A stretch of 64,000 nucleotides of DNA from the sequence record KM092515; one strand, 5' to 3'. The notes under the pieces are model-generated. The model saw nothing but the letters and a program-made list of their open reading frames with translations, was not told the origin of the DNA and did no database searches. Positions within the stretch are counted from its first letter, which is position 1. Each line of letters starts with the position of its first letter. Below are positions 1 through 64,000 of the stretch, piece after piece. Origin of the DNA: Escherichia phage HY02. Made by a program: the position numbers and the translations under genes.

Positions 1-5995: not shown

Positions 5996-6553
5996 ATGAG
6001 ATACTTGAAGTATGCTTCATGGATTTTCTTAGCTTTGCTAGAACCATTGGCAGCAATCTTAGCAGTTATCTTAGCACCTTTTGTAGTTCCATTTTACAGT
6101 GAGAAGAAAGGACACTTACCTTTTGGATTCAGATGGATGGAGACATATGACAACCTGATTGATGGTGATGAAGGTCACGTTAAAAGATGGGCTAAGATTA
6201 GAAAGATTGGTAAGCTTGGTGTCTATTTGCAGAGAGTTGGATGGCTCTGGAGAAACAAAGCTTATAACTTCTCTTACCATGTGTTAGGAAGAGATGTAAA
6301 AGATGTTACTAAGTGGAAAGGTAATATCAACGTAAGTTCTGACCCTGAAGATAATCAGACAGGTTATCTCCTAATGTGGAACAGTAATGCTTGGGGATTA
6401 TTCGCTTTTATCCCATCAATTAAAGTCTTTGGTAAACAATTCTACTGGAGAATTTATGTTGGATGGAAGCTAAAAAGTGTTGTCCCAGAAGAAAGAGCAT
6501 TCTCAAGGGAAAGAGTTATGTTGGCATTCTTTATTCATCCACTGAGAAAGTAA
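5996..6553 (+). CDS. hypothetical membrane protein embedded in the tRNA array
   Basis: 185-aa ORF with AAAGAGG RBS; strongly hydrophobic N-terminus (ASWIFLALLEPLAAILAVILAPFVVPF) and Trp-rich body; tRNAs on both sides. Confidence 0.6.
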   Translation: MRYLKYASWIFLALLEPLAAILAVILAPFVVPFYSEKKGHLPFGFRWMETYDNLIDGDEGHVKRWAKIRKIGKLGVYLQRVGWLWRNKAYNFSYHVLGRDVKDVTKWKGNINVSSDPEDNQTGYLLMWNSNAWGLFAFIPSIKVFGKQFYWRIYVGWKLKSVVPEERAFSRERVMLAFFIHPLRK

Positions 6554-6561
6554 AGATTTAA

Positions 6562-6637
6562 AGGGGATTAGTTTACAAGGTTAAAACCTCGGTCTTTGAA
6601 ATCGAAGAAGTTGGTTCAATTCCAACATCCCCCGCCA
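6562..6637 (+). tRNA. tRNA-Gln (anticodon TTG)
   Basis: Acceptor AGGGGAT/ATCCCCC (A1-C72 mismatch), anticodon stem TCGGT/ATCGA with loop CTTTGAA, T-arm GTTGG-TTCAATT-CCAAC, encoded CCA. Confidence 0.7.
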
Positions 6638-6639
6638 AT

Positions 6640-6718
6640 GCTCCATTACTCCAATTGGCAGAGAGGCCAGACTTAAAATCTGTGTTATGTATCGGTTCGA
6701 ATCCGATATGGAGTACCA
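6640..6718 (+). tRNA. tRNA with anticodon TAA (Leu-type anticodon, short variable arm; isotype uncertain)
   Basis: Acceptor GCTCCAT/ATGGAGT, anticodon loop CTTAAAA with a 4-bp stem, T-arm ATCGG-TTCGAAT-CCGAT, encoded CCA; 79 nt. Confidence 0.55.
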
Positions 6719-6723
6719 AATTT

Positions 6724-6799
6724 AGCGGTATAGCATAACTGGCAATGCAGCAGTCTCTGAAGCTGTCTTATTAAGGTTCAAATCCTTATGCCGCTGCCA
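6724..6799 (+). tRNA. tRNA-Gln (anticodon CTG)
   Basis: Acceptor AGCGGTA/TGCCGCT, anticodon stem GCAGT/GCTGT with loop CTCTGAA, T-arm TAAGG-TTCAAAT-CCTTA, encoded CCA. Confidence 0.7.
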
Positions 6800-6833
6800 C
6801 TTCTAAGGATTCTTACGAGAGTCCTTAGAAGTG
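6800..6833 (+). repeat. second copy of the GGATTCTTACGAGAGTCC hairpin motif flanked by CTTCTAAGG/CCTTAGAAG
   Basis: Direct comparison with 3696-3730; sits between tRNA-Gln and tRNA-His. Confidence 0.5.
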
Positions 6834-6906
6834 GCCTTATCATAAATGGTAATGACCCATGCTGTGAACATGGTCTATACGGGTTCAAATCCCGTAGGTC
6901 ACCCCA
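6831..6906 (+). tRNA. tRNA-His (anticodon GTG)
   Basis: Acceptor GTGGCCT/AGGTCAC, D-arm TCAT-AAATGGTA-ATGA, anticodon stem CCATG/CATGG with loop CTGTGAA, discriminator C73, encoded CCA. Confidence 0.75.
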
Positions 6907-6911
6907 ATTTA

Positions 6912-6988
6912 TAGTCCAAGTAGCTTATATGGTTAAAGCGCGTGTCTGAAAAACATGAGAAGAGGGTTCAAATCCCACTGGACTACCA
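6912..6988 (+). tRNA. tRNA-Phe (anticodon GAA)
   Basis: Acceptor TAGTCCA/TGGACTA, anticodon stem CGTGT/ACATG with loop CTGAAAA, T-loop GGTTCAAATCC; CCA only partly encoded. Confidence 0.7.
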
Positions 6989-7004
6989 ATTTCAAAGGTG
7001 CTTA

Positions 7005-7739
7005 ATGAAAGAGATGACAGAACAAGGTAAGGAGATTTTTAATCTCTTAAAAACTGGTAAAGGGTTTTCTAACCCCCTTATTACTGGTGCAGCAGTTCTC
7101 GGTGGAACCGTAGCTGCCTCTACATCACTTGTAAGCTCTATTAGCTCTGTATCAGACCCTACAGTAAAGGATAAGCTTGTTGCTGCTGGACTTACAACAG
7201 TTCTGCTTAACAGCTTTACCACGAGTCTGACAAGCACTACATCAACTACCAAAACACTAACAGATTACGGTCAAAAGTCCATTGATGAGTTTTCATCACG
7301 TATGCAGGTAGCAAAAGGTTACTCTAATGTTATGGGTGCAGCAGGTGAACAAGTTGGCTGTACACCATTTAGTGGTATTATGGGTGTTGCTACAGAGTAT
7401 GGTCAAAAAGCTATTGATACGATTAACAGTGCACTAGATAGTGTTAATGGTGTGTTAAGTGACTTACAAGATGCTATTGACAAAGGTCTTGATACTATTT
7501 CTGATTTAGCTGAGCAAGCTGTTAGTAAGATTAATGAAGGTATTTCAAAAATTACAGCTTATGCAGATGAAGTTGTGCAGATGATTGAAGAAGAAGCTGC
7601 TCTTATTGCAGAGTACCTTAAAACGAATATCAATGGGTTCTTAGCAGGTATCTTACCAGACTGGTTTGATGATGCTTGTAAAACTGGTGTGATTGACACT
7701 ATTGCAACACCAGAAATGAAGAACGCATTACAGAAATAA
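7005..7739 (+). CDS. hypothetical protein with Ser/Thr-rich segment (start moved downstream of tRNA-Phe)
   Basis: ORF 6942..7739 overlaps tRNA-Phe; the in-frame ATG at 7005 has an AAAGGTG RBS right after the tRNA 3' end. Confidence 0.55.
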   Translation: MKEMTEQGKEIFNLLKTGKGFSNPLITGAAVLGGTVAASTSLVSSISSVSDPTVKDKLVAAGLTTVLLNSFTTSLTSTTSTTKTLTDYGQKSIDEFSSRMQVAKGYSNVMGAAGEQVGCTPFSGIMGVATEYGQKAIDTINSALDSVNGVLSDLQDAIDKGLDTISDLAEQAVSKINEGISKITAYADEVVQMIEEEAALIAEYLKTNINGFLAGILPDWFDDACKTGVIDTIATPEMKNALQK

Positions 7740-7740
7740 T

Positions 7741-7833
7741 GGAAGATTAACCCTAAAAGGTAAGGGAGCAGTTTGCTAAACTGCCAGTAGCTGAGAAATC
7801 GGTGTACCAGTTCAAGTCTGGTATCTTCCTCCA
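7741..7833 (+). tRNA. tRNA-Ser (anticodon GCT), type II
   Basis: 93 nt; perfect acceptor GGAAGAT/ATCTTCC, anticodon stem GCAGT/ACTGC with loop TTGCTAA, long variable arm, T-arm ACCAG-TTCAAGT-CTGGT, encoded CCA. Confidence 0.8.
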
Positions 7834-7837
7834 ATTT

Positions 7838-7913
7838 GAATCCGTGACAGAAATGGCTATGTGCCTGTCTGCAAAACAGGTTTATAAGGGTTCGAGTCCC
7901 TTCGGATTCTCCA
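7838..7913 (+). tRNA. tRNA-Cys (anticodon GCA)
   Basis: Perfect acceptor GAATCCG/CGGATTC, anticodon stem CCTGT/ACAGG with loop CTGCAAA, T-loop GGTTCGAGTCC, encoded CCA. Confidence 0.8.
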
Positions 7914-7950
7914 AGTTATTTTACTCTCTCTCAATTAAAATAATAATAAT

Positions 7951-8010
7951 GCCCTGCTATAAGTATTCTTCCTTTCGCTACCGAAGAGTATTTTTAGACA
8001 GGGCTTTTTT
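7951..8010 (+). terminator. rho-independent terminator closing the tRNA array
   Basis: Long imperfect hairpin GCCCTG...TATTCTTC / GAAGAGTA...CAGGGC followed by TTTTTT. Confidence 0.6.
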
Positions 8011-8075
8011 ACAGAGTTATACTTTATAAGAAGCCTTATACAGTATGTCTCTGACGTACATTGTGGTTTCTCCTT

Positions 8076-8099
8076 GACGGTCTCTGTACCGTCTTTTTT
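8076..8099 (+). terminator. second tandem rho-independent terminator
   Basis: GACGGT-CTCTGT-ACCGTC hairpin followed by TTTTTT. Confidence 0.6.
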
Positions 8100-8135
8100 A
8101 AGGGGGAACATGATTAATTATTTGGAGAAAACATA

Positions 8136-8336
8136 ATGAGCGAAAACATCTATAAAGAACTTTATGAAGCTAATAAGAAGCTAGAATTTATGCAGAACAC
8201 TATCATGGCAATTGCAGATAGATTGTCTGTAGCAACAGGTATTGATATCAAAGAAGCCTCTATGGATGCACTTCTTGATGCTGTTGATGCAAAGTTCGAA
8301 GTTAAGAAAGAAGAGACTGCTACAGACTCTGAATAA
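8136..8336 (+). CDS. hypothetical protein directly upstream of large terminase
   Basis: 66-aa ORF with RBS; too small to call a small terminase from sequence alone. Confidence 0.55.
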   Translation: MSENIYKELYEANKKLEFMQNTIMAIADRLSVATGIDIKEASMDALLDAVDAKFEVKKEETATDSE

Positions 8337-8357
8337 TTCTATTTGCGGAGGTGCTTA

Positions 8358-9959
8358 ATGGACTTAAACGCTATTAAGCAGAAGCGAGTGGAAGATGTTA
8401 GGAAAGTCCTAGCTGGAGAGTTGGGGCTTTCTGATGAAGTAAAAGAAATTATTAAATCATTCGGTAAAGACCCCTCTAAATTCCTTCCAACTCAAATTCT
8501 GACTTTATTAAGATACACACCAGACCAAGTTAGACTTATCTTCAAATTAATGACTGATAAGAACTATGTAGCCCCTCAACCGGGTTCTCAAGAGGTGTTT
8601 TTAAATACTAATGCTGACTTGGTTTTATATGGTGGTGCTGCTGGTGCTGGTAAAACTGCTGCATTGTTAATGGACTCTTTAAGGTTTATTGAAGACCCTA
8701 ACTATAATGCTGTATATTTCCGTCGAAATACAACACAGTTACAAGGTGGTTTATGGCCTGCTGCAAAGAAACTATTTGGTAAGTTTGGTGGGGTTCCTCA
8801 CGAGCAGAAGATGACTATCACGTTCCCTTCTGGGGCAACTATTAAGTTCACCTACCTAGAACTTGAAAAGCACGCTGAAGGTCATCAGGGTATTGAATAC
8901 TCAGCTATCTACTTTGACGAAGGTACACACTTCTCTGCTTCACAGATTTCATACCTACAGACCCGTCTACGTTCTGGTGCTGAAGGTGATTCATACATGA
9001 AGATTTCTATGAACCCAGATAGAGACCACTTCATTTATGATTGGGTAGAACCATTCTTAGATGAAGAAGGTTACCCAGACCCTGAGAAGTGCGGTCGTAT
9101 TCGTTGGTATGTTATGAATGATGGTGTGATGGTTTCTGATTGGGAGAGAGACAAGATTCTTGAAATGTTCCCTCTTGAGATTCCTCAGACATACACCTTC
9201 ATCTCTGGTACGATTGATGATAACCCAATTCTTGACTTCTTAGAACCTAAATATCGTGGTAAGTTGGAAAACAACACACCTGTAAACGTTGCAAGACTTC
9301 GTTTCGGTAACTGGAAGGCTCGTGCAGAAGGTTCAAACTATTGGCAAAGACAATGGTGTGAGATTGTTGATTCACTACCAGAAGATGTGTTTGATGTCAG
9401 AGCATGGGACTTAGCAGCAACTTTACCATCTGAAATTAACCCTAACCCAGACTGGACAGCGGGTGTTAAGATGGGTAAATCTAAAAAAGACGGTTGCTAT
9501 TATATCATTGATGTAGTAAGATTTAGAGATAGACCCTCTGGAGTCGAAACACAAATTAATTTGACTGCTGAAAGTGACGGTAAGCGAACTGGTATTTTTA
9601 TCCCTCAAGACCCAGGCGCTGCTGGTAAATCCTATGCAACATCCCTCATCAGGAAACTTGCCGAGAAAGGTTATCGCGCAAGAGCTAAACCAACAAATAA
9701 AGATAAAGTTACCCGCTTTGCGGGATTTTCTGCTGCTTCTGAAGCTGGACTTGTAAAAGTCTTGAGAGGTAGTTGGAACGAAGCTTACTTTCAAGAACTT
9801 GAAGGCTTTTGTGGTGATGGTAAAACTAAAGATGACCAAGTGGATGCTACCAGTGATGCTTTCAACAGTCTTAACGAAGTTAAATTATTCAAGCCACCAT
9901 CAATGGGTGCTCACACAGACTTAGTGAGAGGAAACCCATATGAGGGGCTTAGACGTTGA
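8358..9959 (+). CDS. terminase large subunit
   Basis: Walker A LYGGAAGAGKT near the N-terminus of the ATPase domain, acidic FDEG Walker-B-like segment, C-terminal nuclease-like region; start set at the ATG with a GGAGGTG RBS. Confidence 0.9.
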   Translation: MDLNAIKQKRVEDVRKVLAGELGLSDEVKEIIKSFGKDPSKFLPTQILTLLRYTPDQVRLIFKLMTDKNYVAPQPGSQEVFLNTNADLVLYGGAAGAGKTAALLMDSLRFIEDPNYNAVYFRRNTTQLQGGLWPAAKKLFGKFGGVPHEQKMTITFPSGATIKFTYLELEKHAEGHQGIEYSAIYFDEGTHFSASQISYLQTRLRSGAEGDSYMKISMNPDRDHFIYDWVEPFLDEEGYPDPEKCGRIRWYVMNDGVMVSDWERDKILEMFPLEIPQTYTFISGTIDDNPILDFLEPKYRGKLENNTPVNVARLRFGNWKARAEGSNYWQRQWCEIVDSLPEDVFDVRAWDLAATLPSEINPNPDWTAGVKMGKSKKDGCYYIIDVVRFRDRPSGVETQINLTAESDGKRTGIFIPQDPGAAGKSYATSLIRKLAEKGYRARAKPTNKDKVTRFAGFSAASEAGLVKVLRGSWNEAYFQELEGFCGDGKTKDDQVDATSDAFNSLNEVKLFKPPSMGAHTDLVRGNPYEGLRR

Positions 9960-9975
9960 TAGCTAGGTGAGAAGA

Positions 9976-11442
9976 ATGGCAGAAATTACAGAAACACAAG
10001 AAAGCTTACCACCATTTAGAATGGGTGAAGTAGGTTCTTTGGGTCTGAAGGTTAAGAATGGTAGAATCTATGAAGAACCTCGTCAGGCACTAAGGTTCCC
10101 TGAAAGTATTAAAACTTTCCAATTAATGATGCGTGACCCTGCTGTAGCAGCATCTGTAAATATTATTAAGATGTTTGTCAGAAAAGTCAACTGGAGATTT
10201 GTACCTCCAAAGGGAAAAGAGCAAGACCCTAAAATGCTTGAAAGAGCAGACTTCTTTAATTCTTTAATGGATGACATGGAGCATGATTGGGCAGATTTTA
10301 TTAACTCTGTAATGTCATTCTGCACTTATGGGTTCTGTGTTAACGAAAAGGTTTATAAGAAACGTCAGGGTAAAAAAGGAAAGTACCAGTCAAAATTTGA
10401 TGATGGTCTAATTGGGTGGGCTAAATTACCAATCAGAAACCAGTCAACACTTGATAAGTGGTATTTTGACGAAGACTTTAGAAAAGTTACTGGTGTCAGA
10501 CAAAATCTAAGAAATGTTTCACATATTGCTGGAGCAATTAATCTTGGAGAAAGACCACTAACAAGAAAACTCCCACGAGCTAAATTCATGCTGTTTAAGT
10601 ATGATGATGAGTATGGTAACCCAGAAGGTCGTTCACCATTGCTTAATGCTTATGTACCGTGGAAGTATAAAGTACAGATTGAAGAGTATGAAGCTGTTGG
10701 TGTTTCAAGAGACTTAGTAGGTATGCCAAAGATTGGTTTACCACCAGATTATCTGGATGAAAATGCAGAACCTGAAAAGAAAGCTTTCGTACAATACTGC
10801 AAAACTGTTGTTAATGATATGATTGCTAACGACAGAGCAGGTTTAATCTGGCCTAGATATATCGACCCAGATACTAAAGAGGATATTTTCGAGTTCTCAT
10901 TAGTTTCTAGACAGGGTGCTAAAGCATATGACACAGGTTCTATCATTGACAGATATTCTAAGCAGATTATGATGGCATTTATGTCAGATGTTCTTGCTAT
11001 GGGTCAGTCAAAATACGGTTCATTCTCTCTTGCAGATTCTAAGACAAGCTTATTAGCAATGTCAGTAGATATTCTGCTGAAGCAAATTAAGAACGTAATT
11101 AACCGTGACTTAGTTGCACAGACTTATGCTCTTAATATGTGGGATGATGAAGAACATGTACAAATCACATATGATGATATCGAAACTCCAGACCTTGAAG
11201 CAATTGGTTCTTATATTCAGAAGACTGTTGCAGTAGGTGCTTTGGAAGTTGACAAAGAGCTATCTAACAAACTTAGAGAGCATATTGGTCTTCCTCCTGC
11301 TGATGAGTCTCAGCCAGTATCTGAAAAGCTTTCTCCAAATAGCCAAAGCCGCTCAGGAGATGGTTATAAGACCGCTGGAGAAGGTACTGCAAAGACACCT
11401 TCAGCGAAAGACCCAAGCACAGCAAATAAGGCAAATAAATAA
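9976..11442 (+). CDS. portal protein
   Basis: About 489 aa immediately after the terminase, with an acidic/low-complexity C-terminus; the track ORF begins at a GTG at 9967, the ATG at 9976 is preferred. Confidence 0.7.
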   Translation: MAEITETQESLPPFRMGEVGSLGLKVKNGRIYEEPRQALRFPESIKTFQLMMRDPAVAASVNIIKMFVRKVNWRFVPPKGKEQDPKMLERADFFNSLMDDMEHDWADFINSVMSFCTYGFCVNEKVYKKRQGKKGKYQSKFDDGLIGWAKLPIRNQSTLDKWYFDEDFRKVTGVRQNLRNVSHIAGAINLGERPLTRKLPRAKFMLFKYDDEYGNPEGRSPLLNAYVPWKYKVQIEEYEAVGVSRDLVGMPKIGLPPDYLDENAEPEKKAFVQYCKTVVNDMIANDRAGLIWPRYIDPDTKEDIFEFSLVSRQGAKAYDTGSIIDRYSKQIMMAFMSDVLAMGQSKYGSFSLADSKTSLLAMSVDILLKQIKNVINRDLVAQTYALNMWDDEEHVQITYDDIETPDLEAIGSYIQKTVAVGALEVDKELSNKLREHIGLPPADESQPVSEKLSPNSQSRSGDGYKTAGEGTAKTPSAKDPSTANKANK

Positions 11443-11942
11443 TGGCTGAAGTTATCTCTATTTCAAATGCTACACGAGTGCATTCGTATAGGGGTGTCCT
11501 TATCATTACTGATAAGCTATCTGTAGAGGCTGGCTCAAGGGTCAGCCTTTCAGGTTATGTTAGTGATGGTGGAATCTCTGACGTTTTCACTATTTGCAGG
11601 TTACTTGATGCACCAATGAGTGGAAAACCGTTTATTTCAGGAATTTGTAGTGAAATTGTTAAAATTCCATTTGACAGTTCATGCCTTTTGGGTGTAAAGT
11701 TATATAATTGCGAGAATAAACGTATCAATGTTAATAGCATTGAAGCCGCTTTCATTACCCTCGATACTGCATTTCAATCTCCAATGACAGTTAATAAAGA
11801 AACAAACAGACTTGAATACATTTTTTCACAAAATGATTACAAAGTACTTGTCAAAGGCAAAGTATATGATATGATTGTAAATGTGGTAGATGAATCTGGT
11901 AACCATTCAACAGTCCTTAAACAAAAAGTAAGGTTTAATTAA
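11442..11942 (+). CDS. hypothetical head-module protein
   Basis: ORF track; start overlaps the portal stop. Confidence 0.55.
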   Translation: MAEVISISNATRVHSYRGVLIITDKLSVEAGSRVSLSGYVSDGGISDVFTICRLLDAPMSGKPFISGICSEIVKIPFDSSCLLGVKLYNCENKRINVNSIEAAFITLDTAFQSPMTVNKETNRLEYIFSQNDYKVLVKGKVYDMIVNVVDESGNHSTVLKQKVRFN

Positions 11943-12274
11943 TGGGAACATTAACTATTGATGGTAAGAATAAAATCCTCGCCACGCTAACCCCAACGAC
12001 TATTATTTTACACAATGTAGACCCAACGGCAGACCCTACAGCAAATAAGGTTACTCAGCCAGTGGCTATTTATTTTTCTGAACCGGATAATGGCTTAATT
12101 GCCTCAGAAGACACAGTTAACATTACTGTTCCAGCTTCTGCAACGGTCTCACACTATAGCTTGTGGGATGCTAACGATAAATGCGTGGCAACTGGTGCTC
12201 TTAGCAAACCTCAATTCTTTGCTGAAGAAGGTATCTATGTTATCTCTTCAGTCTCTGTAGATTTAAACAAATAG
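11942..12274 (+). CDS. hypothetical head-module protein
   Basis: ORF track; ATG overlaps the preceding stop (ATGA coupling). Confidence 0.55.
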   Translation: MGTLTIDGKNKILATLTPTTIILHNVDPTADPTANKVTQPVAIYFSEPDNGLIASEDTVNITVPASATVSHYSLWDANDKCVATGALSKPQFFAEEGIYVISSVSVDLNK

Positions 12275-12285
12275 GGTGAGTAAAA

Positions 12286-13632
12286 ATGAGTTCGAATATC
12301 TTCAGACTTGCTGATAGATTATTCAACCAACCTTTACTAGCCACTGAATCATTAGCTCACTCAGCAGCAACTTATGTGAATAACAGATTGCTGGGTGATG
12401 TCCAAGCAGCAGTAAACTTTGATAAACCCAAAGGTGAAGCAAGAAGTCTTTTAAAAGTAAAAGATGATATTGCTATTATCCCCATTATGGGTGGTTTAAC
12501 CCATCGTATGACATTCATTGATGCAATGTGTACAGGTGGTTTAAGCTCTTATGAAGGTTTACGTAGAGGCTTTGACGAAGCTTTAGCAGATGAGTCAATC
12601 AAGACTATTGTTCTGCATATTGATTCCGGTGGTGGTGAAGCTTCAGGTTGCTTTGAATTAGCACGTCACATTATGGCTTCAAGAGGCCAAAAGAAAATTA
12701 TTGCTTATGTAGATGAGTTCGCTTGTTCCGCTGCATATGCTCTTGCATCTTCTGCTGAAGAAATTATTGCATCACCAGATGCAGATGTTGGTTCTATTGG
12801 TGTAATTATGGTTCATCAGGAATTAACTAAGGCATTTGAAAAGAATGGCGTAACAATTAACGTCATTAAAGCTGGTGAGTTTAAAGGTATGGGTTCACCA
12901 TTCCAAGCACTCTCAGAAGAAAGCAAAGAAAGACTTCAAAAGAGAATTAATGATACCTACGCAACCTTTACAGGTTTTGTAGCTGAATCTCGTAATCTTT
13001 CTGAAGAAGCTGTAAAGAATACTGAGGCGAATGTTTATTCTGCTCAGGAAGCTCTTGAACTTGGTTTAATTAACTCAATCATGTCTCAAGATGATTTCTT
13101 AAATTACTTACAAGGTTCTGAAGAGGCTCCTGTAAGTTTAAACGTTAACAATTCAGGTGAAGAAATGACTGAACAAGAAAAGCAAGAACTAGAAGCTTTG
13201 CGTCTTCAGGTTGCTCAAATGAAAGCTAAAGAACAGGAAGCTGCTTTGTCAGATTTGACTAATAAGATTTCTGCTTCTGCTGAAGCTTTTGGATTTGATG
13301 CAAAAGAAGCTGCAACGACTATTTTAGGTGCTGGTCTTGATAACCCTCTGAGTGTTCTGTTTATGAATGCTATGGAAGGTGCTAACCAGAAACTTAATGA
13401 AACTATCGCATCCCATGCTTCTGCAATGGAAGAAAAAGAATCAGAAATTACCAAGCTGAAAGAAACTGCTGGTGCTGTTCTTGAACATTCCAACGCTATG
13501 GAAGAAGTGGGTAATGACGGCGAAGCTGATTTGGTTGAAGAAGAAAAAGAACCAGCTAAAAATGCTTCCGAAGACACTGCTGAACAACGCAAACTGGCTC
13601 TCCAGAATGCTCTAAAATCTCTTATCAAATAA
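12286..13632 (+). CDS. prohead protease (S49/SppA-like) fused to a coiled-coil scaffold-like C-terminus
   Basis: S49-like motifs (VLHIDSGGGEASG; IIAYVDEFACSAAYALASSAEEIIASP...GSIGVIM) followed by an Ala/Glu/Lys/Gln-rich helical tail. Confidence 0.75.
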   Translation: MSSNIFRLADRLFNQPLLATESLAHSAATYVNNRLLGDVQAAVNFDKPKGEARSLLKVKDDIAIIPIMGGLTHRMTFIDAMCTGGLSSYEGLRRGFDEALADESIKTIVLHIDSGGGEASGCFELARHIMASRGQKKIIAYVDEFACSAAYALASSAEEIIASPDADVGSIGVIMVHQELTKAFEKNGVTINVIKAGEFKGMGSPFQALSEESKERLQKRINDTYATFTGFVAESRNLSEEAVKNTEANVYSAQEALELGLINSIMSQDDFLNYLQGSEEAPVSLNVNNSGEEMTEQEKQELEALRLQVAQMKAKEQEAALSDLTNKISASAEAFGFDAKEAATTILGAGLDNPLSVLFMNAMEGANQKLNETIASHASAMEEKESEITKLKETAGAVLEHSNAMEEVGNDGEADLVEEEKEPAKNASEDTAEQRKLALQNALKSLIK

Positions 13633-13643
13633 GGAACACAATA

Positions 13644-14021
13644 ATGGCATATCAAGGTTTTACTAAGTTAGGTAAAAGAGAACCTCTGAATGATATCATT
13701 CTTTGGGAACAGGTTACCCCAACAGGCCACTCTCGTAAAGAGTACACTCCAGTTGCTTCAACAGAATACCGTGTAGGTGAAGTTCTGAAAGCAGATGGTA
13801 CTAAAGTTACAGCAGGGCAAGAAGCTCAGGCTGATTCAGTATGTATCGTTAACTTTTATGCAGACTCACAACTGTCTTATCATGGTCAGTTGAAAGTTGT
13901 TGGTATTTACCGTGACGCAGAACTAAAAGACCTGCTTACTCTTGAATCAGATGTTGATGCTGATGAAGTCAAGAAAGCTCTGGCTGCTAAAGGTATTGAT
14001 TTCGTACCAACTGGCCTGTAA
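13644..14021 (+). CDS. putative head decoration protein
   Basis: 125-aa ORF between protease/scaffold and major capsid gene, the usual position for a gpD-like decoration protein; size and position only. Confidence 0.4.
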   Translation: MAYQGFTKLGKREPLNDIILWEQVTPTGHSRKEYTPVASTEYRVGEVLKADGTKVTAGQEAQADSVCIVNFYADSQLSYHGQLKVVGIYRDAELKDLLTLESDVDADEVKKALAAKGIDFVPTGL

Positions 14022-14054
14022 TAACAATAATAAGACATTCTGGAGAATTTTACA

Positions 14055-15161
14055 ATGTTGACTAATTCTGAAAAAAGCAGATTTTTCCTTGCTGACCTGA
14101 CTGGTGAAGTCCAGTCTATCCCAAATACTTATGGGTATATTTCCAACTTAGGTCTGTTCCGTTCAGCACCAATCACCCAAACTACTTTCCTGATGGACTT
14201 AACTGATTGGGATGTTAGCTTGCTTGATGCGGTAGACCGTGATAGCCGTAAAGCAGAGACTAGCGCACCTGAACGTGTTCGTCAAATCAGCTTCCCAATG
14301 ATGTACTTCAAAGAAGTTGAAAGCATTACTCCTGATGAGATTCAGGGTGTACGTCAGCCAGGCACTGCAAATGAACTGACTACTGAAGCTGTAGTACGTG
14401 CTAAGAAGCTGATGAAGATTCGTACCAAGTTCGATATTACTCGTGAGTTCCTGTTTATGCAAGCTCTGAAGGGTAAAGTTGTTGATGCTCGTGGTACTCT
14501 GTATGCTGACCTGTACAAGCAGTTCGACGTTGAGAAGAAGACTATTTACTTCGACCTTGACAATCCTAATGCTGACATTGACGCTGCTATTGAAGAACTG
14601 CGTATGCACATGGAAGACGAAGCTAAGACTGGCACTGTAATCAACGGTGAAGAAATTCACGTAGTTGTTGACCGCTTATTCTTCAGCAAACTGGTTAAAC
14701 ATCCTAAGATTCGTGATGCTTATCTTGCACAGCAGACTCCGCTGGCTTGGCAACAGATTACTGGTTCTCTGAGAACTGGTGGCACTGACGGCGTTCAGGC
14801 TCATATGAACACCTTCTACTACGGTGGTGTTAAGTTTGTCCAGTACAACGGTAAGTTCAAAGACAAGCGTGGTAAGGTTCACACTCTGGTGAGCATTGAT
14901 AATGTAGCAGCAACTGTTGGTGTTGGTCATGCCTTCCCTAACGTATCTATGCTGGGTGAAGCTAACAACATCTTCGAAGTGGCATATGGTCCATGTCCTA
15001 AGATGGGTTATGCAAATACACTTGGTCAGGAACTGTACGTATTCGAATACGAAAAAGACCGTGACGAAGGTATTGACTTCGAAGCTCACTCTTACATGCT
15101 GCCATACTGCACACGTCCTCAGTTGCTGGTAGACGTTCGTTCTGACGCTAAATCAAACTAA
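14055..15161 (+). CDS. major capsid protein, lambda gpE-like
   Basis: 368 aa, highly expressed-looking codon usage; position after protease and decoration gene; family recalled from memory. Confidence 0.75.
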   Translation: MLTNSEKSRFFLADLTGEVQSIPNTYGYISNLGLFRSAPITQTTFLMDLTDWDVSLLDAVDRDSRKAETSAPERVRQISFPMMYFKEVESITPDEIQGVRQPGTANELTTEAVVRAKKLMKIRTKFDITREFLFMQALKGKVVDARGTLYADLYKQFDVEKKTIYFDLDNPNADIDAAIEELRMHMEDEAKTGTVINGEEIHVVVDRLFFSKLVKHPKIRDAYLAQQTPLAWQQITGSLRTGGTDGVQAHMNTFYYGGVKFVQYNGKFKDKRGKVHTLVSIDNVAATVGVGHAFPNVSMLGEANNIFEVAYGPCPKMGYANTLGQELYVFEYEKDRDEGIDFEAHSYMLPYCTRPQLLVDVRSDAKSN

Positions 15162-15182
15162 TATTCTTAAGGAGGGTTATGA

Positions 15183-15632
15183 ATGTGCTATACAGGCGAC
15201 CCAGCCAATAACCCTCTTGATAGAGTAAGAATCCTCTGCACAGACACTAATAATGATGAAATTCTTATTGAGCAGTCTGTGCTAGAGTGGTTCTATCTAG
15301 AATCTGGAAAGGATGAAAAGAAAGCAGCCATCAAAGCTCTTAAATATTTACTCTTTCAAGTAGCCAAGATGGGAGATGAGAAGGTTGGTGGTGTTTATTT
15401 ACGTAACTCTTCCAGATTCAAATCTCTGAAAGCTGTTTATGACGACCTTGTTAAAAGCTCTGTTTCAGGACTACCCTATGCAGGTGGTATTAATCAGTGC
15501 GACATTGATATGCGTCGTCAGAATCCTTGCTCTGTCAAGAAATACACAGAATATGGTGATGCTGCCAGATACGAAGGCAGAGATTACTGCAACCGTGTTA
15601 ATGGCGTATTTATTATCGAGCGAGATGAATAA
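15183..15632 (+). CDS. hypothetical protein (possible head completion/connector)
   Basis: ORF track; AAGGAGGG RBS; head-tail joining region by position. Confidence 0.5.
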   Translation: MCYTGDPANNPLDRVRILCTDTNNDEILIEQSVLEWFYLESGKDEKKAAIKALKYLLFQVAKMGDEKVGGVYLRNSSRFKSLKAVYDDLVKSSVSGLPYAGGINQCDIDMRRQNPCSVKKYTEYGDAARYEGRDYCNRVNGVFIIERDE

Positions 15633-16114
15633 TGGTTAAAAGGGTTATTCACCCCGCTAGAGCAAAATTAGTCGGGGCTATGAAGAACTTGCAAACGGCT
15701 AATGCTCAAGTTGGGTATTTTCAAGAACAAGGTCAACATAGCTCTGGTTTTTCTTATCCTGCTTTAATGTATTTACAAGAAGTTATTGGGGTTCCTTCAG
15801 CTTCTGGTAAAGTATATCGTAGGTTGTTTGAAATCACTATGATGCTAAACAAACAGACCTTGTTAGAGCAGACTAAGAAGAATCTATATAAGCAACTTAG
15901 CAGTCTCGACGTAGACCCTTCAAATACCTTAGAAGCATTTGCAAAGAATGCTCAAAAGGCAATTAAAAGAGGTTTTGGTAATTCTGCTATCCTCCCTCCT
16001 AACGCACCTTCCACAGTCAAGAAAAAAGGCTTTAACGCACCTCTTGTTGAGACAGGTGACTTAAGGGATAACCTTGCTTATAAAATTTCTACTAAGAAGG
16101 GTATTAAAAAATGA
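15632..16114 (+). CDS. hypothetical protein (possible head-tail adaptor)
   Basis: ORF track; start overlaps the upstream stop. Confidence 0.45.
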   Translation: MVKRVIHPARAKLVGAMKNLQTANAQVGYFQEQGQHSSGFSYPALMYLQEVIGVPSASGKVYRRLFEITMMLNKQTLLEQTKKNLYKQLSSLDVDPSNTLEAFAKNAQKAIKRGFGNSAILPPNAPSTVKKKGFNAPLVETGDLRDNLAYKISTKKGIKK

Positions 16115-16512
16115 GGCTCTTAAACAGACACAGCTTTGTAGTAAAGCGTAAAGTCTCTGAAGACGGTTATTATAATGATGATGGTGATTGGGTAGCTTCA
16201 CAAGATATTGTTGAGGTTAACTGTAAAGGCAATATCCAACCATATATCAAAGGTTCTGTAAAGAACGGTACGCAGATTGCTTTACCGGAAGGTATTAGGC
16301 TGACCGATACAAGAATCCTGTATACTACATATAAACTTAGAACTTCAGATGATGTAGAGTGGAATGAGTCTGATATTGTTATGATTGATGGTCATGAGTA
16401 TGAAGTATTTATGACTATGGATTGGTCACAGCAATTAGCTCATACATCCCATTATGAATATATCATTATTAGAAGGGATAAAATGAATGCAGTTAGAAAC
16501 AGCAGAACTTGA
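16111..16512 (+). CDS. hypothetical protein (possible neck/head-closure protein)
   Basis: ORF track; overlapping start/stop. Confidence 0.45.
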   Translation: MRLLNRHSFVVKRKVSEDGYYNDDGDWVASQDIVEVNCKGNIQPYIKGSVKNGTQIALPEGIRLTDTRILYTTYKLRTSDDVEWNESDIVMIDGHEYEVFMTMDWSQQLAHTSHYEYIIIRRDKMNAVRNSRT

Positions 16513-17086
16513 AAAAGGTCTAGTTAGAACCTTAGTGGATGTTATTGGTCACAGATTAGCTCGTGATAAAAATAATAGACCAAACGTAATTAGAGCTTAC
16601 CCTTCTGATAACTCAAATGACAAAGGTTTAAAACCTGACCAGCCATTTATTACCGTATATTGTCAAGACGCTGCAACACCTTATGGTTGGGTTCTTGATA
16701 AATTTGTTGAGGACGATGTAGTTTGCTACAGAATTGCTTTTCAGATTCCAGTGTTAATTACGGTGAATGGTAAAGGTGCTCACAGTATTATGCTTGAGCT
16801 TAAACAACGATTAGAGATGAGTTCAGTCAGAGATTTAATCCTTGAAGAAACAGGGGCTACAGTACTAGACACTGGAGCAATCCCGAATGACTACACTTAT
16901 CTCAATACAGATTTCGAAAATTCTGCACCTCTTGTTGTAACTCTTGTAAAAAACTCAGTCCTGAAAGATGAACGTGGAAGTATTATTGAGCGTGTCATTG
17001 TTGATGGTGAGTTAGTTTATGAAGAAGGACAAGAGCCACCAGAATATATTATCCATCTAGATGTAGACTCCAAAGGGGTAAAATAA
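16487..17086 (+). CDS. hypothetical protein (possible tail terminator/completion protein)
   Basis: ORF track; directly precedes the putative sheath gene. Confidence 0.45.
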   Translation: MQLETAELEKGLVRTLVDVIGHRLARDKNNRPNVIRAYPSDNSNDKGLKPDQPFITVYCQDAATPYGWVLDKFVEDDVVCYRIAFQIPVLITVNGKGAHSIMLELKQRLEMSSVRDLILEETGATVLDTGAIPNDYTYLNTDFENSAPLVVTLVKNSVLKDERGSIIERVIVDGELVYEEGQEPPEYIIHLDVDSKGVK

Positions 17087-18439
17087 ATGTGGAATCCAAT
17101 TGTTAATGTAGATATTACATTGAACACCGCAGGAACTACAAGAGAAGGTTTTGGTTTGCCACTATTCTTAGCTTCAACAGATAACTTTGAAGAAAGAGTA
17201 CGTGGTTACACTTCCTTAACTGAAGTTGCTGAAGATTTCGATGAAAACTCTGCTGCATATAAGGCTGCTAAACAACTTTGGAGTCAGACTCCTAAAGTAA
17301 CTCAGCTTTATATTGGTAGACGTGCTATGCAGTACACTGTATCAATTCCTGATGCCGTCACCGAAAGTACAGACTACTCAATTACTGTAGCTGCTGGCGG
17401 TGGAATCTCTCAACCATACCAGTACACAGCACAAGGTTCAGACACTGCTCAGACAGTGTTGCAACAGTTTAAAACACAGATTGAAGCTGACCCAACAATC
17501 AAAGATAAGGTTTCTGTGAACGTAACTGGTAGCAATGGTTCTGCCACAATGATTATTACCAAAGCTGGTGATAATGACTTTGTGAAAGTAACAACTACAG
17601 CACAGACTGTGTATATTGCAAGTACAACTGCCGATACAGCATCAACTGCTCTGGCAGCCATTGAAGCTTATTCTACTGACTGGTATTTCATTGCAGTAGA
17701 AGACAGAACTCAACAGTTTGTCTTAGCAATGGCTTCTGAGATTCAGGCTCGTAAGAAAATCTTCTTTACAGCCAACTCCGATGTAACAGCACTACAAGGT
17801 ACAGAGTTAGCCAGTGCAAATGATGTTCCAGCACAGCTTGCTAAGAGTATGTATACTCGCACAGTTTGCTTGTGGCATCACACAGCGGCAGAAGATTATC
17901 CAGAGATGGCATATATTGCTTATGGTGCTCCATACGATGCAGGGTCAATTGCTTGGGGTAATGCTCAGTTGACTGGTGTAGCTGCTTCTTTACAGCCAGC
18001 TAATAAGAGACCTCTGACAAGTATTCAGAAGTCAGCTTTAGATGTACGTCACTGTAACTTTATCGACCTTGATGGTGGTGTTCCAGTGGTTCGTCGAGGG
18101 ATTACTTCTGGTGGGGAATGGATTGATATCGTCCGTGGTGTTGACTGGTTAGAATCAGACCTGAAAACTTCTCTGAGAGACTTGCTAATTAACCAGAAGG
18201 GTGGTAAGATTACTTATGATGATACTGGTATTACCCGTATTCGTCAAGTCATTGAAACCTCTCTGCAAAGAGCAGTCAACAGAAACTTCCTGTCATCTTA
18301 CACAGTTAATGTTCCTAAAGCCTCTCAAGTTGCTTTGGCAGACAAGAAAGCTCGTATCCTGAAAGATGTTACCTTCGCAGGTATCTTAGCAGGGGCTATC
18401 TTGGATGTTGACTTGAAAGGTACAGTGGCTTACGAATAA
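17087..18439 (+). CDS. putative tail sheath protein
   Basis: 450-aa structural protein followed by a tube-sized ORF, a chaperone pair and the tape measure gene; downstream baseplate V/W/J-like genes imply a contractile tail. Confidence 0.5.
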   Translation: MWNPIVNVDITLNTAGTTREGFGLPLFLASTDNFEERVRGYTSLTEVAEDFDENSAAYKAAKQLWSQTPKVTQLYIGRRAMQYTVSIPDAVTESTDYSITVAAGGGISQPYQYTAQGSDTAQTVLQQFKTQIEADPTIKDKVSVNVTGSNGSATMIITKAGDNDFVKVTTTAQTVYIASTTADTASTALAAIEAYSTDWYFIAVEDRTQQFVLAMASEIQARKKIFFTANSDVTALQGTELASANDVPAQLAKSMYTRTVCLWHHTAAEDYPEMAYIAYGAPYDAGSIAWGNAQLTGVAASLQPANKRPLTSIQKSALDVRHCNFIDLDGGVPVVRRGITSGGEWIDIVRGVDWLESDLKTSLRDLLINQKGGKITYDDTGITRIRQVIETSLQRAVNRNFLSSYTVNVPKASQVALADKKARILKDVTFAGILAGAILDVDLKGTVAYE

Positions 18440-18454
18440 TAGAGGTAAATTGGA

Positions 18455-18901
18455 ATGGCTATGTATCAGCAATATTCCCCTAAAGACGTTGTATGTAGCT
18501 GGAATGGTATTGCCATTGAAGGCTTTGCCCCAGACTCATTTTTACGTCTACAGAGAACATCACCACTTGTGACACCAGTTGTTGGGGCAGGTGGTCAAGT
18601 TGCTCTGACAAGAAATGCAGATAAGACAGGTACTATTGAGATTGAGCTTATGCAGACTTCTCTCTCTAACCAGATGCTTTCTGCAATTCAAGCTAAACAA
18701 GACAATATGGAACTTGAAGAAGATATCTCTTCTAACTTCGTAATCTACGACCCATCAGGCTCTGTTCTGGCAACTGGTATTAATGCTTGGTTGCAGGAAT
18801 TACCACAGATTGAACTTGGTCGTGACCAGAACTCTAAAACTTGGATTTTTGGTTGTGAGAAGCTAGACTACACTTCAACAATTCCAGCGTCAAGTGTTTA
18901 A
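18455..18901 (+). CDS. putative tail tube protein
   Basis: 148 aa, directly after the sheath candidate, followed by a strong terminator. Confidence 0.5.
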   Translation: MAMYQQYSPKDVVCSWNGIAIEGFAPDSFLRLQRTSPLVTPVVGAGGQVALTRNADKTGTIEIELMQTSLSNQMLSAIQAKQDNMELEEDISSNFVIYDPSGSVLATGINAWLQELPQIELGRDQNSKTWIFGCEKLDYTSTIPASSV

Positions 18902-18913
18902 TAAATCCTATAA

Positions 18914-18945
18914 GGGGGAGACTTTAAAAGGTCTTCCCCTTTTTT
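18914..18945 (+). terminator. rho-independent terminator
   Basis: GGGGGAGAC...GTCTTCCCC hairpin followed by TTTTTT. Confidence 0.7.
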
Positions 18946-18974
18946 GTTTCTTTTAAAAGTATTAAGGAATCACA

Positions 18975-19373
18975 ATGAAAACAGAATCTAGAGTAATTAA
19001 TGGTAAGAAAGTAAATATCGTTCTGCTTGGGGCAAGAGATGGTATTAAGATGTCTATGAAGTTGGGTAAAATTGTTGTTCCAACCTTTGCGCAGATGCTA
19101 TCAAGTTTGACTGATAAAGATAAGAAAGAAGCTCCAATGGTCCCATTTAAAGAACTTGTTGAAGCTTGTTTTGACAGAATTGAAGAAATTAACCTTGAAG
19201 AAATGGCTACCCTGTTATTTCAAGGGGCAACTGTTGATGACTTCCCACTTAATATTGACACACACTTCCAAGCAAACTACGGTGAGTTTATTGATTACTT
19301 AGCATTTGCGCTGGAGGCAAACTTCGGAAGTTTTTTCGAAGCAAGCATTTTCAAAAGCCTAACTTCTCAGTAA
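18975..19373 (+). CDS. tail assembly chaperone (gpG-like upstream frame)
   Basis: 132 aa directly upstream of the tape measure gene; slippery TTTTTTC heptamer at 19331-19337 near the 3' end. Confidence 0.6.
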   Translation: MKTESRVINGKKVNIVLLGARDGIKMSMKLGKIVVPTFAQMLSSLTDKDKKEAPMVPFKELVEACFDRIEEINLEEMATLLFQGATVDDFPLNIDTHFQANYGEFIDYLAFALEANFGSFFEASIFKSLTSQ

Positions 19374-19375
19374 AC

Positions 19376-19614
19376 ATGGGTAACACTCTACAGACACCAC
19401 TAACTGATGCTGCTGTAGAGGCAACCTATGAAGAAGCAGACGAGATGAAATTTGTGCTTGCTATTTATGGTATGGAAGGGTGTAAAGAAACACTTGACCA
19501 ACTCTTTGCTATGACATTCTCTGATTTATTATCATTGAGACAATTTCTTGAAATTCAGAGGTCGTATAAAGAGGAAATTGCTTACAACGAACTTAGAAGA
19601 GCAGGAAAAATGTA

Positions 19615-19615
<1 letters not shown>
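19376..19615 (+). CDS. tail assembly chaperone extension (gpGT-like -1 frame; probably made mainly as a frameshift fusion)
   Basis: In the -1 frame relative to 18975..19373; no RBS before its ATG; the frame stays open from the slippery site into this ORF. Confidence 0.5.
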
Positions 19616-25005
<5,390 letters not shown>

Positions 25006-25006
<1 letters not shown>

Positions 25007-26475
25007 TGGCAGGATTAACTACAACAGGATTACAAACTCTAAGATATCAGGAAATTTTTGATAATATTAAGTCACGACTTCTTAGAGATATTTCACCCAA
25101 CCTTGACGCTTCTGAAGATAGCCAATTAGGACTCTTCCTAGCTTCAATTGCAAGGTCTTTAGCAGATACTCATGAGATTCTATCAGAAATCTACGATGGG
25201 GGTACGATTGATAAGGCTGAAGGCTTTAACCTTGATGATATTACAGCTTTAAATGCGGTATACAGATATGTTGCTCAGGCAACAAGAGGTCAAGTTGAGT
25301 TTACTGGAATGACTGGTGCTACCATTCCTTCAACAACAAGATTAAGAAGTACTGCCGGAAACATCTTTTATCCAGTTAATAACATTACCCTTACTCCATC
25401 ATATTGTGTTGAAGCTATCCTTGAAGTTAACTCTTTACGAACTGATGCAGATTATGTTATTATTATTGATAACGTCATTTTCTCATATAAACCAACCTCA
25501 TTAGACACAATCACCACGCTGCTAACAAAATTAGCAGAAGCTATTAATGGTGGTATTGTAGCAAAAGCAGAAGTCATTAATGATGGAGCCGCACTAAGAG
25601 TCTATAAAGACGAGGGTGATATCATTGCAAGAACAAACCCTATGGTTGTCACTGCAACAACGTTTCTAACCTTTACAAAAATTACAACTATTTCAGATGT
25701 AGTAGCTGAAGAGGTTGGTGCTACACCTGCTTTGGCTGGTACGCTTATTGAGATTGAGACAACTGTTGATGGTCTTGACAGTATTTATAACAGGTATGAC
25801 TTAACAACTGGTAGAAACGAAGAAACTGACACAGAACTTAGACAGAGATATTTAGAATCTTTAGCAGTTACTGGTGTAGGGACTTTGGATGCAATTGTAG
25901 CTGCTGTTAAAAGAGTTCAAGGTGTCTCAGATGCTTCAGGTGTTGAAAATGATACTGAAGAGACAAACTCAGAAGGTCTTCCACCAAAATCTTTTAAGAT
26001 TGTTGTAGTTGGTGGTCAAAATGATAATGTTGCTCAAGCAATCTGGGATACAAAACCTGCTGGTATTAGGGCTTATGGCTCAATTTTTGGTACAGCCCAT
26101 GATTTAGGTGGTTTGGCACATAATATTTATTTTAGCAGACCAACACCAAAATACGCATTTGTTAAAGTCTCTTACTCTTTATATGATGAAGAAAGCTTGA
26201 CAATCCCTGAAGAGGATATCAGAGACAGCATTGTACAAGGTATTAATGCTTATGGAAGAACTCTTAAGGTTGGTAATGATGTTATCCCTAACAGAATCTA
26301 TGGATATATCTATGACGTGATTAAAGGTATTGAGATTAATGAGGTTAAAGTAGCCTTATCAAACAACCAATCAGTCCCACCTAGTGACGGGCAGTATACT
26401 ACAGCAAGAATTACTGTTGACGGTGACCAATATACTGTTTGGGAAAGCAGCCAGTATACCATCACTAAGGAGTAA
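25006..26475 (+). CDS. baseplate J-like protein
   Basis: 489 aa; N-terminal region and position typical of Baseplate_J proteins; family recalled, not searched. Confidence 0.55.
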
Positions 26476-26477
26476 TA

Positions 26478-27332
26478 ATGTTTGAAAAGATTGATAGTGT
26501 TTATTACAAAACACTTGATGAAAGGACTGTAACACAGTTTAAAGATAAATTTATCTATACAAGTATCTTGAAAGCAATCACTGATGAATTACAAACTCTA
26601 GAGGATGTTTGCTGGCAGATGCACACAGAGAGAAATATCAGGACGTCAGTAGGCCAACAACTTGATAACATTGGCTCACTGATTAAAGTTCCTAGACCTT
26701 TAGGTGCAGATGATGAAACATATAGGGCTATGCTTTATATTCAAATCTTCCTAAGACGCTCTGACACCACCCCAACATTCTTGCAAAAAGCAATTATGAC
26801 GCTATACGGTGCAACTTTCTCTCAGATTTTTGAGCATATTACTCCTAAGACTGGTGGTATCGTTATCCGTATCAACACTAGAAAAAGCGTTCTAGATGCT
26901 GCATATACACTATCAAAGATTTCTGCAACAACTACTGGCTCCGCTGTTATCTTAAGAGATGTTACTTTAAATGGGACTGCTTGGACACCTGTAGAGGTTG
27001 CTGATTCATCACTTGCTATTGTTGATGATAAAGAGAACTGGTTTGTAACTGATGCTAACAGGGGTCTTGTCACAAATAACACTGGTGGCTCTCTGGAGTC
27101 CAACTTAGTAGGTAGTCTTGCAGATGCTGGTGTTATTGATGGTTACTTTAGGGTTGACAGAACAGCAAACTCACAGAGTGATGATTATATGACTGTAGAT
27201 AGGTCCAATAATAGTGGCTATTTCATCGTTGGTAAAGAAGCTATTGCAGGTGGTGCATATGGAATCATGGCTGAGGTTGCACAAATTGTCAAAGGCAGAA
27301 AAGATAAATCACAACAAGAAGGAAATTCTTAA
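26478..27332 (+). CDS. putative baseplate/tail-fibre attachment protein (gpI-like)
   Basis: 284 aa following the J-like gene. Confidence 0.4.
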
Positions 27333-27634
27333 TGGCAGTTTTAAATTGGTCTACAAATGAAGTAGATACTGATGGTAACCAGTTAAAAGTTTTACCACCA
27401 CCGGAAGTTCAAGAGACAGGTCTTTTAAAGGGTGAACCTATGGGTAGACAGTGGTTCAACTATATTATCAACTACCTGCTTAATAAAGTAAACGGCACTG
27501 TTGGTGAAGTTCGCTCATATGCAACTCAGCAACCAGATTTAGTAGCCAATGGCTGGAAACTAATTAAGTCTGAGACAGGGACTGCAACAACAAGTACAAA
27601 GAACCTTTACACATATGAATATGTAGGAGCTTAA
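27332..27634 (+). CDS. hypothetical tail protein
   Basis: ORF track; coupled to neighbouring tail genes. Confidence 0.45.
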
Positions 27635-27636
27635 TA

Positions 27637-28812
27637 ATGGCAGTCGGTGAAATTCAAATTAGTGCCTTGCCACAAGCGACATTACCTGTTGATTTAAGTG
27701 ATATCTTCCATCTTAAGCAAGGTGTTGAGGATAAAAGATGTACGCTTGAACAGTTGTTAGCACCTCACGCATCTTTGAGGAATAATCCTCATGGTGTAAC
27801 CAAATCACAAGTGGGTCTTGATAATGTTATTAACTCTCTTCAATTAGTTGCAGCTAATAACTTGTCAGACATTGTGAATGTTGCTGAGGCAAGAGCAAAT
27901 CTACAAATTATGTCGTCAGAGGAAGTGAATAACTTAATTCAGCAACATATTGACGACAAAAGTAACCCACACAATACAACGAAAGCACAGGTCGGTTTAA
28001 GTAATGTTCAGAACTGGACAACATCTAATCTGTACAATGAAGATGCTGATAAGTACGCCACCGCGAGAGCAGTGAATAATTTATACAAAGCTATTCAAGC
28101 ATCATATCCAGTAGGGACTATTCATCTATCTGTTAACTCTGCCAACCCATCCACTTACTTGCTTTGTGGAGGTACTTGGGAGTTAGTTTCTAAAGGTAGA
28201 GCACTAGTTGGTTACGATACAGATTCTAGACCTGTTGGTTCAATGTTTGGTTCTCAGACTGTAGCATTAACGAATAATAATTTACCAGCACACACACACT
28301 CTATCTATCTAACAGGTGGTGGTCATACACACTCTGCAAGTGTATCTATCTCTAGTTTTGATTATGGTTCAAAGAGTACATCAACTTTTGACTACGGTAC
28401 AAAAACGACTAATAGTGCTGGTGCTCATACTCACACGTTTAGTGGTACAACAAGTAATGCTGGTAACCACAACCACAGAGTACCTATGAGGGGTAATGAT
28501 AGGGGTGGTACAAATGCTATTACTGCATCTGCTGATGCTGGTGCTGGTAATGCTATGTATACTGATTTAGCTGGTGCTCACACCCATAGCTTCTCAGGCA
28601 CAACTGCATCATCTGGTGCTCATAGCCATACTCTTGCAATTGGTGCTCACAGCCACACTGTTAATATTGGTTCACACAGTCATACGGGCACTGTTACTGT
28701 TTCTAGCTCTGAGCATACACACTCAGGGACATCTGGTTCTGTTGGTGGTGGTCAAGCTTTCAGTGTTGAGCAGCCATCTTTTGTAGTATATGTGTGGCAG
28801 AGAACAGCTTAA
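27637..28812 (+). CDS. tail fibre protein with C-terminal His-X-His repeat region
   Basis: 391 aa; repeated AHTHSF / GAHSHT / GSHSHT motifs and a C-terminus (GGGQAFSVEQPSFVVYVWQRTA) shared with the next gene. Confidence 0.65.
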   Translation: MAVGEIQISALPQATLPVDLSDIFHLKQGVEDKRCTLEQLLAPHASLRNNPHGVTKSQVGLDNVINSLQLVAANNLSDIVNVAEARANLQIMSSEEVNNLIQQHIDDKSNPHNTTKAQVGLSNVQNWTTSNLYNEDADKYATARAVNNLYKAIQASYPVGTIHLSVNSANPSTYLLCGGTWELVSKGRALVGYDTDSRPVGSMFGSQTVALTNNNLPAHTHSIYLTGGGHTHSASVSISSFDYGSKSTSTFDYGTKTTNSAGAHTHTFSGTTSNAGNHNHRVPMRGNDRGGTNAITASADAGAGNAMYTDLAGAHTHSFSGTTASSGAHSHTLAIGAHSHTVNIGSHSHTGTVTVSSSEHTHSGTSGSVGGGQAFSVEQPSFVVYVWQRTA

Positions 28813-28822
28813 TTTCTTTACA

Positions 28823-28842
28823 GGGGCTTTGTAGCCCCTTTT
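28823..28842 (+). terminator. rho-independent terminator between the two tail-fibre genes
   Basis: GGGGCT-TTGT-AGCCCC hairpin followed by TTTT. Confidence 0.6.
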
Positions 28843-28858
28843 AAGAGGAAAATTTATA

Positions 28859-31402
28859 ATGGCAGATTACAAATTGAGTCAATTAAACTCAATCGACACA
28901 ATTCGTTCAGAAGACCTATTGCACATCAGAGTTAAGAAAAGACCTGAAATGCTGGGTGATGAAGACCGTAGAATGACCTATCAAGACTTCTTAGCTTCCT
29001 TCAAACTAGAAAGGTTTGTTCAGATTGCTGGGAGTACTATGACGGGAGACTTAGGTATTGTCAAGTTACTTTACGGTGGCAAGGCTGTATTTGACCCTAC
29101 AGGCTCTTCTGAGATTACTATTGGGGATATTTTAAAGACTTTTAAAATTAACTCAAATGGTCTTAAACTCACTATTGCAGATGCCACAAGGTCGGCAACT
29201 GTTTATCATACTTTGAATAAACCAAGTCCTAATGAACTTGGCATGAGAACTAATGAAGAGAATGATGCAAGATATGCAAGGCTTGCTGTTACAAATAACT
29301 TCAGTATTAGGCAAGCAATTATAACTGATGGTGAGCAGTTAACTCTTAAGAAGGCAACCAATGCAGGTGCTTCATATATTCAAGGTAGAGATGCTAATAA
29401 CCAGCAAACTTGGTATGTTGGACAGGGAAATGCAAACAGTACTAATGTTTATTTGTACAATCATGCTACTGGTGCAATGTTGACCCTTGATGCAACAGCA
29501 GCATTTAACAAGTCACTTAGAATCACTGGTCAAGTTCAACCTTCGGATTTCTCTAACTTAGATGCTAGGTACTTCACTCAGACAGTCGCTAATCAGAGAT
29601 TTGCACAGTTAGCTGCTAATAATAATTTTACTGGAACAAACACGTTTAGTAGAAACCTACTTATCATCAGTGACAGTGCTGCTTTAAGGTTGAAAAATGC
29701 AACAGCTAGCTCACTATTCATTCAGGGTGTTGACTCCCAGAATACTAACAGGTGGTATGTAGGAAACGGGGATAACACAGCCTCTGTGCTGCTACACAAC
29801 TATGTACACGGCTCAAATATCAGGCTTGATAATGGTTATATCTCAGTCAACCAGAACTTCAGAATCACTGGTCAAGTTCAACCTTCAGATTGGGCTAACA
29901 TTGACTCTAGATATATTCCAGCAGCTACTTTGAATAATCTTGCTAAGATTAATGCTAAGAATACTTTTTCTCAAGGTCAGATTATTAAGGTTGACGGAGA
30001 GGTTATTAGACTTCAGGGGGTAAATGATACTGGTGGTTTGTTCTTGCAAGGTTATACTTCTGATGGTACTAAGAAGTGGTTTATGGGTACTAATGCTTCA
30101 GGCAACTTTACTATCAGGGAGATGGTGTTAGGTACTGAACTGTCTCTTAGAGAGAACTATATCCAGTTCAATAAGAATGTAACAATTAATGGGCAGGTTC
30201 AACCACAAGATTGGGCTAACATTGATGGGAGATACTACAACAAATCATCTGCTGATAGTAGATATCTGAGGGTAAGAAGCACTAACTTTAACACTAGTAA
30301 TGTGGAGAAATGGGCTAAGATTGCAACTGTTACTATGCGGCAGGCAACATCGACAGCGGTAATTGAGTTGTTTGGTGGGTCTGGGTTCAACTATGGTGCA
30401 TATAACCAAGCATGTAAAACAGAGATTGTTATTAGAGCAGGGAATAATAGTCCAAAAGGCTTAAATGTTGTTGCATGGAAAAACTCACCGAATGGTGTTG
30501 TGATGGAAATTGGGCATGTTAATACATCTGGTGATAATTATGACATCTACTTAAAAGCTGGTCCCTACCAAAATGCTACGACAGCTAGGGTTCAGTCATC
30601 ATCTAATGCAACAGTGCAGTTGTTTGAGACTCCAGAGACATCTGACAGTGCTCCATCTGGCTATGTTGCTGGGACAATTGCTTATTATTATACTAGTCTC
30701 TTGAAACCAACCCCTTCAGATATTGGTGCATACACTAAAGCAGAGACTGACCAGAAGATTGCAGATGCAATTAGTGACTCTACAGACCTGAATAAAATCT
30801 ATCCAGTAGGTATTGTGACGTGGTTTAACAGTAATGTCAACCCAAACACAGCACTTCCTGGGTTAACTTGGACGTACCTGAATAATGGTGTTGGTAGAAC
30901 TATTAGAATTGCAGCAGCAAACGGTTCAGATGTTGCTACAACTGGTGGTTCAGACTCTGTAACGTTGTCTGTTGGTAACTTACCTTCACACACGCACAGC
31001 TTCTCTGCTACTACTTCATCATTTGACTATGGTACTAAGACTTCTAGCACAACTGGTAACCACAACCACAACAGAGGTACTATGGAGATTACTGGTTCAT
31101 TTGGTTACTTCAGAAGTGACGCTAGTAGCTTCTACACAGCAAGTGGTGCATTCTACCTCGGTAGTCAGGCAGGTTCTAAAGGGTATACTGGTAACAACTT
31201 TACTAATGGTATCCCTGTCAACTTCAACGCATCAAGAAACTGGTCTGGTGTAACGAATACAACAGGTAACCACAGCCACACTGTTGGTATTGGTGCTCAC
31301 AGCCACACAGTTAGCGGTAACACAGGTGGTACTGGTTCTGGTTCAGCATTTAGTGTTACTAACCAGTTCTATAAGTTAATGGCTTGGGTAAGAACTGCTT
31401 AA
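28859..31402 (+). CDS. long tail fibre protein with internal triplicated module and C-terminal His-X-His region
   Basis: 847 aa; three copies of an ITGQVQPSD(W/F)(A/S)N(I/L)D(A/S/G)RY module; C-terminus with SHTHSF, GNHNHN, GNHSHTVGIGAHSHTV and tail AFSVTNQFYKLMAWVRTA. Confidence 0.7.
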   Translation: MADYKLSQLNSIDTIRSEDLLHIRVKKRPEMLGDEDRRMTYQDFLASFKLERFVQIAGSTMTGDLGIVKLLYGGKAVFDPTGSSEITIGDILKTFKINSNGLKLTIADATRSATVYHTLNKPSPNELGMRTNEENDARYARLAVTNNFSIRQAIITDGEQLTLKKATNAGASYIQGRDANNQQTWYVGQGNANSTNVYLYNHATGAMLTLDATAAFNKSLRITGQVQPSDFSNLDARYFTQTVANQRFAQLAANNNFTGTNTFSRNLLIISDSAALRLKNATASSLFIQGVDSQNTNRWYVGNGDNTASVLLHNYVHGSNIRLDNGYISVNQNFRITGQVQPSDWANIDSRYIPAATLNNLAKINAKNTFSQGQIIKVDGEVIRLQGVNDTGGLFLQGYTSDGTKKWFMGTNASGNFTIREMVLGTELSLRENYIQFNKNVTINGQVQPQDWANIDGRYYNKSSADSRYLRVRSTNFNTSNVEKWAKIATVTMRQATSTAVIELFGGSGFNYGAYNQACKTEIVIRAGNNSPKGLNVVAWKNSPNGVVMEIGHVNTSGDNYDIYLKAGPYQNATTARVQSSSNATVQLFETPETSDSAPSGYVAGTIAYYYTSLLKPTPSDIGAYTKAETDQKIADAISDSTDLNKIYPVGIVTWFNSNVNPNTALPGLTWTYLNNGVGRTIRIAAANGSDVATTGGSDSVTLSVGNLPSHTHSFSATTSSFDYGTKTSSTTGNHNHNRGTMEITGSFGYFRSDASSFYTASGAFYLGSQAGSKGYTGNNFTNGIPVNFNASRNWSGVTNTTGNHSHTVGIGAHSHTVSGNTGGTGSGSAFSVTNQFYKLMAWVRTA

Positions 31403-31409
31403 TCCCTTG

Positions 31410-31438
31410 TTGACTGATTGTTAAGATGGTGTTAATAT
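31410..31438 (+). promoter_or_regulatory. sigma70-like promoter (TTGACT, 17 bp, TAATAT)
   Basis: TTGACT at 31410-31415 and TAATAT at 31433-31438, upstream of the 31482 gene. Confidence 0.45.
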
Positions 31439-31481
31439 TCTTTATGGGTATTCTCACCATCTTGGCTGATGAGGTGATTAA

Positions 31482-31679
31482 ATGCCTACAATCCTAGCAA
31501 TTCTTCTAAAAAATCTAGGTAGCTTCTTCTGGAAACTCATTTTATCCCTTCTAAGTGAATACATGATTGAGAAAGTGTTCTTTAAGCTTGCAAGATATCT
31601 TGCGAGTAAGACAGACACACCTATTGATGATGAGTTCGTAGATAACTTAGAAAAAGCTTTTAAGGGGGAGAATAAATGA
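31482..31679 (+). CDS. small membrane protein (holin-like candidate)
   Basis: 65 aa with a hydrophobic N-terminal segment; after the tail-fibre genes, where lysis genes often sit; no endolysin recognised nearby. Confidence 0.4.
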   Translation: MPTILAILLKNLGSFFWKLILSLLSEYMIEKVFFKLARYLASKTDTPIDDEFVDNLEKAFKGENK

Positions 31680-32047
31680 AGTGGCTAGAGGAAGCTTTTA
31701 AAAATAATATTGGTGCAATTGTAGTTGGTATTTTTAGTGTTATTGGGATGTATACCACCATGCAAGTTTCGGATGGTAAGCAAGAGGTGTCTATCACAAC
31801 AAAATTACAGCAGCTAGATAATTACAGTAAATCTAATTACTCAGCTATTCGTGATTTACAGTCTGACATGAGATTGCTTCAGTTAGGGATGGAGAACCAG
31901 AAAGTTCAGTTAGAGAATGTTAAGGGTGAGAACGCAAAACTTACTAAAACTCTTGATAAATTCTCTGACAGTGTGAACAATCTGGCTCAATCAGTATCAG
32001 CCTTGCAAGCTATTACTGAAAAGAACACAAAGAATACTGAAAAATAA
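31676..32047 (+). CDS. membrane-anchored coiled-coil protein (spanin- or holin-like candidate)
   Basis: 123 aa; N-terminal transmembrane helix (IGAIVVGIFSVIGMYTT) then coiled-coil sequence. Confidence 0.4.
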   Translation: MKWLEEAFKNNIGAIVVGIFSVIGMYTTMQVSDGKQEVSITTKLQQLDNYSKSNYSAIRDLQSDMRLLQLGMENQKVQLENVKGENAKLTKTLDKFSDSVNNLAQSVSALQAITEKNTKNTEK

Positions 32048-32054
32048 AATTTAA

Positions 32055-32079
32055 GGCTCCCGTAAAAAGGAGCCTTTTT
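32055..32079. terminator. bidirectional rho-independent terminator between convergent gene blocks
   Basis: AGGCTCC-CGTAAAA-GGAGCCT hairpin with a T-run on the plus side and an A-run upstream; lies between the 31676..32047 gene and the minus-strand thyA. Confidence 0.7.
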
Positions 32080-32082
32080 GTT

Positions 32083-32982
32083 TTACTTACCTACTGATAA
32101 AGGTGCTTCAATCTTTCCTGCATGTTGGTAGTTGCTAATGCCACCAATAAAATCACTTGCAGTGAGATGTTTTAAGTCACTTAAAGTGTTAAGTGGTAAG
32201 CCAATCTCAAAAGTTGGTGCATGGAAATCTTCATTGTTCATCAGTTCATAAACCTGCTTCATATGGTTATGATAAATCTGAGTATCTCCAAAGACACCTA
32301 TCAAGTACCGTGGAGTGTATCCAGTCATCTTACAAAGAACTTCCAGAATAAAGCCATAAGATGCAATGTTAAAGGGAAGTCCTAAAAAGGTGTCTACAGA
32401 ACGCTGATACCATTGTAAGTCAACTTCACCCTCATTAGTGATATAAATCTGAAACAGAACATGACAAGGTGCTAAAGCCATTGAGTTAGCTGCAATATCT
32501 GCTGCATTCCAAGCATTAACAAGCATGTAACGGTTTGTGATATCACCTTTCATCTTCGTTACTAAGGTTTCTAACTGGTCTACAACACAACCATTATGAC
32601 CTTCAAAGTTTCTCCACTGAACCCCGTAGATTCTACCACCTGCATCCTCTAACCAGTCTTGTTCAGAGGAATAATTAGAGCTTAACCAGCGTTTAAAATC
32701 ATCTGACCAGATAGTCCAGCGTTCCCCGTCATTTTCACCCCAAGTACGGTAACGAAGTTCACCAAGCTTATTCTCGCCATTCAGGAACCATAAAGCTTCT
32801 CCGATAACTTGCCTTGTAAACACCTGTTTAGATGTTAAGAGTGGGAAACCAGTACGCATATCAAAACGAAACTGAGGTGGAGCAAATGCAGAGATAACGT
32901 CTCCAGTTCGTGTAGTACGCAGTTCACCAACGGATAAAACATGGTTCAGGATATTTTTGTAACTCAAATCTGCTTGTGACAT
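32083..32982 (-). CDS. thyA: thymidylate synthase
   Basis: Conserved ThyA active-site region LAPCHVLFQ (catalytic Cys), plus WNAADI and GLPFNIASYGFIL segments; 299 aa. Confidence 0.9.
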   Translation of the reverse strand: MSQADLSYKNILNHVLSVGELRTTRTGDVISAFAPPQFRFDMRTGFPLLTSKQVFTRQVIGEALWFLNGENKLGELRYRTWGENDGERWTIWSDDFKRWLSSNYSSEQDWLEDAGGRIYGVQWRNFEGHNGCVVDQLETLVTKMKGDITNRYMLVNAWNAADIAANSMALAPCHVLFQIYITNEGEVDLQWYQRSVDTFLGLPFNIASYGFILEVLCKMTGYTPRYLIGVFGDTQIYHNHMKQVYELMNNEDFHAPTFEIGLPLNTLSDLKHLTASDFIGGISNYQHAGKIEAPLSVGK

Positions 32983-32983
32983 A

Positions 32984-33529
32984 TCAAAAGTGTCCTTTTA
33001 CTTGTGGAACATAAATTTCAAAGGTTGCTTTACCATCATCCGATGGCCTTGACTGTACCTTTGCAAATACACGGCTATCATACAGCTTATCGAAGAAGTT
33101 TTCAAAAGGTAAATACACAGTGGCCTCTTCAGTAACTTTATGGAAAACTGTATGGAAAACTACACCAGCATACGGCAAAGCATTGACAAGAACACCTGCA
33201 CCACCAATTACAAAGACATCTTCATCAATAGAGCTATCAAGATACTTCAAAAATGCTCCAAAGGACTCTTTACTAGCTTTAGCATACACTACATCATCTT
33301 TGTCAAAGTCTATACCCAAATATGGAACAGAGTTCGTTAAGACGAGGTTTGTACGTTCTGGTAATGGTTTACTACCCAGAGTCTTAAAAGTCTCATTACC
33401 CATCACTACTAAATTATCTTTAGTGAGCCTCTTGAACTCTTGCATATCCTGTTTATGTCGAGGCCACGGCATACCAGTTAGAGTACCAAACTCCCCATTT
33501 TCACCACTTGCAAAGATTAATTTAATCAT
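32984..33529 (-). CDS. frd: dihydrofolate reductase
   Basis: N-terminal DHFR signature (MIKLIFASGENGEFGTLTGMPWPRHKQDMQEFKRLT) and a GG motif near the C-terminus; directly coupled to thyA. Confidence 0.85.
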   Translation of the reverse strand: MIKLIFASGENGEFGTLTGMPWPRHKQDMQEFKRLTKDNLVVMGNETFKTLGSKPLPERTNLVLTNSVPYLGIDFDKDDVVYAKASKESFGAFLKYLDSSIDEDVFVIGGAGVLVNALPYAGVVFHTVFHKVTEEATVYLPFENFFDKLYDSRVFAKVQSRPSDDGKATFEIYVPQVKGHF

Positions 33530-33786
33530 TTTGTAAATCCTCTCTTAATGAACCAGTTGATGACATTCTTCACAGCTTTATTACTATGGTAGATTAAGTG
33601 TGGTGTTGGTTGGTATGAACCATAAGCCCAGAAAGCAATGATTTCATTACACCCTGTGCATCGGGTACTTTCTTCAGCAATATGACCGTTGACTATTTCA
33701 CTTACCTCACCTTGTAAGTCTGTACACCCACAATGTGGACAACGGATAGGTGTTCCATCAGACTCATAGCAGTGTTCAATTTTCAT
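33526..33786 (-). CDS. small zinc-ribbon protein
   Basis: 86 aa with CPHCGC...CTGC cysteine pairs; overlaps the frd start. Confidence 0.5.
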   Translation of the reverse strand: MKIEHCYESDGTPIRCPHCGCTDLQGEVSEIVNGHIAEESTRCTGCNEIIAFWAYGSYQPTPHLIYHSNKAVKNVINWFIKRGFTK

Positions 33787-34302
33787 TTATTTAACCTCAA
33801 AAACTGGTTCAAGAACCAATATAAAATCTACACAGTCATCTTCTTCATCCAGAATACCATCAAAGTTCTTAGGAACGAAGTCGAAGAGGCTCATAACAAA
33901 GCAGTCAGAAGTAACCCTGATAGTTCCTCCCATATTCTCTACAGTCAACACTGTACGACTTTCTTTTACCTCTCTCAGAAGATTACTCACAAAGTCATCT
34001 AAGAAGTACTTCATCAGTGACTTAAAGCCTTTAGGGTAATCTGTACCAGAGTATGTTTCAATTTGAGGTACAAGCTTAACATTTATACTGGTCTTTGTTA
34101 AGAATGTGCTAGAGAACATGCTATCAGGTAACTTACAAACAGTCTTTCCAGTACCTTCATGTTCAATCTCAACAAAACCAGCTTCGTCGCCACATGTAAC
34201 TATTTTAAAAGATGCTTCATTCTCATACTGTGAAGCCATAAACTTTTTAAGCATTTCCTTAAGGAAATCTGCATGAGCATCTTGTAAGTAGATATCAATC
34301 AT
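33787..34302 (-). CDS. hypothetical protein
   Basis: 171-aa ORF, tightly packed with neighbours. Confidence 0.55.
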   Translation of the reverse strand: MIDIYLQDAHADFLKEMLKKFMASQYENEASFKIVTCGDEAGFVEIEHEGTGKTVCKLPDSMFSSTFLTKTSINVKLVPQIETYSGTDYPKGFKSLMKYFLDDFVSNLLREVKESRTVLTVENMGGTIRVTSDCFVMSLFDFVPKNFDGILDEEDDCVDFILVLEPVFEVK

Positions 34303-34315
34303 AGTTAATTACCTA

Positions 34316-34675
34316 TTATGGGAACAGACACTTGATGTCATCATTTTTGAAAACGAAACTTGTGTAGTTGTGACCGTCAACATCCAACCAAACAGCCTGA
34401 ACATCCACACCATCAAGATTGTGGTAAAGTTCTTTGATGAAGTGGTCTTTCACAATCTGGCTGCTAGTTGTTTCCAGCTTAATATTTGAGATTGCTGAAC
34501 CTACAGCCATATAACCCATGACACGTTTCTTCTCAGTATGCTTAATCTTACCATCTTTGTAAGCCATAATGAGATTGGAGAGAATCTTTACACCATAATA
34601 CTTTTCAAGGTGAGTAGGTGCACCATAAAAGCCTAATGCGAAGTTTTCAGAGTGGATAATGTTTTCACGTTTCAT
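34316..34675 (-). CDS. hypothetical protein
   Basis: 119-aa ORF. Confidence 0.5.
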   Translation of the reverse strand: MKRENIIHSENFALGFYGAPTHLEKYYGVKILSNLIMAYKDGKIKHTEKKRVMGYMAVGSAISNIKLETTSSQIVKDHFIKELYHNLDGVDVQAVWLDVDGHNYTSFVFKNDDIKCLFP

Positions 34676-34676
34676 A

Positions 34677-35006
34677 TTAATCTGCCAACCTTAAATTAAA
34701 ATTAACACCAAATTTTTCACATACTTCCAACATAAACTCAAGAGAAACATTACCAGTGAGATTGATTATGTTGGATACACGAGCCTGAGAGATACCACAA
34801 ATCTTAGCAACTTGCTCTTGAGAGAGACCTCTGGATTTAATCTCTCTCTTAAAACGATGTGCAACGAAGTCTCTCATTTCGTCTACATCCATCGGACAAA
34901 TATAACTCTCCATTTCAGCCTCTCTGTCAGCCTCCCAATCATCTTGTGGAGCATAAGGGTCAAAAGCTTCATTCATCTTTCTTCTTCCGTTTGCGTGAAG
35001 TGTCAA
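34677..35006 (-). CDS. helix-turn-helix DNA-binding protein (XRE-like)
   Basis: C-terminal HTH signature LSQEQVAKICGISQARVSNIINLTG; acidic N-terminus. Confidence 0.6.
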   Translation of the reverse strand: MTLHANGRRKMNEAFDPYAPQDDWEADREAEMESYICPMDVDEMRDFVAHRFKREIKSRGLSQEQVAKICGISQARVSNIINLTGNVSLEFMLEVCEKFGVNFNLRLAD

Positions 35007-35181
35007 TCAATGAATCTATGTTTGTAGCCCGAACCTTTTCACGTTCATCGTTAAGATAATCGTCAAGAACCTTTTCAATCTGTGAATCATCTTTACAGAT
35101 GACTGTAAAAACTGTAAAGCCGTCTGTATCGTCAATTATCTTACCATAACCGCTTCTGGGATGTAACTTTTTAAGAGCCAT
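34969..35181 (-). CDS. hypothetical small protein
   Basis: 70-aa ORF overlapping the downstream gene start. Confidence 0.4.
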   Translation of the reverse strand: MALKKLHPRSGYGKIIDDTDGFTVFTVICKDDSQIEKVLDDYLNDEREKVRATNIDSLIDTSRKRKKKDE

Positions 35182-35182
35182 A

Positions 35183-35566
35183 TCAAATACCTGTGCAGCT
35201 TCTGTTTTCTAAGAAATACTCAACACCATACATAGCTTTTTGCATCAAATCTTCTTTAAACTGGATACGATGGTTGAGCATAGCCTGTACATCAATACCA
35301 TCAGGGTGCTTTTCTTTAATATTTGCAGATTGCAGGAAATACTCTGCAAGAACACGATACTGATAGTCAGTTACTTTATCAGTCATCTCTGTTAAAGACT
35401 CTTCAGAGATTGGTTTAAGTAACTCACCATTAGCCAAAGCAACACCTTTAACAATCTGACAAGTGTCTTCTGGAACACCTGATAAGTCCACATTTGGAAG
35501 TTCTGTTGCATTGACTGGTAAATTCATTGCCATAACCATTGTAGCGGCTAATAAAATCTTTTTCAT
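35183..35566 (-). CDS. secreted or periplasmic protein with N-terminal signal peptide
   Basis: MKKILLAATMVMAMNLPVNA signal-like N-terminus; 127 aa. Confidence 0.55.
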   Translation of the reverse strand: MKKILLAATMVMAMNLPVNATELPNVDLSGVPEDTCQIVKGVALANGELLKPISEESLTEMTDKVTDYQYRVLAEYFLQSANIKEKHPDGIDVQAMLNHRIQFKEDLMQKAMYGVEYFLENRSCTGI

Positions 35567-35658
35567 AATGACCTCAAAGTTATATTAAATTTTGTATTAC
35601 ATTGAGTATAAAAATAAGCTATAACACCTGACTTGTCAACAGATTTTATAGCTTATTT

Positions 35659-35788
35659 GGCAGATTTTTTATAAGGCTACTGCCATCCTTCCATACCTAA
35701 CCCAACCAGACCTAACCCCACCGAACCAAACCTTACCTTACTTCACCCTACCTTATTAAAAGACCCTCTTAAAGACCTTTTAAAAAGG
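35659..35788 (-). repeat. intergenic repeat copy 1 (C/A-rich tract plus TTATTAAAAGACCCTCTTAAAGACCTTTTA block)
   Basis: About 125-bp unit also at 36923-37046; contains NNACC pentamer-like repeats (GGT-rich on the coding minus strand). Confidence 0.6.
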
Positions 35789-35804
35789 AGCCTCCGAAGA
35801 GGCT
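35776..35804 (-). terminator. rho-independent terminator (minus strand)
   Basis: AGCCTC-CGAA-GAGGCT hairpin; on the minus strand it is followed by a TTTTT run. Confidence 0.5.
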
Positions 35805-35815
35805 ACCTAGTCAAC

Positions 35816-36256
35816 TTAGAAAGGTTTTCTACGTTGCTTGTTAATGTTAGCTTTCATAGCAGCTAAATGGTTTTGCTGTTCAATCAGTCGTGAACGTTCT
35901 TGATGACTAAGTGCCATAGTGTTCACATTCTCAATCGCTTGAGTGGCTTGCTTTAAAGCACGACCAATCTTACCAGACATTTTACGTTTTGCAATAGTTG
36001 CTTGATGCTTAGGTTCAACCACACGATAACCAACACCCATTGAAGCAACCAGATAAATCTTCTCTTCTTTAAGAAGCTTTTCAATAAACTTCTCAAGTCG
36101 GTTTAGACGTGTAAGTGCATAAGCCTTCATTTCATCTTCGTACTTAACAATGTCACCTTGATAAGTTGGCTTCACAATACCTAAGAAGGTATCCATCTCA
36201 GAGTGTGATACAGTGTCACCGTAACTAAACTTTGCTGCTAATGCTTTTGTATTCAT
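35816..36256 (-). CDS. hypothetical protein
   Basis: 146-aa ORF. Confidence 0.55.
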   Translation of the reverse strand: MNTKALAAKFSYGDTVSHSEMDTFLGIVKPTYQGDIVKYEDEMKAYALTRLNRLEKFIEKLLKEEKIYLVASMGVGYRVVEPKHQATIAKRKMSGKIGRALKQATQAIENVNTMALSHQERSRLIEQQNHLAAMKANINKQRRKPF

Positions 36257-36258
36257 AA

Positions 36259-36864
<606 letters not shown>

Positions 36865-36922
36865 TTAGTTGATTGTTAAGTTGTTTGTAAAGAACCCTCA
36901 ACAGAAGACTCTTTAGAAACTT

Positions 36923-37046
36923 GGTAGATTTTTAACGTGGCTACTACCATCCACCCATGCTTTACCGTACCTGACAGTACAACACTTCAACTTACCCAAC
37001 CACACCTTACCTTATTAAAAGACCCTCTTAAAGACCTTTTAGAAAG
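36923..37046 (-). repeat. intergenic repeat copy 2
   Basis: Shares GGTAGATTTTT...GGCTACTACCATCC...CCTTACCTTATTAAAAGACCCTCTTAAAGACCTTTTA with copy 1; partial third copy near 37140-37180. Confidence 0.6.
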
Positions 37047-37240
37047 GTAAGTCTCATTTTAATGTAGCTGAGACTAACTACCCACACCAAACCATAGCAT
37101 ACATCGCATTACCGGACAGAGCCATACTTTACCAGACATCACTTAAAAACCCTCTTAGAAGACTCTTAAGTGATGCTGGTGAGTACCCGTCGGTTTATGC
37201 TGCTCAGTATACTCACCAAATTTTCTATGTCAACAACTTT

Positions 37241-38341
37241 TTATTCGTAATCTCGAATAACTAACCCAACAGGGAACTGTAAAGAACCCTTACGAGTCAT
37301 CTTCTGGAACTGAACCGTTAAAGGCTTCCCGATAAACTCTTCAGGATGCTCAGCAAGATACTGTTTCTTCTCGTGTGTAGTTTTCCATGAGACATCTACA
37401 AAGACGTTAGGAAGAGTCTCTACAACGAACTTGCCATGACCACGTTTATCGGTCTTTACACCAGTCACTTTAAACTCTTCAGTGTGCATCTTCTTGTGCT
37501 TAATCAAGAAGTATGAACGGTGACAACACTCATAGAAGGAGTCTTCAGAGATTGAACGGTACATTGCACCTTCAAACTTAGCTTCAACCCACTTATCATG
37601 AGCTTCATCGAATTCTTCCCAAGAATTTACACGACGAGACTTAACAGGAACAACTTTACAGCCGTCTCTAAAGTCATTCAATGGTGAAGTCTCAATAATA
37701 TCTCTACGCTCAGGCCACGTCTTAGTGCTGTCACAGATATCGTACCAGTAGAACTGGAGTAGATGTCGGTCTGGATTGTCAGCATTCTTAATCATAGACA
37801 CAATATCTTCTAAGTCCCAACCATGAGCATAAATCTCACCATCAAAGTCTTCGACTTGTGGATGTAATTTAAGCAACAAAAGCAAATCTGGGATTAGTTC
37901 TGCTGGGACGTTGTAAACAGTATTCTCACGAGAATAAGCCGTGAAACTAACTGAATCAGCGTCTCTTGAAATTCTACAACGAACTCCATCAAGTTTTGGT
38001 TGAGCATCAGCAGGGAACTTCAGATACTTTGCATGACTAACCTTTGCAGCATCATGAGCAAGCTGTACACCTACCTTCTCAGTATTCTGTGCAGACTCTT
38101 TTGTGTAAGCATAACCTTTGCGGTCAACTTGCTTTTTATACTTTGCAGCAACTTCAAAGAGAGCTTGCTGTTCAGCGTTACGCTCATTCTTTTTACCGAT
38201 GTTCTTAGGCTCTGCTGTATACTCTTCAAACATCATCTTGCCATTTTCTTTGCCATACGTGGTAACAACTTTGTCACCTACAGCAACACATGACCAGACG
38301 TTAAAAGAGCCATCTTTATTTTGTTTGTACAGTGTTGTCAT
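37241..38341 (-). CDS. ATP-dependent DNA ligase
   Basis: Adenylation motif I KLDGVR (KxDG) in PKLDGVRCRI; 366 aa. Confidence 0.75.
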   Translation of the reverse strand: MTTLYKQNKDGSFNVWSCVAVGDKVVTTYGKENGKMMFEEYTAEPKNIGKKNERNAEQQALFEVAAKYKKQVDRKGYAYTKESAQNTEKVGVQLAHDAAKVSHAKYLKFPADAQPKLDGVRCRISRDADSVSFTAYSRENTVYNVPAELIPDLLLLLKLHPQVEDFDGEIYAHGWDLEDIVSMIKNADNPDRHLLQFYWYDICDSTKTWPERRDIIETSPLNDFRDGCKVVPVKSRRVNSWEEFDEAHDKWVEAKFEGAMYRSISEDSFYECCHRSYFLIKHKKMHTEEFKVTGVKTDKRGHGKFVVETLPNVFVDVSWKTTHEKKQYLAEHPEEFIGKPLTVQFQKMTRKGSLQFPVGLVIRDYE

Positions 38342-38544
38342 TTTCTCTTACCACCAATTTCTACGTCGATAACCTGAACATCACCAGCAACATCAAACTT
38401 ATGAATGATGCTTTCCACAGTGTAAGTACAACCATCAATGCGAACCAACTCACCTTCTCGTGGGATGATGGGATTACGTTGAGCTACGGTTGTAGTGGAG
38501 TGAACAACATCATAACAGTAGATATAGTTTACTAGGACTTCCAT
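38338..38544 (-). CDS. hypothetical small protein
   Basis: 68-aa ORF overlapping the ligase start. Confidence 0.45.
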   Translation of the reverse strand: MEVLVNYIYCYDVVHSTTTVAQRNPIIPREGELVRIDGCTYTVESIIHKFDVAGDVQVIDVEIGGKRK

Positions 38545-38553
38545 ATCTTTTCC

Positions 38554-38772
38554 TTAAAATGATAAGTTAATGCTAATACGTTCACCCTTAAGGACTCCTG
38601 TACGGTCTCTTGCAATCTTACCGTCAACGATAATGATATGCGCAAACTTTAAAGACTCACTATTAAAACCTTTTACGAACTTACTAGGCATTACCACAAT
38701 ACACATCTCCTGAATCAACTCTGGAGTATAGCAATTGTCGTGAAGTTGCTGAATAACGTCTGAAAGTTTCAT
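38554..38772 (-). CDS. hypothetical small protein
   Basis: 72-aa ORF. Confidence 0.45.
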   Translation of the reverse strand: MKLSDVIQQLHDNCYTPELIQEMCIVVMPSKFVKGFNSESLKFAHIIIVDGKIARDRTGVLKGERISINLSF

Positions 38773-38823
38773 ATAACCTCCTATATAAGATATTGTATAA
38801 GGTACTCTTCCCTGAGCACCTTG

Positions 38824-39357
38824 TCAAGATAGTTTTGCAAACTCTCCGTGGAGTTTTATAGCAGCTTCACAGTAAGCTTTGTGGGCTTCTTCAGGTGTGT
38901 CATGATAACCTAAAAACATCTTCTTACCTCTATAACTTATCTGTGCGACCCACTTACCAGACTTCTTCTTAAGACTTACACCCTTGTACCCAGATTTATT
39001 GGTGACTAGCTTACCTTTATTCCAAGCACTTTGAAAGTCATCTGCTTCCCTTAAGTTTACAATCCTGTTGTCAAGTGAGTCTCCGTTGATGTGGTCAATG
39101 ATACCTTTTGGCATCTTGCCATACACGTAAAGCCATGCGAGTCTGTGTGCTTTATGTGCTTTCTTGTCAAAATAGATACTAATCTGTTTATGACCACTTG
39201 AATCAGTCTGGATATTACCTGCCACCTTTCCTGCATAATTACTGTTAAAAACACTAACAGCTCTTGATTTACCTTCTCTACGAAGCCAAGTAAAGACCCC
39301 TGTTTCGGGGTCATAGTGTAGCAGCTCCTTTAAACGTTTTTGTAAAATAAAATCCAT
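38824..39357 (-). CDS. HNH homing endonuclease with AP2 DNA-binding domain
   Basis: HNH core (HRLAWLYVYGKMPKGIIDHINGDSLDNRIVNLR) plus AP2-like segment (SGYKGVSLKKKSGKWVAQISYRGKKMFLGYHDTPEEAHKAY); directly downstream of the DNA polymerase gene; paralog at 48940-49455. Confidence 0.8.
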   Translation of the reverse strand: MDFILQKRLKELLHYDPETGVFTWLRREGKSRAVSVFNSNYAGKVAGNIQTDSSGHKQISIYFDKKAHKAHRLAWLYVYGKMPKGIIDHINGDSLDNRIVNLREADDFQSAWNKGKLVTNKSGYKGVSLKKKSGKWVAQISYRGKKMFLGYHDTPEEAHKAYCEAAIKLHGEFAKLS

Positions 39358-39360
39358 TAA

Positions 39361-42060
39361 TCAATGTACCTCATACCAGCTCTTACCAACCTTTGCTGTA
39401 CCAGTTACAAGTGTTTCTTTCCTCAAACCTAAGTTTTTTGAAGCTTGCCCATACATCCAGTCAGCAATTGCTTTCATATCATGTGTCATACCCTCTGGGC
39501 ATTCCCAACTATTTTCGTCGTGATATGCCAGAAGTAACCTTGCTCCGATAGCTGGTTTTCGAGCATTCAGTTTTGTCAGGCCATCTTCACAGGCTTTTCT
39601 TGCTGCTAGGTTGATGGCTTCATTCTGAATCTGTGCTTCCGAACTCATCAGGAGGTAGTTCAGTAGTTTATGTGGAGATTTGCACCATATCCATGCTCCA
39701 GCGACCCTGATATAACCACCTTTAGCAATTGAAGAGTTCTTCCCAAAAACCTCTTCCAGAGCCTTTTTAGACGCCTTAAAATCAGCTTCTAAGCTATCAA
39801 GTAACTTCTTAATCTTTGGCAGACGCATATAGTAAGTTTGTTTCGTCAATGCACCTTCTTCCGTAGATGATGCCTTGATAGTTTTTGCAAACTTCTCATC
39901 TCCGGCTCCAAATAACAGGGCGTAGATGCCATTTTTGCTCTTCTTACGACCTTTTGTAATCTCGTGAAGAAGTTCCTCATCCTGTGTCTCCCTGCAACGA
40001 ACAATATCCTCTTCTTTGTTAAGACCAAAGTAAATACTGTTCAGTGTATGCGCATCAGTCCCCGTGTAGACTTCATAGAGGTCATTTTCAGCATCATAGC
40101 GCAGATACTTGTCAGTTTCTGGGTTAAGATACTTGTCAAGATGCTTACAGTAGTATCTACCATCATCTTGCTTAGTGAACTCTACTGACTCTTTACCTTC
40201 AGTTACTGCTTTAGTGAAGTCTTTATCACCCATAAAGTTACACAGTAAAACAAGCTGTGCAGAGTTCTGGTCAACTGAAACGATATTAGTACCTTCCTCA
40301 CAAATCCAAACTTCCCTCATAGGTGCTCCATAGACAGCAGCACCAGACGGTACGTTTACAATACCATATTGTGTCATACGTCCAGTTGAAGTACCAAACA
40401 CCATTGCACCAGCACTAAGGCGACCATCAGGACGAATCTGGTTCAACCAACCTTTTTCATCATCTTTTGAGTTCTCAATAGTTCTGCGTCGGTGCATCAA
40501 AGTATAGTACTTAGCAATCTTCTGTCCAAGCTCACCTTCAATCGTATCATAAGATGATTCAGTAAGTTTTGGTGAAGTCCTAATCAGACAAGGTTCAAGT
40601 AAGTCTGTGTACTTCTTAACAGACCAGTTATGCTCTATGTACTGTACACCTTCATGCTCAACATAACTCAAACCACACCGTTCCACCATCTCATCCCACT
40701 TAGGATGTTTTGTAATCATCTTTTTATTGTCTTTGAAACGACAAACTTTGACAGGGCGACCATCTGAGTCTTTCTTGTAGTTCCAGTCATCTGGAATCCA
40801 ACCAACTGATTTCAAGTAGTCTTTAACAACTGCTACCTGAGTCATACGAGAAACTTCAAACTCGATTGGTGTATATGGTGCATCAATCAAACCTGTGTAG
40901 CGACTTGACTCAAGCTCAAAGTGGTTAACAACATGGCTGTTATAGTACTTCACAGTTTTAACTGTTTTTACTGGCTTCCAGTCTTTGCATTTCTTACCAA
41001 TCTTTGCGTTCAACTCATTGCAAATTGCACGAGCATCCTTCATTGCTACAAAGCCTTCCTTGTACTCTTCACCAGTTACAGAGTTGGTTGGTGTATAGCA
41101 ATTCCGCTTTTCAATGTTAAAAATCTTTGTAGTTGGCTTACCAAATGGCTTGATTTCATATGTCTGCATCTCACCATTACGTACCTGCTGACGATACTTT
41201 GTCTTAGGATACTTGGTAATTCTCTTCAGTCCATCTGCATGACCAAATGCTTCAACATACTCATTCCAAGCTTTTGCAAACTCTTCTCCAGTGACTTTAC
41301 CTTTAGTCTTAATAGTTGGAGGGAGATGTGGTTCCACTTCTGAAGCAAGCTCATTAGTCAACTTGTCAAGTTCCTTTACATGGAACTCCATAAGCTCTTT
41401 ATCAGCCTTCCAACCATTGATAGCTTGTTGACTCATCCAGAAAGATGTTTCTTTAGCTCGCATGTAGGTTTCATAAGTATCTATGCCACACTTCTTTAGC
41501 TTCAGATATTCATTATCCAATGCACGTTTAGTTTTGGCGTTAATACGGATATCTTCCACAACACGAGTGAAGATTTCTGCATTCCACACACCCCAATGTT
41601 CAATCTCTGGTTTACGAACACCAACACGAGCACCCCATGCTGCCAAGCCATGAGCACCTTTATAGCCTTTTGGAGTTGGTCTATCCATCCATTGAACACG
41701 AGACTGAATAAGAGAATCCTGAAAGAAATTACTCCACGGCTTACACTTTGGATTATCAAAGTTCCACAAATCAGGTGCAATGTGATTGAAAACCCACCAG
41801 TCATAACCGAGACCATTATGGATGCAAAGACGTTTTGCCTTTAACGCAAATTCAACACCTTCACGTAAGCCGCCCTTAATGTACTTAGTGTACTTGTGAC
41901 CGAGGATAGGCTCATCTGTAAAGACCCATACAGGTGGCTCTTCATCGTCAGATTTATAGTCTGCGAAAGCCATTACGTGCACTTTAGTGAACTCAAGGAG
42001 TAAACCATCAGTTTCTGTATCACCAACTAAATGTAAGTTTTTAAAATCTACGTTTTCCAT
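39361..42060 (-). CDS. DNA polymerase, family A, with 3'-5' exonuclease domain
   Basis: Exo I-like DTETDG; motif A-like VDQNSAQLV, motif B-like KNGIYALLFGAG, motif C-like YHDE; start moved to the second ATG, which has a GAGGGA RBS. Confidence 0.85.
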   Translation of the reverse strand: MENVDFKNLHLVGDTETDGLLLEFTKVHVMAFADYKSDDEEPPVWVFTDEPILGHKYTKYIKGGLREGVEFALKAKRLCIHNGLGYDWWVFNHIAPDLWNFDNPKCKPWSNFFQDSLIQSRVQWMDRPTPKGYKGAHGLAAWGARVGVRKPEIEHWGVWNAEIFTRVVEDIRINAKTKRALDNEYLKLKKCGIDTYETYMRAKETSFWMSQQAINGWKADKELMEFHVKELDKLTNELASEVEPHLPPTIKTKGKVTGEEFAKAWNEYVEAFGHADGLKRITKYPKTKYRQQVRNGEMQTYEIKPFGKPTTKIFNIEKRNCYTPTNSVTGEEYKEGFVAMKDARAICNELNAKIGKKCKDWKPVKTVKTVKYYNSHVVNHFELESSRYTGLIDAPYTPIEFEVSRMTQVAVVKDYLKSVGWIPDDWNYKKDSDGRPVKVCRFKDNKKMITKHPKWDEMVERCGLSYVEHEGVQYIEHNWSVKKYTDLLEPCLIRTSPKLTESSYDTIEGELGQKIAKYYTLMHRRRTIENSKDDEKGWLNQIRPDGRLSAGAMVFGTSTGRMTQYGIVNVPSGAAVYGAPMREVWICEEGTNIVSVDQNSAQLVLLCNFMGDKDFTKAVTEGKESVEFTKQDDGRYYCKHLDKYLNPETDKYLRYDAENDLYEVYTGTDAHTLNSIYFGLNKEEDIVRCRETQDEELLHEITKGRKKSKNGIYALLFGAGDEKFAKTIKASSTEEGALTKQTYYMRLPKIKKLLDSLEADFKASKKALEEVFGKNSSIAKGGYIRVAGAWIWCKSPHKLLNYLLMSSEAQIQNEAINLAARKACEDGLTKLNARKPAIGARLLLAYHDENSWECPEGMTHDMKAIADWMYGQASKNLGLRKETLVTGTAKVGKSWYEVH

Positions 42061-42119
42061 TTGTACTCCCTCTAATTCATTAACCTCATACATTACTGCA
42101 AAAAATTATAAAAAGCAAG

Positions 42120-42148
42120 TTGACAATGCGCTTGACAAGGTGTTAATC
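42120..42148 (+). promoter_or_regulatory. sigma70-like promoter region with tandem TTGACA boxes
   Basis: AAAAGCAAGTTGACAATGCGCTTGACAAGGTGTTAATCT in the divergent region between the polymerase gene and the plus-strand block; the -10 is ambiguous. Confidence 0.4.
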
Positions 42149-42316
42149 TTTGCGAAGTGGGTTTTTACTTAAAAGGTTACTTAACAGTTTAACTATACAG
42201 ATACTTTAAAAGTCTTAAAAGATTATTTAATAGCTTTTAAAAAGCTTTAAAGTATAACGTATAGAATACGTTAAGATAAAAGATTAAAACTTAATAGTTA
42301 CTTAAAAGAGGCTTAC

Positions 42317-42739
42317 ATGCAGAAAATGTTTGTTCACCCAGACATAGCTGACTTTGTTAGAGCTTTGCAAAAGTTGGAAGAACTTGACATTGCTGCTCAA
42401 CGGGAATATGCTCACCATCACAGGAGAATGGTTGATATACAACATGAAATAGAGTTGTCTGAAAACTATGAAGATGACTTAAAATGCTCTGTATTTGAGC
42501 ATATGAAAGATGTTGCTACAGCGAGACGTAAAGCTAAAGACACAGTTGCTTTACTAGATTCTCTTAAAAAGAGGTTGCAAAGTGGTACAGACCTGTGTAA
42601 TCTAGCGTCACTGATTAACGATGTTGAAACTTCTTGGGATAGGCACTATTATCCACGTTCTGAAAAGACACTTGACTTTTCTTCATCCGAAAACTTAAAA
42701 TGTTCTAGAAAGAAACTTAACCAACTGAGAGAGAAATAA
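42317..42739 (+). CDS. hypothetical protein
   Basis: 140-aa ORF with AAAGAGG RBS. Confidence 0.55.
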   Translation: MQKMFVHPDIADFVRALQKLEELDIAAQREYAHHHRRMVDIQHEIELSENYEDDLKCSVFEHMKDVATARRKAKDTVALLDSLKKRLQSGTDLCNLASLINDVETSWDRHYYPRSEKTLDFSSSENLKCSRKKLNQLREK

Positions 42740-42740
42740 T

Positions 42741-43553
42741 ATGAATATCGATGTAGAAAAGATGCTTGAAGAGAAAGGTATTGACGAAGCATTTTTAATC
42801 AATGCCGTAGAAAGCATGGCTATGATTCTTCGTGGTAACAACTACACAGAACAGTTTATGCCTGCAAGCTATAACTTGCCTGAAGACAAGTCTGATAACG
42901 GTGCTTTTGCAGAACAGGTTAACATGATGCTTTGCGACAAAACACTTGCTTTAGCATCTATCGTTGTAGGTGTTGATGCCCTTGCAGAGTTCATTTTTTA
43001 TGAGATGCAGAAAAATGATTATATTGCCATGACCACTGAAGAAAAAGACTTGCTACTACTCGCAGGTAACGATGAACTAATTGACCTGTTAATTTCATCA
43101 ACTAGTGCTGTTATGGCTGCTCTTGAGAAGCGCATGGAAGAAAAACTTTCACGATATGAAAAACTTGATTGGGGTGTAGAAGAATTAAACCCACGAATCA
43201 AAGAAATTATCCAGCAAACTAAAGATTCTTTAGGAGAAGCTGTGAAAGATGATTCTGTAGCTGATGTAGAACCACTACAGGTGAAGGTTGCTCTGATGAT
43301 TCCAGCTATTTCTACAATGATGAATATCGTTGCACTAATCCAACTTTCTCAGATGTTGGGAGTAACCATTGAGTTCGTTGAGGAAATGACTGGCGGTGTG
43401 AGTATGCAAGCAATCAATGATGTTTTGGTGAACATTGGTGCTTCAATCATTGAAGAGAAGCTTCGCATTAACTTTGGTGATGATTTTGTGAAGCAAATCT
43501 CAGCTATGGCTGAAAAAGAACACTCACAGATTAATACTGACCAACTGCACTAA
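42741..43553 (+). CDS. hypothetical protein
   Basis: 270-aa ORF with RBS. Confidence 0.55.
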   Translation: MNIDVEKMLEEKGIDEAFLINAVESMAMILRGNNYTEQFMPASYNLPEDKSDNGAFAEQVNMMLCDKTLALASIVVGVDALAEFIFYEMQKNDYIAMTTEEKDLLLLAGNDELIDLLISSTSAVMAALEKRMEEKLSRYEKLDWGVEELNPRIKEIIQQTKDSLGEAVKDDSVADVEPLQVKVALMIPAISTMMNIVALIQLSQMLGVTIEFVEEMTGGVSMQAINDVLVNIGASIIEEKLRINFGDDFVKQISAMAEKEHSQINTDQLH

Positions 43554-43570
43554 GTTTTTATAAACCTTAC

Positions 43571-43596
43571 AAGCCTCCTTAGTTGGGGGCTTTTTA
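43571..43596 (+). terminator. rho-independent terminator
   Basis: AAGCCTCC...GGGGGCTT hairpin followed by TTT. Confidence 0.45.
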
Positions 43597-43614
43597 GTAA
43601 TTAAGGAAGATAGA

Positions 43615-44358
43615 ATGAGTAATATTATTGCATTTACTGGAAAAGCACGTTCTGGAAAGGACACCTCATGTTCTATTGTCAAAAATATCCTAGAAGATGA
43701 GTATGGCTACAATGTTGCAGTAATGGCCTATGCAGACAACCTTAAACTTTCTGCATCAAAGATATTTGACTTGACATGGAATGACCTGTACGGCGAAACT
43801 AAAGAGACTCCACAGGTTTTTGATTTATCATACTCTGAACTTATGTTAAAAGTTACGGAAGCTATGGAGTTCACCTTCAGAGATGAACGTTATCATATGG
43901 ACTTTAAGCTTATGTCAGAGTTAACCGGACGATTAATCATGGAACTTAAGAAGGTCGCTAAACCGACTCTATTGACACGTCTTGGGTTTAGTAAAAAGTA
44001 TAAATTCTCATCAAGGCAAATTCAACAGATTTGGGGTACTGAAGTTATCCGTAAAGTTATGGGTGACAAGTTCTGGTCTAAAGACCTTGAAAAAAGAATG
44101 GTAAACTTCTTTGACGTTTGCTCACTTAGGAATCAAGAAGGTGTTGTTCTAATCAGTGACTTAAGGTTTGACTCTGAAGCTGAGTGGCTGAGTAGATTTG
44201 CACACCAAACTATTGAAGTAAAAAGAGACAATGTGGACAAGGTTTCATCACATGTTTCAGAAAATGGAATTTCTACCAAATATGCGCGTGACATTATCCA
44301 TAATAATGGTACTCTTGAAGACCTTGAAAGCAAGCTAAGAGCTATCCTGAAAATTTAA
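43615..44358 (+). CDS. deoxynucleoside monophosphate kinase-like P-loop protein
   Basis: N-terminal P-loop IIAFTGKARSGKDT resembling phage dNMP kinases (T4 gp1-like); 247 aa. Confidence 0.55.
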   Translation: MSNIIAFTGKARSGKDTSCSIVKNILEDEYGYNVAVMAYADNLKLSASKIFDLTWNDLYGETKETPQVFDLSYSELMLKVTEAMEFTFRDERYHMDFKLMSELTGRLIMELKKVAKPTLLTRLGFSKKYKFSSRQIQQIWGTEVIRKVMGDKFWSKDLEKRMVNFFDVCSLRNQEGVVLISDLRFDSEAEWLSRFAHQTIEVKRDNVDKVSSHVSENGISTKYARDIIHNNGTLEDLESKLRAILKI

Positions 44359-44366
44359 AAGAGAGA

Positions 44367-44567
44367 ATGAAGATGAGAGTAAAAGATAATTTTAAAGTTA
44401 TTGACCATCGTTTAGTGGAACTCTCATCTCTTTCCAATGAGGTAATGATTGAACGTCTTAAGAGAGTTGAATCACGAAGGAAAGAGATTGCAGATGAAAT
44501 TCATGAATTGGACAAGATTGAAAATGGATTGAAGGCAGAACTACAACGAAGAGGTGCTAATGTCTAA
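44367..44567 (+). CDS. hypothetical small coiled-coil protein
   Basis: 66-aa ORF. Confidence 0.45.
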   Translation: MKMRVKDNFKVIDHRLVELSSLSNEVMIERLKRVESRRKEIADEIHELDKIENGLKAELQRRGANV

Positions 44568-46545
44568 AGGTCGTAAATTGAAAGAGGCTGGTCAGTTTAT
44601 TGGTCATTGTGCATGTCCACGTTGTGGTTCATCAGATGCTGGTTCAATCTATCATCATGACGATGATTCTTATTCGATGACTTGCTTTAGCTGTAACAAA
44701 GGTTTCCCAGAGTGGGATTTTGATAAAGGACAAATCGTGAGCACTTATTCTACTGGTTCAGACAATAAAAACCGTACTTTCCGTGGAATGGATTTAGACG
44801 ATGTAAAAGAAAACCTAGAAGCAATGGACTTGAAAGACAGGAAGATTCCTGCAAAAGTCCTTGAACGCTTAGGTATCAAGGTTGACATTGACAGTGATGG
44901 TGAAATTGACGCACATTTCTATCCAACTTACAAACGTAATGAAGATGGTAAGCTAGAACATGTTGGTTACCGTGTTCGTCACCGTTACCCAGAAGACCAT
45001 CCAAAAGAGCACCTACGTGGTAAGCTAAAAGACTTTTCTGGTGGTGTTGGAGACATTAAAGGTGAACTGGCAATGTTCGGTTCATGGATTGCTCCAGAAG
45101 GTGGTAACCGTCTATTCATCTGGGAAGGTGAGATGGAATGTGCGACAGCAATCTATATGACTTCTCTTGCGATTAAGGACAAGTCTCGTCGTAAGAATTA
45201 CTGTCACGTATCTGTTCCATCGGGTGCAAACATCAAGTCTATCAAGGATAACTATCAGTACATTACATCATTTGATGAGATTTACTTGTGCTTTGATAAC
45301 GATGAAGCAGGTGCTAAAGCCACTAAAGAGGCTGCTGGTATCCTACCTATTGAGAAGGTTCGTTTATTCCAGTATCCAGAAGGTGTAAAAGACCTTAACG
45401 AGTGGTGGACAAAGTTCTATAAAGAGAAAGATACAGTTCTGGAAGGATTTAAGCAGCGTATCTACAATGCACCTCGTTACTGTCCTGCTGGTATCAAGAA
45501 CTTCGCAGATGGTTTTGAGGCAATGAAGAATCGTGGTCAGATTCCATTGATTCCTTTCCCAGAATCTTTCGGAGATTTGAACAGGCTGACTTATGGTGGT
45601 TACGGTTTAGGTGAGATTACAACTCTGGCAGCACCATCTTCAGTGGGTAAATCTGCATACACTCGTGAAATGATTTACACTGCTTGGAAAGATACCGATT
45701 ACAATATTGGTGTAATTCCTGTAGAGGATACCTATGAAGAGTTGATGGAGATGCTCTGTGCAATCCACCTGAGCAAGCAGATTTCTGAGATTCCTTATGA
45801 CGAACGTGATTGGGATGAATTGAAGGAAGCACACGCAGAACTGTCTAAAGGTCGTCGTATCCACATCGTAGACCATCAAGGGGCAATTGACCAAGATAAC
45901 TTGCTGGAATTTGTTGACTATCTTGTTAACAGCTTGGACTGTAAGATTATTATTCTTGACCCTATTACGTTGGCTCTGTCACGTTCAGATACTGATGAAG
46001 AGGAAGTTTTATCTGAGCTATTGCGTCGTTGTAAACGCTACCAGTATGCACAGGTAAACGTCTGTCACGTTCGTAAAAGTGCAGGTGGTCAGAAGGCTAA
46101 CTCCGAAGGTGGAGATATCTCTGAAGAGGATATTAAAGGCTCTGGTGCGTATTTCCAGATTTCTATGAACAACATTCTGTTAATGCGTAACAAGGTTGAC
46201 CCAGACCCTGTTAAGAAAAACTTGACAAAAATCAAGTTAACTAAATGCCGTCGTCACGGTAAGTCAACGGGTATTGCTGGTCATACTTGGTACAATCCAG
46301 ATACAGGACGTCTCATTAAAGCATCTGGTTGTGGAGTTGACATTGATGGCGCAGCAGAAAATATTCGCCAACAGTTTGGTATTGGTGAAGCTGAAGACCA
46401 TTACGATGACTCTTTGCCACATTATGAGGATGAAGTGTTTGACCGTGAGACTGGTGAAGTCTATACTGAAGAACAGCGTCAAAGCTCAACGATTCCACCT
46501 GTATTAAGTGAGGATGCAGATGACTGCCCATTCGAAACTGAGTGA
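44560..46545 (+). CDS. DNA primase-helicase (T7 gp4-like)
   Basis: N-terminal zinc-binding cysteines (CACPRCGSSD...CFSCNKG), central TOPRIM-like acidic region, C-terminal DnaB-type Walker A APSSVGKSAY; start moved to the ATG with a GAAGAGG RBS. Confidence 0.85.
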   Translation: MSKGRKLKEAGQFIGHCACPRCGSSDAGSIYHHDDDSYSMTCFSCNKGFPEWDFDKGQIVSTYSTGSDNKNRTFRGMDLDDVKENLEAMDLKDRKIPAKVLERLGIKVDIDSDGEIDAHFYPTYKRNEDGKLEHVGYRVRHRYPEDHPKEHLRGKLKDFSGGVGDIKGELAMFGSWIAPEGGNRLFIWEGEMECATAIYMTSLAIKDKSRRKNYCHVSVPSGANIKSIKDNYQYITSFDEIYLCFDNDEAGAKATKEAAGILPIEKVRLFQYPEGVKDLNEWWTKFYKEKDTVLEGFKQRIYNAPRYCPAGIKNFADGFEAMKNRGQIPLIPFPESFGDLNRLTYGGYGLGEITTLAAPSSVGKSAYTREMIYTAWKDTDYNIGVIPVEDTYEELMEMLCAIHLSKQISEIPYDERDWDELKEAHAELSKGRRIHIVDHQGAIDQDNLLEFVDYLVNSLDCKIIILDPITLALSRSDTDEEEVLSELLRRCKRYQYAQVNVCHVRKSAGGQKANSEGGDISEEDIKGSGAYFQISMNNILLMRNKVDPDPVKKNLTKIKLTKCRRHGKSTGIAGHTWYNPDTGRLIKASGCGVDIDGAAENIRQQFGIGEAEDHYDDSLPHYEDEVFDRETGEVYTEEQRQSSTIPPVLSEDADDCPFETE

Positions 46546-46801
46546 TAGTTATAAAAGAGAGGGGTTCACACCCTTCTTTGAAGAAAAAAGTTTAAATAAA
46601 TTTCAGGAAGAGTGTTTGACAAAGATTGATAGGTTCTATAGAATGCTCCTCATGAAATGCGATGGGGAAGTTGAGGTAAAAGAAGATTTCCACCAGAGTA
46701 TGATTACAGTCATCATTGCGCTGCCTCAGCATGATATTAGTTGGCTGTTTATAATTAAAGAAAATGTGTTTGAATATCAAGTATATCGGAGAATATCATG
46801 A
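46508..46801 (+). CDS. hypothetical protein
   Basis: 97-aa ORF overlapping the primase-helicase 3' end. Confidence 0.4.
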   Translation: MRMQMTAHSKLSDSYKREGFTPFFEEKSLNKFQEECLTKIDRFYRMLLMKCDGEVEVKEDFHQSMITVIIALPQHDISWLFIIKENVFEYQVYRRIS

Positions 46802-46947
46802 AACACTCTAAAGCATTTGAAAAAGTTTTTGGGGATTCTTTAAAAGCCACTGCTGGAAAACCAGCAAAATACTATGAAGAAAAACGTGTAAGAACTGGAA
46901 AAACTGCACGTAAAGCAGCTTCTAAAGATAAGCACAACTTCCAGTAA
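46798..46947 (+). CDS. small basic protein (49 aa), not in the supplied ORF track
   Basis: ATG at 46798 overlaps the upstream stop (ATGA) and has a GGAGAA RBS; open to TAA at 46945-46947; Lys/Arg-rich. Confidence 0.4.
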   Translation: MKHSKAFEKVFGDSLKATAGKPAKYYEEKRVRTGKTARKAASKDKHNFQ

Positions 46948-46954
46948 TTAGTAT

Positions 46955-46983
46955 TTGACAATAGAGTATCAACAAACTAGAAT
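46955..46983 (+). promoter_or_regulatory. sigma70-like promoter (TTGACA, 17 bp, TAGAAT)
   Basis: TTGACA at 46955-46960 and TAGAAT at 46978-46983, upstream of the SSB-like gene. Confidence 0.45.
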
Positions 46984-47019
46984 TGGTACTCTTCATAAAT
47001 TGAGATAGAGGTTTAAATA

Positions 47020-47877
47020 ATGTCTAAAGTTGTTAAAATGAAAGCTCCGGTAGAGAAGTACAACGGTACTGAACGTCAAACTCTGCGTTACCTGCTGAAA
47101 GATGTCTGGTTTTATTACCTGAACACTTCACCACGTCCGGGAAAAGGTAAGTCTATTGATAAGAAATTCCCAGGCAAAGACTGTAACTACAGCGTATCAA
47201 TTCTGGCAGAAGACGGTAACAAACTGTTTAAAGAGTTTACTAAGTCTAAGAAGAACCCAGAAGGTTGGGATAAAGTTACTACTGAAGCAGTTGATGCAGA
47301 TGACTTCGAAGAGAAGTTTGGTTGTAAACCACCTTTTGAAGCAGACACTTACTACATCTTGAAAGTAAGTCGTGCAGCAGCTTATAAAGATGGTGCTGTA
47401 TGGACAGCTAAACAGTCATTCCCTGTTATGCTTATTGAAGAAGTAAATGGTAAGCGTGTAGCTGTTAAGCAGCCGATGAAGAAAATCAAAGCTCAAGCAT
47501 CTGATAAACATGAAGATGATAAGAACTATGATGTAATTCATCCAGATATTGCAGTTGGTAACGGTTCTTTTGGTAGTGTGATTCTTTCTACTCACTTCTA
47601 CACTTTTGAGAACAATGTTCTGACAAAACCTATTCAGGAACAGTTTATCATTGATACTCTTGTACCTTACACTGGTGGTAACGGTGCTAACGGTGAACCT
47701 GAACTGGATGAAGACGAACTGGCTATGCTTGGTCTTGATGGCGTTGAAGATAACGGTGAAATCACTGAAGAAGATGCAACAGACCACAAACCTTCGAATG
47801 ACTCTGACGATGGTGATGACGAAGACTTGCCGGACCCAGATGACGAAGAAGATGAAGACTTCGATACAGAAGATTAA
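47020..47877 (+). CDS. putative single-stranded DNA-binding protein with acidic C-terminal tail
   Basis: 285 aa with AGAGG RBS; extremely acidic C-terminus ending DEDFDTED, as in T7 gp2.5-type SSBs; followed by a terminator. Confidence 0.5.
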   Translation: MSKVVKMKAPVEKYNGTERQTLRYLLKDVWFYYLNTSPRPGKGKSIDKKFPGKDCNYSVSILAEDGNKLFKEFTKSKKNPEGWDKVTTEAVDADDFEEKFGCKPPFEADTYYILKVSRAAAYKDGAVWTAKQSFPVMLIEEVNGKRVAVKQPMKKIKAQASDKHEDDKNYDVIHPDIAVGNGSFGSVILSTHFYTFENNVLTKPIQEQFIIDTLVPYTGGNGANGEPELDEDELAMLGLDGVEDNGEITEEDATDHKPSNDSDDGDDEDLPDPDDEEDEDFDTED

Positions 47878-47895
47878 TCTCTAAAAGTTACTTTA

Positions 47896-47924
47896 AAGCC
47901 CTGTACTTAGTATGGGGCTTTTTC
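47896..47924 (+). terminator. rho-independent terminator
   Basis: AAGCCC...GGGGCTT hairpin followed by TTT. Confidence 0.55.
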
Positions 47925-47939
47925 ATATGGAGAGCCATA

Positions 47940-48986
47940 ATGGAGAAGTACACATTAACAAAGCTTCCCGATTCAGTTACACATGTCTTTATTGACTCTG
48001 ACAGCATTGCCTATAAAGGTGCTTGTGTAGTTGAGAAAGCAAAGTATAAATACGTTAATAAACTCACAGCAGAAGAATCTGAACCATTTGATAATGCGAA
48101 AGATGCTGCAAGATGGTTAGCAGACCAGAGAATCTTTGTGGAAGAGCTTGGCCTGACATTTGATGAAGATGAATGGGAAAGACAAACTTGGAAAGAAGCT
48201 AAGAGTGAAAAAGAAGCTATCATGGCTACTCAACAGGTTCTTCAGGAATGGCTTAAGGTTGTTGGTAAAGAAAGAACTTGGGTGGGTTATTTAACAGAGA
48301 AAGGTGTGCATAAACATAAAGACATTAAAGGTCTTGAGCACCAATATCAAGGTAACCGTAAAGATGCTGTCACACCAACACACTTAGTCGCTTGTCGTGA
48401 ATACCTTTTATCCAGACCAGAGTTCAAGCTCTTAAAGGGAGGCTTCGAAGCCGATTCAATCGTAATTGCTAAAGCTGAAAAGATGGGTAAGAAGGCTGCT
48501 CTTATGAGTATTGACAAAGACCTTCGACAAGCTGAAGGGACTTATTGTATTGATATGACTTATGAAAAATCACCACTAATCTTTATCGCTGATAACAATG
48601 TTGGTGATATCTGGGATTGTCCTATCAAATCAAAACCAAAAGCTGCAAAAACAGTTGGTGTAGGTTTTAAATTCTTGTGTTATCAGGCTGTTGCTGGAGA
48701 TAATGCAGACAACTACTTCGGCCTAAAAGGTGCTGGTAAAGTAGCTGTGATGAATGCTTTAGATGGTAAAGAGACCTACAAAGAGTGTCTTGATGCTATC
48801 TATGAACTGTATGCTAAAAAAGACTCTTATACCTATGTGTCATGGGATGGTCAGACTGTTACAAAGACACCGTTAGAGTTAATGGAACAGCATTTCTTCC
48901 TAGCTTATCAAGAGCGAAATAAATCAGATATTTTTTCATTTGAAAAGTATGGTTGGACTCCGAATGTTAACTCAACAAACTCTTAA
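47940..48986 (+). CDS. putative 5'-3' exonuclease / RNase H (FEN-like)
   Basis: N-terminal acidic cluster VFIDSDSIAYKG and later GGFEADSIVIAK...MSIDKDL resembling PIN/FEN nuclease motifs; 348 aa. Confidence 0.5.
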   Translation: MEKYTLTKLPDSVTHVFIDSDSIAYKGACVVEKAKYKYVNKLTAEESEPFDNAKDAARWLADQRIFVEELGLTFDEDEWERQTWKEAKSEKEAIMATQQVLQEWLKVVGKERTWVGYLTEKGVHKHKDIKGLEHQYQGNRKDAVTPTHLVACREYLLSRPEFKLLKGGFEADSIVIAKAEKMGKKAALMSIDKDLRQAEGTYCIDMTYEKSPLIFIADNNVGDIWDCPIKSKPKAAKTVGVGFKFLCYQAVAGDNADNYFGLKGAGKVAVMNALDGKETYKECLDAIYELYAKKDSYTYVSWDGQTVTKTPLELMEQHFFLAYQERNKSDIFSFEKYGWTPNVNSTNS

Positions 48987-49455
48987 AGAATACCTGCACT
49001 ATGACCCCGAAACAGGGGTCTTTACTTGGATTAAGAAGTCTGCTAGACACACAAAAATTGGCTCTGTTGCAGGTACAAACTTAAGAGGGTACACCAGAAT
49101 TTATTTGTTTGGTAAGGGCTATTATGCACATACCCTAGCTGTTCTGTATATGGATGGATACCTACCTGAGTGTGTTGACCATAAAAATCATGTAACACTA
49201 GACAATCGCTGGGTAAATCTTAGGGCATGTACGTTATCAGAGAACCAATGTAATAGGTTGCTCAATAAGAACAATAAATCAGGTGTTAAGGGTGTGTACT
49301 ACAAAAAACAGTATGGTAAGTGGTCTACACAGATAACTTTTAAGAAGAGGGTCTACTTCTTCGGCAACTATGACACTATTGATGAAGCAGCAGAGGTTGT
49401 AAATAGGGAACGTCAACGTTTACACAAAGAGTTTGCTAATAAAGGTGATGAATGA
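48940..49455 (+). CDS. HNH homing endonuclease with AP2 domain (second copy)
   Basis: Shares the YDPETGVFTW N-terminus and HNH core (HTLAVLYMDGYLPECVDHKNHVTLDNRWVNLR) plus AP2-like segment (SGVKGVYYKKQYGKWSTQITFKKRVYFFGNYDTIDEAAEV) with 38824-39357; start may be the internal Met. Confidence 0.75.
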   Translation: MKSMVGLRMLTQQTLKEYLHYDPETGVFTWIKKSARHTKIGSVAGTNLRGYTRIYLFGKGYYAHTLAVLYMDGYLPECVDHKNHVTLDNRWVNLRACTLSENQCNRLLNKNNKSGVKGVYYKKQYGKWSTQITFKKRVYFFGNYDTIDEAAEVVNRERQRLHKEFANKGDE

Positions 49456-49952
49456 GAAAAATAAAAGGTTTTGGCAATTGCCCTGAATATGGACATTGGG
49501 TTTCACTATGTGGTGAAGTTGACCCAGCAAAGCACTTTGGTTTTGTCTACCTAGTGTACTGCAAAAAGACTGGACAGTACTATTTGGGTAAGAAACAGCT
49601 TAATAGTGTGACTAAAAGAAAAGTTGCTGGGGAGACTCGGAAGAAGGTAGTTACTAAGGAGAGTGATTGGATGACTTACGAAACCTCTTCTGAGTATATT
49701 AAAAAAGATATTGAAAGCTTTGGAAAAGAATTTTTTGACTTTTACATTATCCAAACCTACTACACGAAAGGTGGCCTAGTTTATGGTGAAGCAAACCTCC
49801 AACATAAATTCGATGTAATGACAAAAAGGATTGACTCTAAGCTCAGACTCTTCTACAATGCCAACATTGCAGCAATTAAGTTTATCACTAAAGAAACTTA
49901 TGAAGATGCTGAAAAAAGAATCCATAAGGTAATGAAAGCAAATTGTGCTTGA
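49452..49952 (+). CDS. putative GIY-YIG family endonuclease
   Basis: GFVYLVYCKKTGQYYLGKK matches the GIY...YIG spacing; directly after an HNH endonuclease gene. Confidence 0.5.
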   Translation: MRKIKGFGNCPEYGHWVSLCGEVDPAKHFGFVYLVYCKKTGQYYLGKKQLNSVTKRKVAGETRKKVVTKESDWMTYETSSEYIKKDIESFGKEFFDFYIIQTYYTKGGLVYGEANLQHKFDVMTKRIDSKLRLFYNANIAAIKFITKETYEDAEKRIHKVMKANCA

Positions 49953-49973
49953 TAACTATTGAGAGAGAATAAA

Positions 49974-50204
49974 ATGTTTAACAAAAGTAAAGCTGTGAGT
50001 CATGTAGCAAAGGTTGACAGCAAGATTGAAGAACTTGAGCGCATTCTTGCAAATGCCAGAGAGTCAATAATTAAAGAAGTTGAAGCTGTTGAATCTCAAA
50101 TGCAACACCTAATGCTTAAACGTCAAGAGTTACGTGAGCATCTGGAATATATTGAAACACGAGAGCTAAAGGTTAACAGATTTTTAAGGAGTCCAAATGT
50201 TTAA
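49974..50204 (+). CDS. hypothetical small coiled-coil protein
   Basis: The track ORF starts at TTG 49959; the ATG at 49974 has a GAGAGAG RBS. Confidence 0.5.
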   Translation: MFNKSKAVSHVAKVDSKIEELERILANARESIIKEVEAVESQMQHLMLKRQELREHLEYIETRELKVNRFLRSPNV

Positions 50205-50952
50205 CTCAAGAGAAGCAGTAAAAAACTGGAATCTTCGTTGTGGAAACACTCAAAAGCAACCTTACAGTGATGAGTATTGGGAATCTTTAAAATCCCAGTC
50301 TCTGTGTATGCTTGAAGAAGCAAAAGAGCTTGTAAAAGCAATTGAAGAGAAAGACCCCATTGAGACACTGGATGCTCAGGCAGATTTGCAATATGTTCTT
50401 GACGGTTTGATTTACCTGTCACAACATGACCATAACGGTGCTATGAAAGCTGTTTGCCATAATAATGACCTGAAATACACAGATGACTATGAAGAGGCTT
50501 TAAAACGTCTTGCAGACATTGAAAAGCGCACTGGTCAAGAGTGTATCATCAGAATGTCAGTAGTTGATGGTAAAGAGTGGTATGCGATTGTTCGTGCAGC
50601 CGATGGGAAGATTATGAAGCAATCAAATCTCCCTAAAGTACAGCTTGGTGAATACATTGTAGAACTTGAAAGCCAAGAACTTTTTGTGGTAGTATCTGAG
50701 ACATGCGTTATCTGCAAAGGTATTGTAGGTAGCTTAAAGGATTTGGGTGTAGATGGTTTTGTAGAAGTTAATCCAATTACCTCTAAAGCAGATAAAGACT
50801 TCTGTAAAGAGAATGGACTATGGATTGCAGATATTGTCTACTATGATGGTGAGCAGTTCCATGTAACCTCATACCCGAAACTGAATTATGATGCTAATAA
50901 CCTGAAGTGCTGGTTAAAAGGGGTTGGTTATAATGGATTCACAGAACATTAA
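50197..50952 (+). CDS. hypothetical protein (possible MazG-like NTP pyrophosphohydrolase)
   Basis: AAGGAG RBS; N-terminal all-helical segment with EAKELVKAIEEKD...LDAQADLQYVLDGL; assignment weak. Confidence 0.35.
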   Translation: MFNSREAVKNWNLRCGNTQKQPYSDEYWESLKSQSLCMLEEAKELVKAIEEKDPIETLDAQADLQYVLDGLIYLSQHDHNGAMKAVCHNNDLKYTDDYEEALKRLADIEKRTGQECIIRMSVVDGKEWYAIVRAADGKIMKQSNLPKVQLGEYIVELESQELFVVVSETCVICKGIVGSLKDLGVDGFVEVNPITSKADKDFCKENGLWIADIVYYDGEQFHVTSYPKLNYDANNLKCWLKGVGYNGFTEH

Positions 50953-51256
50953 TAAAGAGTGTGTGGCTCAGAAGAGCCACTTCTCAAACTACAATATTTC
51001 TATGACGGTGTTTATGAATGACCCGTTACTAGAAAAATATGGTGAGACTCCAGATACACTTCTGGACAATGAACAAGTTTTAAAAGCAGTCCTGTACAAA
51101 TACGGGATTGATATTGAGAAAGAATATTCTTTTGAAATCTGCCAACACAGGAATACTTTCGGTAAAGTCGTGATGGCTCCGCTCTTTATGGGTGTAGAAA
51201 GGACTGACTATGGTTGGTTATATCTAAAAAGAAACTTGGAGAAATACCGTGTCTAA
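50933..51256 (+). CDS. hypothetical protein
   Basis: The track ORF begins at TTG 50924; the ATG at 50933 has an AAAGGGG RBS. Confidence 0.45.
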   Translation: MDSQNINKECVAQKSHFSNYNISMTVFMNDPLLEKYGETPDTLLDNEQVLKAVLYKYGIDIEKEYSFEICQHRNTFGKVVMAPLFMGVERTDYGWLYLKRNLEKYRV

Positions 51257-51581
51257 AGCAAAAAAGTTATCTTATGATGACATTATCTCAGGTGCTAAAT
51301 TAGGTGTTGATAGTATCGGACAAGATGTTAAGCACGGAGACACAGTTATGTACTGTGACGACCGAAGAGGCAGAAGTGCAATCTTGTTTGGAAGAGTTGT
51401 TTGCAAGATGCGAGGTAATTACGTTGTTGAAGACATGAATGTGGATGTCACAAAACAGCTTGAAATAATTATGAATAGTAATATATCATGGTTCGTCAAT
51501 TGTATGCACACTTCGTCAGTCACAAAGGTAAGTGATAAGTTTTACGATATGTGGCAGAATGAGCAAATTTTCAAGATTTAA
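51249..51581 (+). CDS. hypothetical protein (GTG start)
   Basis: 110-aa ORF; GTG start preceded by GGAGAAA. Confidence 0.45.
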   Translation: MSKAKKLSYDDIISGAKLGVDSIGQDVKHGDTVMYCDDRRGRSAILFGRVVCKMRGNYVVEDMNVDVTKQLEIIMNSNISWFVNCMHTSSVTKVSDKFYDMWQNEQIFKI

Positions 51582-51587
51582 ACTAGG

Positions 51588-51609
51588 GAGCCTCTTCGGA
51601 GGCTCTTCT
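51588..51609 (+). terminator. stem-loop, possible terminator or processing site
   Basis: GAGCCTC-TTCG-GAGGCTC hairpin with a weak downstream T-tract. Confidence 0.4.
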
Positions 51610-51627
51610 CATCTGTAGGATTCAAAA

Positions 51628-53862
51628 ATGATTAAGACAATTAAAAAATCAAACGGTACAGTAGTAAGCTTTGACCCAGAAAGACTGAATAAGTGGGCAT
51701 CATGGGCAGATAAGCGTGGAATTATCTGGTCAGAAGTCACTATGGAAGCCATGAAGCGTGTCTATGAGGGTTGCACTACAAAAGAGATGCACCAAGCCAT
51801 GATTGATGTTTGTGTTGATAAACAAACTCAAGAGTACTCAGATATGGCTGGACGGCTACTTCTGGGGATTATCTACAAAGAAGCCTTTGGAGGCTTTACT
51901 AAGGTTCCTACGCTGGTTACCTTCGTTAAAAATATGGAGAGAGCAGGACTTTGGGAGAAGATGGATTATTCACAGGAAGAGCTTGAATATCTGCAAGGTT
52001 ACATCGTACACTCAAAAGATATCTCTTACGGCTATGCAGTATTGAAACAGTTCAGAGACAAGTATGGTATCCGTGATATTAAAACTGGAAGACTTTTTGA
52101 GTCACCACAATTTATGTTTATGGGTATGGCTATGAAAGCCTTTGAGAAGCAACCAAAGCACCGTAGACTGCAAGATGTTATCAAGCTGTACACTTACCTA
52201 TCTGGCCTGAAGATTAACGCTCCTACGCCTTATTTAAACGGTTTAAGAGCAACTAAATCAGGCTATGCGTCATGCTGTTTGATTAAGGCAAATGATACTG
52301 CTGAATCACTTGGTATTGCTGCAAAGGTTGCTTATGATATGACTACAAAGCAAGCTGGTATTGGGATGCTGATGGAGACTCGCACTATTGGTGATGGTAT
52401 CCGTCAAAATACTATTGAGCACATGGGTAAGCTACCTTATTACAAGCTTGTACGTTCATCTGTAGAGGCAAACAAACAGAAGAGTCGTGGTGGTTCAGCT
52501 AATAACTTCTACACTGCTCTAGACCCGCAGATTGAAGATTTACTGCGTTTGAAGCACCCTACAACGGTTCCTTCTAAACGTATTAATGAGATGGACTACT
52601 CATTCGGCACAAACGATTATTTCTGGCAGTGTGTTCAGTATGATACAGATTGGTTGCTATTCTCTTACAAAGATGCACCAAAACTCTATGACATGTTCTA
52701 CACAGCATCTGCTGATGAGTTTGCTATGGCAGTTGGTCATGCAGTGCATTCAGGTGTTAAACATAGACGAGTCAAGGCTCGTGAAATTGCTAAGCTGTTT
52801 ATCCAACAGCGTTATGCTACAGGTCGTGTGTATCCATTCTTCACTAACAATGCAAACACACATACACCATTTAAAGAACCATTGAAGATGTCAAATCTTT
52901 GTATGGAAATTGTGTTGCCAGTGTATGGTTTTGAGAAAGAGACAGACCTTTACAGAGACGATGCTGTGAAAGAGGATGGTGAGGTAGCTCTTTGCTTCCT
53001 AGCTAGTTTGGTTGCAGGGAGAATTTCAGAAGATGAATACGCTGACGTTGCTTATTATGCTCTTGCAATGGTTGACTCCGTTATTGACCTTATGGATTAT
53101 CCGTATCCGTCGATGCGTAACCATGTTCAGAAGCGTCGTTCTGTTGGGATTGGCCTTACAAATGTGGCTCATTACCTTGCGAAGAACTACGTGAACTACT
53201 CTTCACGAGCAGGTAAAACGAAACTTCATGAACTTGCAGAGATGCACTCTTACTATCTGCATGAAGCCTCTCTGAGACTTGCTAAAGAGCGTGGCGTTCC
53301 AGAGTACATGAAGTTCACTAAGTATCCTGAAGGCTGGGTTCCTCCAAAGACAGCTAACAAGAAGATTGATGAAAAGCATGACGCAAAACTACGATATGAT
53401 TGGGATGACTTAGCACAGCGTATCAAAGAAAATGGTGGAATCCGAAACTCTGTATTAGAAGCTTACATGCCTAATGAGAGTTCTTCACTAGCAACTAATA
53501 CGACAAATGGCTTGTACCCAATTCGTGACTTTATTTTAACTAAAAAGTCTGCAACTGGTAACGTGCTGTTTATTGTTCCAGATTATGAAGAGTTGAAGTA
53601 TGTCTATGAAATTGCTTGGGGTATTGACACCTTTGACCTGATTGATTGTTATGCAATTGTTCAAAAGTTCACTGGTCAAGCTATCTCTTCAGATTTCTAT
53701 GTTGACTACGCAAAAGCTAAGAAGGTATCATTGGCTCAAGCTTTGAAATACATGATTTATGCTAACTCAGTAGGTATGAAAACCATGTACTACCTTAACA
53801 GTCGCATTGGTGTAGGTAAATCTGCACTGCAAGATGCTTATTGCGAGGGATGTGGTGTTTAG
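51628..53862 (+). CDS. nrdA: ribonucleoside-diphosphate reductase large subunit (class I)
   Basis: 744 aa; N-terminal ATP-cone-like segment (VVSFDPERLNKWASWA); paired with the downstream nrdB. Confidence 0.85.
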   Translation: MIKTIKKSNGTVVSFDPERLNKWASWADKRGIIWSEVTMEAMKRVYEGCTTKEMHQAMIDVCVDKQTQEYSDMAGRLLLGIIYKEAFGGFTKVPTLVTFVKNMERAGLWEKMDYSQEELEYLQGYIVHSKDISYGYAVLKQFRDKYGIRDIKTGRLFESPQFMFMGMAMKAFEKQPKHRRLQDVIKLYTYLSGLKINAPTPYLNGLRATKSGYASCCLIKANDTAESLGIAAKVAYDMTTKQAGIGMLMETRTIGDGIRQNTIEHMGKLPYYKLVRSSVEANKQKSRGGSANNFYTALDPQIEDLLRLKHPTTVPSKRINEMDYSFGTNDYFWQCVQYDTDWLLFSYKDAPKLYDMFYTASADEFAMAVGHAVHSGVKHRRVKAREIAKLFIQQRYATGRVYPFFTNNANTHTPFKEPLKMSNLCMEIVLPVYGFEKETDLYRDDAVKEDGEVALCFLASLVAGRISEDEYADVAYYALAMVDSVIDLMDYPYPSMRNHVQKRRSVGIGLTNVAHYLAKNYVNYSSRAGKTKLHELAEMHSYYLHEASLRLAKERGVPEYMKFTKYPEGWVPPKTANKKIDEKHDAKLRYDWDDLAQRIKENGGIRNSVLEAYMPNESSSLATNTTNGLYPIRDFILTKKSATGNVLFIVPDYEELKYVYEIAWGIDTFDLIDCYAIVQKFTGQAISSDFYVDYAKAKKVSLAQALKYMIYANSVGMKTMYYLNSRIGVGKSALQDAYCEGCGV

Positions 53863-53917
53863 TTTTAACAACTATGAGGGTCGTAAAAGACCCTCTAAAA
53901 ATAACTTTGGAGAGACC

Positions 53918-54175
53918 ATGAAAGATTTAATAGAAAAACATGAGCGACCAATATACTTGCTCTACAAACCCCGCAAAGCATTGTACTATGTGAGCAGCAC
54001 AGGTATCATGATAAAGCAGAATAATGACTTATGGGTCACTGGAGCCTCTTACATCTCTACAGCAGATGGTAAAATCTATGCAAGACCTTATGAGATGTTT
54101 AACAAAGAAAATTGGGAAGTTTTAGACAGAAAACAAGCCTTAGAAATGATAAAGAAAGGAGAAATCACGCTATGA
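53918..54175 (+). CDS. hypothetical small protein between nrdA and nrdB
   Basis: ORF 53834..54175 trimmed to the ATG with a GGAGAG RBS; could be a homing-endonuclease remnant or unrelated. Confidence 0.4.
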   Translation: MKDLIEKHERPIYLLYKPRKALYYVSSTGIMIKQNNDLWVTGASYISTADGKIYARPYEMFNKENWEVLDRKQALEMIKKGEITL

Positions 54176-55245
54176 TTAACCAGCACCCAATCTTTTTAGG
54201 TGGTGAGAGAAAAACTTTTGACTCACTTAATAAGCACTACCCAAAAATCTTTGAGCTTTATAAACAACAAAAAGCACAAGATTGGTCAGAAGATGAGTTC
54301 CCTTTTGAACAATCACGTCTTGATTTTGAGAGTGTCCCAGCATCAATGTCAGGTGTAATGCTTGAGATTCTTAAGTGGCAATGGGAAGCAGACACTCAAG
54401 TTGCTAAGAGCTTGGCATTTGCCTTTGCACCTTTTATTTCTGATGACATCTATGCAACTGCAATTATGAAGCAGTCTGAGATTGAAAACCTACATGCTCT
54501 TACTTACTCAGAGATTGTAAGGCAATGTATTAAAAATCCTGAAACAATCTTAGATGAGATTAACCAGAACATTGCTGTACAAGACCGATTAAAAACTGTG
54601 AATCGTGTTCTTGAAGAATTACTGGACGAGGGTATAAACTATCGACTGAGCTATGTCCGTGACTCACTTCTGGACAAAGACCCTTTACACTTCCATAAAG
54701 TGATTCTGAAAGGTCTATTTGCAGTGACTGCACTGGAAGGCATATCTTTTATGGCATCCTTTGCATGTACTTTTGCACTTGATGCTCAAGATAAATTTCA
54801 GGGTATTGCTCAAGCTGTCCAGAAAATTATGCTTGATGAAATCCTTCACACTAAAATTGATATTGAAGTTTTAAAAGAAACTTTAAGAGATGATGAGTGG
54901 CAGAAAGCTTTTCAACAAATTCTTCCAGAGATTAAAGTAATCTTAGATGAAGTAGTTGAAAGTGAAGAGAAATGGTCGTATTATATCTTCTCCGAAGGAC
55001 GTGCTGTAGTTGGCTTAAATACAAAGCTTCTTCATGAGTGGGTTTACTATAATGCTGCCCCATTGTATGATATGTTTGGCATTCCCAGAGATTTTGTAGC
55101 TCCTAAAGAACCACCTTTGAAGTACATGATTAAGAAGATGGAAATTGATAAAGAGCAGAATGCTAATCAGGAGCAACAGAACGGTGCGTACCTGTTGAAT
55201 ACTGTTGTAGATGATTTGAATAGTGGATTTTTAGAGGTTCCTTAA
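54172..55245 (+). CDS. nrdB: ribonucleoside-diphosphate reductase small subunit (class I)
   Basis: Start moved to the ATG with an AAGGAGA RBS; about 357 aa with Glu/His-rich helical segments consistent with a di-iron R2 fold. Confidence 0.8.
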   Translation: MINQHPIFLGGERKTFDSLNKHYPKIFELYKQQKAQDWSEDEFPFEQSRLDFESVPASMSGVMLEILKWQWEADTQVAKSLAFAFAPFISDDIYATAIMKQSEIENLHALTYSEIVRQCIKNPETILDEINQNIAVQDRLKTVNRVLEELLDEGINYRLSYVRDSLLDKDPLHFHKVILKGLFAVTALEGISFMASFACTFALDAQDKFQGIAQAVQKIMLDEILHTKIDIEVLKETLRDDEWQKAFQQILPEIKVILDEVVESEEKWSYYIFSEGRAVVGLNTKLLHEWVYYNAAPLYDMFGIPRDFVAPKEPPLKYMIKKMEIDKEQNANQEQQNGAYLLNTVVDDLNSGFLEVP

Positions 55246-55487
55246 TGACTTATGTAATTTACTCCAAAACTGGATGCCCTCAGTGTGAGACTGCAAAGAA
55301 TTTTGCAAAAGCTCGCGGTATTGACCATGTTGTGAGAATGTTAGGGCAGGACTATGAACTATCAGACCTTATGGATATTGCACAGATGCCAGTTCGTCAG
55401 ATGCCATTCATCATGAAAACTGATGGACAAAATCTAAAACCTGTTGGGACGCTACAGAATTTTATGGCAGAGGTGAATAATGCTTAA
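55245..55487 (+). CDS. glutaredoxin-like (NrdH-type) redoxin
   Basis: 80 aa with CPQC active site (KTGCPQCETAKNF); immediately after nrdB. Confidence 0.75.
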   Translation: MTYVIYSKTGCPQCETAKNFAKARGIDHVVRMLGQDYELSDLMDIAQMPVRQMPFIMKTDGQNLKPVGTLQNFMAEVNNA

Positions 55488-55686
55488 ACGCCTTTGGGAA
55501 GGTTTGGTTGTTGATGCACCAGCCATTGTGATTGGTATGCTTGTTGTTAACCTATTTACTGATTTTGAACAAGGTTCATTGTTTGGAGCCATGCTATTAT
55601 GGGTTATCTTTGAAATATTAGAGATACAGCTAGGCATCACTGAAAAACTAAGAAAACTCGTTTCGAAGTTTTCTAAAAAGATTTAA
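55480..55686 (+). CDS. small membrane protein
   Basis: 68 aa with two hydrophobic segments. Confidence 0.4.
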   Translation: MLKRLWEGLVVDAPAIVIGMLVVNLFTDFEQGSLFGAMLLWVIFEILEIQLGITEKLRKLVSKFSKKI

Positions 55687-55693
55687 AATGAAA

Positions 55694-55715
55694 GGGTCTC
55701 TTCGGAGACCTTTTT
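55694..55715 (+). terminator. rho-independent terminator
   Basis: GGGTCTC-TTCG-GAGACC hairpin followed by TTTTT. Confidence 0.7.
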
Positions 55716-55734
55716 AGCATGTAAAGGGGCAATA

Positions 55735-57879
55735 ATGAACAAAGTACAGATTATTAAAAAGAATGGCTCACTTGAAGAACCTGATATCAAAAAAGTTTTA
55801 GCGGCAGTAACAAAGTCAGCTAACAGGGTTGGATATAAAGAACTTCCACCAGATGTTACCCAAGCTCTTGAGTCAGCATTTATGAGGATTCTGGTAAAGT
55901 CCACTAAGCAGAATAATTTGCTCATTTCAGTAAATGATATTCACAGTATTGTTGAGGGTGCTTTGGCAGAAGTCAATCACGAGATTTATGAGTCTTACTC
56001 AACATATAGAAACTATCGTAAAGAGGTTGCTCAAAATTGGGATGAGCTTTACCAAAAGACTAGAGACACACTCTTCTTAGGTGACCGTGAAAATGCTAAC
56101 TTTGACAGCAGTTTAATTTCTACAAAAGGTTCAATTATTCGTGGTTACCTGACTAAAGAAATCTTTAAACAGTACCATTTAACACCAGAGGAACTTGAAG
56201 CCATTGAAAAAGGGTTTATCTACATCCATGACTTAAGAGACCTGATTTTTGGTGGTATCAACTGTTGCCTGTTTGACATTGGTAAAGTGCTGAAGGGTGG
56301 CTTTGAAATGTCTGGCATCGAATACTGTGAACCAAAGTCTGTGCTGTCAGCCTTACAGGTTATCGGTGATGTAGTTCTTTCAGCAACTGCACAGCAATTT
56401 GGTGGCTTTACTTTAGCAGAGATTGATAAGGTGCTTGTACCGTATGCTAAGAAGTCTCTACGTTATCATGCTGAGAAAGCAGCATCTTACGGTATTCCTA
56501 AAGAACATTACCATAATTATGTCATGGAGCAGCTACAGATTGAATTAACTCAAGGTTTCCAGTCACTTGAAATGAAGCTAAACACTGTACCTTGCAGCCG
56601 TGGTGATTTCGCATTCACAACTTTAACATTTGGTTTACTTGACTCAGATATGTCTAATGAAGACAACCGATTACAATACATGATTGCAAGTACTCTCCTA
56701 GATGTTCGTATGAATGGACAAGGGAAGAGCAAGAAGCCTGTTGTATTTCCTAAACTGGTTTATATTTATGACCAGAAGAGACATGATGAAAATATCTGTC
56801 AAGGTCAACTGTACAGTAAAGCCATTGAGTGTTGCTCTAAAGCAATGTATCCAGATTTCTTAAGTGTATCTGGTCATGGTGCTGTAGCAGAGGCTTTTGA
56901 GCGTTCTGGCAAGGTAATTTCACCGATGGGTTGCAGAGCCTTCTTATCTCCATATCTTAATGAGGATGGAGAAGAGTTCTATGTTGGTCGTGCTAATATT
57001 GGTGCTGTATCTTTGAACTTACCAATGATTTATCAGTACGCCAAAGAGAATGGTTTAGATTTCTGGAAAGAGCTTGACAAGTACCTAGAAATGATTCGCA
57101 GCTTCCACAAGAAACGCTACGGAATGATTGCTAATATGCCAGCAAGTTCTAATCCTCTTGCATTTACACAAGGTGGTCTGTACAAAGGAACTAAGAAGCC
57201 TACTGACAAGGTTGGCTGGGATATTGTGAAGTCCTTCACAGCTTCTTTTGGGGTTACTGCGCTTGATGAGTTATCTGTTCTTGCTGAAGGTAAACGACTT
57301 CATGAAGTTGGAAGCTATAGTTTTGCATACGATGTGATGGCATACATTAACATGAAAACTGAAGAGTTTAAAGATGAAGATGGTTTCTTATATGCCGTCT
57401 ATGGCACTCCAGCAGAATCACTTTGCGGAACTCAGCTAAAACAGTTCAGAGATATGTTTGGCGTTATCAAAGGTGTTTCTGATAAGGAATACTTTACAAA
57501 CAGTTTCCATATGAATGTTGCAGCAGACATCTCACCATTTGAGAAGCAGGACTTAGAAGAGCCATTCTTCCATATCTGTAGAGGTGGGAGAATCCAGTAT
57601 GTCAGGGTAGCTAACCCAGAAAACTTAACAGCACTTAAAAGTTGTATTACAAGAGGGATGTTGAAAGGTTTCTATCAGGGACTTAACTTTGACTTAGCAA
57701 TCTGTGAACATTGTGGTAACAGACCAAAGGCTGATGTTGAAGAATGTGAGGTTTGCCATTCACATGATATCTCTGTGATTAACAGGGTGTGCGGATATCT
57801 GGGATGGACTAAGATTAAAGGTGAATCCCGAATGAACGATGCAAAAATCGCTGAGATTCGTGACAGGATTTCTATGTAA
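55735..57879 (+). CDS. nrdD: anaerobic ribonucleoside-triphosphate reductase (class III)
   Basis: 714 aa; C-terminal glycyl-radical motif RVCGYLG and Cys-rich zinc site (CEHCG...CEVCHSHD). Confidence 0.85.
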   Translation: MNKVQIIKKNGSLEEPDIKKVLAAVTKSANRVGYKELPPDVTQALESAFMRILVKSTKQNNLLISVNDIHSIVEGALAEVNHEIYESYSTYRNYRKEVAQNWDELYQKTRDTLFLGDRENANFDSSLISTKGSIIRGYLTKEIFKQYHLTPEELEAIEKGFIYIHDLRDLIFGGINCCLFDIGKVLKGGFEMSGIEYCEPKSVLSALQVIGDVVLSATAQQFGGFTLAEIDKVLVPYAKKSLRYHAEKAASYGIPKEHYHNYVMEQLQIELTQGFQSLEMKLNTVPCSRGDFAFTTLTFGLLDSDMSNEDNRLQYMIASTLLDVRMNGQGKSKKPVVFPKLVYIYDQKRHDENICQGQLYSKAIECCSKAMYPDFLSVSGHGAVAEAFERSGKVISPMGCRAFLSPYLNEDGEEFYVGRANIGAVSLNLPMIYQYAKENGLDFWKELDKYLEMIRSFHKKRYGMIANMPASSNPLAFTQGGLYKGTKKPTDKVGWDIVKSFTASFGVTALDELSVLAEGKRLHEVGSYSFAYDVMAYINMKTEEFKDEDGFLYAVYGTPAESLCGTQLKQFRDMFGVIKGVSDKEYFTNSFHMNVAADISPFEKQDLEEPFFHICRGGRIQYVRVANPENLTALKSCITRGMLKGFYQGLNFDLAICEHCGNRPKADVEECEVCHSHDISVINRVCGYLGWTKIKGESRMNDAKIAEIRDRISM

Positions 57880-57888
57880 AACTTGACA

Positions 57889-57927
57889 AGGTGATGTGGG
57901 TCTTGATAGGCTTACATCACCTTTTTT
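57889..57927 (+). terminator. rho-independent terminator after nrdD
   Basis: 9-bp stem AGGTGATGT/ACATCACCT followed by TTTTTT. Confidence 0.7.
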
Positions 57928-58033
57928 ATTGGATGTTAGATATGGCAGAGAGTATTATTGGGTTGTTCATAGGTTCTGTCTTACTAGGGTTCTTTTTAGG
58001 ACTCTCTTATTGTGAATTGAGAGATAAGTTAAA

Positions 58034-58234
58034 ATGTTTAAGATATCAAAAGCGTTGATATACATACTCCACATTCTAATCTTCTTCTTTGGTGTTAGCG
58101 TTATGGTATGGGGTTTTTCAGACCCACAATGGAGTTTCTCATATCATGGTCAGATGGATTTATGGTCATGCTTCAAACCATTTTTAGGATTAGCTATAGC
58201 ATTCAGTGCATTACCAACTAAGGTGAAATTATGA
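58034..58234 (+). CDS. small membrane protein
   Basis: 66 aa, hydrophobic (ILHILIFFFGVSVMVWGF...). Confidence 0.45.
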   Translation: MFKISKALIYILHILIFFFGVSVMVWGFSDPQWSFSYHGQMDLWSCFKPFLGLAIAFSALPTKVKL

Positions 58235-58626
58235 TTAAGTTAAGCCAAAAACAATTAGAGTGGATTAAAGATTACGCCTCAGAGTGTGGCTCTTGCGAAA
58301 AGAATCACGTAAGATACTCAACATTCCACACAGTATTCACACTGTATGTCAGCGACAACGTTCTAAGTGATTCTGTAGAAGATGGTGTATCATTGCCTAA
58401 TGGATTGCTTGATAAATTAGCTGTAGTCTCTGGAACTTGGTCTGAAGAAGACGGTCATGAACTATCTAATGATGTTGTCTTCTACAGTCTTGAAAACATT
58501 ATGAATCCAGAGTACATTATGCTAATGACTTGCGCACAAGATTGTGTACCATTACAAAACTTCATTAAAGAACACTGTGAAGAATTTATTACTAAACAGG
58601 TTCCTTGTCAGGTGGTGTTTGAATGA
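58231..58626 (+). CDS. hypothetical Cys-containing protein
   Basis: 131-aa ORF with overlapping start. Confidence 0.5.
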   Translation: MIKLSQKQLEWIKDYASECGSCEKNHVRYSTFHTVFTLYVSDNVLSDSVEDGVSLPNGLLDKLAVVSGTWSEEDGHELSNDVVFYSLENIMNPEYIMLMTCAQDCVPLQNFIKEHCEEFITKQVPCQVVFE

Positions 58627-58922
58627 GTAAAACAATTCGAAGAAAAGGTTTAAAGAACGTTCATGGACTCTATGAGTGGAGAAATGAGGTACGTAACAGA
58701 GAAAATGCTTCAGATGTCTACTTCCATTCTGATATGATGTCCAGAAAAGGTGGCTCTTACGACTTCACAAGCCAGCCTTGTAGAGAGATTAAGAAGGCCA
58801 CTAAACGTCTTACAAGAACACAAATAAGGCAGCTTTCTAAGACATCCTTCTTAGATGAAGATTTTGATATTGATAGCAAGTCTCCAAAGAAAGCCGCTAA
58901 GAACACTTATATGTATTGGTGA
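58623..58922 (+). CDS. hypothetical protein
   Basis: 99-aa ORF with overlapping start. Confidence 0.5.
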   Translation: MSKTIRRKGLKNVHGLYEWRNEVRNRENASDVYFHSDMMSRKGGSYDFTSQPCREIKKATKRLTRTQIRQLSKTSFLDEDFDIDSKSPKKAAKNTYMYW

Positions 58923-58931
58923 GGTAACTAG

Positions 58932-59417
58932 ATGAATTACATGGAGATTAGGCCATTTGACACAGCTAATGGCGAAGGGGTTCGTGTAAGCCTCTTCGTA
59001 GCTGGTTGTAAGCATCACTGCGAAGGCTGCTTTAACAGGGAGTCTTGGAAGTTTAATGCTGGTAAAGAGTTTACTTATGCAAACCTCTACGGTATCATTA
59101 AGTTAATGGATGATGAGGCCATCAGTGGGTTGTCAATACTCGGTGGAGAGCCTCTGGAGGATAGAAATATTCAAGAGGTTACCAACATATGCAAGCGTAT
59201 TAAAACTGTTTATCCAGAAAAGTCTATATGGCTTTGGACAGGTTTTCAACTGCACGAAAAAATTCACCTTGATGTGATGAAATATGTTGACGTGGTGATT
59301 GATGGTAAGTATGATTCATCTAAACCAACAGTTAAACCATATCGTGGTTCAGACAACCAAAACCTCTGGAGAAAAGAGTACGGATGGCAAGGTGATTGTC
59401 AGTGGAGAGCAGAGTGA
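58932..59417 (+). CDS. nrdG: anaerobic ribonucleotide reductase activating protein (radical SAM)
   Basis: 161 aa with the Cys cluster GCKHHCEGCFN and a glycine-rich SAM-binding segment; near nrdD. Confidence 0.75.
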   Translation: MNYMEIRPFDTANGEGVRVSLFVAGCKHHCEGCFNRESWKFNAGKEFTYANLYGIIKLMDDEAISGLSILGGEPLEDRNIQEVTNICKRIKTVYPEKSIWLWTGFQLHEKIHLDVMKYVDVVIDGKYDSSKPTVKPYRGSDNQNLWRKEYGWQGDCQWRAE

Positions 59418-59512
59418 TTATTCTGGCAAATGGACTAAGGTATAACTCCAATTGGTATCACTGAAGAAGAACTCCATAAGTTCTGTATTAAACTTTAATG
59501 AGAGAGACTAAA

Positions 59513-59779
59513 ATGGGAATTTTAGGTAATATGAAGGCTGGCTTCTTGAAGGCACTGGCAAAAGCAGCAGCAATCATTTCTATGACTGGAAAGCAGGTTG
59601 GTGTAGATGCTTCAGCAGTTGCACAAGTTCTTACAAGCCAAATTAAACAGCAACCTTACATCTATGTAGGCCGTGGCAAAGGTGGTAAGAAACAAGCCCA
59701 CCGTCCGTCTGGTGCAGCAGCTATTAAACGAGCAGCTAAGAAAGCTCGTAACCGTAAACGTAATAAGAAGGCTAAATAA
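59513..59779 (+). CDS. small highly basic protein
   Basis: Start moved to the ATG with a GAGAGAG RBS; Lys/Arg/Ala-rich C-terminus (KRAAKKARNRKRNKKAK). Confidence 0.5.
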   Translation: MGILGNMKAGFLKALAKAAAIISMTGKQVGVDASAVAQVLTSQIKQQPYIYVGRGKGGKKQAHRPSGAAAIKRAAKKARNRKRNKKAK

Positions 59780-59905
59780 TCATGAGCAAAGTTTATAACA
59801 CTGATAACTTTGTAAAAGTTACTGGAAAAGCAAAAGAGCTTATGGATGAGAGTGAGATTTCATTCACAAGCCTCTTGAAAGTAGCTCAGTAAACAGATAC
59901 TATAG

Positions 59906-59930
59906 GGGAACTGTAAAGGTTCCCTTTTTA
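59906..59930 (+). terminator. rho-independent terminator
   Basis: GGGAAC-TGTAAAG-GTTCCC hairpin followed by TTTTT. Confidence 0.7.
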
Positions 59931-59943
59931 TTTTGGAGGTAAA

Positions 59944-60459
59944 ATGTATCTGTCAAATCTGAAACGTTCGGTTGCAATGTCAGTTCTAAGACTCAGCTTT
60001 GATGAGCGTCAAGAATTTATAGACTCCCACAAATATAACCCTTCAAATTCTAATCACATGGTTCTTTGGAATCGTGATAACTTCCGTGAAAGAGCACTTG
60101 TCCGTTATTACCCACACTACACAATAGATAACCTGTATGAATGGTGTGTTGTGAAGAACACCATTGCAACACTGAACAATCTTTGCAGGTATACGGGTAA
60201 GCAAACATTTACACTAGGCCACCACAAACCTGTTACAAAAGGTGGTGAACATCACTGTGCGAACTGGTTTATCCAAACTAAAGCTGATAACCAGAAGCAA
60301 GGAGATAGCCTCCTAAGTATTCCTAAGATGACCTATGAAGAGCAAGAGAGGTATATCAAAAATAATATGCCAGATGTGCTTGACAACAACTATACAGATT
60401 TGGCAATATCTCTCCTGTTGAAGTTCGAGACAGTTTATAGGGCAACTTATAATGGCTAA
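59944..60459 (+). CDS. putative HNH-family nuclease
   Basis: GHHKPVTKGGEHHCANWFIQTKADNQKQGD resembles an HNH core; 171 aa. Confidence 0.45.
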   Translation: MYLSNLKRSVAMSVLRLSFDERQEFIDSHKYNPSNSNHMVLWNRDNFRERALVRYYPHYTIDNLYEWCVVKNTIATLNNLCRYTGKQTFTLGHHKPVTKGGEHHCANWFIQTKADNQKQGDSLLSIPKMTYEEQERYIKNNMPDVLDNNYTDLAISLLLKFETVYRATYNG

Positions 60460-60730
60460 AGAAAAGTGGGAGATTTTACCATTAGTCAGTGAAGGAGGTA
60501 ATGGTTGTGAAATGTACATGATACGTGGTCATGTTCCAGAGCCAATTGCACTTGAGATGGTAAACAACTTTACAGATGGTTCTTACAAAGACTTAGGCGA
60601 ACCAACTGTCAAGCAACAATGGGTTAAACCTGTACCAGACAGCACAGGTAACTGTAGTGTACTTTATCACGTTGTAGACCCTGCAAAATGCAAATCTGCA
60701 ATGGCAGTAACAAACGTAACTTTTGATTGA
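60452..60730 (+). CDS. hypothetical protein
   Basis: 92-aa ORF. Confidence 0.45.
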   Translation: MAKEKWEILPLVSEGGNGCEMYMIRGHVPEPIALEMVNNFTDGSYKDLGEPTVKQQWVKPVPDSTGNCSVLYHVVDPAKCKSAMAVTNVTFD

Positions 60731-60741
60731 GAGAGAAAACT

Positions 60742-61623
60742 ATGAAAACATCTATCCGTGTTACAGTTCATTCACCAACTAAAGGAACTCATGAAGAAGA
60801 GTTTAACATCATCCAATTTCCTTCTGGTGAGATTGGTGGACACTTTTCGCCAGAGTTTGTTGATTTCACTGCTTATGCAGCATCATCCATCAACAATGTG
60901 GTTATGATTGTAAAAGGTTATGATAAGGATACATTGTTTGCTGTGGCACTTGCTAAAGAAGCAATTGATGATTTAATTCCTCATGATTATGCTTTAAAGA
61001 CTGTCATCTTTTACTACTTACCAAATGCACGTTATGACCGTCACATGTTTAAAGGTGACGCAGCAGCTTTAAAGGTTTTTGCTAAACAAATTAATGCAAT
61101 GGGGTTTGGCGCAGTCTGTGCAGTTGACCCTCACAGCTATGTACCAGATAATCTGTTTAACTGCTTCCAGAGTATTCCTCAAAAGGAAATTGCAGTCCAC
61201 TATGCAAATGACCCACTGATTGATTACTTAGTAGCCCCAGATGCAGGTGCTGCTAAGAAGATTGCAGAGACTGCTAAAGAGGTGGATAAACCATACATCA
61301 CAATGTCTAAAGTGCGTAACCTTAAGACTGGTGAAATTACTGGTATGCGAATCCTTGATGATGTTGATTTGACAGATAAAACCGTCATGATTCTGGATGA
61401 TATCTGTGATGGTGGTCGAACCTTCATAGAAGCAGCGAAACATCTTCGTGAAGCAGGTGCAAAACGTGTGGAACTTTATGTAACACATGGTATCTTCTCT
61501 AAAGATGTTGAAAACCTTCTTGACAATGGTATCGACCATATTTACACTACAAACTCTTTAGGCGAAGCTAAAGACCGTGGCTTAACACATTACAGTCAAG
61601 TTACTGTAGCAAACCTTGATTGA
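60742..61623 (+). CDS. ribose-phosphate pyrophosphokinase family protein (PRPP synthetase-like; candidate ADPR-pyrophosphate synthetase of a NARP1-type module)
   Basis: PRTase-type binding loop VMILDDICDGGRTF and overall Prs-like length; start moved to the ATG with a GAGAGAG RBS; directly upstream of the NAMPT-family gene. Confidence 0.7.
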   Translation: MKTSIRVTVHSPTKGTHEEEFNIIQFPSGEIGGHFSPEFVDFTAYAASSINNVVMIVKGYDKDTLFAVALAKEAIDDLIPHDYALKTVIFYYLPNARYDRHMFKGDAAALKVFAKQINAMGFGAVCAVDPHSYVPDNLFNCFQSIPQKEIAVHYANDPLIDYLVAPDAGAAKKIAETAKEVDKPYITMSKVRNLKTGEITGMRILDDVDLTDKTVMILDDICDGGRTFIEAAKHLREAGAKRVELYVTHGIFSKDVENLLDNGIDHIYTTNSLGEAKDRGLTHYSQVTVANLD

Positions 61624-61632
61624 AAGTTTATA

Positions 61633-61653
61633 GGGGCTTAAAAGCCCCATTTT
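61633..61653 (+). terminator. rho-independent terminator or attenuating hairpin
   Basis: GGGGCT-TAAA-AGCCCC hairpin followed by ATTTT. Confidence 0.55.
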
Positions 61654-61668
61654 GAGAGAGATTAAAAG

Positions 61669-63450
61669 ATGACTAAATCACTTTATGCAGTACCAGCAGG
61701 TTTAAACGCAGATGCTTACAAATCTGGTCATGTTTACCAGTATCCTAGTGCAACAGAATACTTGATGTTCAACCTGACACCACGTAGTGACAAATGGTTT
61801 AACAGCCCTTTGGCAATTGACGGTGTAGTAGCTTTTGGTATTCAACGTTTCGTTAAAGATTACTTGATAGACCACTGGAATGCCACCTTCTTTGAACGTG
61901 ACAAAAAAGAAGCAATTGACGAAATCTTAGAAGTCATGAACGGTGTTCTGGGCAAAGATGCTATCGGTCGAGAGCATTGGGAAGCACTTCACGACTTAGG
62001 TTATCTACCAGTTGAAGTATACGCTGTAGAAGAAGGTACAGTTGTCCCTATGCGTGTCCCAATGATTGTCTTCCAGAACACTGTTTCAGGTTTCCATTGG
62101 GTAGCGGGGTATCTGGAAGATGCTTTCTCTGCTGAGATTTGGAAGGCTTGTACCATTGCAACTATTGCATTGCATTATAAACGCATCTGTAAGAAGTGGG
62201 CTGACCTTACTTGCGACAATGACTTACATTTACCTTATCAGTGCCATGACTTTGCTATGCGTGGTATGTCCGGCTTTACCGATGACGCATTTAATGCTGT
62301 AGGTCACTTAACCAGCTTTAAAGGAACTGATAGTTTCCCTGCTGTATACACGGCTAAACGCATCTATGGACAGTCTTACCCAATTTCTGATATTGGTAGT
62401 TCTGTACCAGCCACTGAGCACTCTGTAATGTGTGCAAACATTGCTTGGGAAGGTGGTAATGAGTTGATTGAAGAAGAAAGACGCTTTAAAGGTGAGTTAC
62501 AAACCTTCCGTCGTTTCTTAACAGAAACTTACCCAACTGGTATTGCAAGTGTTGTTTCAGACACTTATAACTTCTGGAGAACTGTGTCAGAAATTTTACC
62601 AGCACTTCGTAAAGAAATTATGGAACGTGATGGCAAACTGGTAATTCGTCCTGACTCTGGAGACCCTGTACATATTGTCACAGGTTATAAAGCAATCCAC
62701 TTAGAATGTGCTAAGAAGGCTTATTACGAGCACCTAAGCAATCTGGAAGCCAGTGACACAATGTTGAATGCTGTTCTGAACATGAAGCTTGAAAACATCA
62801 ACTATGGTATTGCTGGATGGCTACTGTCAGAAGGCTACGAAATGGTTGTTGACAGAGAAGACTTTGAAGTTGCTGATACAGTGATGTTGAAAAATGCTTA
62901 TATGGTTGGTTCTGCAAACGTTGTAACACGTCCTGTAGCTGAGATTGATGGAGCTATTAAGACACTGTACAACATTTTTGGGGGAACTATTAACTCTAAA
63001 GGGTTTAAGGTACTGGATGAGCATATCGGACTTATCTATGGTGACTCTATCACGCTGGAACGTGCAAACGAAATCCTGAAGCGTCTGTATGAAATGGGTT
63101 TTGCAAGCTCTAACGTAGTGTTTGGTGTAGGCTCTTACACTTACCAGTACATGACTCGTGACACCTTTGCATTTGCTGTCAAAGCAACTCTTGCAAGCAT
63201 TGGTGGTAAAGAGATTATGCTTGCAAAAGACCCTAAAACAGATAGTGGTATTAAGAAGTCTGCTTTTGGTGGTGTAGCCCCTATGTGGGATGGTGAGAAT
63301 CTGAAAGCTGTAGATGGCTATGGATTCCAGAGTTTTGCAGATGCACTTGAGCATCCAGCTTGTGCTTTACGTTTAGTCTTTAGCGACTCCGAGCAGTTCG
63401 GCTACACAACTCTTGGCGATATTCGAAATAATATTGACAAGCATCTTTAA
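61669..63450 (+). CDS. nicotinamide phosphoribosyltransferase family protein (NAMPT/NadV-like; candidate Namat of a NARP1-type module)
   Basis: 593 aa with segments typical of the NAMPT family; family recalled from memory, not searched. Confidence 0.7.
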   Translation: MTKSLYAVPAGLNADAYKSGHVYQYPSATEYLMFNLTPRSDKWFNSPLAIDGVVAFGIQRFVKDYLIDHWNATFFERDKKEAIDEILEVMNGVLGKDAIGREHWEALHDLGYLPVEVYAVEEGTVVPMRVPMIVFQNTVSGFHWVAGYLEDAFSAEIWKACTIATIALHYKRICKKWADLTCDNDLHLPYQCHDFAMRGMSGFTDDAFNAVGHLTSFKGTDSFPAVYTAKRIYGQSYPISDIGSSVPATEHSVMCANIAWEGGNELIEEERRFKGELQTFRRFLTETYPTGIASVVSDTYNFWRTVSEILPALRKEIMERDGKLVIRPDSGDPVHIVTGYKAIHLECAKKAYYEHLSNLEASDTMLNAVLNMKLENINYGIAGWLLSEGYEMVVDREDFEVADTVMLKNAYMVGSANVVTRPVAEIDGAIKTLYNIFGGTINSKGFKVLDEHIGLIYGDSITLERANEILKRLYEMGFASSNVVFGVGSYTYQYMTRDTFAFAVKATLASIGGKEIMLAKDPKTDSGIKKSAFGGVAPMWDGENLKAVDGYGFQSFADALEHPACALRLVFSDSEQFGYTTLGDIRNNIDKHL

Positions 63451-63464
63451 AAGTATATGATAAT

Positions 63465-63487
63465 AGGCTCCTACGGGAGCCTTTTTA
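63465..63487 (+). terminator. rho-independent terminator
   Basis: AGGCTCC-TACG-GGAGCCT hairpin followed by TTTTT. Confidence 0.7.
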
Positions 63488-63503
63488 ATTTCTGGAGAAA
63501 ATT

Positions 63504-63839
63504 ATGAAAATCAAAGAGATGAACATCAACATTGTCTTAGAAGAGCGTTGGGAGAACATCAAGAAGCCTGAAAATGGTCATAAGTTCCTCAACAAAATCT
63601 TAGTAGCAGCTAAAGAAGAACTGACTGGGAAGATTGCAGCAGCAATCACAATAAAGGTGTGTGTAAAAGGTCTTCCAGACAATCACCAATTTGCACTTGA
63701 CGAGTTTAAAGAAAGCTTCTACAATCCAAACAAACAGATGCTTGAAAGTAACTTTGCAGTATCTACAAGTATCGTCCATGACAGAAGCTTTATCCTTTAC
63801 AAAAACATGAGAGGTGAGTCATGCAAGCATATTGGGTAG
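63504..63839 (+). CDS. hypothetical protein
   Basis: 111-aa ORF with GGAGAAA RBS. Confidence 0.5.
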   Translation: MKIKEMNINIVLEERWENIKKPENGHKFLNKILVAAKEELTGKIAAAITIKVCVKGLPDNHQFALDEFKESFYNPNKQMLESNFAVSTSIVHDRSFILYKNMRGESCKHIG

Positions 63840-63997
63840 AAATTTTACTGTCACTTGGTAGTGTAGCAGTCCTTGTTTACCTTCTTTGTAAGTACTTTGC
63901 AGAACACAAGAAGTGTGACTACTGTAACGGAGAAGGGTATACAAGAGCAGGTTGTTGCCCTATGTGTGGTGGTTCTGGTAAAATGTTTAATAAGTAA
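63821..63997 (+). CDS. small membrane protein with C-terminal Cys-rich zinc-ribbon-like motif (58 aa), not in the ORF track
   Basis: ATG at 63821 with a GAGAGGTGAG RBS, open to TAA at 63995-63997; hydrophobic N-terminus then CDYCNGEGYTRAGCCPMCGG. Confidence 0.4.
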   Translation: MQAYWVEILLSLGSVAVLVYLLCKYFAEHKKCDYCNGEGYTRAGCCPMCGGSGKMFNK

Positions 63998-64000
63998 TTT

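What the first reader, a model, noticed from the sequence alone, without database searches (positions are those of the whole stretch)
18975..19615. Programmed -1 frameshift site (TTTTTTC) joining the two tail-assembly chaperone ORFs
The slippery heptamer T TTT TTC at 19331-19337 lies in the zero frame near the end of ORF 18975..19373. A -1 slip enters the frame of ORF 19376..19615 with no intervening stop, and that ORF has no RBS of its own. This matches the conserved gpG/gpGT frameshift found upstream of tape measure genes in tailed phages.
Basis: partly seen in the sequence, partly recalled or inferred. Interest (0 to 1): 0.55.

Follow-up and report, generated by a model that had tools for sequence, protein, structure and literature searches.

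The report
Known phage tail-chaperone frameshift site
This is the usual programmed -1 ribosomal frameshift that joins the two tail-assembly chaperone reading frames upstream of the tape measure gene in a Felix O1-like phage; it is real and strongly conserved, but it is already annotated in close relatives and so is ordinary.

Summary
ORF1 (18975-19373) and ORF2 (19376-19615) exist. T_TTT_TTC lies at 19331-19337 in ORF1's zero-frame phasing. The -1 frame is open from 19295 to 19615, and ORF2 has no Shine-Dalgarno sequence.

The window is a Felixounavirus (about 97% identical to Felix O1, KhF1 and UAB_Phi87). The genes run sheath, tube, chaperone (Pfam Phage_TAC_15), T segment, tape measure.

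All 53 loci examined carry the same in-phase heptamer, including relatives with only 28% protein identity. In each, the -1 extension runs 79-106 codons. In the annotated Ounavirinae it ends at or just before the tape measure start. Many relatives have no start codon for the T segment. Nucleotide conservation across the subfamily peaks on the heptamer (0.93 against about 0.6).

The same fusion junction (...GSFF|RSKH...) is already deposited for Salmonella phage Meda and the Citrobacter phages Moogle, Mordin and Michonne. It is also mentioned in genome announcements.

No conserved downstream structure was found. A GGAGG 13 nt upstream may act as a stimulator. I found no experimental proof of the fusion.

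The parts
18975..19373 (+). ORF1, the short tail assembly chaperone ('G'-type product, 132 aa), made by standard decoding
   Evidence: ORF list. Pfam PF21822 Phage_TAC_15, E=4e-20. phrog_1613 tail assembly chaperone, E=1e-48. The protein is identical to Escherichia phage HY02 YP_009204968.1 'tail assembly chaperone'.
19331..19337 (+). Slippery heptamer T_TTT_TTC in ORF1's zero-frame phasing, the -1 shift site
   Evidence: Conserved in phase in 53 of 53 loci. The preceding Ser codon switches between AGT and TCT but keeps its final T. The peak of nucleotide conservation falls here.
19337..19615 (+). -1 frame segment ('T' part, 92 codons starting at CGA 19337-19339). It is translated only as the C-terminal extension of ORF1, and its stop overlaps the tape measure ATG at 19615.
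   Evidence: phrog_4963 tail assembly chaperone, E=3e-55. Conserved as protein at 24-90% identity across genera. Many relatives have no usable start codon.
19338..19373 (+). Dual-coding overlap: the C-terminal tail of the short product (EASIFKSLTSQ) and the linker of the fusion (RSKHFQKPNFSV)
   Evidence: Of the 24 nt after the heptamer, 23 are identical between Felix-like phages and the Erwinia Kolesnikvirus phages, although the genes overall are only about 66% identical.
19313..19317 (+). Internal Shine-Dalgarno-like GGAGG, 13 nt 5' of the heptamer. It is a candidate 5' stimulator (inferred, not shown).
   Evidence: GGAGG occurs only 7 times in 44.6 kb of ORF sequence in the window. GGAGG or AGGAG lies 11-13 nt upstream in 12 of 19 distinct relative contexts. 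The stimulatory range for -1 shifts is 9-14 nt according to PMC5009743.
19376..19615 (+). ORF2 as called by gene finders (79 aa from ATG 19376). This is probably an annotation artefact of the T segment rather than an independently initiated gene.
   Evidence: No SD sequence. The ATG is not conserved in Kolesnikvirus, LPML1, Arno18 or the IMG/VR relatives. In this phage the ATG is buried in a predicted hairpin at 19375-19430.
19615..21849 (+). Tape measure protein gene (744 aa), the presumed client of the chaperones
   Evidence: Pfam TMP_3, E=6e-17. phrog_4036, E=0. Annotations in relatives.
17087..18901 (+). Tail sheath gene (17087-18439) and tail tube gene (18455-18901) immediately upstream. 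These give the myovirus context.
   Evidence: phrog_205 tail sheath, E=3e-123, and phrog_280. Pfam DUF3383 and KPP10_Orf10. RefSeq annotation 'tail sheath'.

Best explanation
The locus is the tail-assembly-chaperone recoding cassette of a Felix O1-like myophage.

Most ribosomes translate ORF1 (18975-19373) to its TAA stop and make a 132-aa chaperone. A minority slip back one nucleotide when the two tRNA-Phe occupy UUU (P site) and UUC (A site) of U_UUU_UUC at 19331-19337, and re-pair with UUU UUU. They then read CGA at 19337-19339 and continue in the -1 frame to 19615. The result is a 213-aa fusion (...GSFF-RSKHFQ...).

By analogy with lambda G/GT and P2 E/E+E', the shared N-terminal domain would coat the tape measure protein encoded immediately downstream, and the rarer T extension would recruit the tube protein. 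The shift frequency would then fix the ratio of the two products.

What is shown here:
- the site, its phase and the open frame;
- the chaperone family assignment;
- the gene order;
- deep conservation of the heptamer;
- coding conservation of the T segment;
- the lack of an independent start in many relatives.

What is inferred:
- that slippage actually occurs, and how often;
- the division of labour between the G and T domains;
- any stimulatory role of the upstream GGAGG.
For: - Site and frames.
- Identity of the window: Felixounavirus, about 97% identical to KhF1, UAB_Phi87 and Felix O1.
- Families: ORF1 matches Pfam Phage_TAC_15 (E=4e-20). ORF2 matches phrog_4963, 'tail assembly chaperone'. 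The next gene is the tape measure and the upstream genes are sheath and tube.
- Conservation of the site: the in-phase TTTTTTC is present in 53 of 53 loci across Felixounavirus, Mooglevirus, Suspvirus, Kolesnikvirus, unclassified Ounavirinae and IMG/VR contigs down to 28% protein identity. The -1 extension is always 79-106 codons, and in the annotated Ounavirinae it ends at or just before the tape measure start.
- Synonymous evidence: the Ser codon changes family (AGT to TCT) while keeping the final T. By this genome's codon usage, S-F-F would be spelled T_TTT_TTC only about 13% of the time.
- The T segment is conserved as protein, but its ATG is not. The first possible start lies at codon 56 in the Erwinia phages, 62 in L041 and 81 in L052, and the annotators of those phages call no gene in that gap.
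- Nucleotide conservation across the subfamily peaks at 19323-19355 (0.92-0.93, against a background of about 0.55-0.65). In Erwinia phages MM7, PM_6 and S_24, BLAST finds only window 19320-19360, at 92.7% identity.
- Independent annotation of the same junction: Meda AXY86324.1, 'Tape measure chaperone frameshift product'; Michonne/Mordin YP_009177317.1; Moogle YP_009145710.1. My predicted fusions match these sequences exactly. Text statements appear in PMC4319497 and PMC5543628.
- Slipperiness: UUN A-site codons, all-pyrimidine ZZN codons and homogeneous X/Z motifs are the more shift-prone classes in E. coli (PMC4066793). P2 uses TTTTTTG for the equivalent shift (PMC3091744).
Against: - I found no protein-level or reporter evidence for any Ounavirinae member.
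- There is no stimulatory hairpin or pseudoknot at the canonical 5-9 nt downstream. The 63 nt after the heptamer fold no better than shuffles (z=+1.15), and no consensus structure exists across genera.
- In this phage the stop (TAA), two bases (AC) and then ATG 19376 could allow termination-reinitiation, so some free ORF2 product cannot be excluded.
- One of the two peptide patterns used to fish IMG/VR relatives (NF[GS]SFFE) contains the Phe-Phe motif. This biases that sample toward keeping the peptide, though not the codon choice.
Confidence: 0.88

Rival explanations
1. Two separate proteins only. ORF2 is translated independently from ATG 19376 by termination-reinitiation coupling to ORF1 (TAA, then AC, then ATG), and the heptamer is simply how Ser-Phe-Phe happens to be encoded.
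For: The stop and start are 2 nt apart in the window and in Felix O1. Most GenBank records annotate two separate CDSs.
Against: - There is no SD sequence before the ATG.
- The ATG is absent or displaced in Kolesnikvirus, LPML1, Arno18 and most IMG/VR relatives, yet the T segment stays conserved and open in the -1 frame.
- The codon spelling of the heptamer is invariant in 53 of 53 loci despite a switch of Ser codon family.
- The ATG is buried in a predicted hairpin in this phage.
Confidence: 0.05
2. Transcriptional slippage. RNA polymerase adds one extra U on the T6 run, and standard translation of the edited mRNA then gives the same fusion protein.
For: - An extra U in the run yields the identical ...SFFR... 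product, so the protein sequence cannot tell the two mechanisms apart (reasoning).
- The consensus scan flags a weak hairpin at 19311-19327 followed by the T-run as terminator-like, which could pause the polymerase.
Against: - Bacterial transcriptional slippage is described for runs of about 9 A or T (PMC5009743). Six T is short.
- The conserved feature is the phase-specific X_XXY_YYZ pattern, with the C retained at position 7, and not the run length. No relative has a longer run.
- The terminator-like match is within chance expectation (2 found against 1.2 +/- 1.0 in shuffles).
Confidence: 0.04
3. Frameshifting occurs, but at a different position within the 19295-19373 overlap, for example by single-tRNA P-site slippage elsewhere or a +2 event.
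For: The -1 frame is open for 79 nt (19295-19373), so other positions would also give an in-frame fusion.
Against: - T_TTT_TTC is the only X_XXY_YYZ motif in that interval.
- It is the only stretch that is invariant in every relative.
- In SUSP2 the -1 frame carries a stop 6 codons upstream of the heptamer (..GICSGG*FRKFF), which narrows the usable interval.
Confidence: 0.03

Closest known systems
Tape measure chaperone frameshift as annotated in Ounavirinae relatives: Salmonella phage Meda (AXY86324.1) and Citrobacter phages Moogle, Mordin, Michonne and Mijalis
   Same: It is the same gene pair, the same TTTTTTC heptamer and the same junction. Fusions I predicted from the Meda and Mordin DNA match the deposited proteins exactly. 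The DNA is 97.6% (Meda) and 81% (Mordin) identical over this stretch. The frameshift is mentioned in PMC4319497 and PMC5543628.
   Different: Nothing of substance. This window's ORF1 differs by a few residues, so its exact fusion sequence is not in the protein collection. Most other records, including the Felix O1 RefSeq entry, still list two separate CDSs.
Bacteriophage P2 E / E+E' tail chaperone frameshift (Christie et al. 2002; Xu, Hendrix and Duda 2004)
   Same: - Both are contractile-tailed phages.
- The gene pair lies between the tube and tape measure genes.
- A -1 shift on a T6-based heptamer (TTTTTTG in P2) lies near the end of the short ORF.
- No downstream secondary structure is needed or found (PMC3091744).
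   Different: - The last base of the heptamer is C, not G, so the A-site codon is Phe UUC rather than Leu UUG.
- The proteins are longer (132/213 aa against 91/142 aa).
- No other chaperone Pfam family scored at E<=0.1; only Phage_TAC_15 did.
- The P2 shift is experimentally demonstrated and this one is not.
Bacteriophage lambda gpG / gpGT
   Same: The logic is the same: a short abundant chaperone and a rare frameshift-extended fusion encoded just upstream of the tape measure gene, with neither product in the virion (PMC5009743).
   Different: - Lambda is a siphovirus.
- Its slippery site is G_GGA_AAG (from my own knowledge).
- There is no sequence-family relationship.
E. coli dnaX -1 frameshift (mechanistic comparison only)
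   Same: An internal Shine-Dalgarno-like element lies within the 9-14 nt range 5' of a homopolymeric heptamer. Here it is GGAGG, 13 nt upstream.
   Different: - dnaX also has a strong 3' stem-loop and shifts at about 50%. Here no 3' structure is found.
- The 5' element is missing in 7 of 19 distinct relative contexts.

Membership tests
Conserved tail-assembly-chaperone programmed frameshift of tailed phages (Xu, Hendrix and Duda 2004 class) | The gene pair lies between the major tail or tube gene and the tape measure gene, on the same strand. | tested here: met
   Order is sheath 17087-18439, tube 18455-18901, ORF1 18975-19373, ORF2 19376-19615, tape measure 19615-21849.
Conserved tail-assembly-chaperone programmed frameshift of tailed phages (Xu, Hendrix and Duda 2004 class) | The second ORF overlaps the end of the first in an alternative frame and lacks its own translation initiation signals. 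| tested here: met
   The -1 frame is open from 19295. There is no SD sequence before ATG 19376. Many relatives have no start codon at all.
Conserved tail-assembly-chaperone programmed frameshift of tailed phages (Xu, Hendrix and Duda 2004 class) | A canonical slippery sequence lies in the correct phase within the overlap. | tested here: met
   T_TTT_TTC at 19331-19337 is in zero-frame phase and is the only X_XXY_YYZ motif in the overlap.
Conserved tail-assembly-chaperone programmed frameshift of tailed phages (Xu, Hendrix and Duda 2004 class) | The slippery site and the two-frame arrangement are conserved in divergent relatives. | tested here: met
   Present in 53 of 53 loci, down to 28% protein identity. 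Nucleotide conservation peaks at the site.
Conserved tail-assembly-chaperone programmed frameshift of tailed phages (Xu, Hendrix and Duda 2004 class) | Both the short product and the frameshift fusion are made in vivo at a fixed ratio and are needed for tail assembly. | not testable with these tools
   I found no experimental report for Ounavirinae in the searchable library.
Pfam PF21822 Phage_TAC_15 (tail assembly chaperone) | The whole-protein score exceeds the curated gathering threshold. | tested here: met
   73.0 bits against a cut-off of 22, E=4e-20, covering profile positions 1-124 of 127.
Other tail-chaperone sequence families, such as those of lambda gpG and P2 gpE | Detectable sequence homology to those chaperone families. 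| tested here: not met
   No Pfam family other than Phage_TAC_15 scored at E<=0.1 for ORF1, ORF2 or the fusion. No PDB chain matched at E<0.8. The resemblance is therefore functional and architectural and does not amount to sequence-family membership. Fold-level comparison was not run.
dnaX-type frameshift cassette (5' SD + heptamer + 3' stem-loop) | An SD-like element lies 9-14 nt 5' of the heptamer. | tested here: met
   GGAGG at 19313-19317, 13 nt upstream. The range is taken from PMC5009743. The element is conserved in only 12 of 19 distinct contexts.
dnaX-type frameshift cassette (5' SD + heptamer + 3' stem-loop) | A stable 3' stem-loop lies a few nt downstream of the heptamer. | tested here: not met
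   The 63 nt downstream fold at -3.4 kcal/mol, z=+1.15. The alignment fold gives zero conserved pairs. No Rfam frameshift element was found.

The most novel reading that the evidence does not exclude
The internal GGAGG at 19313-19317 may be a genuine dnaX-like 5' stimulator of this frameshift. It lies 13 nt upstream of the heptamer and is spelled with the minority codons CTG-GAG. It recurs as GGAGG or AGGAG in relatives that encode different amino acids there (LEA against KE). The shift efficiency might be tuned further by the phage's own tRNA-Phe(GAA) and tRNA-Arg(ACG), because CGA is the first -1 codon and is rare in this genome. That would make this a tail-chaperone frameshift with a defined stimulator, in a class usually described as lacking one.
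Probability: 0.25. Interest if true: 0.3.

Novelty: already known. Interest (0 to 1): 0.1.

Why it matters
The practical value is for annotation. The window's phage should carry a joined CDS, join(18975..19337,19337..19615), named as the tail assembly chaperone frameshift product. Most Felix O1-like records, including the Felix O1 RefSeq entry, still list ORF2 as a separate gene or 'hypothetical protein' (one record calls it a 'head closure protein'), or leave the region unannotated.

Biologically it is one more clear example of the conserved G/GT-type recoding strategy in a myovirus subfamily. It does not open a new question.

Tried and rejected
- Downstream stimulatory structure. I folded 63, 103 and 141 nt around and after the site in the window, and about 82 nt in five relatives. 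Nothing lies at the canonical spacing. The only notable hairpin (19375-19430, z=-2.1) starts 37 nt downstream and is not conserved, so I rejected it as a stimulator.\n- Rfam scan of 18800-19800 at E<=1. It returned only a sub-threshold GibS match over the terminator (27 bits against a gathering score of 115), which I take as chance.\n- PDB sequence search with the fusion: no meaningful hit.\n- The terminator-like hit at 19311-19327 plus the T-run is within chance expectation. I kept it only as weak support for the transcriptional-slippage rival.\n- Exact look-up of this window's fusion protein: absent, because ORF1 of this phage is a rare variant identical only to phage HY02. The Meda and Mordin fusions were found.\n- Literature searches for experimental confirmation in Felix O1-like phages found only annotation-level statements.\n- The in-phase heptamer AAAGGGG at 22631, also followed by a long -1 ORF, is just the ribosome binding site and ATGA overlap of the next gene.\n- I did not run structure prediction or the large protein-database searches, because the verdict did not depend on them.

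Full report
**Observation.**
- ORF1 runs 18975-19373 (132 aa). ORF2 runs 19376-19615 (79 aa) and lies in the -1 frame relative to ORF1.
- TTTTTTC occupies 19331-19337 and is phased AGT TTT TTC, i.e. T_TTT_TTC in ORF1's zero frame, 12 codons before the TAA stop.
- The -1 frame is open from 19295 to 19615. A slip at the heptamer therefore gives a 213-aa fusion (...ANFGSFF|RSKHFQKPNFSVNMGNT...) whose stop overlaps the ATG of the next gene at 19615.
- The 20 nt before ATG 19376 contain no Shine-Dalgarno-like purine tract. ORF1 and the downstream gene each have AAGGA or AGGA at normal spacing.

**Chance.** ORFs of at least 100 aa in the window contain 64 in-phase X_XXY_YYZ heptamers in 17,963 codons.
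- About 0.09 would be expected in the 26-codon interval where a -1 slip could join the ORFs.
- This is the only in-phase T_TTT_TTC.
- Only one other heptamer has a long -1 extension. That one, at 22631, is simply the ribosome binding site of an overlapping gene.
- Phe-Phe dicodons elsewhere avoid TTT in first position (3 of 16 against 58% expected from codon usage, p = 0.0016). This fits selection against accidental slippage, so the one retained slippery pair stands out.

**What the locus is.** The window is a Felix O1-like myophage (Felixounavirus, Ounavirinae), 96-98% identical over this region to KhF1, UAB_Phi87, Felix O1 and many others.
- The ORF1 protein is identical to the 'tail assembly chaperone' of Escherichia phage HY02.
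- The gene order is tail sheath (17087-18439, phrog_205), tail tube (18455-18901, phrog_280), a strong intrinsic terminator (18912-18941), ORF1, ORF2 and the tape measure protein (19615-21849; Pfam TMP_3, phrog_4036).
- ORF1 matches Pfam PF21822 Phage_TAC_15 at 73 bits against a cut-off of 22. ORF2 matches phrog_4963, 'tail assembly chaperone'.

**Comparative evidence.**
- I collected 52 related loci from GenBank phages and IMG/VR contigs. They cover Felixounavirus, Mooglevirus, Suspvirus, Kolesnikvirus, unclassified Ounavirinae and uncultivated relatives down to 28% protein identity.
- All 53 sequences, window included, carry TTTTTTC in the same zero-frame phase near the end of the chaperone ORF, followed by a -1 extension of 79-106 codons. 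In the annotated Ounavirinae this extension ends at or just before the tape measure start.
- The Ser codon before Phe-Phe switches between AGT and TCT but always ends in T. By this genome's codon usage, S-F-F would be spelled T_TTT_TTC only about 13% of the time.
- One of the two peptide patterns used to find IMG/VR relatives contains SFFE. This biases that sample toward the peptide, though not toward the codon spelling.
- The T segment is conserved as protein (24-90% identity, with invariant C49, K50, L56, M59, F61 and others). The ATG that gene finders use in Felix O1-like genomes is not conserved.
- In the Erwinia phages the first possible start in that frame is at codon 56, in L041 at codon 62 and in L052 at codon 81, none with an SD sequence. 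The annotators of MM7, phiEa21-4 and LPML1 call no gene in the roughly 240-nt gap. In those phages the T segment can only be expressed by recoding.
- A 21-nt sliding-window nucleotide identity across seven representatives of the subfamily peaks at 0.92-0.93 over 19323-19349, against a background of about 0.55-0.65.
- For three Erwinia phages, BLAST recovers only window 19320-19360, at 92.7% identity. The heptamer plus the dual-coding stretch that follows it is the most constrained DNA in the gene pair.

**Prior knowledge.** The frameshift is already annotated.
- Salmonella phage Meda (Felixounavirus, 97.6% identical here) carries a joined CDS noted as 'Tape measure chaperone frameshift product'. 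Citrobacter phage Mordin has the equivalent joined CDS.
Both sequences are present, residue for residue, in the protein collection: AXY86324.1 (Meda), and YP_009177317.1/ALA06885.1 (Michonne/Mordin). Moogle's fusion, YP_009145710.1, lies in the same cluster.
- The Moogle and Mijalis genome announcements state that the tape measure chaperone has a translational frameshift, citing Xu, Hendrix and Duda 2004.
- Most other records, including the Felix O1 RefSeq entry, still list two separate CDSs.
- I found no experimental demonstration for this subfamily.

**Mechanism.** The best-supported mechanism is tandem -1 slippage of two tRNA-Phe(GAA) from UUU-UUC to UUU-UUU.
- The motif satisfies all three empirical rules for high shiftiness in E. 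coli: a UUN A-site codon, an all-pyrimidine ZZN codon, and homogeneous X and Z (PMC4066793).
- P2 uses the near-identical TTTTTTG for its E/E+E' chaperone shift, without a downstream structure (PMC3091744).
- No 3' stimulator is evident here. The 63 nt after the site fold no better than shuffles (z=+1.15), no consensus structure exists across genera, and no Rfam element matches.
- A hairpin at 19375-19430 (z=-2.1) lies too far downstream to act on a ribosome at the heptamer. It does bury ATG 19376 in this phage.
- A candidate 5' stimulator does exist. GGAGG at 19313-19317 lies 13 nt upstream, within the 9-14 nt range reported for SD-stimulated -1 shifts (PMC5009743).
- GGAGG is rare in the window's ORFs (7 in 44.6 kb) and is spelled here with the minority codons CTG-GAG. 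GGAGG or AGGAG at 11-13 nt recurs in 12 of 19 distinct relative contexts, including ones where the encoded residues differ (LEA against KE).
- The element is absent from the Erwinia phages, LPML1 and three IMG/VR lineages. It is therefore at most an accessory, lineage-specific element, and its role is inferred only.

**Rivals.**
- Independent initiation of ORF2 by termination-reinitiation is possible in this phage because of the stop-AC-ATG spacing. It cannot explain the relatives that lack a start codon, nor the invariant codon spelling (0.05).
- Transcriptional slippage on T6 would give the same protein. But six T is short compared with the runs of about 9 described for bacteria, and what is conserved is the phase-specific heptamer, not the run length (0.04).
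- A shift elsewhere in the overlap lacks any motif or conservation (0.03).

**Comparison and verdict.**
- In function and architecture this belongs to the conserved tail-chaperone frameshift class. It is closest to P2 E/E+E', since both phages are contractile-tailed and both use a T6-based heptamer.
- By sequence it belongs to Pfam Phage_TAC_15. No other chaperone Pfam family scored at E<=0.1.
The feature is real, conserved and mechanistically ordinary, and other annotators have already recognised it in close relatives. Interest is therefore low.
- The residual open point is whether the upstream GGAGG, and possibly the phage's own tRNA-Phe and tRNA-Arg(ACG), tune the shift efficiency.

Noticed in passing
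window 18912-18941: A strong intrinsic terminator (13-bp stem, 6 GC pairs, then TTTTTGTTT) lies between the tail tube gene and the chaperone gene. It is annotated as a terminator in phages Meda and Mordin. It would lower transcription of the chaperone and tape measure genes relative to the sheath and tube genes.
   Followed up: partly
window 3089-7913: A cluster of 25 phage tRNA genes. It includes tRNA-Phe(GAA) at 6913-6988, which decodes both slippery codons. It also includes tRNA-Arg(ACG) at 5901-5976, which would read CGA, the first -1 frame codon; CGA makes up only 6% of Arg codons here. tRNA-Glu(UUC) at 3173-3250 reads the next zero-frame codon. Whether these affect shift efficiency is unknown.
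   Followed up: no
window 19375-19430: A predicted hairpin (outer stem CAUGGGU/ACCUAUG, inner perfect 8-bp CUCUACAG/CUGUAGAG; the 103-nt fold gives -24.5 kcal/mol, z=-2.1) sequesters the ORF2 ATG at 19376. Mooglevirus and Suspvirus have a different CCCC/GGGG hairpin at about the same place. No consensus structure exists across the subfamily.
   Followed up: partly
window 19313-19317: An internal GGAGG lies 13 nt upstream of the slippery heptamer. GGAGG occurs only 7 times in 44.6 kb of ORF sequence. GGAGG or AGGAG is present at 11-13 nt in 12 of 19 distinct relative contexts, and its presence tracks a Gly-Ser rather than Ser-Ser dipeptide just before Phe-Phe.
   Followed up: partly
window-wide (ORFs of at least 100 aa, + strand): Phe-Phe dicodons avoid the slippery TTT-first spelling: 3 of 16, although TTT makes up 58% of Phe codons (binomial p = 0.0016). 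This suggests genome-wide selection against accidental -1 slippage.
   Followed up: partly
window 22631-22646: An in-phase AAAGGGG lies 3 codons before the stop of ORF 21849-22646, with a 116-codon -1 extension. This is just the ribosome binding site and ATGA overlap of the next gene (22646-22987) and is not a recoding site.
   Followed up: yes
public records matched by window 18900-19700: Annotation oddities in relatives:
- ORF2 is called 'head closure protein' in Salmonella phage SUT_S820.
- VpaE1_ev108 labels this stretch with head closure, neck and tail completion names.
- Felix O1-like genomes are filed as 'Campylobacter phage A132' and 'Listeria phage LPML1', and a matching protein is filed under Staphylococcus hyicus. 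These are probably host mislabels or contamination.
   Followed up: no
L003 1569-1806; L008 1269-1506; L005 1666-1908: Erwinia phages vB_EamM-M7 and phiEa21-4 and phage LPML1 have an unannotated gap of about 240 nt between the chaperone and tape measure genes. The gap is the T segment, which is reachable only by the -1 shift. These records lack the fusion CDS.
   Followed up: yes

What the first reader, a model, noticed from the sequence alone, without database searches (positions are those of the whole stretch)
27637..31402. Two tail-fibre genes share a His-X-His repeat C-terminus; the longer one has a triplicated internal module
Both fibre proteins end with clustered HxH motifs and a homologous terminal segment, suggesting a shared metal-binding tip or module exchange between the fibres. 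The 847-aa protein also contains three copies of ITGQVQPSD(W/F)(A/S)N(I/L)D..RY. These repeats also create spurious out-of-frame ORFs (28574-28786, 30972-31253).
Basis: seen in the sequence. Interest (0 to 1): 0.45.

Follow-up and report, generated by a model that had tools for sequence, protein, structure and literature searches.

The report
Felix O1-type phage's two tail fibres
These are the short and long tail fibre genes of a Felix O1-like coliphage (identical to phage HY02); both end in the known T4 gp37-type histidine-stapled receptor-binding tip, so the finding is correct but already described for this phage group.

Summary
Window 27637-28812 (391 aa) and 28859-31402 (847 aa) are the short (STF) and long (LTF) baseplate fibres of a Felixounavirus. 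The LTF is 100% identical to the Escherichia phage HY02 tail fibre.

Both C-termini align position by position with each other (E=9e-16) and with the crystal structure of the T4 gp37 receptor-binding tip (2XGF; E=9e-27 and 6e-7). Each has a collar, an ascending needle, a head, a descending needle and a C-terminal strand. The STF has 9 HxH boxes and the LTF 4, far more than chance gives.

The LTF's three ~110-aa tandem units (133-240, 241-354, 356-461) are real. They match Pfam gp37_trimer x3 and T7 gp17. All 132 relatives examined also have three, so the triplication is old.

Module exchange is supported. The window's LTF head cassette sits at 88.7% DNA identity in gp37 of a T-even phage. Felix O1-type Salmonella phages carry one head on both fibres. 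The LTF is a DNA mosaic whose breakpoints fall at the conserved ITGQVQPSDW motif.

In this phage, however, the two heads differ (tips 28% identical). The architecture was published for Bas63 and Sf14 in 2025. Verdict: already known, modest interest.

The parts
27637..28812 (+). Short tail fibre (STF) gene, 391 aa; counterpart of Bas63 gp26 / Sf14 gp52
   Evidence: ORF; phrog_2097 tail fiber E=3.6e-138; 99.5% aa identity to the vB_EcoM_H12 protein; same gene order as in 14 Ounavirinae loci
27802..28008 (+). STF shaft holding two copies of the NPHxxTK(S/A)QVGLxNV motif (aa 56-64 and 116-124)
   Evidence: Regex hits at STF 56 and 116; several PHROG tail-fibre families match aa 100-131
28069..28290 (+). 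STF collar domain (aa 145-218), up to the first His box
   Evidence: Pfam Gp10_C 67.1 bits (cut-off 27), aa 154-276; aligned to the T4 gp37 collar in 2XGF
28291..28476 (+). STF ascending needle strand (aa 219-280): HxH at 219, 230, 264, 278 and two FDYG(S/T)K repeats
   Evidence: aligned to T4 gp37 His boxes 883, 915, 929
28477..28578 (+). STF head cassette (aa 281-314), presumed receptor-contacting turn of the hairpin
   Evidence: Non-His segment between the ascending and descending boxes, aligned to the T4 gp37 head; this head type is in 58 phage records (O157/STEC/Shigella), one place each except one record with two
28579..28722 (+). STF descending needle strand (aa 315-362): HxH at 315, 329, 338, 347, 360. 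The 14-9-9 spacing matches T4 966/980/989/998
28723..28809 (+). STF C-terminal segment returning to the collar (...AFSVEQPSFVVYVWQRTA)
   Evidence: Aligned to the T4 gp37 C-terminus ...NIAFNYIVRLA and to the LTF C-terminus; conserved in all relatives
28823..28842 (+). Intergenic hairpin GGGGCT-TTGT-AGCCCC plus TTTT, followed by AAGAGGA and the LTF ATG
   Evidence: Read directly from the sequence; the equivalent gap in phage KhF2 is annotated as a Rho-independent terminator; not reported by the consensus scan
28859..31402 (+). Long tail fibre (LTF) gene, 847 aa; counterpart of Bas63 gp27 / Sf14 gp53; 100% identical to the Escherichia phage HY02 tail fiber protein
   Evidence: ORF; phrog_4277 full length; P0001 100% identity
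28859..29254 (+). LTF conserved N-terminal part (aa 1-132), presumed baseplate-binding domain
   Evidence: 90-100% identical across Felixounavirus LTFs; function taken from the Bas63 description
29255..29578 (+). LTF shaft unit 1 (aa 133-240). Its variable core resembles that of Salmonella phage BPS15Q2
   Evidence: HMM and Pfam unit boundaries; core 87-97% DNA identity to BPS15Q2 against 43-53% to the others
29579..29920 (+). LTF shaft unit 2 (aa 241-354). Its core resembles JN01/VpaE1_ev78 and is homologous to the N-terminal part of the T7 gp17 C-terminal-domain structure
   Evidence: PDB 4A0T/7BOZ E about 1e-6 over aa 251-344; 92.9% identical to unit 3 of P0038
29924..30241 (+). LTF shaft unit 3 (aa 356-461). 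Rare core type
   Evidence: only 2 of 119 LTF homologues are >=90% identical in this core; present in E. coli K-12 phages Alf5, pinkbiff, Tribble and DE7
29495..29571 (+). Conserved junction 1 (..RITGQVQPSDFSNLDARY). With 29837-29913 and 30158-30234 it forms a 3-copy DNA repeat
   Evidence: the repeat finder family D1; 26-nt exact match 29519/29861; mosaic breakpoints fall here
29837..29913 (+). Conserved junction 2 (..RITGQVQPSDWANIDSRY)
30158..30234 (+). Conserved junction 3 (..TINGQVQPQDWANIDGRY)
30269..30748 (+). LTF D domain (aa 471-630), the long form. Its two alternative forms account for the ~780-aa and ~847-aa LTF size classes
   Evidence: Gap pattern and identities; PHROG tail-fibre families match aa 475-627; T-even gp37 hits over aa 485-635; AF2 pLDDT 75-88, beta-rich
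30764..30988 (+). LTF collar domain (aa 636-710)
   Evidence: Pfam Gp10_C 26.6 bits, just under the cut-off of 27; aligned to the STF and T4 collars; 97-100% conserved in the genus
30989..31069 (+). LTF ascending needle (aa 711-737): HxH at 711 and 735, one FDYGTK repeat
   Evidence: these His residues are invariant in 46 LTFs
31070..31270 (+). LTF head cassette (aa 738-804; 67 aa, about twice the length of the T4 and STF heads)
   Evidence: 100% identical to wV8 / O157 typing phages
31271..31399 (+). LTF descending needle (HxH at 805 and 814) and C-terminal strand (...AFSVTNQFYKLMAWVRTA)
31022..31305 (+). Portable tip cassette, bounded by the SSFDYGTK box and the GNHxHTVGIGAHSH His box
   Evidence: 88.7% DNA identity over 284 nt with gp37 of the T-even phage vB_EcoM-ZQ3, whose flanks are T4-like
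28574..28786 (+). Spurious frame +1 ORF inside the STF gene
30972..31253 (+). Spurious frame +1 ORF inside the LTF gene

Best explanation
The two genes encode the short and long baseplate fibres of a Felix O1-like myophage (HY02).

Shown or supported by homology: each fibre ends in a T4 gp37-type receptor-binding tip. The tip has a collar, then a chain that runs out along a needle, turns in a small head domain, runs back and finishes in the collar.

Inferred from T4 gp37: each fibre is a homotrimer. The HxH boxes on the outgoing and returning strands point into the needle axis, where three HxH (six His) coordinate one metal ion, iron in T4. The metal staples the six-stranded needle. That would give about 9 sites in the STF and 4 in the LTF. 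The non-His head at the hairpin turn would contact the receptor, LPS or O-antigen glycans in this phage group.

Recombination: because the collar, the FDYGTK box and the His boxes are conserved at the DNA level, they also act as junctions for homologous recombination. The head can therefore be swapped as a cassette between phages, and between the two fibres.

LTF shaft: it holds three ancient tandem ~110-aa modules, homologous to part of the T7 gp17 C-terminal domain and to Pfam gp37_trimer. The conserved ITGQVQPSDW.N.D.RY ends of these modules are structural linkers. They are also the breakpoints at which variable module cores are shuffled among phages.

In this phage the two fibres carry different heads, so they probably recognise two different surface structures.
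For: Identity and synteny:
- LTF 100% identical to the HY02 tail fibre; STF 99.5% identical to the vB_EcoM_H12 protein.
- Gene order Baseplate_J wedge (489 aa), 284-aa wedge, 100-aa protein, STF, LTF, as in 14 Ounavirinae loci and as described for Bas63 gp23-gp27.

Tip homology:
- STF 145-362 vs 2XGF E=9e-27; LTF 705-826 vs 2XGF E=5.6e-7.
- The three-way alignment is positional, with the HxH spacing 14-9-9 preserved.
- All eight His of the LTF boxes are invariant in 46 LTFs.
- HxH excess over shuffles.

Published model: the Bas63 cryo-EM paper describes both fibres with a collar, an HxH needle and a head like T4 gp37, Fe-coordinating in T4 (PMC12609058). The Sf14 paper describes two fibres and a gp37-like tip (PMC11821841).

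Cassette exchange:
- ZQ3 gp37 chimera, 88.7% DNA identity over 284 nt.
- Same head on both fibres in UAB_Phi87; 128 places in 77 records, Felix O1 included.
- Head types track host. The Felix O1-type head is in 71 Salmonella records of 77. The window's head types are in O157/STEC/Shigella phages.

Shaft units:
- Pfam gp37_trimer x3; T7 gp17 E about 1e-6.
- Three units in 132 of 132 LTFs.
- Sharp DNA mosaic with conserved ~60-nt junctions.
- Bimodal core identities, 66 combinations in 132 proteins.
Against: - No direct evidence here for trimerisation, metal binding or the identity of the metal.
- The only structure prediction possible was a monomer, and it was uninformative for the tip (pLDDT <50 over 633-847).
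- The LTF collar falls just below Pfam's Gp10_C cut-off (26.6 vs 27 bits).
- The LTF has only 4 HxH and a head twice the T4 size, so its distal geometry may differ from T4.
- T4 and lambda members of this tip family have an adjacent gp38/Tfa chaperone (PMC9659904). None was found in this window.
- The receptors of HY02's two fibres are unknown. The claim that the head contacts the receptor is carried over from T4.
Confidence: 0.85

Rival explanations
1. The shared C-termini reflect a recent duplication or gene conversion between the two fibre genes within this genome.
For: The genes are adjacent paralogues with the same tip architecture. In UAB_Phi87 the two fibres share a nearly identical ~60-aa head cassette, and most records with that head type hold it at two places. 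Intragenomic copying therefore does happen in this group.
Against: - In this window the tips are only 28% identical at the protein level.
- The STF tip scores better against the T4 gp37 tip (103 bits) than against its own LTF (61 bits).
- The longest exact DNA match between the two genes is a 20-nt His box.
- The two head types each occur once per genome in 58 records, with one exception.
Confidence: 0.04
2. The similarity is compositional only: Gly/Ser/Thr/His-rich low complexity without positional correspondence.
For: The region is rich in G, S, T and H. BLAST marks it with composition adjustment.
Against: - The composition-adjusted E-value is still 9e-16.
- Both tips align to a crystal-structure sequence with conserved box order and spacing.
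- The collar and the C-terminal strand, which are not low complexity, also align.
- HxH counts exceed those of composition-preserving shuffles.
Confidence: 0.01
3. The diversity of the LTF shaft-unit cores arises by accelerated point mutation (drift under relaxed constraint, or targeted hypermutation such as a diversity-generating retroelement) rather than by cassette recombination.
For: The Bas63 authors list tolerance to missense mutation as one possible explanation for the variable beta-helix repeat domains. Within core families there is graded divergence of 80-100%.
Against: - Pairwise core identities are bimodal, 20-40% or 80-100%, with few intermediates for unit 1.
- DNA identity switches abruptly, for example from 43-53% to 87-97%, at conserved junctions, and different relatives are the best match in adjacent units.
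- The same core occurs in different slots: the window's unit 2 is 92.9% identical to P0038 unit 3, and P0004 units 1 and 3 share essentially one core.
- Association between cassettes is low (AMI 0.11-0.42).
- No reverse transcriptase or template repeat was looked for.
Confidence: 0.07
4. The HxH boxes serve a function other than structural metal stapling, for example catalysis, receptor contact or pH sensing.
For: Not tested directly. HxH motifs occur in several metalloenzymes (general knowledge).
Against: - The boxes align one-to-one with the structural needle boxes of T4 gp37.
- They are invariant while the head between them varies.
- No enzyme family matched either protein in Pfam or PHROGs.
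Confidence: 0.03

Closest known systems
Bas63 (Escherichia phage JohannRWettstein) STF gp26 and LTF gp27, and Sf14 gp52/gp53 (Ounavirinae; cryo-EM 2025, PMC12609058 and PMC11821841)
   Same: Same gene order and same two-fibre arrangement. Both fibres end in a T4 gp37-like tip with a collar, an HxH needle and a head. The LTF carries repeated shaft domains separated by short helix-turn linkers. The tips and the repeat domains are the hypervariable parts in the genus.
   Different: - HxH counts differ: 9 and 4 here, against 7 and 6 reported for Bas63.
- The LTF head here is the 67-aa wV8/O157 type.
- Bas63 is described with five beta-helix repeat domains, whereas only three units are detectable as sequence repeats here.
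- This LTF's combination of cassettes is unique among the 132 homologues compared. No other protein among 5.8 billion non-redundant sequences exceeds 79% identity to it.
T4 gp37 receptor-binding tip (PDB 2XGF)
   Same: Collar, six-stranded needle with HxH boxes on both strands, head at the turn, and C-terminus back in the collar. Box order and the 14-9-9 spacing are conserved, as is the FDYGTK box.
   Different: - The STF has two extra boxes (230 and 360). The LTF lacks the pair next to the head and has a larger head.
- Here each fibre is a single polypeptide attached directly to the baseplate, not the distal segment of a four-protein fibre.
- No adjacent gp38-type chaperone, unlike T4.
T7 gp17 C-terminal domain (PDB 4A0T/4A0U) and Pfam PF20744 gp37_trimer
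   Same: Each LTF unit matches PF20744. Unit 2 aligns to chain residues 48-117 of 4A0T and to gp17 residues 349-442 of 7BOZ, with conserved WY(I/V)G and HxYVHG motifs.
   Different: T7 has one copy, directly upstream of its globular tip. Here there are three in tandem in mid-shaft, with hypervariable cores.
T-even distal fibre locus plasticity: recombination between conserved His-box motifs swaps adhesin specificity (Tetart, Desplats and Krisch 1998, recalled from memory and not retrieved here); T4/lambda RBP family (PMC9659904)
   Same: Conserved boxes flank a variable specificity segment. The same cassette is found in unrelated phage backbones (Felixounavirus LTF and Mosigvirus gp37).
   Different: T4/lambda family members carry a linked gp38/Tfa chaperone, and none is seen next to these genes. 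In Felixounavirus the cassette can sit on two different fibres of one virion.

Membership tests
T4 gp37-type receptor-binding tip (2XGF) | Significant sequence similarity to the crystallised tip | tested here: met
   STF 145-362 E=9.1e-27; LTF 705-826 E=5.6e-7
T4 gp37-type receptor-binding tip (2XGF) | Collar domain (Pfam PF21939 Gp10_C) preceding the needle | tested here: met
   STF 67.1 bits against a cut-off of 27. LTF 26.6 bits, just below the cut-off, but its collar aligns to the STF and T4 collars
T4 gp37-type receptor-binding tip (2XGF) | HxH boxes on both an outgoing and a returning strand, flanking a His-free head | tested here: met
   STF 4 + 5 boxes around aa 281-314; LTF 2 + 2 boxes around aa 738-804; boxes align to T4 883/915/929 and 966/980/989/998
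T4 gp37-type receptor-binding tip (2XGF) | C-terminal strand returning to the collar (conserved ...R-x-A end) | tested here: met
   ...VWQRTA and ...WVRTA against T4 ...IVRLA in the alignment
T4 gp37-type receptor-binding tip (2XGF) | Homotrimer with octahedral coordination of metal ions by six His per site | not testable with these tools
   Only a monomer could be predicted; the tip region had pLDDT <50
T4 gp37-type receptor-binding tip (2XGF) | Linked gp38/Tfa-type assembly chaperone, as in T4/lambda members | tested here: not met
   tblastn of T4 gp38 against the whole 64-kb window: best E=0.18. The downstream ORFs match PHROGs of unknown function. This is a low-sensitivity test, and about 22 kb of the phage lies outside the window
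Ounavirinae STF/LTF fibre pair (Bas63 gp26/gp27) | Synteny: wedge proteins, 100-aa platform protein, STF, LTF at the end of the late structural block | tested here: met
   identical order in 14 loci; gene products as described
Ounavirinae STF/LTF fibre pair (Bas63 gp26/gp27) | Full-length similarity to annotated Felixounavirus fibre proteins | tested here: met
   phrog_2097 E=3.6e-138 and phrog_4277 full length; STF 99.5% to H12; LTF 100% to HY02
Ounavirinae STF/LTF fibre pair (Bas63 gp26/gp27) | LTF with five beta-helix repeat domains separated by helix-turn motifs | tested here: inconclusive
   Three units are detectable by sequence. The AF2 monomer shows beta-rich cores separated by short helices. 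The other two domains of the published description are not sequence repeats of these
Pfam PF20744 gp37_trimer / T7 gp17 C-terminal-domain module | Score above the Pfam gathering threshold; similarity to the solved T7 gp17 domain | tested here: met
   181.2 bits against a cut-off of 21.7, three stretches; 4A0T E=1.6e-6; Foldseek 4A0U E=6e-4, from a low-confidence model
Diversity-generating retroelement target | Reverse transcriptase plus template/variable repeat pair with adenine-specific differences | not tested
   Not searched. The variation is whole cassettes with indels and 20-40% identity, unlike DGR mutagenesis

The most novel reading that the evidence does not exclude
The LTF is a four-slot combinatorial fibre: three shaft-module cores plus the tip head. 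Each slot is filled from a shared pool of discrete sequence types. I found 45 core families and about 20 head types among 132 proteins. Conserved ~60-nt junctions act as recombination sites, and cores occasionally move between slots (4 families occur in more than one slot).

If the shaft cores are functional, for example as secondary glycan-binding sites or as targets of a host defence or of antibody that select for escape, this would be a second layer of specificity. That layer was noted but left unexplained in the Bas63 paper.
Probability: 0.3. Interest if true: 0.5.

Novelty: already known. Interest (0 to 1): 0.25.

Why it matters
The tips of these two fibres decide which bacteria a Felix O1-like phage can attack. 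This group is used for Salmonella typing and for biocontrol of E. coli O157. Knowing that the receptor-contacting head is a cassette bounded by conserved FDYGTK and His boxes gives precise junctions for engineering host range. The same cassette works on an STF, on an LTF and on a T-even gp37, which suggests it is portable.

The analysis also separates two kinds of variation. Head types track the host genus. Shaft-core types do not, which narrows the explanations for the unexpected shaft variability reported for Bas63.

None of this changes the classification of the genes, which are annotated tail fibres of a published phage.

Tried and rejected
- Self-BLASTP of the LTF returned no off-diagonal hits. 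I replaced it with an HMM built from the three units.
- AF2 monomer of the full LTF with a 46-sequence alignment gave mean pLDDT 54. It was confident only for the three unit cores and the D domain, and below 50 for the N-terminus and the whole tip. It says nothing about the HxH needle.
- Foldseek of that model against the PDB was dominated by OspA-like single-layer sheets with TM 0.06-0.17. Only the T7 gp17 hit (E=6e-4) agrees with the sequence evidence. The WceF 6TGF hit (E=2.7e-8) was not pursued.
- The second structure job and the remaining fold searches were not used, because a trimer cannot be submitted.
- A search for a T4 gp38-like chaperone in the window found nothing.
- The consensus promoter/terminator scan showed nothing specific inside the genes.
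- I considered and rejected compositional similarity only, recent intragenomic duplication in this genome, and DGR-type hypermutation (see the rival explanations).
- I could not locate the Bas63 genome record, so the comparison with Bas63 rests on the paper's text. CL1, with 7 and 6 HxH, shows the same counts as reported for Bas63.

Full report
**What is there**

The window is a Felix O1-like myophage. The region's best DNA matches are E. coli O157 Felixounavirus phages: JN01, KEP1 and wV8, with 84-91% coverage at 90-95% identity. The 847-aa protein is 100% identical to 'tail fiber protein [Escherichia phage HY02]'.

The two ORFs of the finding are 27637-28812 (391 aa) and 28859-31402 (847 aa), both on the + strand. 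They follow a Baseplate_J wedge protein (489 aa), a 284-aa baseplate protein and a 100-aa protein. Two small ORFs of unknown function follow them. A bidirectional terminator at 32053-32076 then separates the block from the oppositely oriented thyA/frd genes.

The same order is found in 14 Ounavirinae loci that I fetched. It corresponds to Bas63 gp23-gp27: wedge 2, wedge 1, LTF platform, STF and LTF. The genes are therefore the short (STF) and long (LTF) baseplate fibres.

**Check of the observation**

- The STF has 9 HxH motifs, at residues 219, 230, 264, 278, 315, 329, 338, 347 and 360. Every one of the 18 His residues in its last 180 residues lies in such a box. Shuffling gives 1.4-1.7 on average and never more than 7 in 20,000 trials.
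- The LTF has 4 HxH motifs, at 711, 735, 805 and 814 (P about 1e-4). All eight of these His residues are invariant in an alignment of 46 LTFs.
- The two C-termini align with E=9e-16 (29% identity over 243 columns), through ordered blocks: YPVG...NLPxHTHS, SSFDYGTKT, GxHSHTxxIGAHSHTV and AFSV...W.RTA.
- The LTF has three tandem units at 133-240, 241-354 and 356-461, 35-46% identical to each other. Pfam gp37_trimer matches three times (E=3.6e-54).
It is D.RY, and copy 3 reads INGQVQPQDWANIDGRY.
- The two alternative-frame ORFs exist in frame +1 of the host genes and have no family match. Codon-shuffled versions of the genes give open stretches as long in 34% and 42% of trials. They are ordinary spurious ORFs rather than a product of the repeats.

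**What the tips are**

STF residues 145-362 match the crystallised T4 gp37 receptor-binding tip (2XGF) with E=9e-27. LTF residues 705-826 match it with E=6e-7. A three-way alignment is positional throughout: collar, first His box, FDYGTK box, further His boxes, a His-free segment, returning His boxes, and a C-terminal strand ending R-x-A.

T4 has seven needle boxes, at 883, 915, 929 | 966, 980, 989, 998.

- The STF has these seven plus one extra on each strand (230 and 360). It keeps the 14-9-9 spacing on the returning strand.
- The LTF keeps only the two collar-proximal boxes on each strand. Where T4 has about 36 residues between the inner boxes and the STF has 34, the LTF has a 67-residue head.

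The mechanism is inferred from T4, as summarised in the Bas63 paper. In the trimer, three HxH motifs give six His ligands per metal ion. The ions line the axis of a six-stranded beta needle, and the head at the hairpin turn touches the receptor. I could not test trimerisation or metal binding. The only prediction available is a monomer, and it was unreliable for the tip (pLDDT <50 over 633-847).

**Already published**

The Bas63 cryo-EM paper (Sci Adv 2025, PMC12609058) states that both Felixounavirus fibres have a T4 gp37-like tip with a collar, an HxH needle and a head. It reports 7 boxes in the STF and 6 in the LTF. It also reports that the LTF has repeated beta-helix domains resembling the T4 gp34 rod, and that the tips and these repeat domains are the variable parts in the genus. 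The Sf14 paper (PMC11821841) describes the same two fibres in a sister genus. wV8, UAB_Phi87 and JN01 already annotate the STF as 'tail fiber protein GP37'. The finding is therefore correct, but known.

**Module exchange**

I tested this directly, and four results bear on it.

1. In this window the two tips are only 28% identical (61 bits). The STF tip scores better against the T4 gp37 tip (36.6%, 103 bits) than against its own LTF. The longest exact DNA match between the two genes is a 20-nt His box, ATTGGTGCTCACAGCCACAC (28639 / 31289). So there has been no recent exchange within this genome.
2. In Salmonella phage UAB_Phi87, the STF and LTF share a ~60-aa, nearly identical distal needle plus head. 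That head type is found in 77 records (71 named Salmonella phages) at 128 places. About 51 records therefore hold it at two places, Felix O1 among them, most simply one per fibre gene.
3. The window's STF head and LTF head are each found in 58 records from O157/STEC/Shigella phages. Each occurs at one place per record, apart from one record with two for the STF head.
4. The window's LTF head cassette (31022-31305) occurs at 88.7% DNA identity over 284 nt inside gp37 of the T-even phage vB_EcoM-ZQ3. That protein's collar, proximal needle and C-terminus are T4-like. The boundaries are the SSFDYGTK box and the GNHxHTVGIGAHSH box.

The tip head is thus a portable cassette bounded by conserved boxes. 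It moves between phage families and between the two fibres of one virion. Head type also tracks host genus.

**The triplicated module**

Each unit corresponds to Pfam gp37_trimer. Unit 2 aligns to the N-terminal part of the solved T7 gp17 C-terminal domain (4A0T/7BOZ, E about 1e-6). All 132 LTFs examined have exactly three units at the same positions, including LTFs of the sister genus Mooglevirus. The triplication is therefore ancient.

Between these junctions the cores are hypervariable in a cassette-like way. The window's LTF breaks down as follows:

| LTF segment (window nt, approx.) | Nearest relative | DNA identity |
|---|---|---|
| N-terminus (28859-29256) | H12, JN01, wV8-type | about 88-98% |
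| Unit 1 core (29257-29556) | Salmonella phage BPS15Q2 | 87-97%, against 43-53% to others |
| Unit 2 core (29617-29856) | JN01 / VpaE1_ev78 | 83-97%, against 43-58% to others |
| Unit 3 core (29917-30216) | Rare type; >=90% (protein) in 2 of 119 homologues; present in K-12 phages Alf5, pinkbiff, Tribble | low to all six compared phages at DNA level |
| D domain (30217-30696) | JN01 | 80-88% |
| From within the collar to the gene end, including the head (30817-31402) | wV8-type (O157 typing phage 8) | 100% |

Transitions are abrupt and fall in ~60-nt junctions conserved in all phages, at 29557-29616 and 29857-29916.

Across the 132 LTFs, the cores fall into 12-17 discrete types per slot, with bimodal identities. 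There are 66 combinations and weak linkage between slots (AMI 0.11-0.42). The window's combination is unique, which explains why the next-best whole protein among 5.8 billion non-redundant sequences is only 79% identical.

Cores occasionally change slot. The window's unit 2 is 92.9% identical to unit 3 of Salmonella phage DaR-2019a (P0038). P0004 has essentially the same core in slots 1 and 3. Four of 45 core families occur in more than one slot.

Core types do not follow host. The window's unit 1 type occurs in O157, E. coli B, E. fergusonii and Salmonella phages. Its unit 3 type occurs in K-12 and Salmonella Pullorum phages. This argues against the cores setting genus-level host range. It leaves open strain-level glycan binding, escape from a defence system or antibody, or neutral shuffling. 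These are the possibilities raised, without the recombination evidence, by the Bas63 authors.

**Differences from T4**

Each fibre here is one polypeptide. No gp38-like chaperone was found in the 64-kb window (best tblastn E=0.18), whereas T4/lambda-type tips normally have one adjacent. The test is insensitive, and part of the genome lies outside the window.

**Verdict**

The genes are the STF and LTF of a published Felixounavirus, with a known tip architecture. The cassette-level analysis (cross-family head transfer, one head on both fibres in Felix O1-type phages, slot-based shuffling of shaft cores) adds detail beyond the papers I read. It remains within the well-known theme of tail-fibre mosaicism. 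Novelty: already known. Interest: 0.25.

Noticed in passing
L017 3950-4233 (Mosigvirus vB_EcoM-ZQ3 gp37, MW630116.1) vs window 31022-31305: A T-even phage gp37 carries the Felixounavirus wV8/HY02-type LTF head cassette (88.7% DNA identity over 284 nt), between T4-like collar/needle and C-terminal sequences. This looks like a cross-family chimera at the FDYGTK and His-box junctions.
   Followed up: yes
L010 (UAB_Phi87) STF and LTF; NC_005282.1 Felix O1 and about 50 other Salmonella phage records: UAB_Phi87 carries essentially the same ~60-aa distal-needle/head cassette on both fibres. Most of the 77 records with this head type hold it at two places. The O157/Shigella group, including this window, has two different heads.
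   Followed up: yes
P0038 residues 349-461; P0004 residues 133-240 and 347-460: Shaft-unit cores can occupy a different slot. The window's unit 2 is 92.9% identical to unit 3 of Salmonella phage DaR-2019a. P0004 has nearly the same unit in slots 1 and 3. Copy number stays at three in all 132 LTFs.
   Followed up: yes
window 28823-28842: A 6-bp GC hairpin (GGGGCT TTGT AGCCCC) followed by TTTT lies in the 46-nt gap between the STF and LTF genes, just before the LTF ribosome-binding site. The homologous gap in phage KhF2 is annotated as a terminator. It might attenuate transcription or set the STF:LTF ratio.
   Followed up: partly
window 30269-30748 (LTF aa 471-630): A beta-rich domain between the shaft units and the collar exists in two alternative forms. 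This accounts for the ~780-aa and ~847-aa LTF size classes. It is shared with T-even gp37 and with SSU5-like and 3sent1-like fibres (33-47% identity). It is predicted confidently by AF2, and the best Foldseek hit is WceF 6TGF (E=2.7e-8). Its function is unknown.
   Followed up: partly
window 27637-32047 and the whole window: There is no gp38/Tfa-like fibre chaperone next to two gp37-type tips. The two downstream small ORFs (31482-31679, 31676-32047) match PHROGs of unknown function, and the second is annotated 'holin' in relatives. How these tips fold without the usual chaperone is open.
   Followed up: partly
STF aa 240-258 (window about 28354-28410); HP1 and Mordin STF (L008, L012): The FDYG(S/T)K decapeptide in the ascending needle varies in copy number. 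It is one in the LTF, two in this STF and about four in the Citrobacter phage STFs, where it is accompanied by a different distribution of His boxes. This appears to be a needle-length polymorphism.
   Followed up: partly
L013 (Erwinia phage phiEa21-4, Kolesnikvirus): In this outgroup the LTF position is occupied by two genes (502 aa and 244 aa) with no HxH boxes. The STF homologue has 6 HxH. The gp37-type tip on the long fibre is therefore not universal in Ounavirinae.
   Followed up: no
GU169904.1 'Staphylococcus phage SA1' (hits H54, H247): A 147-kb record labelled as a Staphylococcus phage contains Felix O1-type fibre genes with the Salmonella-type head at two places. It is probably a mixed or mislabelled assembly.
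   Followed up: no
window 32053-32076: A strong bidirectional terminator hairpin (AAGGCTCC...GGAGCCTT with T-runs on both strands) marks the boundary between the late structural block and the convergent thyA/frd genes.
   Followed up: no

Follow-up and report, generated by a model that had tools for sequence, protein, structure and literature searches.

Two HNH-AP2 genes resembling free-standing homing endonucleases, and a conserved GIY-YIG nuclease gene, in the Felix O1-like phage HY02

The replication region of Escherichia phage HY02, a Felixounavirus (Felix O1-like myovirus), carries three genes with nuclease domains of the kinds found in homing endonucleases. The stretch analysed here, called the window throughout, comprises 64,000 nucleotides of sequence record KM092515. 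The original prediction, made from the letters, placed in it two paralogous HNH-AP2 genes (HNH #1 and HNH #2) and one GIY-YIG-like gene (GIY-like), and all three ORFs exist, with coordinates as predicted or close to them (Table 1). HNH #1 does abut the DNA polymerase gene, its start lying 3 nt past the polymerase stop codon, and the GIY-like ORF directly follows HNH #2, the TGA stop of which overlaps the GIY-like ATG as ATGA. The start of HNH #2 is more likely ATG 48964 (MLTQQ...) than the predicted TTG 48940, a codon that falls within the exonuclease gene and precedes the insertion boundary. No additional HNH-AP2 or GIY-YIG paralogs were found in the 64 kb window.

Table 1. Genes and sequence features at the two HNH-AP2 sites, in window coordinates
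Feature	Position	Strand	Description and basis
Leader of the downstream 72-aa gene (p72)	38777..38826	-	Intergenic, TGACAAGG...TATAGGAGG; conserved; occupied/empty-site alignment
HNH-AP2 gene #1	38824..39357	-	177 aa; Pfam HNH_3 + AP2, phrog_99; the window's version is termed class A
Hairpin/palindrome in HNH #1	39295..39312	-	GACCCC-GAAACA-GGGGTC then TTTACTT; nt 46-63 of the gene
DNA polymerase gene	39361..42093	-	Family A, 910 aa; uninterrupted in the window
Polymerase 3' haplotype block	39361..40350	-	Linked to the HNH #1 site
Intron-insertion site, polymerase motif B	39901..39927	-	Silent variant ATCTACGCCCTGTTATTTGGAGCCGGA in the window
5'-3' exonuclease (FEN/RNase H-like) gene	47940..48986	+	phrog_107, annotation in relatives
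HNH-AP2 gene #2	48964..49455	+	163 aa from ATG 48964; Pfam, PHROG, boundary alignment
Hairpin/palindrome in HNH #2	49003..49020	+	GACCCC-GAAACA-GGGGTC then TTTACTT; nt 40-57 of the gene
GIY-like gene	49452..49952	+	SegE-type GIY-YIG nuclease-domain protein, 166 aa; PF19835, fold
Position of a palindrome in relatives	49509..49529	+	GTGGGG-AAGTTGA-CCCCAC in relatives; start of GIY-like gene

Domain searches recover the predicted HNH_3 plus AP2 architecture twice and a SegE-type GIY-YIG domain once, with the reservation that the AP2 module of HNH #2 scores below the Pfam cut-off. HNH #1 matches both Pfam families (HNH_3, E 9e-15, 54.5 bits against a cut-off of 24.8; AP2, E 2e-12, 47.5 bits against 33.3), and its AP2 module also matches solved plant AP2/ERF domains. 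HNH #2 matches HNH_3 (E 1e-11, 44.5 bits against 24.8) and, over its full length, phrog_99; its AP2 score is just 21 bits against 33.3, and the module region aligns with that of HNH #1. The motif DH-x-N-x4-DNR-x2-NLR is complete in both proteins and both ORFs are intact. The two proteins align end to end and share an identical 12-residue stretch, LHYDPETGVFTW, in the predicted common N-terminus, but are just 40% identical overall; by alignment their AP2 modules, described in the prediction as near-identical, are homologous and no closer than that. Both genes are intergenic, and neither lies within an intron or intein (Rfam finds no intron in the window).

Comparison of synteny with relatives lacking the HNH ORFs revealed clean, precise empty sites, from which the insertion boundaries could be defined. 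HNH #1 is inserted after the polymerase stop codon and ahead of the conserved leader that precedes the next gene, and its TGA stop is formed by the first three bases of that leader, which matched no canonical sigma-70 promoter in a scan; occupied sites align to the base with the empty sites of SP2 and Ro111lw. HNH #2 forms a cassette of ~485 bp that separates the exonuclease gene from the GIY-like gene, and in the boundary alignment the last codons of the exonuclease gene come from this cassette. By providing replacement end codons or start signals, the cassettes leave both neighbouring genes intact.

Occupancy is patchy among ~260 close relatives. At a coverage of at least 80%, HNH #1 is present in just 56 of them and the window allele of HNH #2 in 19; some HNH allele occupies the HNH #2 site in 84 records, and roughly two in three relatives have no insert there. 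Many genomes lack an HNH gene at one or both sites and any given allele is missing from most, which means that these genes carry no essential phage function. Each of the two sites, where it is not empty, holds one of several divergent alleles, and an HNH-AP2 cassette sits at the same exonuclease/GIY-like junction in a different genus (L039 compared with L038), where the HNH protein is 61% identical to the window's while the flanks are lower, at 48% for the exonuclease and 53% for the GIY-like protein. A frameshifted, pseudogenised copy in L025 demonstrates that decayed copies exist and are recognisable, so that the intact ones are not merely undecayed. The ratio dN/dS is 0.18 for HNH #1 and, from two comparisons only, 0.03 for HNH #2. 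Dozens of felixounavirus records in GenBank contain genes 95-99% identical to those of the window and already annotated as HNH or homing endonuclease. With their domains and this distribution, both look like free-standing homing-endonuclease genes, as proposed.

The sequences next to the cassettes bear on whether these genes move. The 3' block of the polymerase gene is mostly 97-100% identical to the window in the same-allele genomes L012 and L014 (falling to 86-90% at 39900-40200) and intermediate in L010, L030 and L031; in nearly all other felixounaviruses identity over the last 1 kb drops to 66-86%, while the remainder of the gene has 88-99%. The dS of the block is 2.08, versus 0.36, with equal dN/dS, a synonymous divergence about six times background. 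Highly diverged tracts also flank the HNH #2 site, at the 3' end of the exonuclease gene, where relatives fall into two haplotypes, and at the 5' end of the GIY-like gene. The polymerase and exonuclease ends thus carry the diverged, mosaic tracts expected from the co-conversion or marker exclusion of neighbours that the prediction had raised, and the polymerase block is interpreted as a co-conversion tract. Could these tracts be the product of ordinary homologous recombination among co-infecting felixounaviruses, with the HNH genes as passengers or non-cutting remnants? Mosaic identity is found elsewhere too, in the ligase bins 37650-37950 and at 51400, and the exonuclease haplotypes are linked to the HNH #2 allele in part only. 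This explanation is nevertheless very unlikely, as the strongest divergence lies directly against the cassettes, both ORFs retain full motifs and show purifying selection, decayed copies can be told apart, another genus has a cassette at the same junction, and the class A allele goes with a disrupted or recoded polymerase site in 38 of 38 genomes.

That polymerase site is where relatives carry a group I intron (Rfam, 63 bits), which splits the gene at residue 725/726 and is inserted at about 39917/39918. Rfam finds no group I intron in the window, and the insertion site is recoded there by 8 silent changes. Among the 38 class A carriers in GenBank, 30 have an ORF-less intron and 8 the silent variant; none has the majority polymerase site or an ORF-containing intron. 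Genomes whose intron encodes its own endonuclease mostly lack the free-standing gene. From these associations, the motif-B region of the polymerase gene, 555 bp upstream, is the likely target of HNH #1. HNH classes B and D are found alongside the majority polymerase site, which limits the assignment to class A at most, and at a distance of 555 bp linkage alone could also cause the association.

The palindrome shared by the two HNH genes occurs just twice in the window, against 0.04 copies expected. This 18-nt element is built of very rare codons and scans as terminator-like; among Felixounavirus-group HNH-AP2 alleles that have the motif, its stem is invariant across allele classes and its loop varies. 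Near the beginning of the GIY-like gene most relatives carry a different palindrome. In the window silent changes break both of its G4/C4 tracts, and it is destroyed only in genomes with the window-type HNH #2 and in two that share their GIY-like 5' flank. It is a candidate recognition site for the window-type HNH #2, a pairing for which the statistics are not significant. The conserved element within the HNH genes might be an operator, if the HNH-AP2 proteins mainly served the phage as AP2 regulators or as weapons against competing phages. Endonucleases of this type reportedly bind poly(G)/poly(C) through their AP2 domains (PMC6781369) and the endonuclease I-TevI also represses its own gene (PMC10448857), precedents that, with the invariance of a rare-codon palindrome, lend this idea some substance. 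A main role of this kind is still highly improbable given the absence of any one allele from most relatives and of any HNH gene from one or both sites in many; the palindrome may just as well act as an RNA hairpin or a weak terminator, and regulation of this sort would be compatible with homing, not an alternative to it.

The GIY-like gene shows a different pattern. Its product matches PF19835 (E 9e-27), its fold matches that of I-TevI, and the residues Y33, Y44, G46, K48, E113 and N136 are invariant (Y33, Y44, K48, E113 and N136 across 118 sequences). The catalytic domain alone covers the 166 aa: no NUMOD3, HTH or Zn finger DNA-binding module is present, and long members of the family have NUMOD3 or HTH. 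The common database label 'NAD synthetase' finds no NAD synthetase family match in Pfam or NCBIfam; some GenBank records read 'GIY-YIG homing endonuclease'. The gene is present in 259 of ~260 relatives (GenBank, at least 80% coverage) and syntenic in 33 of 33 loci, other genera included, always following the exonuclease gene. No relative down to 48% exonuclease identity was found with an empty site for it, and in the empty-site genomes examined for HNH #2 its start overlaps or directly abuts the exonuclease gene. Its divergence follows that of the genome (52-62% identity where the primase-helicase has 57-70%), and its dN/dS is 0.037 versus 0.06 for the polymerase and the exonuclease. In EC6 the gene is frameshifted, which may reflect a sequencing error or mean that the gene is dispensable.

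While the GIY-YIG domain call stands, this distribution goes against the predicted status of a free-standing homing-endonuclease-type gene, as the ORF is a core gene of the relatives and not a sporadic homing gene. The proposal that the GIY-YIG gene, like the two HNH genes, is an active selfish homing endonuclease, one that swept to fixation in this phage group and still homes into more distant phages, could draw on its membership of the SegE homing-endonuclease family, the classic GIY-YIG plus NUMOD3/HTH build of many family members, the intact catalytic residues and the labels in some GenBank records. It is very unlikely in view of the near-universal presence at one syntenic position, the vertical pattern of divergence, the lack of any empty site and the absence of a module for site recognition; moreover, a fixed selfish endonuclease should decay, and this gene is the most constrained of its neighbourhood. 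The GIY-like gene is best read as a fixed nuclease gene of the strongly conserved core, and it has probably been domesticated.

Together, these observations suggest, with a probability of roughly 0.8, that the two HNH genes are free-standing homing endonucleases and that GIY-like is a nuclease gene of SegE ancestry, fixed and kept by selection. Under such a model each HNH gene would be a self-contained cassette of ~0.5 kb placed exactly between two essential replication genes (polymerase and p72; exonuclease and GIY-like). When a cassette-free relative infects the same cell, the HNH enzyme would nick or cut the genome of that relative near the site, the AP2 domain binding the DNA and the HNH domain cutting it, and repair would copy the donor cassette and, on its flanks, up to ~1 kb of the polymerase or exonuclease/GIY-like genes. 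The GIY-like gene, descended from a homing endonuclease and devoid of a DNA-binding domain, would be inherited vertically with the exonuclease gene and retained because selection strongly favours some function it has for the phage.

The gene order, the overlapping or adjacent start, and parallels in T4 EndoII and T7 gp3/gp6 suggest that the protein probably nicks or cuts DNA alongside the 5'-3' exonuclease. Host-DNA breakdown, nucleotide salvage or recombination are possible roles. Felix O1-like phages have no known DNA modification to shield their own genome, a point against a non-specific GIY-like nuclease. A broader reading, in which GIY-like is a domesticated homing-endonuclease domain that partners the neighbouring exonuclease throughout the Felix O1-like phages and, separately, the rare-codon C4/G4 palindromes are a code read by the AP2 domains for both self-regulation and target choice, is rather unlikely.

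For annotation, both HNH genes are rightly called homing endonucleases, and the GIY-YIG gene does not belong among the mobile elements. Three stretches are prone to exchange and best left out of trees: ~1 kb at the 3' end of the polymerase gene, ~0.6 kb at the 3' end of the exonuclease gene and ~150 bp at the 5' end of the GIY-like gene. The genus also offers a natural series for testing how mobile introns form, with genomes that have no element, a free-standing HNH gene only, an HNH gene plus an ORF-less intron, or an intron that encodes an endonuclease. As for the fixed GIY-YIG gene, it is a candidate for a selfish nuclease that the phage has put to use.

HNH-AP2 homing endonucleases have been described from Felix O1, phage RB49, Trichodesmium and Tetrahymena (Magnani et al. 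2004), and the Felix O1 genome contains six HNH genes (Whichard et al. 2010, PMC3185647); the presence of HNH homing genes in this phage has been on record since 2004-2010. The window genes have the same HNH_3 plus AP2 architecture, belong to the same phage group and are likewise free-standing, and nothing essential differs. What the present analysis contributes is the site-by-site occupancy map, the exact boundaries, the flank divergence and the conserved intragenic palindrome, of which no description was found in the literature searched. The pattern of class A HNH #1 and polymerase intron resembles collaborative homing, described along with nuclease-bounded exchange (PMC3984707, PMC10448857). 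The ORF-less group I intron in an adjacent gene is found in 30 of 38 same-allele relatives and not in the window, where the polymerase insertion site is silently recoded instead of occupied. Compared with the T4 Seg endonucleases (SegE, PF19835) and I-TevI, the GIY-like protein lacks a linker and a DNA-binding domain, and its gene, universally present at a single locus, evolves under very strong purifying selection. T4 endonuclease II (DenA) has no detectable sequence relationship to it beyond the shared fold, but is likewise a single-domain GIY-YIG protein encoded by a conserved phage gene.

All three open reading frames originally predicted to be free-standing homing-endonuclease genes are present in the window. 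The observation is essentially right, and the homing-endonuclease interpretation is right for the two HNH-AP2 genes, HNH #1 and HNH #2, but wrong for the third, a SegE-type GIY-YIG gene (GIY-like) found in all 33 genomes compared. HNH #1 matches Pfam HNH_3 and AP2, both above the curated cut-offs, and its AP2 module also matches solved plant AP2/ERF domains; HNH #2 likewise matches HNH_3, but its AP2 match falls below the cut-off. The GIY-YIG domain of the third protein is clear (E 9e-27). Both HNH proteins fall in phrog_99 over their full length in PHROGs, while NCBIfam gives no match for any of the three proteins. Judged by sequence, the two HNH genes are paralogs. They share the identical stretch LHYDPETGVFTW, but the proteins are 40% identical, and the similarity of their AP2 modules had been overstated. 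The window holds no further paralogs of either family. The TTG at 48940, first taken as the start of HNH #2, lies upstream of the insertion boundary, within the exonuclease gene; the most likely start is the ATG at 48964, since the N-terminal length then equals that of HNH #1 and of a distant homolog.

Features of the window and of compared loci (positions are in the window unless an L-number names a locus of another phage), with dN/dS
Feature	Position	Strand	dN/dS
23-gene tRNA cluster	3089-7910	+	
Ligase gene	37241-38341	-	0.10
HNH #1	38824-39357	-	0.18
Palindrome in HNH #1	39295-39312	-	
DNA polymerase gene		-	0.06
Polymerase 3' block	39300-40350		
Group I intron	L006 3736-4011; L004 2759-3244; L014 5097-5364; window equivalent ~39917/39918	-	
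AT-rich stretch	~42000-42500		
5'-3' exonuclease gene	47940-48986	+	0.06
HNH #2	48964-49455	+	
Palindrome in HNH #2	49003-49020	+	
GIY-like gene	49452-49952	+	0.037
Palindrome in GIY-like gene	49509-49529 (equivalent); L011 ~14474		
MazG-like gene		+	0.07
HNH-AP2 gene of L039	15762-16241		
Equivalent empty site in L038	~15750		
Site-2 HNH of phage Si3	L025 ~14393-14470		
GIY-like gene of phage EC6	L015 14899-15397		

Around 260 GenBank phage records match the window region at 90-96% identity, nearly all from Escherichia, Salmonella, Shigella and Citrobacter phages of the genus Felixounavirus, subfamily Ounavirinae. Near-identical sequence also appears in MG065664, MG065668 and GU169904, named "Campylobacter phage A126/A132" and "Staphylococcus phage SA1", which suggests contamination or mislabelling. 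The minus-strand genes run ligase, two small genes, HNH #1 and DNA polymerase; the plus-strand genes run primase-helicase, a 285-aa gene, exonuclease, HNH #2, GIY-like, an 81-aa gene, MazG-like and ribonucleotide reductase. An AT-rich stretch (GC 0.31), where GC skew switches sign, separates the divergently transcribed polymerase and primase-helicase blocks and could be a control region or replication origin.

At a coverage of at least 80%, HNH #1 is found in 56 GenBank records, HNH #2 in 19 and the GIY-like gene in 259, with weaker matches to the last in Erwinia, Hafnia and Cronobacter phages. Flank-gene-flank queries against these relatives show that about two thirds of them lack an insertion at site 2, the junction between the exonuclease and GIY-like genes (record span 1018 versus 1503 bp), and that some HNH allele occupies it in 84 records. 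Occupancy is more varied at site 1, the junction between the polymerase gene and a 72-aa gene. Among 32 IMG/VR loci of ~22 kb each, covering both sites, an HNH-AP2 gene directly follows the polymerase gene in 17 (at least four allele classes) and occupies site 2 in 12 (at least three classes); two Erwinia-phage loci carry one on the opposite side of the polymerase gene. Annotation of the ligase as two or three pieces, and extra small ORFs in the ligase-polymerase interval, in some relatives such as BPS17W1 suggest additional insertion sites, unoccupied in the window.

The junctions themselves reveal how the cassettes fit. In the empty form of site 2 the exonuclease stop overlaps the GIY-like start; in the occupied form a cassette of ~485 bp takes the place of the last few exonuclease codons and supplies a new Shine-Dalgarno sequence and ATG to the GIY-like gene, with an ATGA overlap. 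At site 1, a cassette of ~531 bp has displaced 4 bp that otherwise separate the polymerase stop from a conserved leader, whose first three bases form the TGA stop of HNH #1. A second allele at this site, that of garuso, has only the 5' and 3' gene ends in common with the window's. Downstream of HNH #1, TTGACA...TATACAAT was rejected as a sigma-70 promoter, having a spacer of 22-24 nt and no flag in a scan. The same junction is used across genera: L039 carries an HNH-AP2 gene at site 2 that its sister L038 lacks, a difference of 483 bp. Its product is 61% identical to that of HNH #2, against 48% for the flanking exonuclease and 53% for the GIY-like protein, and this excess over the flanks indicates lateral spread to the same junction in a distant genus.

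Binned identity to the window reveals diverged flanks at both sites, read as signs of co-conversion. In genomes sharing the window's HNH #1 allele, the final ~1 kb of the polymerase gene is mostly 97-100% identical; in most other felixounaviruses it is 66-86% identical, with the remainder of the gene at 88-99%. Synonymous divergence in this block is 2.08 versus 0.36 at the same dN/dS of ~0.06, which points to an imported haplotype rather than relaxed selection. At site 2, distinct haplotypes cover the GIY-like gene's first ~150 bp and the final 150-600 bp of the exonuclease gene, and their linkage to the HNH allele is incomplete. The same flank pattern is reported from other phages with nuclease-bounded exchange (PMC10448857).

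What might HNH #1 recognize? In relatives, though not in the window, the polymerase gene is interrupted between residues 725 and 726 by a group I intron (Rfam RF00028, 63 bits), within the KNGIYALLFGAG motif, which we take to be family A motif B. The intron measures 268-311 nt without an ORF; a longer form of ~800 nt carries an endonuclease VII-like ORF. Thirty-eight unique GenBank genomes carry the window's HNH #1 allele, class A, at ≥95% identity: 30 have the ORF-less intron and 8 the window's silent variant ATCTACGCCCTGTTATTTGGAGCCGGA (one with a single extra substitution), which differs from the majority sequence ATCTATGCACTGCTGTTCGGTGCAGGT by 8 silent changes. Neither the majority sequence nor the ORF-containing intron occurs in any of the 38. 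In the IMG/VR set the variant is confined to genomes with an HNH gene at site 1, and site 1 is unoccupied in four of the five whose intron carries the ORF. On this association, the best candidate target of class A HNH #1 is the motif-B site, although linkage alone is a live alternative, as the site lies just 555 bp from the gene.

Each HNH-AP2 gene also carries, 40-63 nt into the ORF, the 18-nt palindrome GACCCC-GAAACA-GGGGTC followed by TTTACTT. These are the only two copies of the palindrome in 64 kb, against 0.04 expected. The stem is built of very rare codons (CCC 1.4%, GGG 5%, GTC 9.5%) and does not vary between allele classes of 35-60% identity; the loop has five variants, some amino-acid-changing. 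It scores as a weak terminator in a scan, and could be an AP2 binding site. A palindrome likewise made of rare GGG and CCC codons, GTGGGG-AAGTTGA-CCCCAC, lies ~60 nt into the GIY-like gene of most relatives, with the form GCGGGG...CCCCGC in Suspvirus and Mooglevirus. Silent changes break it in the window and in all four carriers of the window-type HNH #2, and it is intact in 18 of the 20 empty-site genomes shown (exceptions: L036 and the Erwinia-phage L032). Examined as a conserved RNA structure, it has one compensatory pair, a score that is not significant, being equalled in 100 of 500 shuffles, and weak folding z-scores. In phage Si3 the site-2 HNH gene has a 1-nt deletion within the palindrome stem, and in phage EC6 a frameshift splits the GIY-like gene; from their sequences both are probable pseudogenes.

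The GIY-like gene is the most constrained of its neighbourhood by dN/dS. It comes after the exonuclease gene in all relatives whose exonuclease is at least 48% identical, and was not found beside far more distant exonuclease homologs; in genomes with a primase-helicase only 57-70% identical, the GIY-like protein is 52-62% identical. An exhaustive profile search yields 1,863 family clusters, apparently in two length groups of ~130-200 and ~220-390 aa. Long members join the SegE GIY-YIG domain to NUMOD3 or HTH modules, and the window's protein is the domain alone. Thirteen residues are invariant in 118 sequences (W16, G30, F31, Y33, Y44, G46, K48, W73, Y76, S79, F97, E113, N136). Structure prediction used the alignment of these 118, a run on 8 close homologs (pLDDT 49) being discarded; PDB sequence searches with the single protein and a 40-sequence profile gave nothing significant. 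The name "NAD synthetase" (PHROG 447 and many GenBank records) finds no support, as no NAD synthase family matches in Pfam or NCBIfam. We read the gene as a homing-endonuclease domain now fixed and retained for a phage function, and we infer that its product might work together with the exonuclease to break down or recombine DNA.

As a whole, the finding concerns a commonplace trait of these phages that is for the most part already known, and the added detail may be useful to specialists. The window's exact HNH genes are already annotated in many GenBank relatives, and AP2-containing HNH endonucleases in Felix O1 go back to Magnani et al. 2004, as cited in PMC4237383, PMC5318435 and PMC6781369. 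Six free-standing HNH homologs and no introns were recorded when the Felix O1 genome was published (PMC3185647); the polymerase group I intron is present in 97 GenBank records. A literature search found no paper pairing "Felix O1" with "GIY-YIG". The association of HNH #1 allele and intron fits the picture of collaborative homing or endonuclease turnover described elsewhere (PMC3984707, PMC10448857). In a small sample of three neighbourhoods looked up for short SegE-type proteins outside the clade, two adjoin gp46/47-like exonuclease genes. In the T4-like metagenomic contigs L040, L042 and L043, short SegE-type GIY-YIG genes directly follow gp46/gp47-like (Rad50/Mre11-type) exonuclease genes, a gene order that echoes the pairing of exonuclease and GIY-like gene here.

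Follow-up and report, generated by a model that had tools for sequence, protein, structure and literature searches.

The question raised by this locus is whether two adjoining phage genes, one of the Prs family and one of the NAMPT family, form a classical NAD+ salvage pair or a NARP1-type pathway that rebuilds NAD+ during infection. The genes lie in a stretch of 64,000 nucleotides of Escherichia phage HY02 (record KM092515; hereafter, the window), which covers ~74% of the phage genome, with ~23 kb outside it. The phage is a FelixO1/wV8-like Escherichia phage (Felixounavirus) collinear with Bas63 (JohannRWettstein, MZ501086), to which 60,826 of the 64,000 nt align at about 90 to 98% identity. 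ORF calls place both genes on the plus strand with a 45-nt spacer between them: adps (positions 60742 to 61623), coding for a putative Prs-family ADP-ribose pyrophosphate synthetase of 293 aa and assigned by its ORF, its Pfam and PHROG matches, and its identity to Bas63_0079, and namat (61669 to 63450), coding for a putative NAMPT-family nicotinamide ADP-ribose transferase of 593 aa and assigned by its ORF, its identity to Bas63_0080, structure matches, and an AF2 model. Both gene lengths and the spacer are equal to those of Bas63_0079/0080, and the position of the locus is common to both genomes, downstream of nrdD/nrdG and gp77/gp78 and upstream of the rII genes. The initial annotation had described a Prs-family gene followed by a 593-aa NAMPT-family gene, and the ORFs, the position of the PRT loop, and Pfam and PHROG scores far beyond chance all agree with it.

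The start of adps is the ATG at position 60742, which agrees with the Bas63 annotation and is preceded at 5 to 6 nt by a GAGAGAG ribosome-binding site; an alternative TTG start at 60727 would give a protein of 298 aa. The product carries the flag motif NARYDRH at aa 95 to 101, the PRT loop VMILDDICDGGRTF at aa 215 to 228, and the catalytic-loop lysine Lys190, which aligns with K162 of SpbetaL1 Adps and with the loop lysine of the Sulfolobus solfataricus Prs. Mutation of K162, the equivalent of K197 in the Bacillus subtilis Prs, kills the activity of SpbetaL1 Adps. Adps matches the Pfam families Pribosyltran (1.2e-11) and Pribosyl_synth (4.4e-10) and PHROG 619, "ribose-phosphate pyrophosphokinase" (1.9e-97), and the Pfam search gave no match to Pribosyltran_N. 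It fails the cut-offs of all NCBIfam Prs equivalog models (best score, 104.7 bits; cut-off, 296) and passes that of the broad TIGR01251 subfamily (124.9 versus 113) only over aa 87 to 292. The phmmer scores fall from 513 bits for Bas63 through 188 for an Erwinia phage, 155 for a Klebsiella chromosomal protein, 117 for Vibrio phage Pontus, and 89 for SpbetaL1 to 49 for the Escherichia coli Prs, and identities are 78% to Bas63_0079 (ungapped), 32% to SpbetaL1 Adps, and 25% to E. coli Prs. A neighbor-joining tree of this small comparison set likewise joins Adps to the NARP1-linked Prs-like proteins and not to E. coli Prs. In the Adps clade, 97% of members have a Namat homolog directly adjoining adps on the same strand.

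The identity to Bas63 is unevenly spread along Adps. Among the 65 differences, 59 fall in aa 1 to 180 (39 of them in aa 1 to 95), with about 67% identity over these N-terminal ~180 aa, and the C-terminal catalytic part (aa 181 to 293) has 6 differences and is 95% identical. Synonymous sites in the 5' half of adps are saturated (pS 0.78 to 0.80), compared with a dS of only 0.17 for namat, while pN in the divergent part stays well below pS. Two allele groups of Adps coexist among Felixounavirus-like records. Judged from these comparisons, the first ~180 aa of the window Adps is a different, anciently diverged allele; the saturated synonymous sites together with the low pN point to an old adps allele acquired via recombination. 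Such a low pN relative to pS gives no indication of positive selection on the N terminus; this and the synonymous saturation ruled out positive selection as the source of its divergence.

Namat is much closer to its Bas63 counterpart, being 98% identical to Bas63_0080 without gaps, and all 12 differences lie outside the mapped residues. It matches NAPRTase (5.8e-35) and NAMPT_N in Pfam and PHROG 448, "nicotinamide phosphoribosyl transferase" (8.4e-202), and scores above the cut-off of the NF006629 equivalog model (468.9 versus 405). Both by sequence and by fold, its best PDB matches are the crystal structures of SpbetaL1 Namat, 9W5W/9W5X, with a TM score of 0.95, and it scores 430 bits against SpbetaL1 Namat and 141 bits against human NAMPT. 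Its AF2 model has a mean pLDDT of 94.5. The catalytic core is conserved (D15, Y17, F195, R198, D221, A248, H251, R327, D329, and G458-D459), and the equivalent of Arg306 is present within this intact Nampt-like core. The catalytic His251 belongs to the PATEHS segment (62407 to 62424, plus strand), which is invariant across the aligned Namat and Nampt proteins.

The residues expected to tell Namat from Nampt are found in two elements, both located by residue mapping on the plus strand. The selectivity-clamp loop (SCL; aa 37 to 51, 61777 to 61821) reads TPRSDKWFNSPLAID, the same sequence as in Bas63, with Lys42 in the third position and Trp43 predicted to stack adenine. According to the published rule, the SCL has Arg in the third position, or Lys or Tyr there with the fourth residue stacking adenine, and the K42/W43 form has been described for Bas63 (PMC12774641). 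The selectivity-clamp helix (SCH) motif GSYTYQYMTRD (aa 488 to 498, 63130 to 63162) is the published Namat signature, with the aromatic residues Y490 and Y494 at the two adenine-stacking positions. In the controls, the equivalent segment reads GGGLLQ..RD in the phiAS5 and PMBT1 Nampts and GAQTYQRNTRD in the NadV of Haemophilus ducreyi.

In Namat, an inserted alpha/beta subdomain of ~88 aa (aa 340 to 427; 62686 to 62949, plus strand) separates the RPDSGDP strand from the core helix that follows. Neither SpbetaL1 Namat nor the Nampts have this insert, which differs from the Bas63 version at 3 positions (about 97% identity) and is modeled with confidence as a fold for which no relative was found in the PDB. 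The site after the RPDSGDP strand is an insertion hotspot, with unrelated versions in many Gram-negative phage Namats. The insert might gate the active-site entrance, capture labile ADPR-PP from Adps, or evade a host inhibitor. There is a small chance that it adds a function absent from the SpbetaL1 enzyme and that the swapped N-terminal allele of Adps is likewise an adaptation to a host factor, which may be one that targets Adps. The 5' half of adps, this subdomain, and the upstream gp77 homolog are minor points that apparently have no mention in the NARP1 literature.

A terminator-like hairpin with a T-run (63465 to 63482, plus strand; -13.8 kcal/mol), 15 nt past the namat stop and kept in Bas63, is likely the 3' end of the transcription unit. 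Between adps and namat, the hairpin GGGGCTTAAAAGCCCC followed by ATTTT (61633 to 61653, plus strand) folds at -12.6 kcal/mol; its stem is kept in Bas63, with change in the loop only, and weak attenuation or RNA stabilization are conceivable roles. Upstream and outside NARP1 proper, an ORF of 171 aa (59944 to 60459, plus strand) is 88% identical to bas63_0077 and 50% identical to the equivalent gene 5' of adps in an Erwinia Kolesnikvirus, and has a weak HNH-like PHROG match. Its Bas63 homolog, gp77, is reported to counter retron Ec67 (PhageMaP). Another terminator-like hairpin lies 5' of this ORF (59904 to 59926), which is possibly cotranscribed with adps and namat. A second context ORF, of 92 aa (60452 to 60730, plus strand; phrog_4726), is homologous to bas63_0078, ends with its stop codon 11 nt 5' of the adps start, and has no match in Pfam or NCBIfam. 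It was considered and rejected as a conserved NARP1 partner, as the Kolesnikvirus gene in the same position has no detectable homology to it.

A classical salvage pair calls for an NMNAT, and the initial annotation had counted the absence of any such gene downstream in the window against the pairing of NAMPT with NMNAT. The ORF list and the Pfam scans agree with this absence, downstream of the pair and elsewhere in the window: PF01467 (NMNAT) and PF00293 (Nudix) gave no match in the window ORFs scanned, i.e., the nonstructural ones of at least 90 aa. Extending the search beyond the window by way of Bas63 gave the same outcome, with no match to either family among ORFs of 90 aa or more in the region not covered by the window. 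A six-frame search of the window and of the Bas63 genome likewise turned up no NMNAT or Nudix sequence motif. The phiAS5 "nucleotidyltransferase" is RlaP-like and hence provides no NMNAT positive control. Extended forms of NARP1 were considered as well. The 45-nt spacer contains no ORF and the four flanking ORFs gave no match to a Macro domain, by which a NARP1-AP extension in or beside the operon is ruled out; the one Macro-domain gene among the ORFs scanned in the window and the rest of the Bas63 genome is the unlinked bas63_0095, which lies ~8 kb downstream in Bas63, outside the region equivalent to the window. In the same way, the lack of a match to the RyR domain (PF02026) in the flanking ORFs or the other ORFs scanned, those of the rest of Bas63 included, rules out a RyDEP-associated NARP1, which has an RyR glycosidase within the locus.

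Taken together, the orthology to Bas63, the signature residues of Namat and Adps, and the lack of an NMNAT in the scanned ORFs support reading the pair as NARP1, and we consider it almost certain that adps-namat is a minimal two-gene NARP1 module of a Felixounavirus. The proposal of a NARP1-type Adps plus Namat in the initial annotation is thus sustained by the orthology to Bas63 genes 79 and 80, the synteny, and the sequence features tested. In the predicted pathway, a host defense (for example, Sir2-HerA, type I Thoeris, DSR1/2, or SEFIR) would cleave NAD+ into ADP-ribose and nicotinamide, Adps would move pyrophosphate from ATP onto the 1'' position of ADP-ribose to give ADPR-PP, and Namat would swap the pyrophosphate of ADPR-PP for nicotinamide, restoring NAD+ in one step without NMN or NMNAT. 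What we show here, at the sequence level, is orthology to the characterized Bas63 pair and the retention of all mapped residues and motifs with a published function. The activity and the anti-defense effect have been shown elsewhere, the chemistry with the SpbetaL1 enzymes and the phenotype with the Bas63 orthologs, and we infer that the window Adps allele, 78% identical to that of Bas63, would behave as its orthologs do.

Several other readings have to be weighed against NARP1. The pair could be a booster of classical salvage, with the Prs homolog making PRPP, the NAMPT homolog making NMN, and host NadR or PncC finishing NAD+. In Pfam, PHROG, and NCBIfam alike, the proteins go by the names Prs and NAMPT/NAPRT, with NF006629 and the broad TIGR01251 passed, and Namat still makes some NMN from PRPP in vitro (about half of the PRPP-dependent activity of human Nampt in the case of SpbetaL1 Namat), so some classical Nampt activity could persist. 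However, Nampts and HdNadV lack the adenine-stacking clamp found in the window Namat, Adps fails every Prs equivalog and has no Pribosyltran_N match, and in vitro assays of homologs show that Adps forms no PRPP and that Namat strongly prefers ADPR-PP. We therefore rejected classical Prs plus Nampt salvage, a very improbable reading, on the clamp, the failed equivalogs, and the result for the Bas63 ortholog in a host with pncC and nadR deleted. Even closer to zero is the probability of a NARP2-type system, in which a true Nampt would work with an NMNAT that the phage encodes at another site. A Nampt clade paired with Nmnat accounts for about 20% of phage Namat homologs (bioRxiv 10.1101/2024.02.11.579819), and the window is only part of the genome, but the protein shows the aromatic motif of Namat and not that of the Nampt type and adjoins Adps, and neither a CTP_transf_like or NUDIX Pfam match nor a corresponding motif (by regular expressions) was found in the scanned window or the whole Bas63 genome, which effectively refutes it.

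A functionally shifted NARP1, in which the divergent Adps N terminus, the Namat insert, or both alter substrate range or regulation, is unlikely, although it deserves more weight than these two. The synonymous saturation in adps beside the low dS of namat, the two allele groups, and a well-folded orphan insert directly after an active-site strand would all fit it. Against it stand the low pN in the divergent part, the near identity of the catalytic half of Adps to that of Bas63, and the fact that Bas63 Namat has the same kind of insert and performs canonical NARP1 in vivo.

NARP1 is an important recent discovery, in which phages rebuild a metabolite destroyed by host immunity. If the pair acts as NARP1, the phage should resist NAD+ depletion of the Sir2-HerA, Thoeris I, DSR, and SEFIR types and, by published logic, not that of the aRES type. 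The assignment also has value for annotation, as the two genes still appear in public records as "ribose-phosphate pyrophosphokinase" and "nicotinamide/nicotinate phosphoribosyltransferase", and NCBIfam lacks models for Adps and Namat.

Compared with known systems, the pair shares its folds with cellular Prs and bacterial NadV (H. ducreyi, 9KE8), as well as the transfer of pyrophosphate to ribose C1 and its displacement by nicotinamide, but HdNadV has Gln and Arg where Namat has its two adenine-stacking tyrosines, and housekeeping (class I) Prs differ in the equivalog and Pribosyltran_N matches that Adps lacks. NARP2 (Nampt plus bifunctional Nmnat, KVP40 type) has a homologous NAMPT fold and also restores NAD+ during infection, but its Nampts carry GGGLLQ..RD, adjoin no Adps, and need Nmnat, none of which is a trait of the window. 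NARP1-AP, known from Vibrio phage Gary (Adps, the Macro-domain phosphatase Adpp, and Namat; bioRxiv 10.64898/2026.01.28.702374) and with its three-gene layout also seen in Vibrio phage Pontus, has the same Adps plus Namat core, whereas no gene lies between adps and namat in the window; two-gene NARP1 should, by the published logic, not counter aRES-type defenses, which make ADPR-1''-phosphate. The NARP1 of the Bacillus phage SPbetaL1 (WIT26982, Adps; WIT26983, Namat; PMC12774641) agrees in gene order and in catalytic and clamp residues (SCH, GSFTYQYNTRD versus GSYTYQYMTRD), although identity to the window proteins is only 32% for Adps and 47% for Namat. SpbetaL1 Namat, of 491 aa, lacks the ~88-aa insert and another of ~15 aa near aa 258 to 278, and in its SCL adenine is stacked by Arg40 instead of Lys42/Trp43. 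The in vitro chemistry (ADPR plus ATP to ADPR-PP, then with nicotinamide to NAD+) comes from these enzymes, with SpbetaL1 Adps as the purified synthetase.

The system was discovered in genes 79 and 80 of Bas63, where deletion of the pair gave sensitivity to SIR2-HerA, ADPR-PP was detected only with wild-type phage plus defense, and the effect did not depend on the host genes pncC and nadR (Osterman et al., bioRxiv 10.1101/2024.02.11.579819). Independently, PhageMaP found that deletion of g79 or g80 causes a 10^4- to 10^6-fold plating loss on Sir2-HerA. The window differs from Bas63 in the allele of the first ~180 aa of Adps and in lacking bas63_0081, a 345-nt gene directly 3' of namat, and is alike in Namat, including SCL, SCH, and the ~88-aa insert, and in the intergenic hairpin and the terminator. 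NARP1 was discovered and independently revalidated in this very system and phage genus, and since the locus is of this already published type, it is a known system and not a new candidate.

The Prs-family gene followed by a NAMPT-family gene that the initial annotation read at 60742-63450 was recovered by ORF calling as two plus-strand ORFs at the same coordinates, adps (60742-61623; 293 aa, with an ATG start) and namat (61669-63450; 593 aa). The ATG at 60742 has a ribosome-binding site, GAGAGAG, 5 to 6 nt upstream; an alternative TTG start at 60727 would add five codons, and the stop codon of the upstream ORF lies at 60728-60730. The family assignments are borne out by Pfam and PHROG, as Adps matches Pribosyltran, Pribosyl_synth, and PHROG 619, "ribose-phosphate pyrophosphokinase" (1.9e-97), and Namat matches NAPRTase, NAMPT_N, and PHROG 448, "nicotinamide phosphoribosyl transferase" (8.4e-202). 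The phosphoribosyltransferase loop quoted in that annotation, VMILDDICDGGRTF, is located at aa 215 to 228 of Adps. Its interpretation of the pair as NAD+ reconstitution pathway 1 (NARP1), in which Adps makes ADPR-pyrophosphate (ADPR-PP) from ADPR and Namat joins it to nicotinamide, proved correct, given the orthology with Escherichia phage JohannRWettstein (Bas63; MZ501086), the clamp motifs of Namat, and the tests on Adps. Judged from sequence, adps-namat is almost certainly a NARP1 locus.

A selectivity clamp, described in SpbetaL1 Namat (structures 9W5W and 9W5X), sets Namat apart from Nampt, and one of its elements is a variable loop giving a further stacking residue, which in Bas63 comes directly after a Lys (PMC12774641). 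Namat of the window carries GSYTYQYMTRD at aa 488 to 498 and K42/W43 in the clamp loop, and all of the mapped catalytic-core residues are kept (D15, Y17, F195, R198, D221, A248, H251, R327, D329, and G458-D459). As negative controls, the Nampts of phages phiAS5 and PMBT1, which lack Adps, show GGGLLQ..RD, and H. ducreyi NadV (9KE8), an NMN-forming enzyme, shows GAQTYQRNTRD, in which Gln and Arg occupy the two stacking positions. The Namat-type motif is present in 120 of the 120 best database homologs. The closest PDB sequences are the SpbetaL1 Namat structures (430 bits; human NAMPT scores 141), and these are also the best matches to the fold predicted by AF2 (mean pLDDT, 94.5; TM of 0.95 on the target). 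The RPDSGDP strand is followed by an inserted alpha/beta subdomain of ~88 aa (aa 340 to 427; 62686-62949, plus strand), which is confidently modeled and for which a PDB fold search found no relative. Phage Namats carry at least two unrelated families of inserts at this hotspot, and the term "insertion" is absent from the Namat structure paper (PMC12774641).

The initial annotation had also raised the placement of the first protein relative to Prs, and within a small comparison set it falls on the Adps side, clustering with Prs-like proteins that adjoin a Namat (89 to 513 bits) and not with E. coli Prs (49 bits). It fails all the NCBIfam Prs equivalog models (top score of 104.7 bits, with a cutoff of 296), the sole Prs-type NCBIfam model passed being the broad subfamily TIGR01251, over aa 87 to 292 only, and it has no Pfam match to Pribosyltran_N. 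Its K190 aligns to K162 of SpbetaL1 Adps, a residue whose mutation inactivates that enzyme (bioRxiv 10.1101/2024.02.11.579819).

Two other routes, classical salvage and NARP2 (Nampt with a phage Nmnat), would involve an NMNAT, which the initial annotation had not seen downstream in the window. Pfam scans of ORFs of at least 90 aa, covering those outside the structural module in the window and those in the part of Bas63 beyond it, gave no match to CTP_transf_like, NUDIX, or RyR, and NMNAT and Nudix signature motifs were absent from all six frames of the window and of Bas63. As neither NMNAT nor Nudix was found by either approach, both routes are unsupported.

Two terminator-like hairpins (59904-59926 and 63465-63482) enclose four same-strand ORFs, coding for 171 aa, 92 aa, Adps, and Namat. 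The 171-aa ORF (59944-60459, plus strand) shares 88% identity with bas63_0077 and 50% with its positional equivalent in an Erwinia Kolesnikvirus; for the 92-aa ORF, no relative was detectable at the corresponding Kolesnikvirus position. Bas63 gp77 is reported by PhageMaP to counter retron Ec67 and is described there as GIY-YIG, a domain call discrepant with the only match obtained here, a weak HNH-like PHROG; the clear GIY-YIG protein of the window is another gene (49452-49952). The 171-aa gene may be co-transcribed with NARP1, in which case the locus would be a small anti-defense cluster. The adps-namat spacer holds a GC-rich hairpin with a short T-run (61633-61653), whose stem is kept in Bas63, the sole change in the hairpin falling in the loop. 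The window lacks bas63_0081 (345 nt), which directly follows namat in Bas63 (window 63450-63504).

The 5' ~60% of adps (60742-61280) is a mosaic allele with respect to Bas63, the first ~450 nt having 58 to 75% DNA identity against a genome background of 92 to 98%. Synonymous sites are saturated in codons 1 to 120 (pS, 0.78 to 0.80), dS is 0.40 in codons 181 to 293 and 0.17 in namat, and pN is well below pS. This combination points to an old allele, swapped in by recombination, and not to recent positive selection on the divergent part. About 150 phage records carry a window-type adps (at least 90% identity) and another 94, Bas63 among them, lie in the 60 to 80% band, so the window allele is the commoner one, while the experimentally tested allele is that of Bas63. 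The mosaicism does not appear in the cited NARP1 papers.

A 3.5-kb region matched 254 phage records at 90 to 97% identity, nearly all of them FelixO1/wV8-like phages of Escherichia, Salmonella, Shigella, and Citrobacter; over 25 kb, the closest record is only ~95% identical to the window, which therefore belongs to a Felixounavirus differing from every record in the collection compared. The window is collinear with Bas63 (60,826 of 64,000 nt aligned at ~90 to 98% identity), position 1 of Bas63 corresponding to window position 8136. Three stretches align poorly or not at all: 28400-31300, with distal tail-fiber genes (70 to 85% identity or unaligned) that likely reflect a host-range difference; 35790-37240, with two ORFs without Pfam matches; and 38340-38770, bordering an HNH-AP2 homing-endonuclease ORF that adjoins the DNA polymerase gene. 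The nrdD gene (~56932) is uninterrupted (714 aa), whereas in Bas63 it is split by an insertion bearing a homing endonuclease. An array of 25 tRNA genes (3089-7913) is typical of Felixounaviruses.

Outside phages, a chromosomal contig of Klebsiella michiganensis (positions 3211-6491) codes for an Adps-like protein (289 aa) and a Namat-like protein (496 aa) with the motif GSFTYQYNTRD. The pair adjoins a divergently transcribed Nudix + WHD_NrtR regulator, with core genes on either side, and resembles a chromosomal NARP1-like operon that may be controlled by an NrtR-type regulator. Relatives of the 496-aa protein occur widely in Klebsiella, Cronobacter, Kosakonia, and Phytobacter.

Extended NARP1 loci are known: the NARP1-AP operon holds a Macro-domain ADPR-1''-phosphatase (Adpp) and counters aRES, and another form contains a RyR-domain glycosidase, RyDEP. 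Vibrio phage Pontus has the three-gene NARP1-AP-type layout, with the Macro-domain gene between adps and namat. In the window only 45 nt separate the two genes, and none of the four flanking ORFs shows a Pfam domain, which makes the locus a minimal, two-gene NARP1. About 8 kb downstream, beyond the window, bas63_0095 ("putative phosphatase"; Bas63 63278-64063) has a Macro domain (PF01661; 32.3 bits) and could be an unlinked candidate ADPR-1''-phosphatase serving NARP1; it is distantly related to the Pontus gene (27% identity; E, 1e-5), the Macro proteins of T4-like phages being closer.

NARP1 was discovered in genes 79 and 80 of Bas63, and without both genes the phage is SIR2-HerA sensitive and NAD+ recovery is abolished; host pncC and nadR are dispensable for the effect, ADPR-PP was seen only for wild-type Bas63 with the defense system, and the purified SpbetaL1 homologs convert ADPR and ATP to ADPR-PP, and ADPR-PP and nicotinamide to NAD+ (Osterman et al., bioRxiv 10.1101/2024.02.11.579819). 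Independently, a second group found that deletion of g79 or g80 lowers plating 10^4- to 10^6-fold on Sir2-HerA cells; the effects seen with retron Ec86 and hhe were weaker. As an ortholog of this experimentally characterized type example, the locus is already known and of low discovery interest. Adps and Namat of the window are equal in length to Bas63_0079 and Bas63_0080 and align to them ungapped (78 and 98% identity, respectively), and both phages share the terminator 3' of namat and a 45-nt spacer with a conserved hairpin; beyond resemblance, the pair is orthologous to the type system of NARP1.
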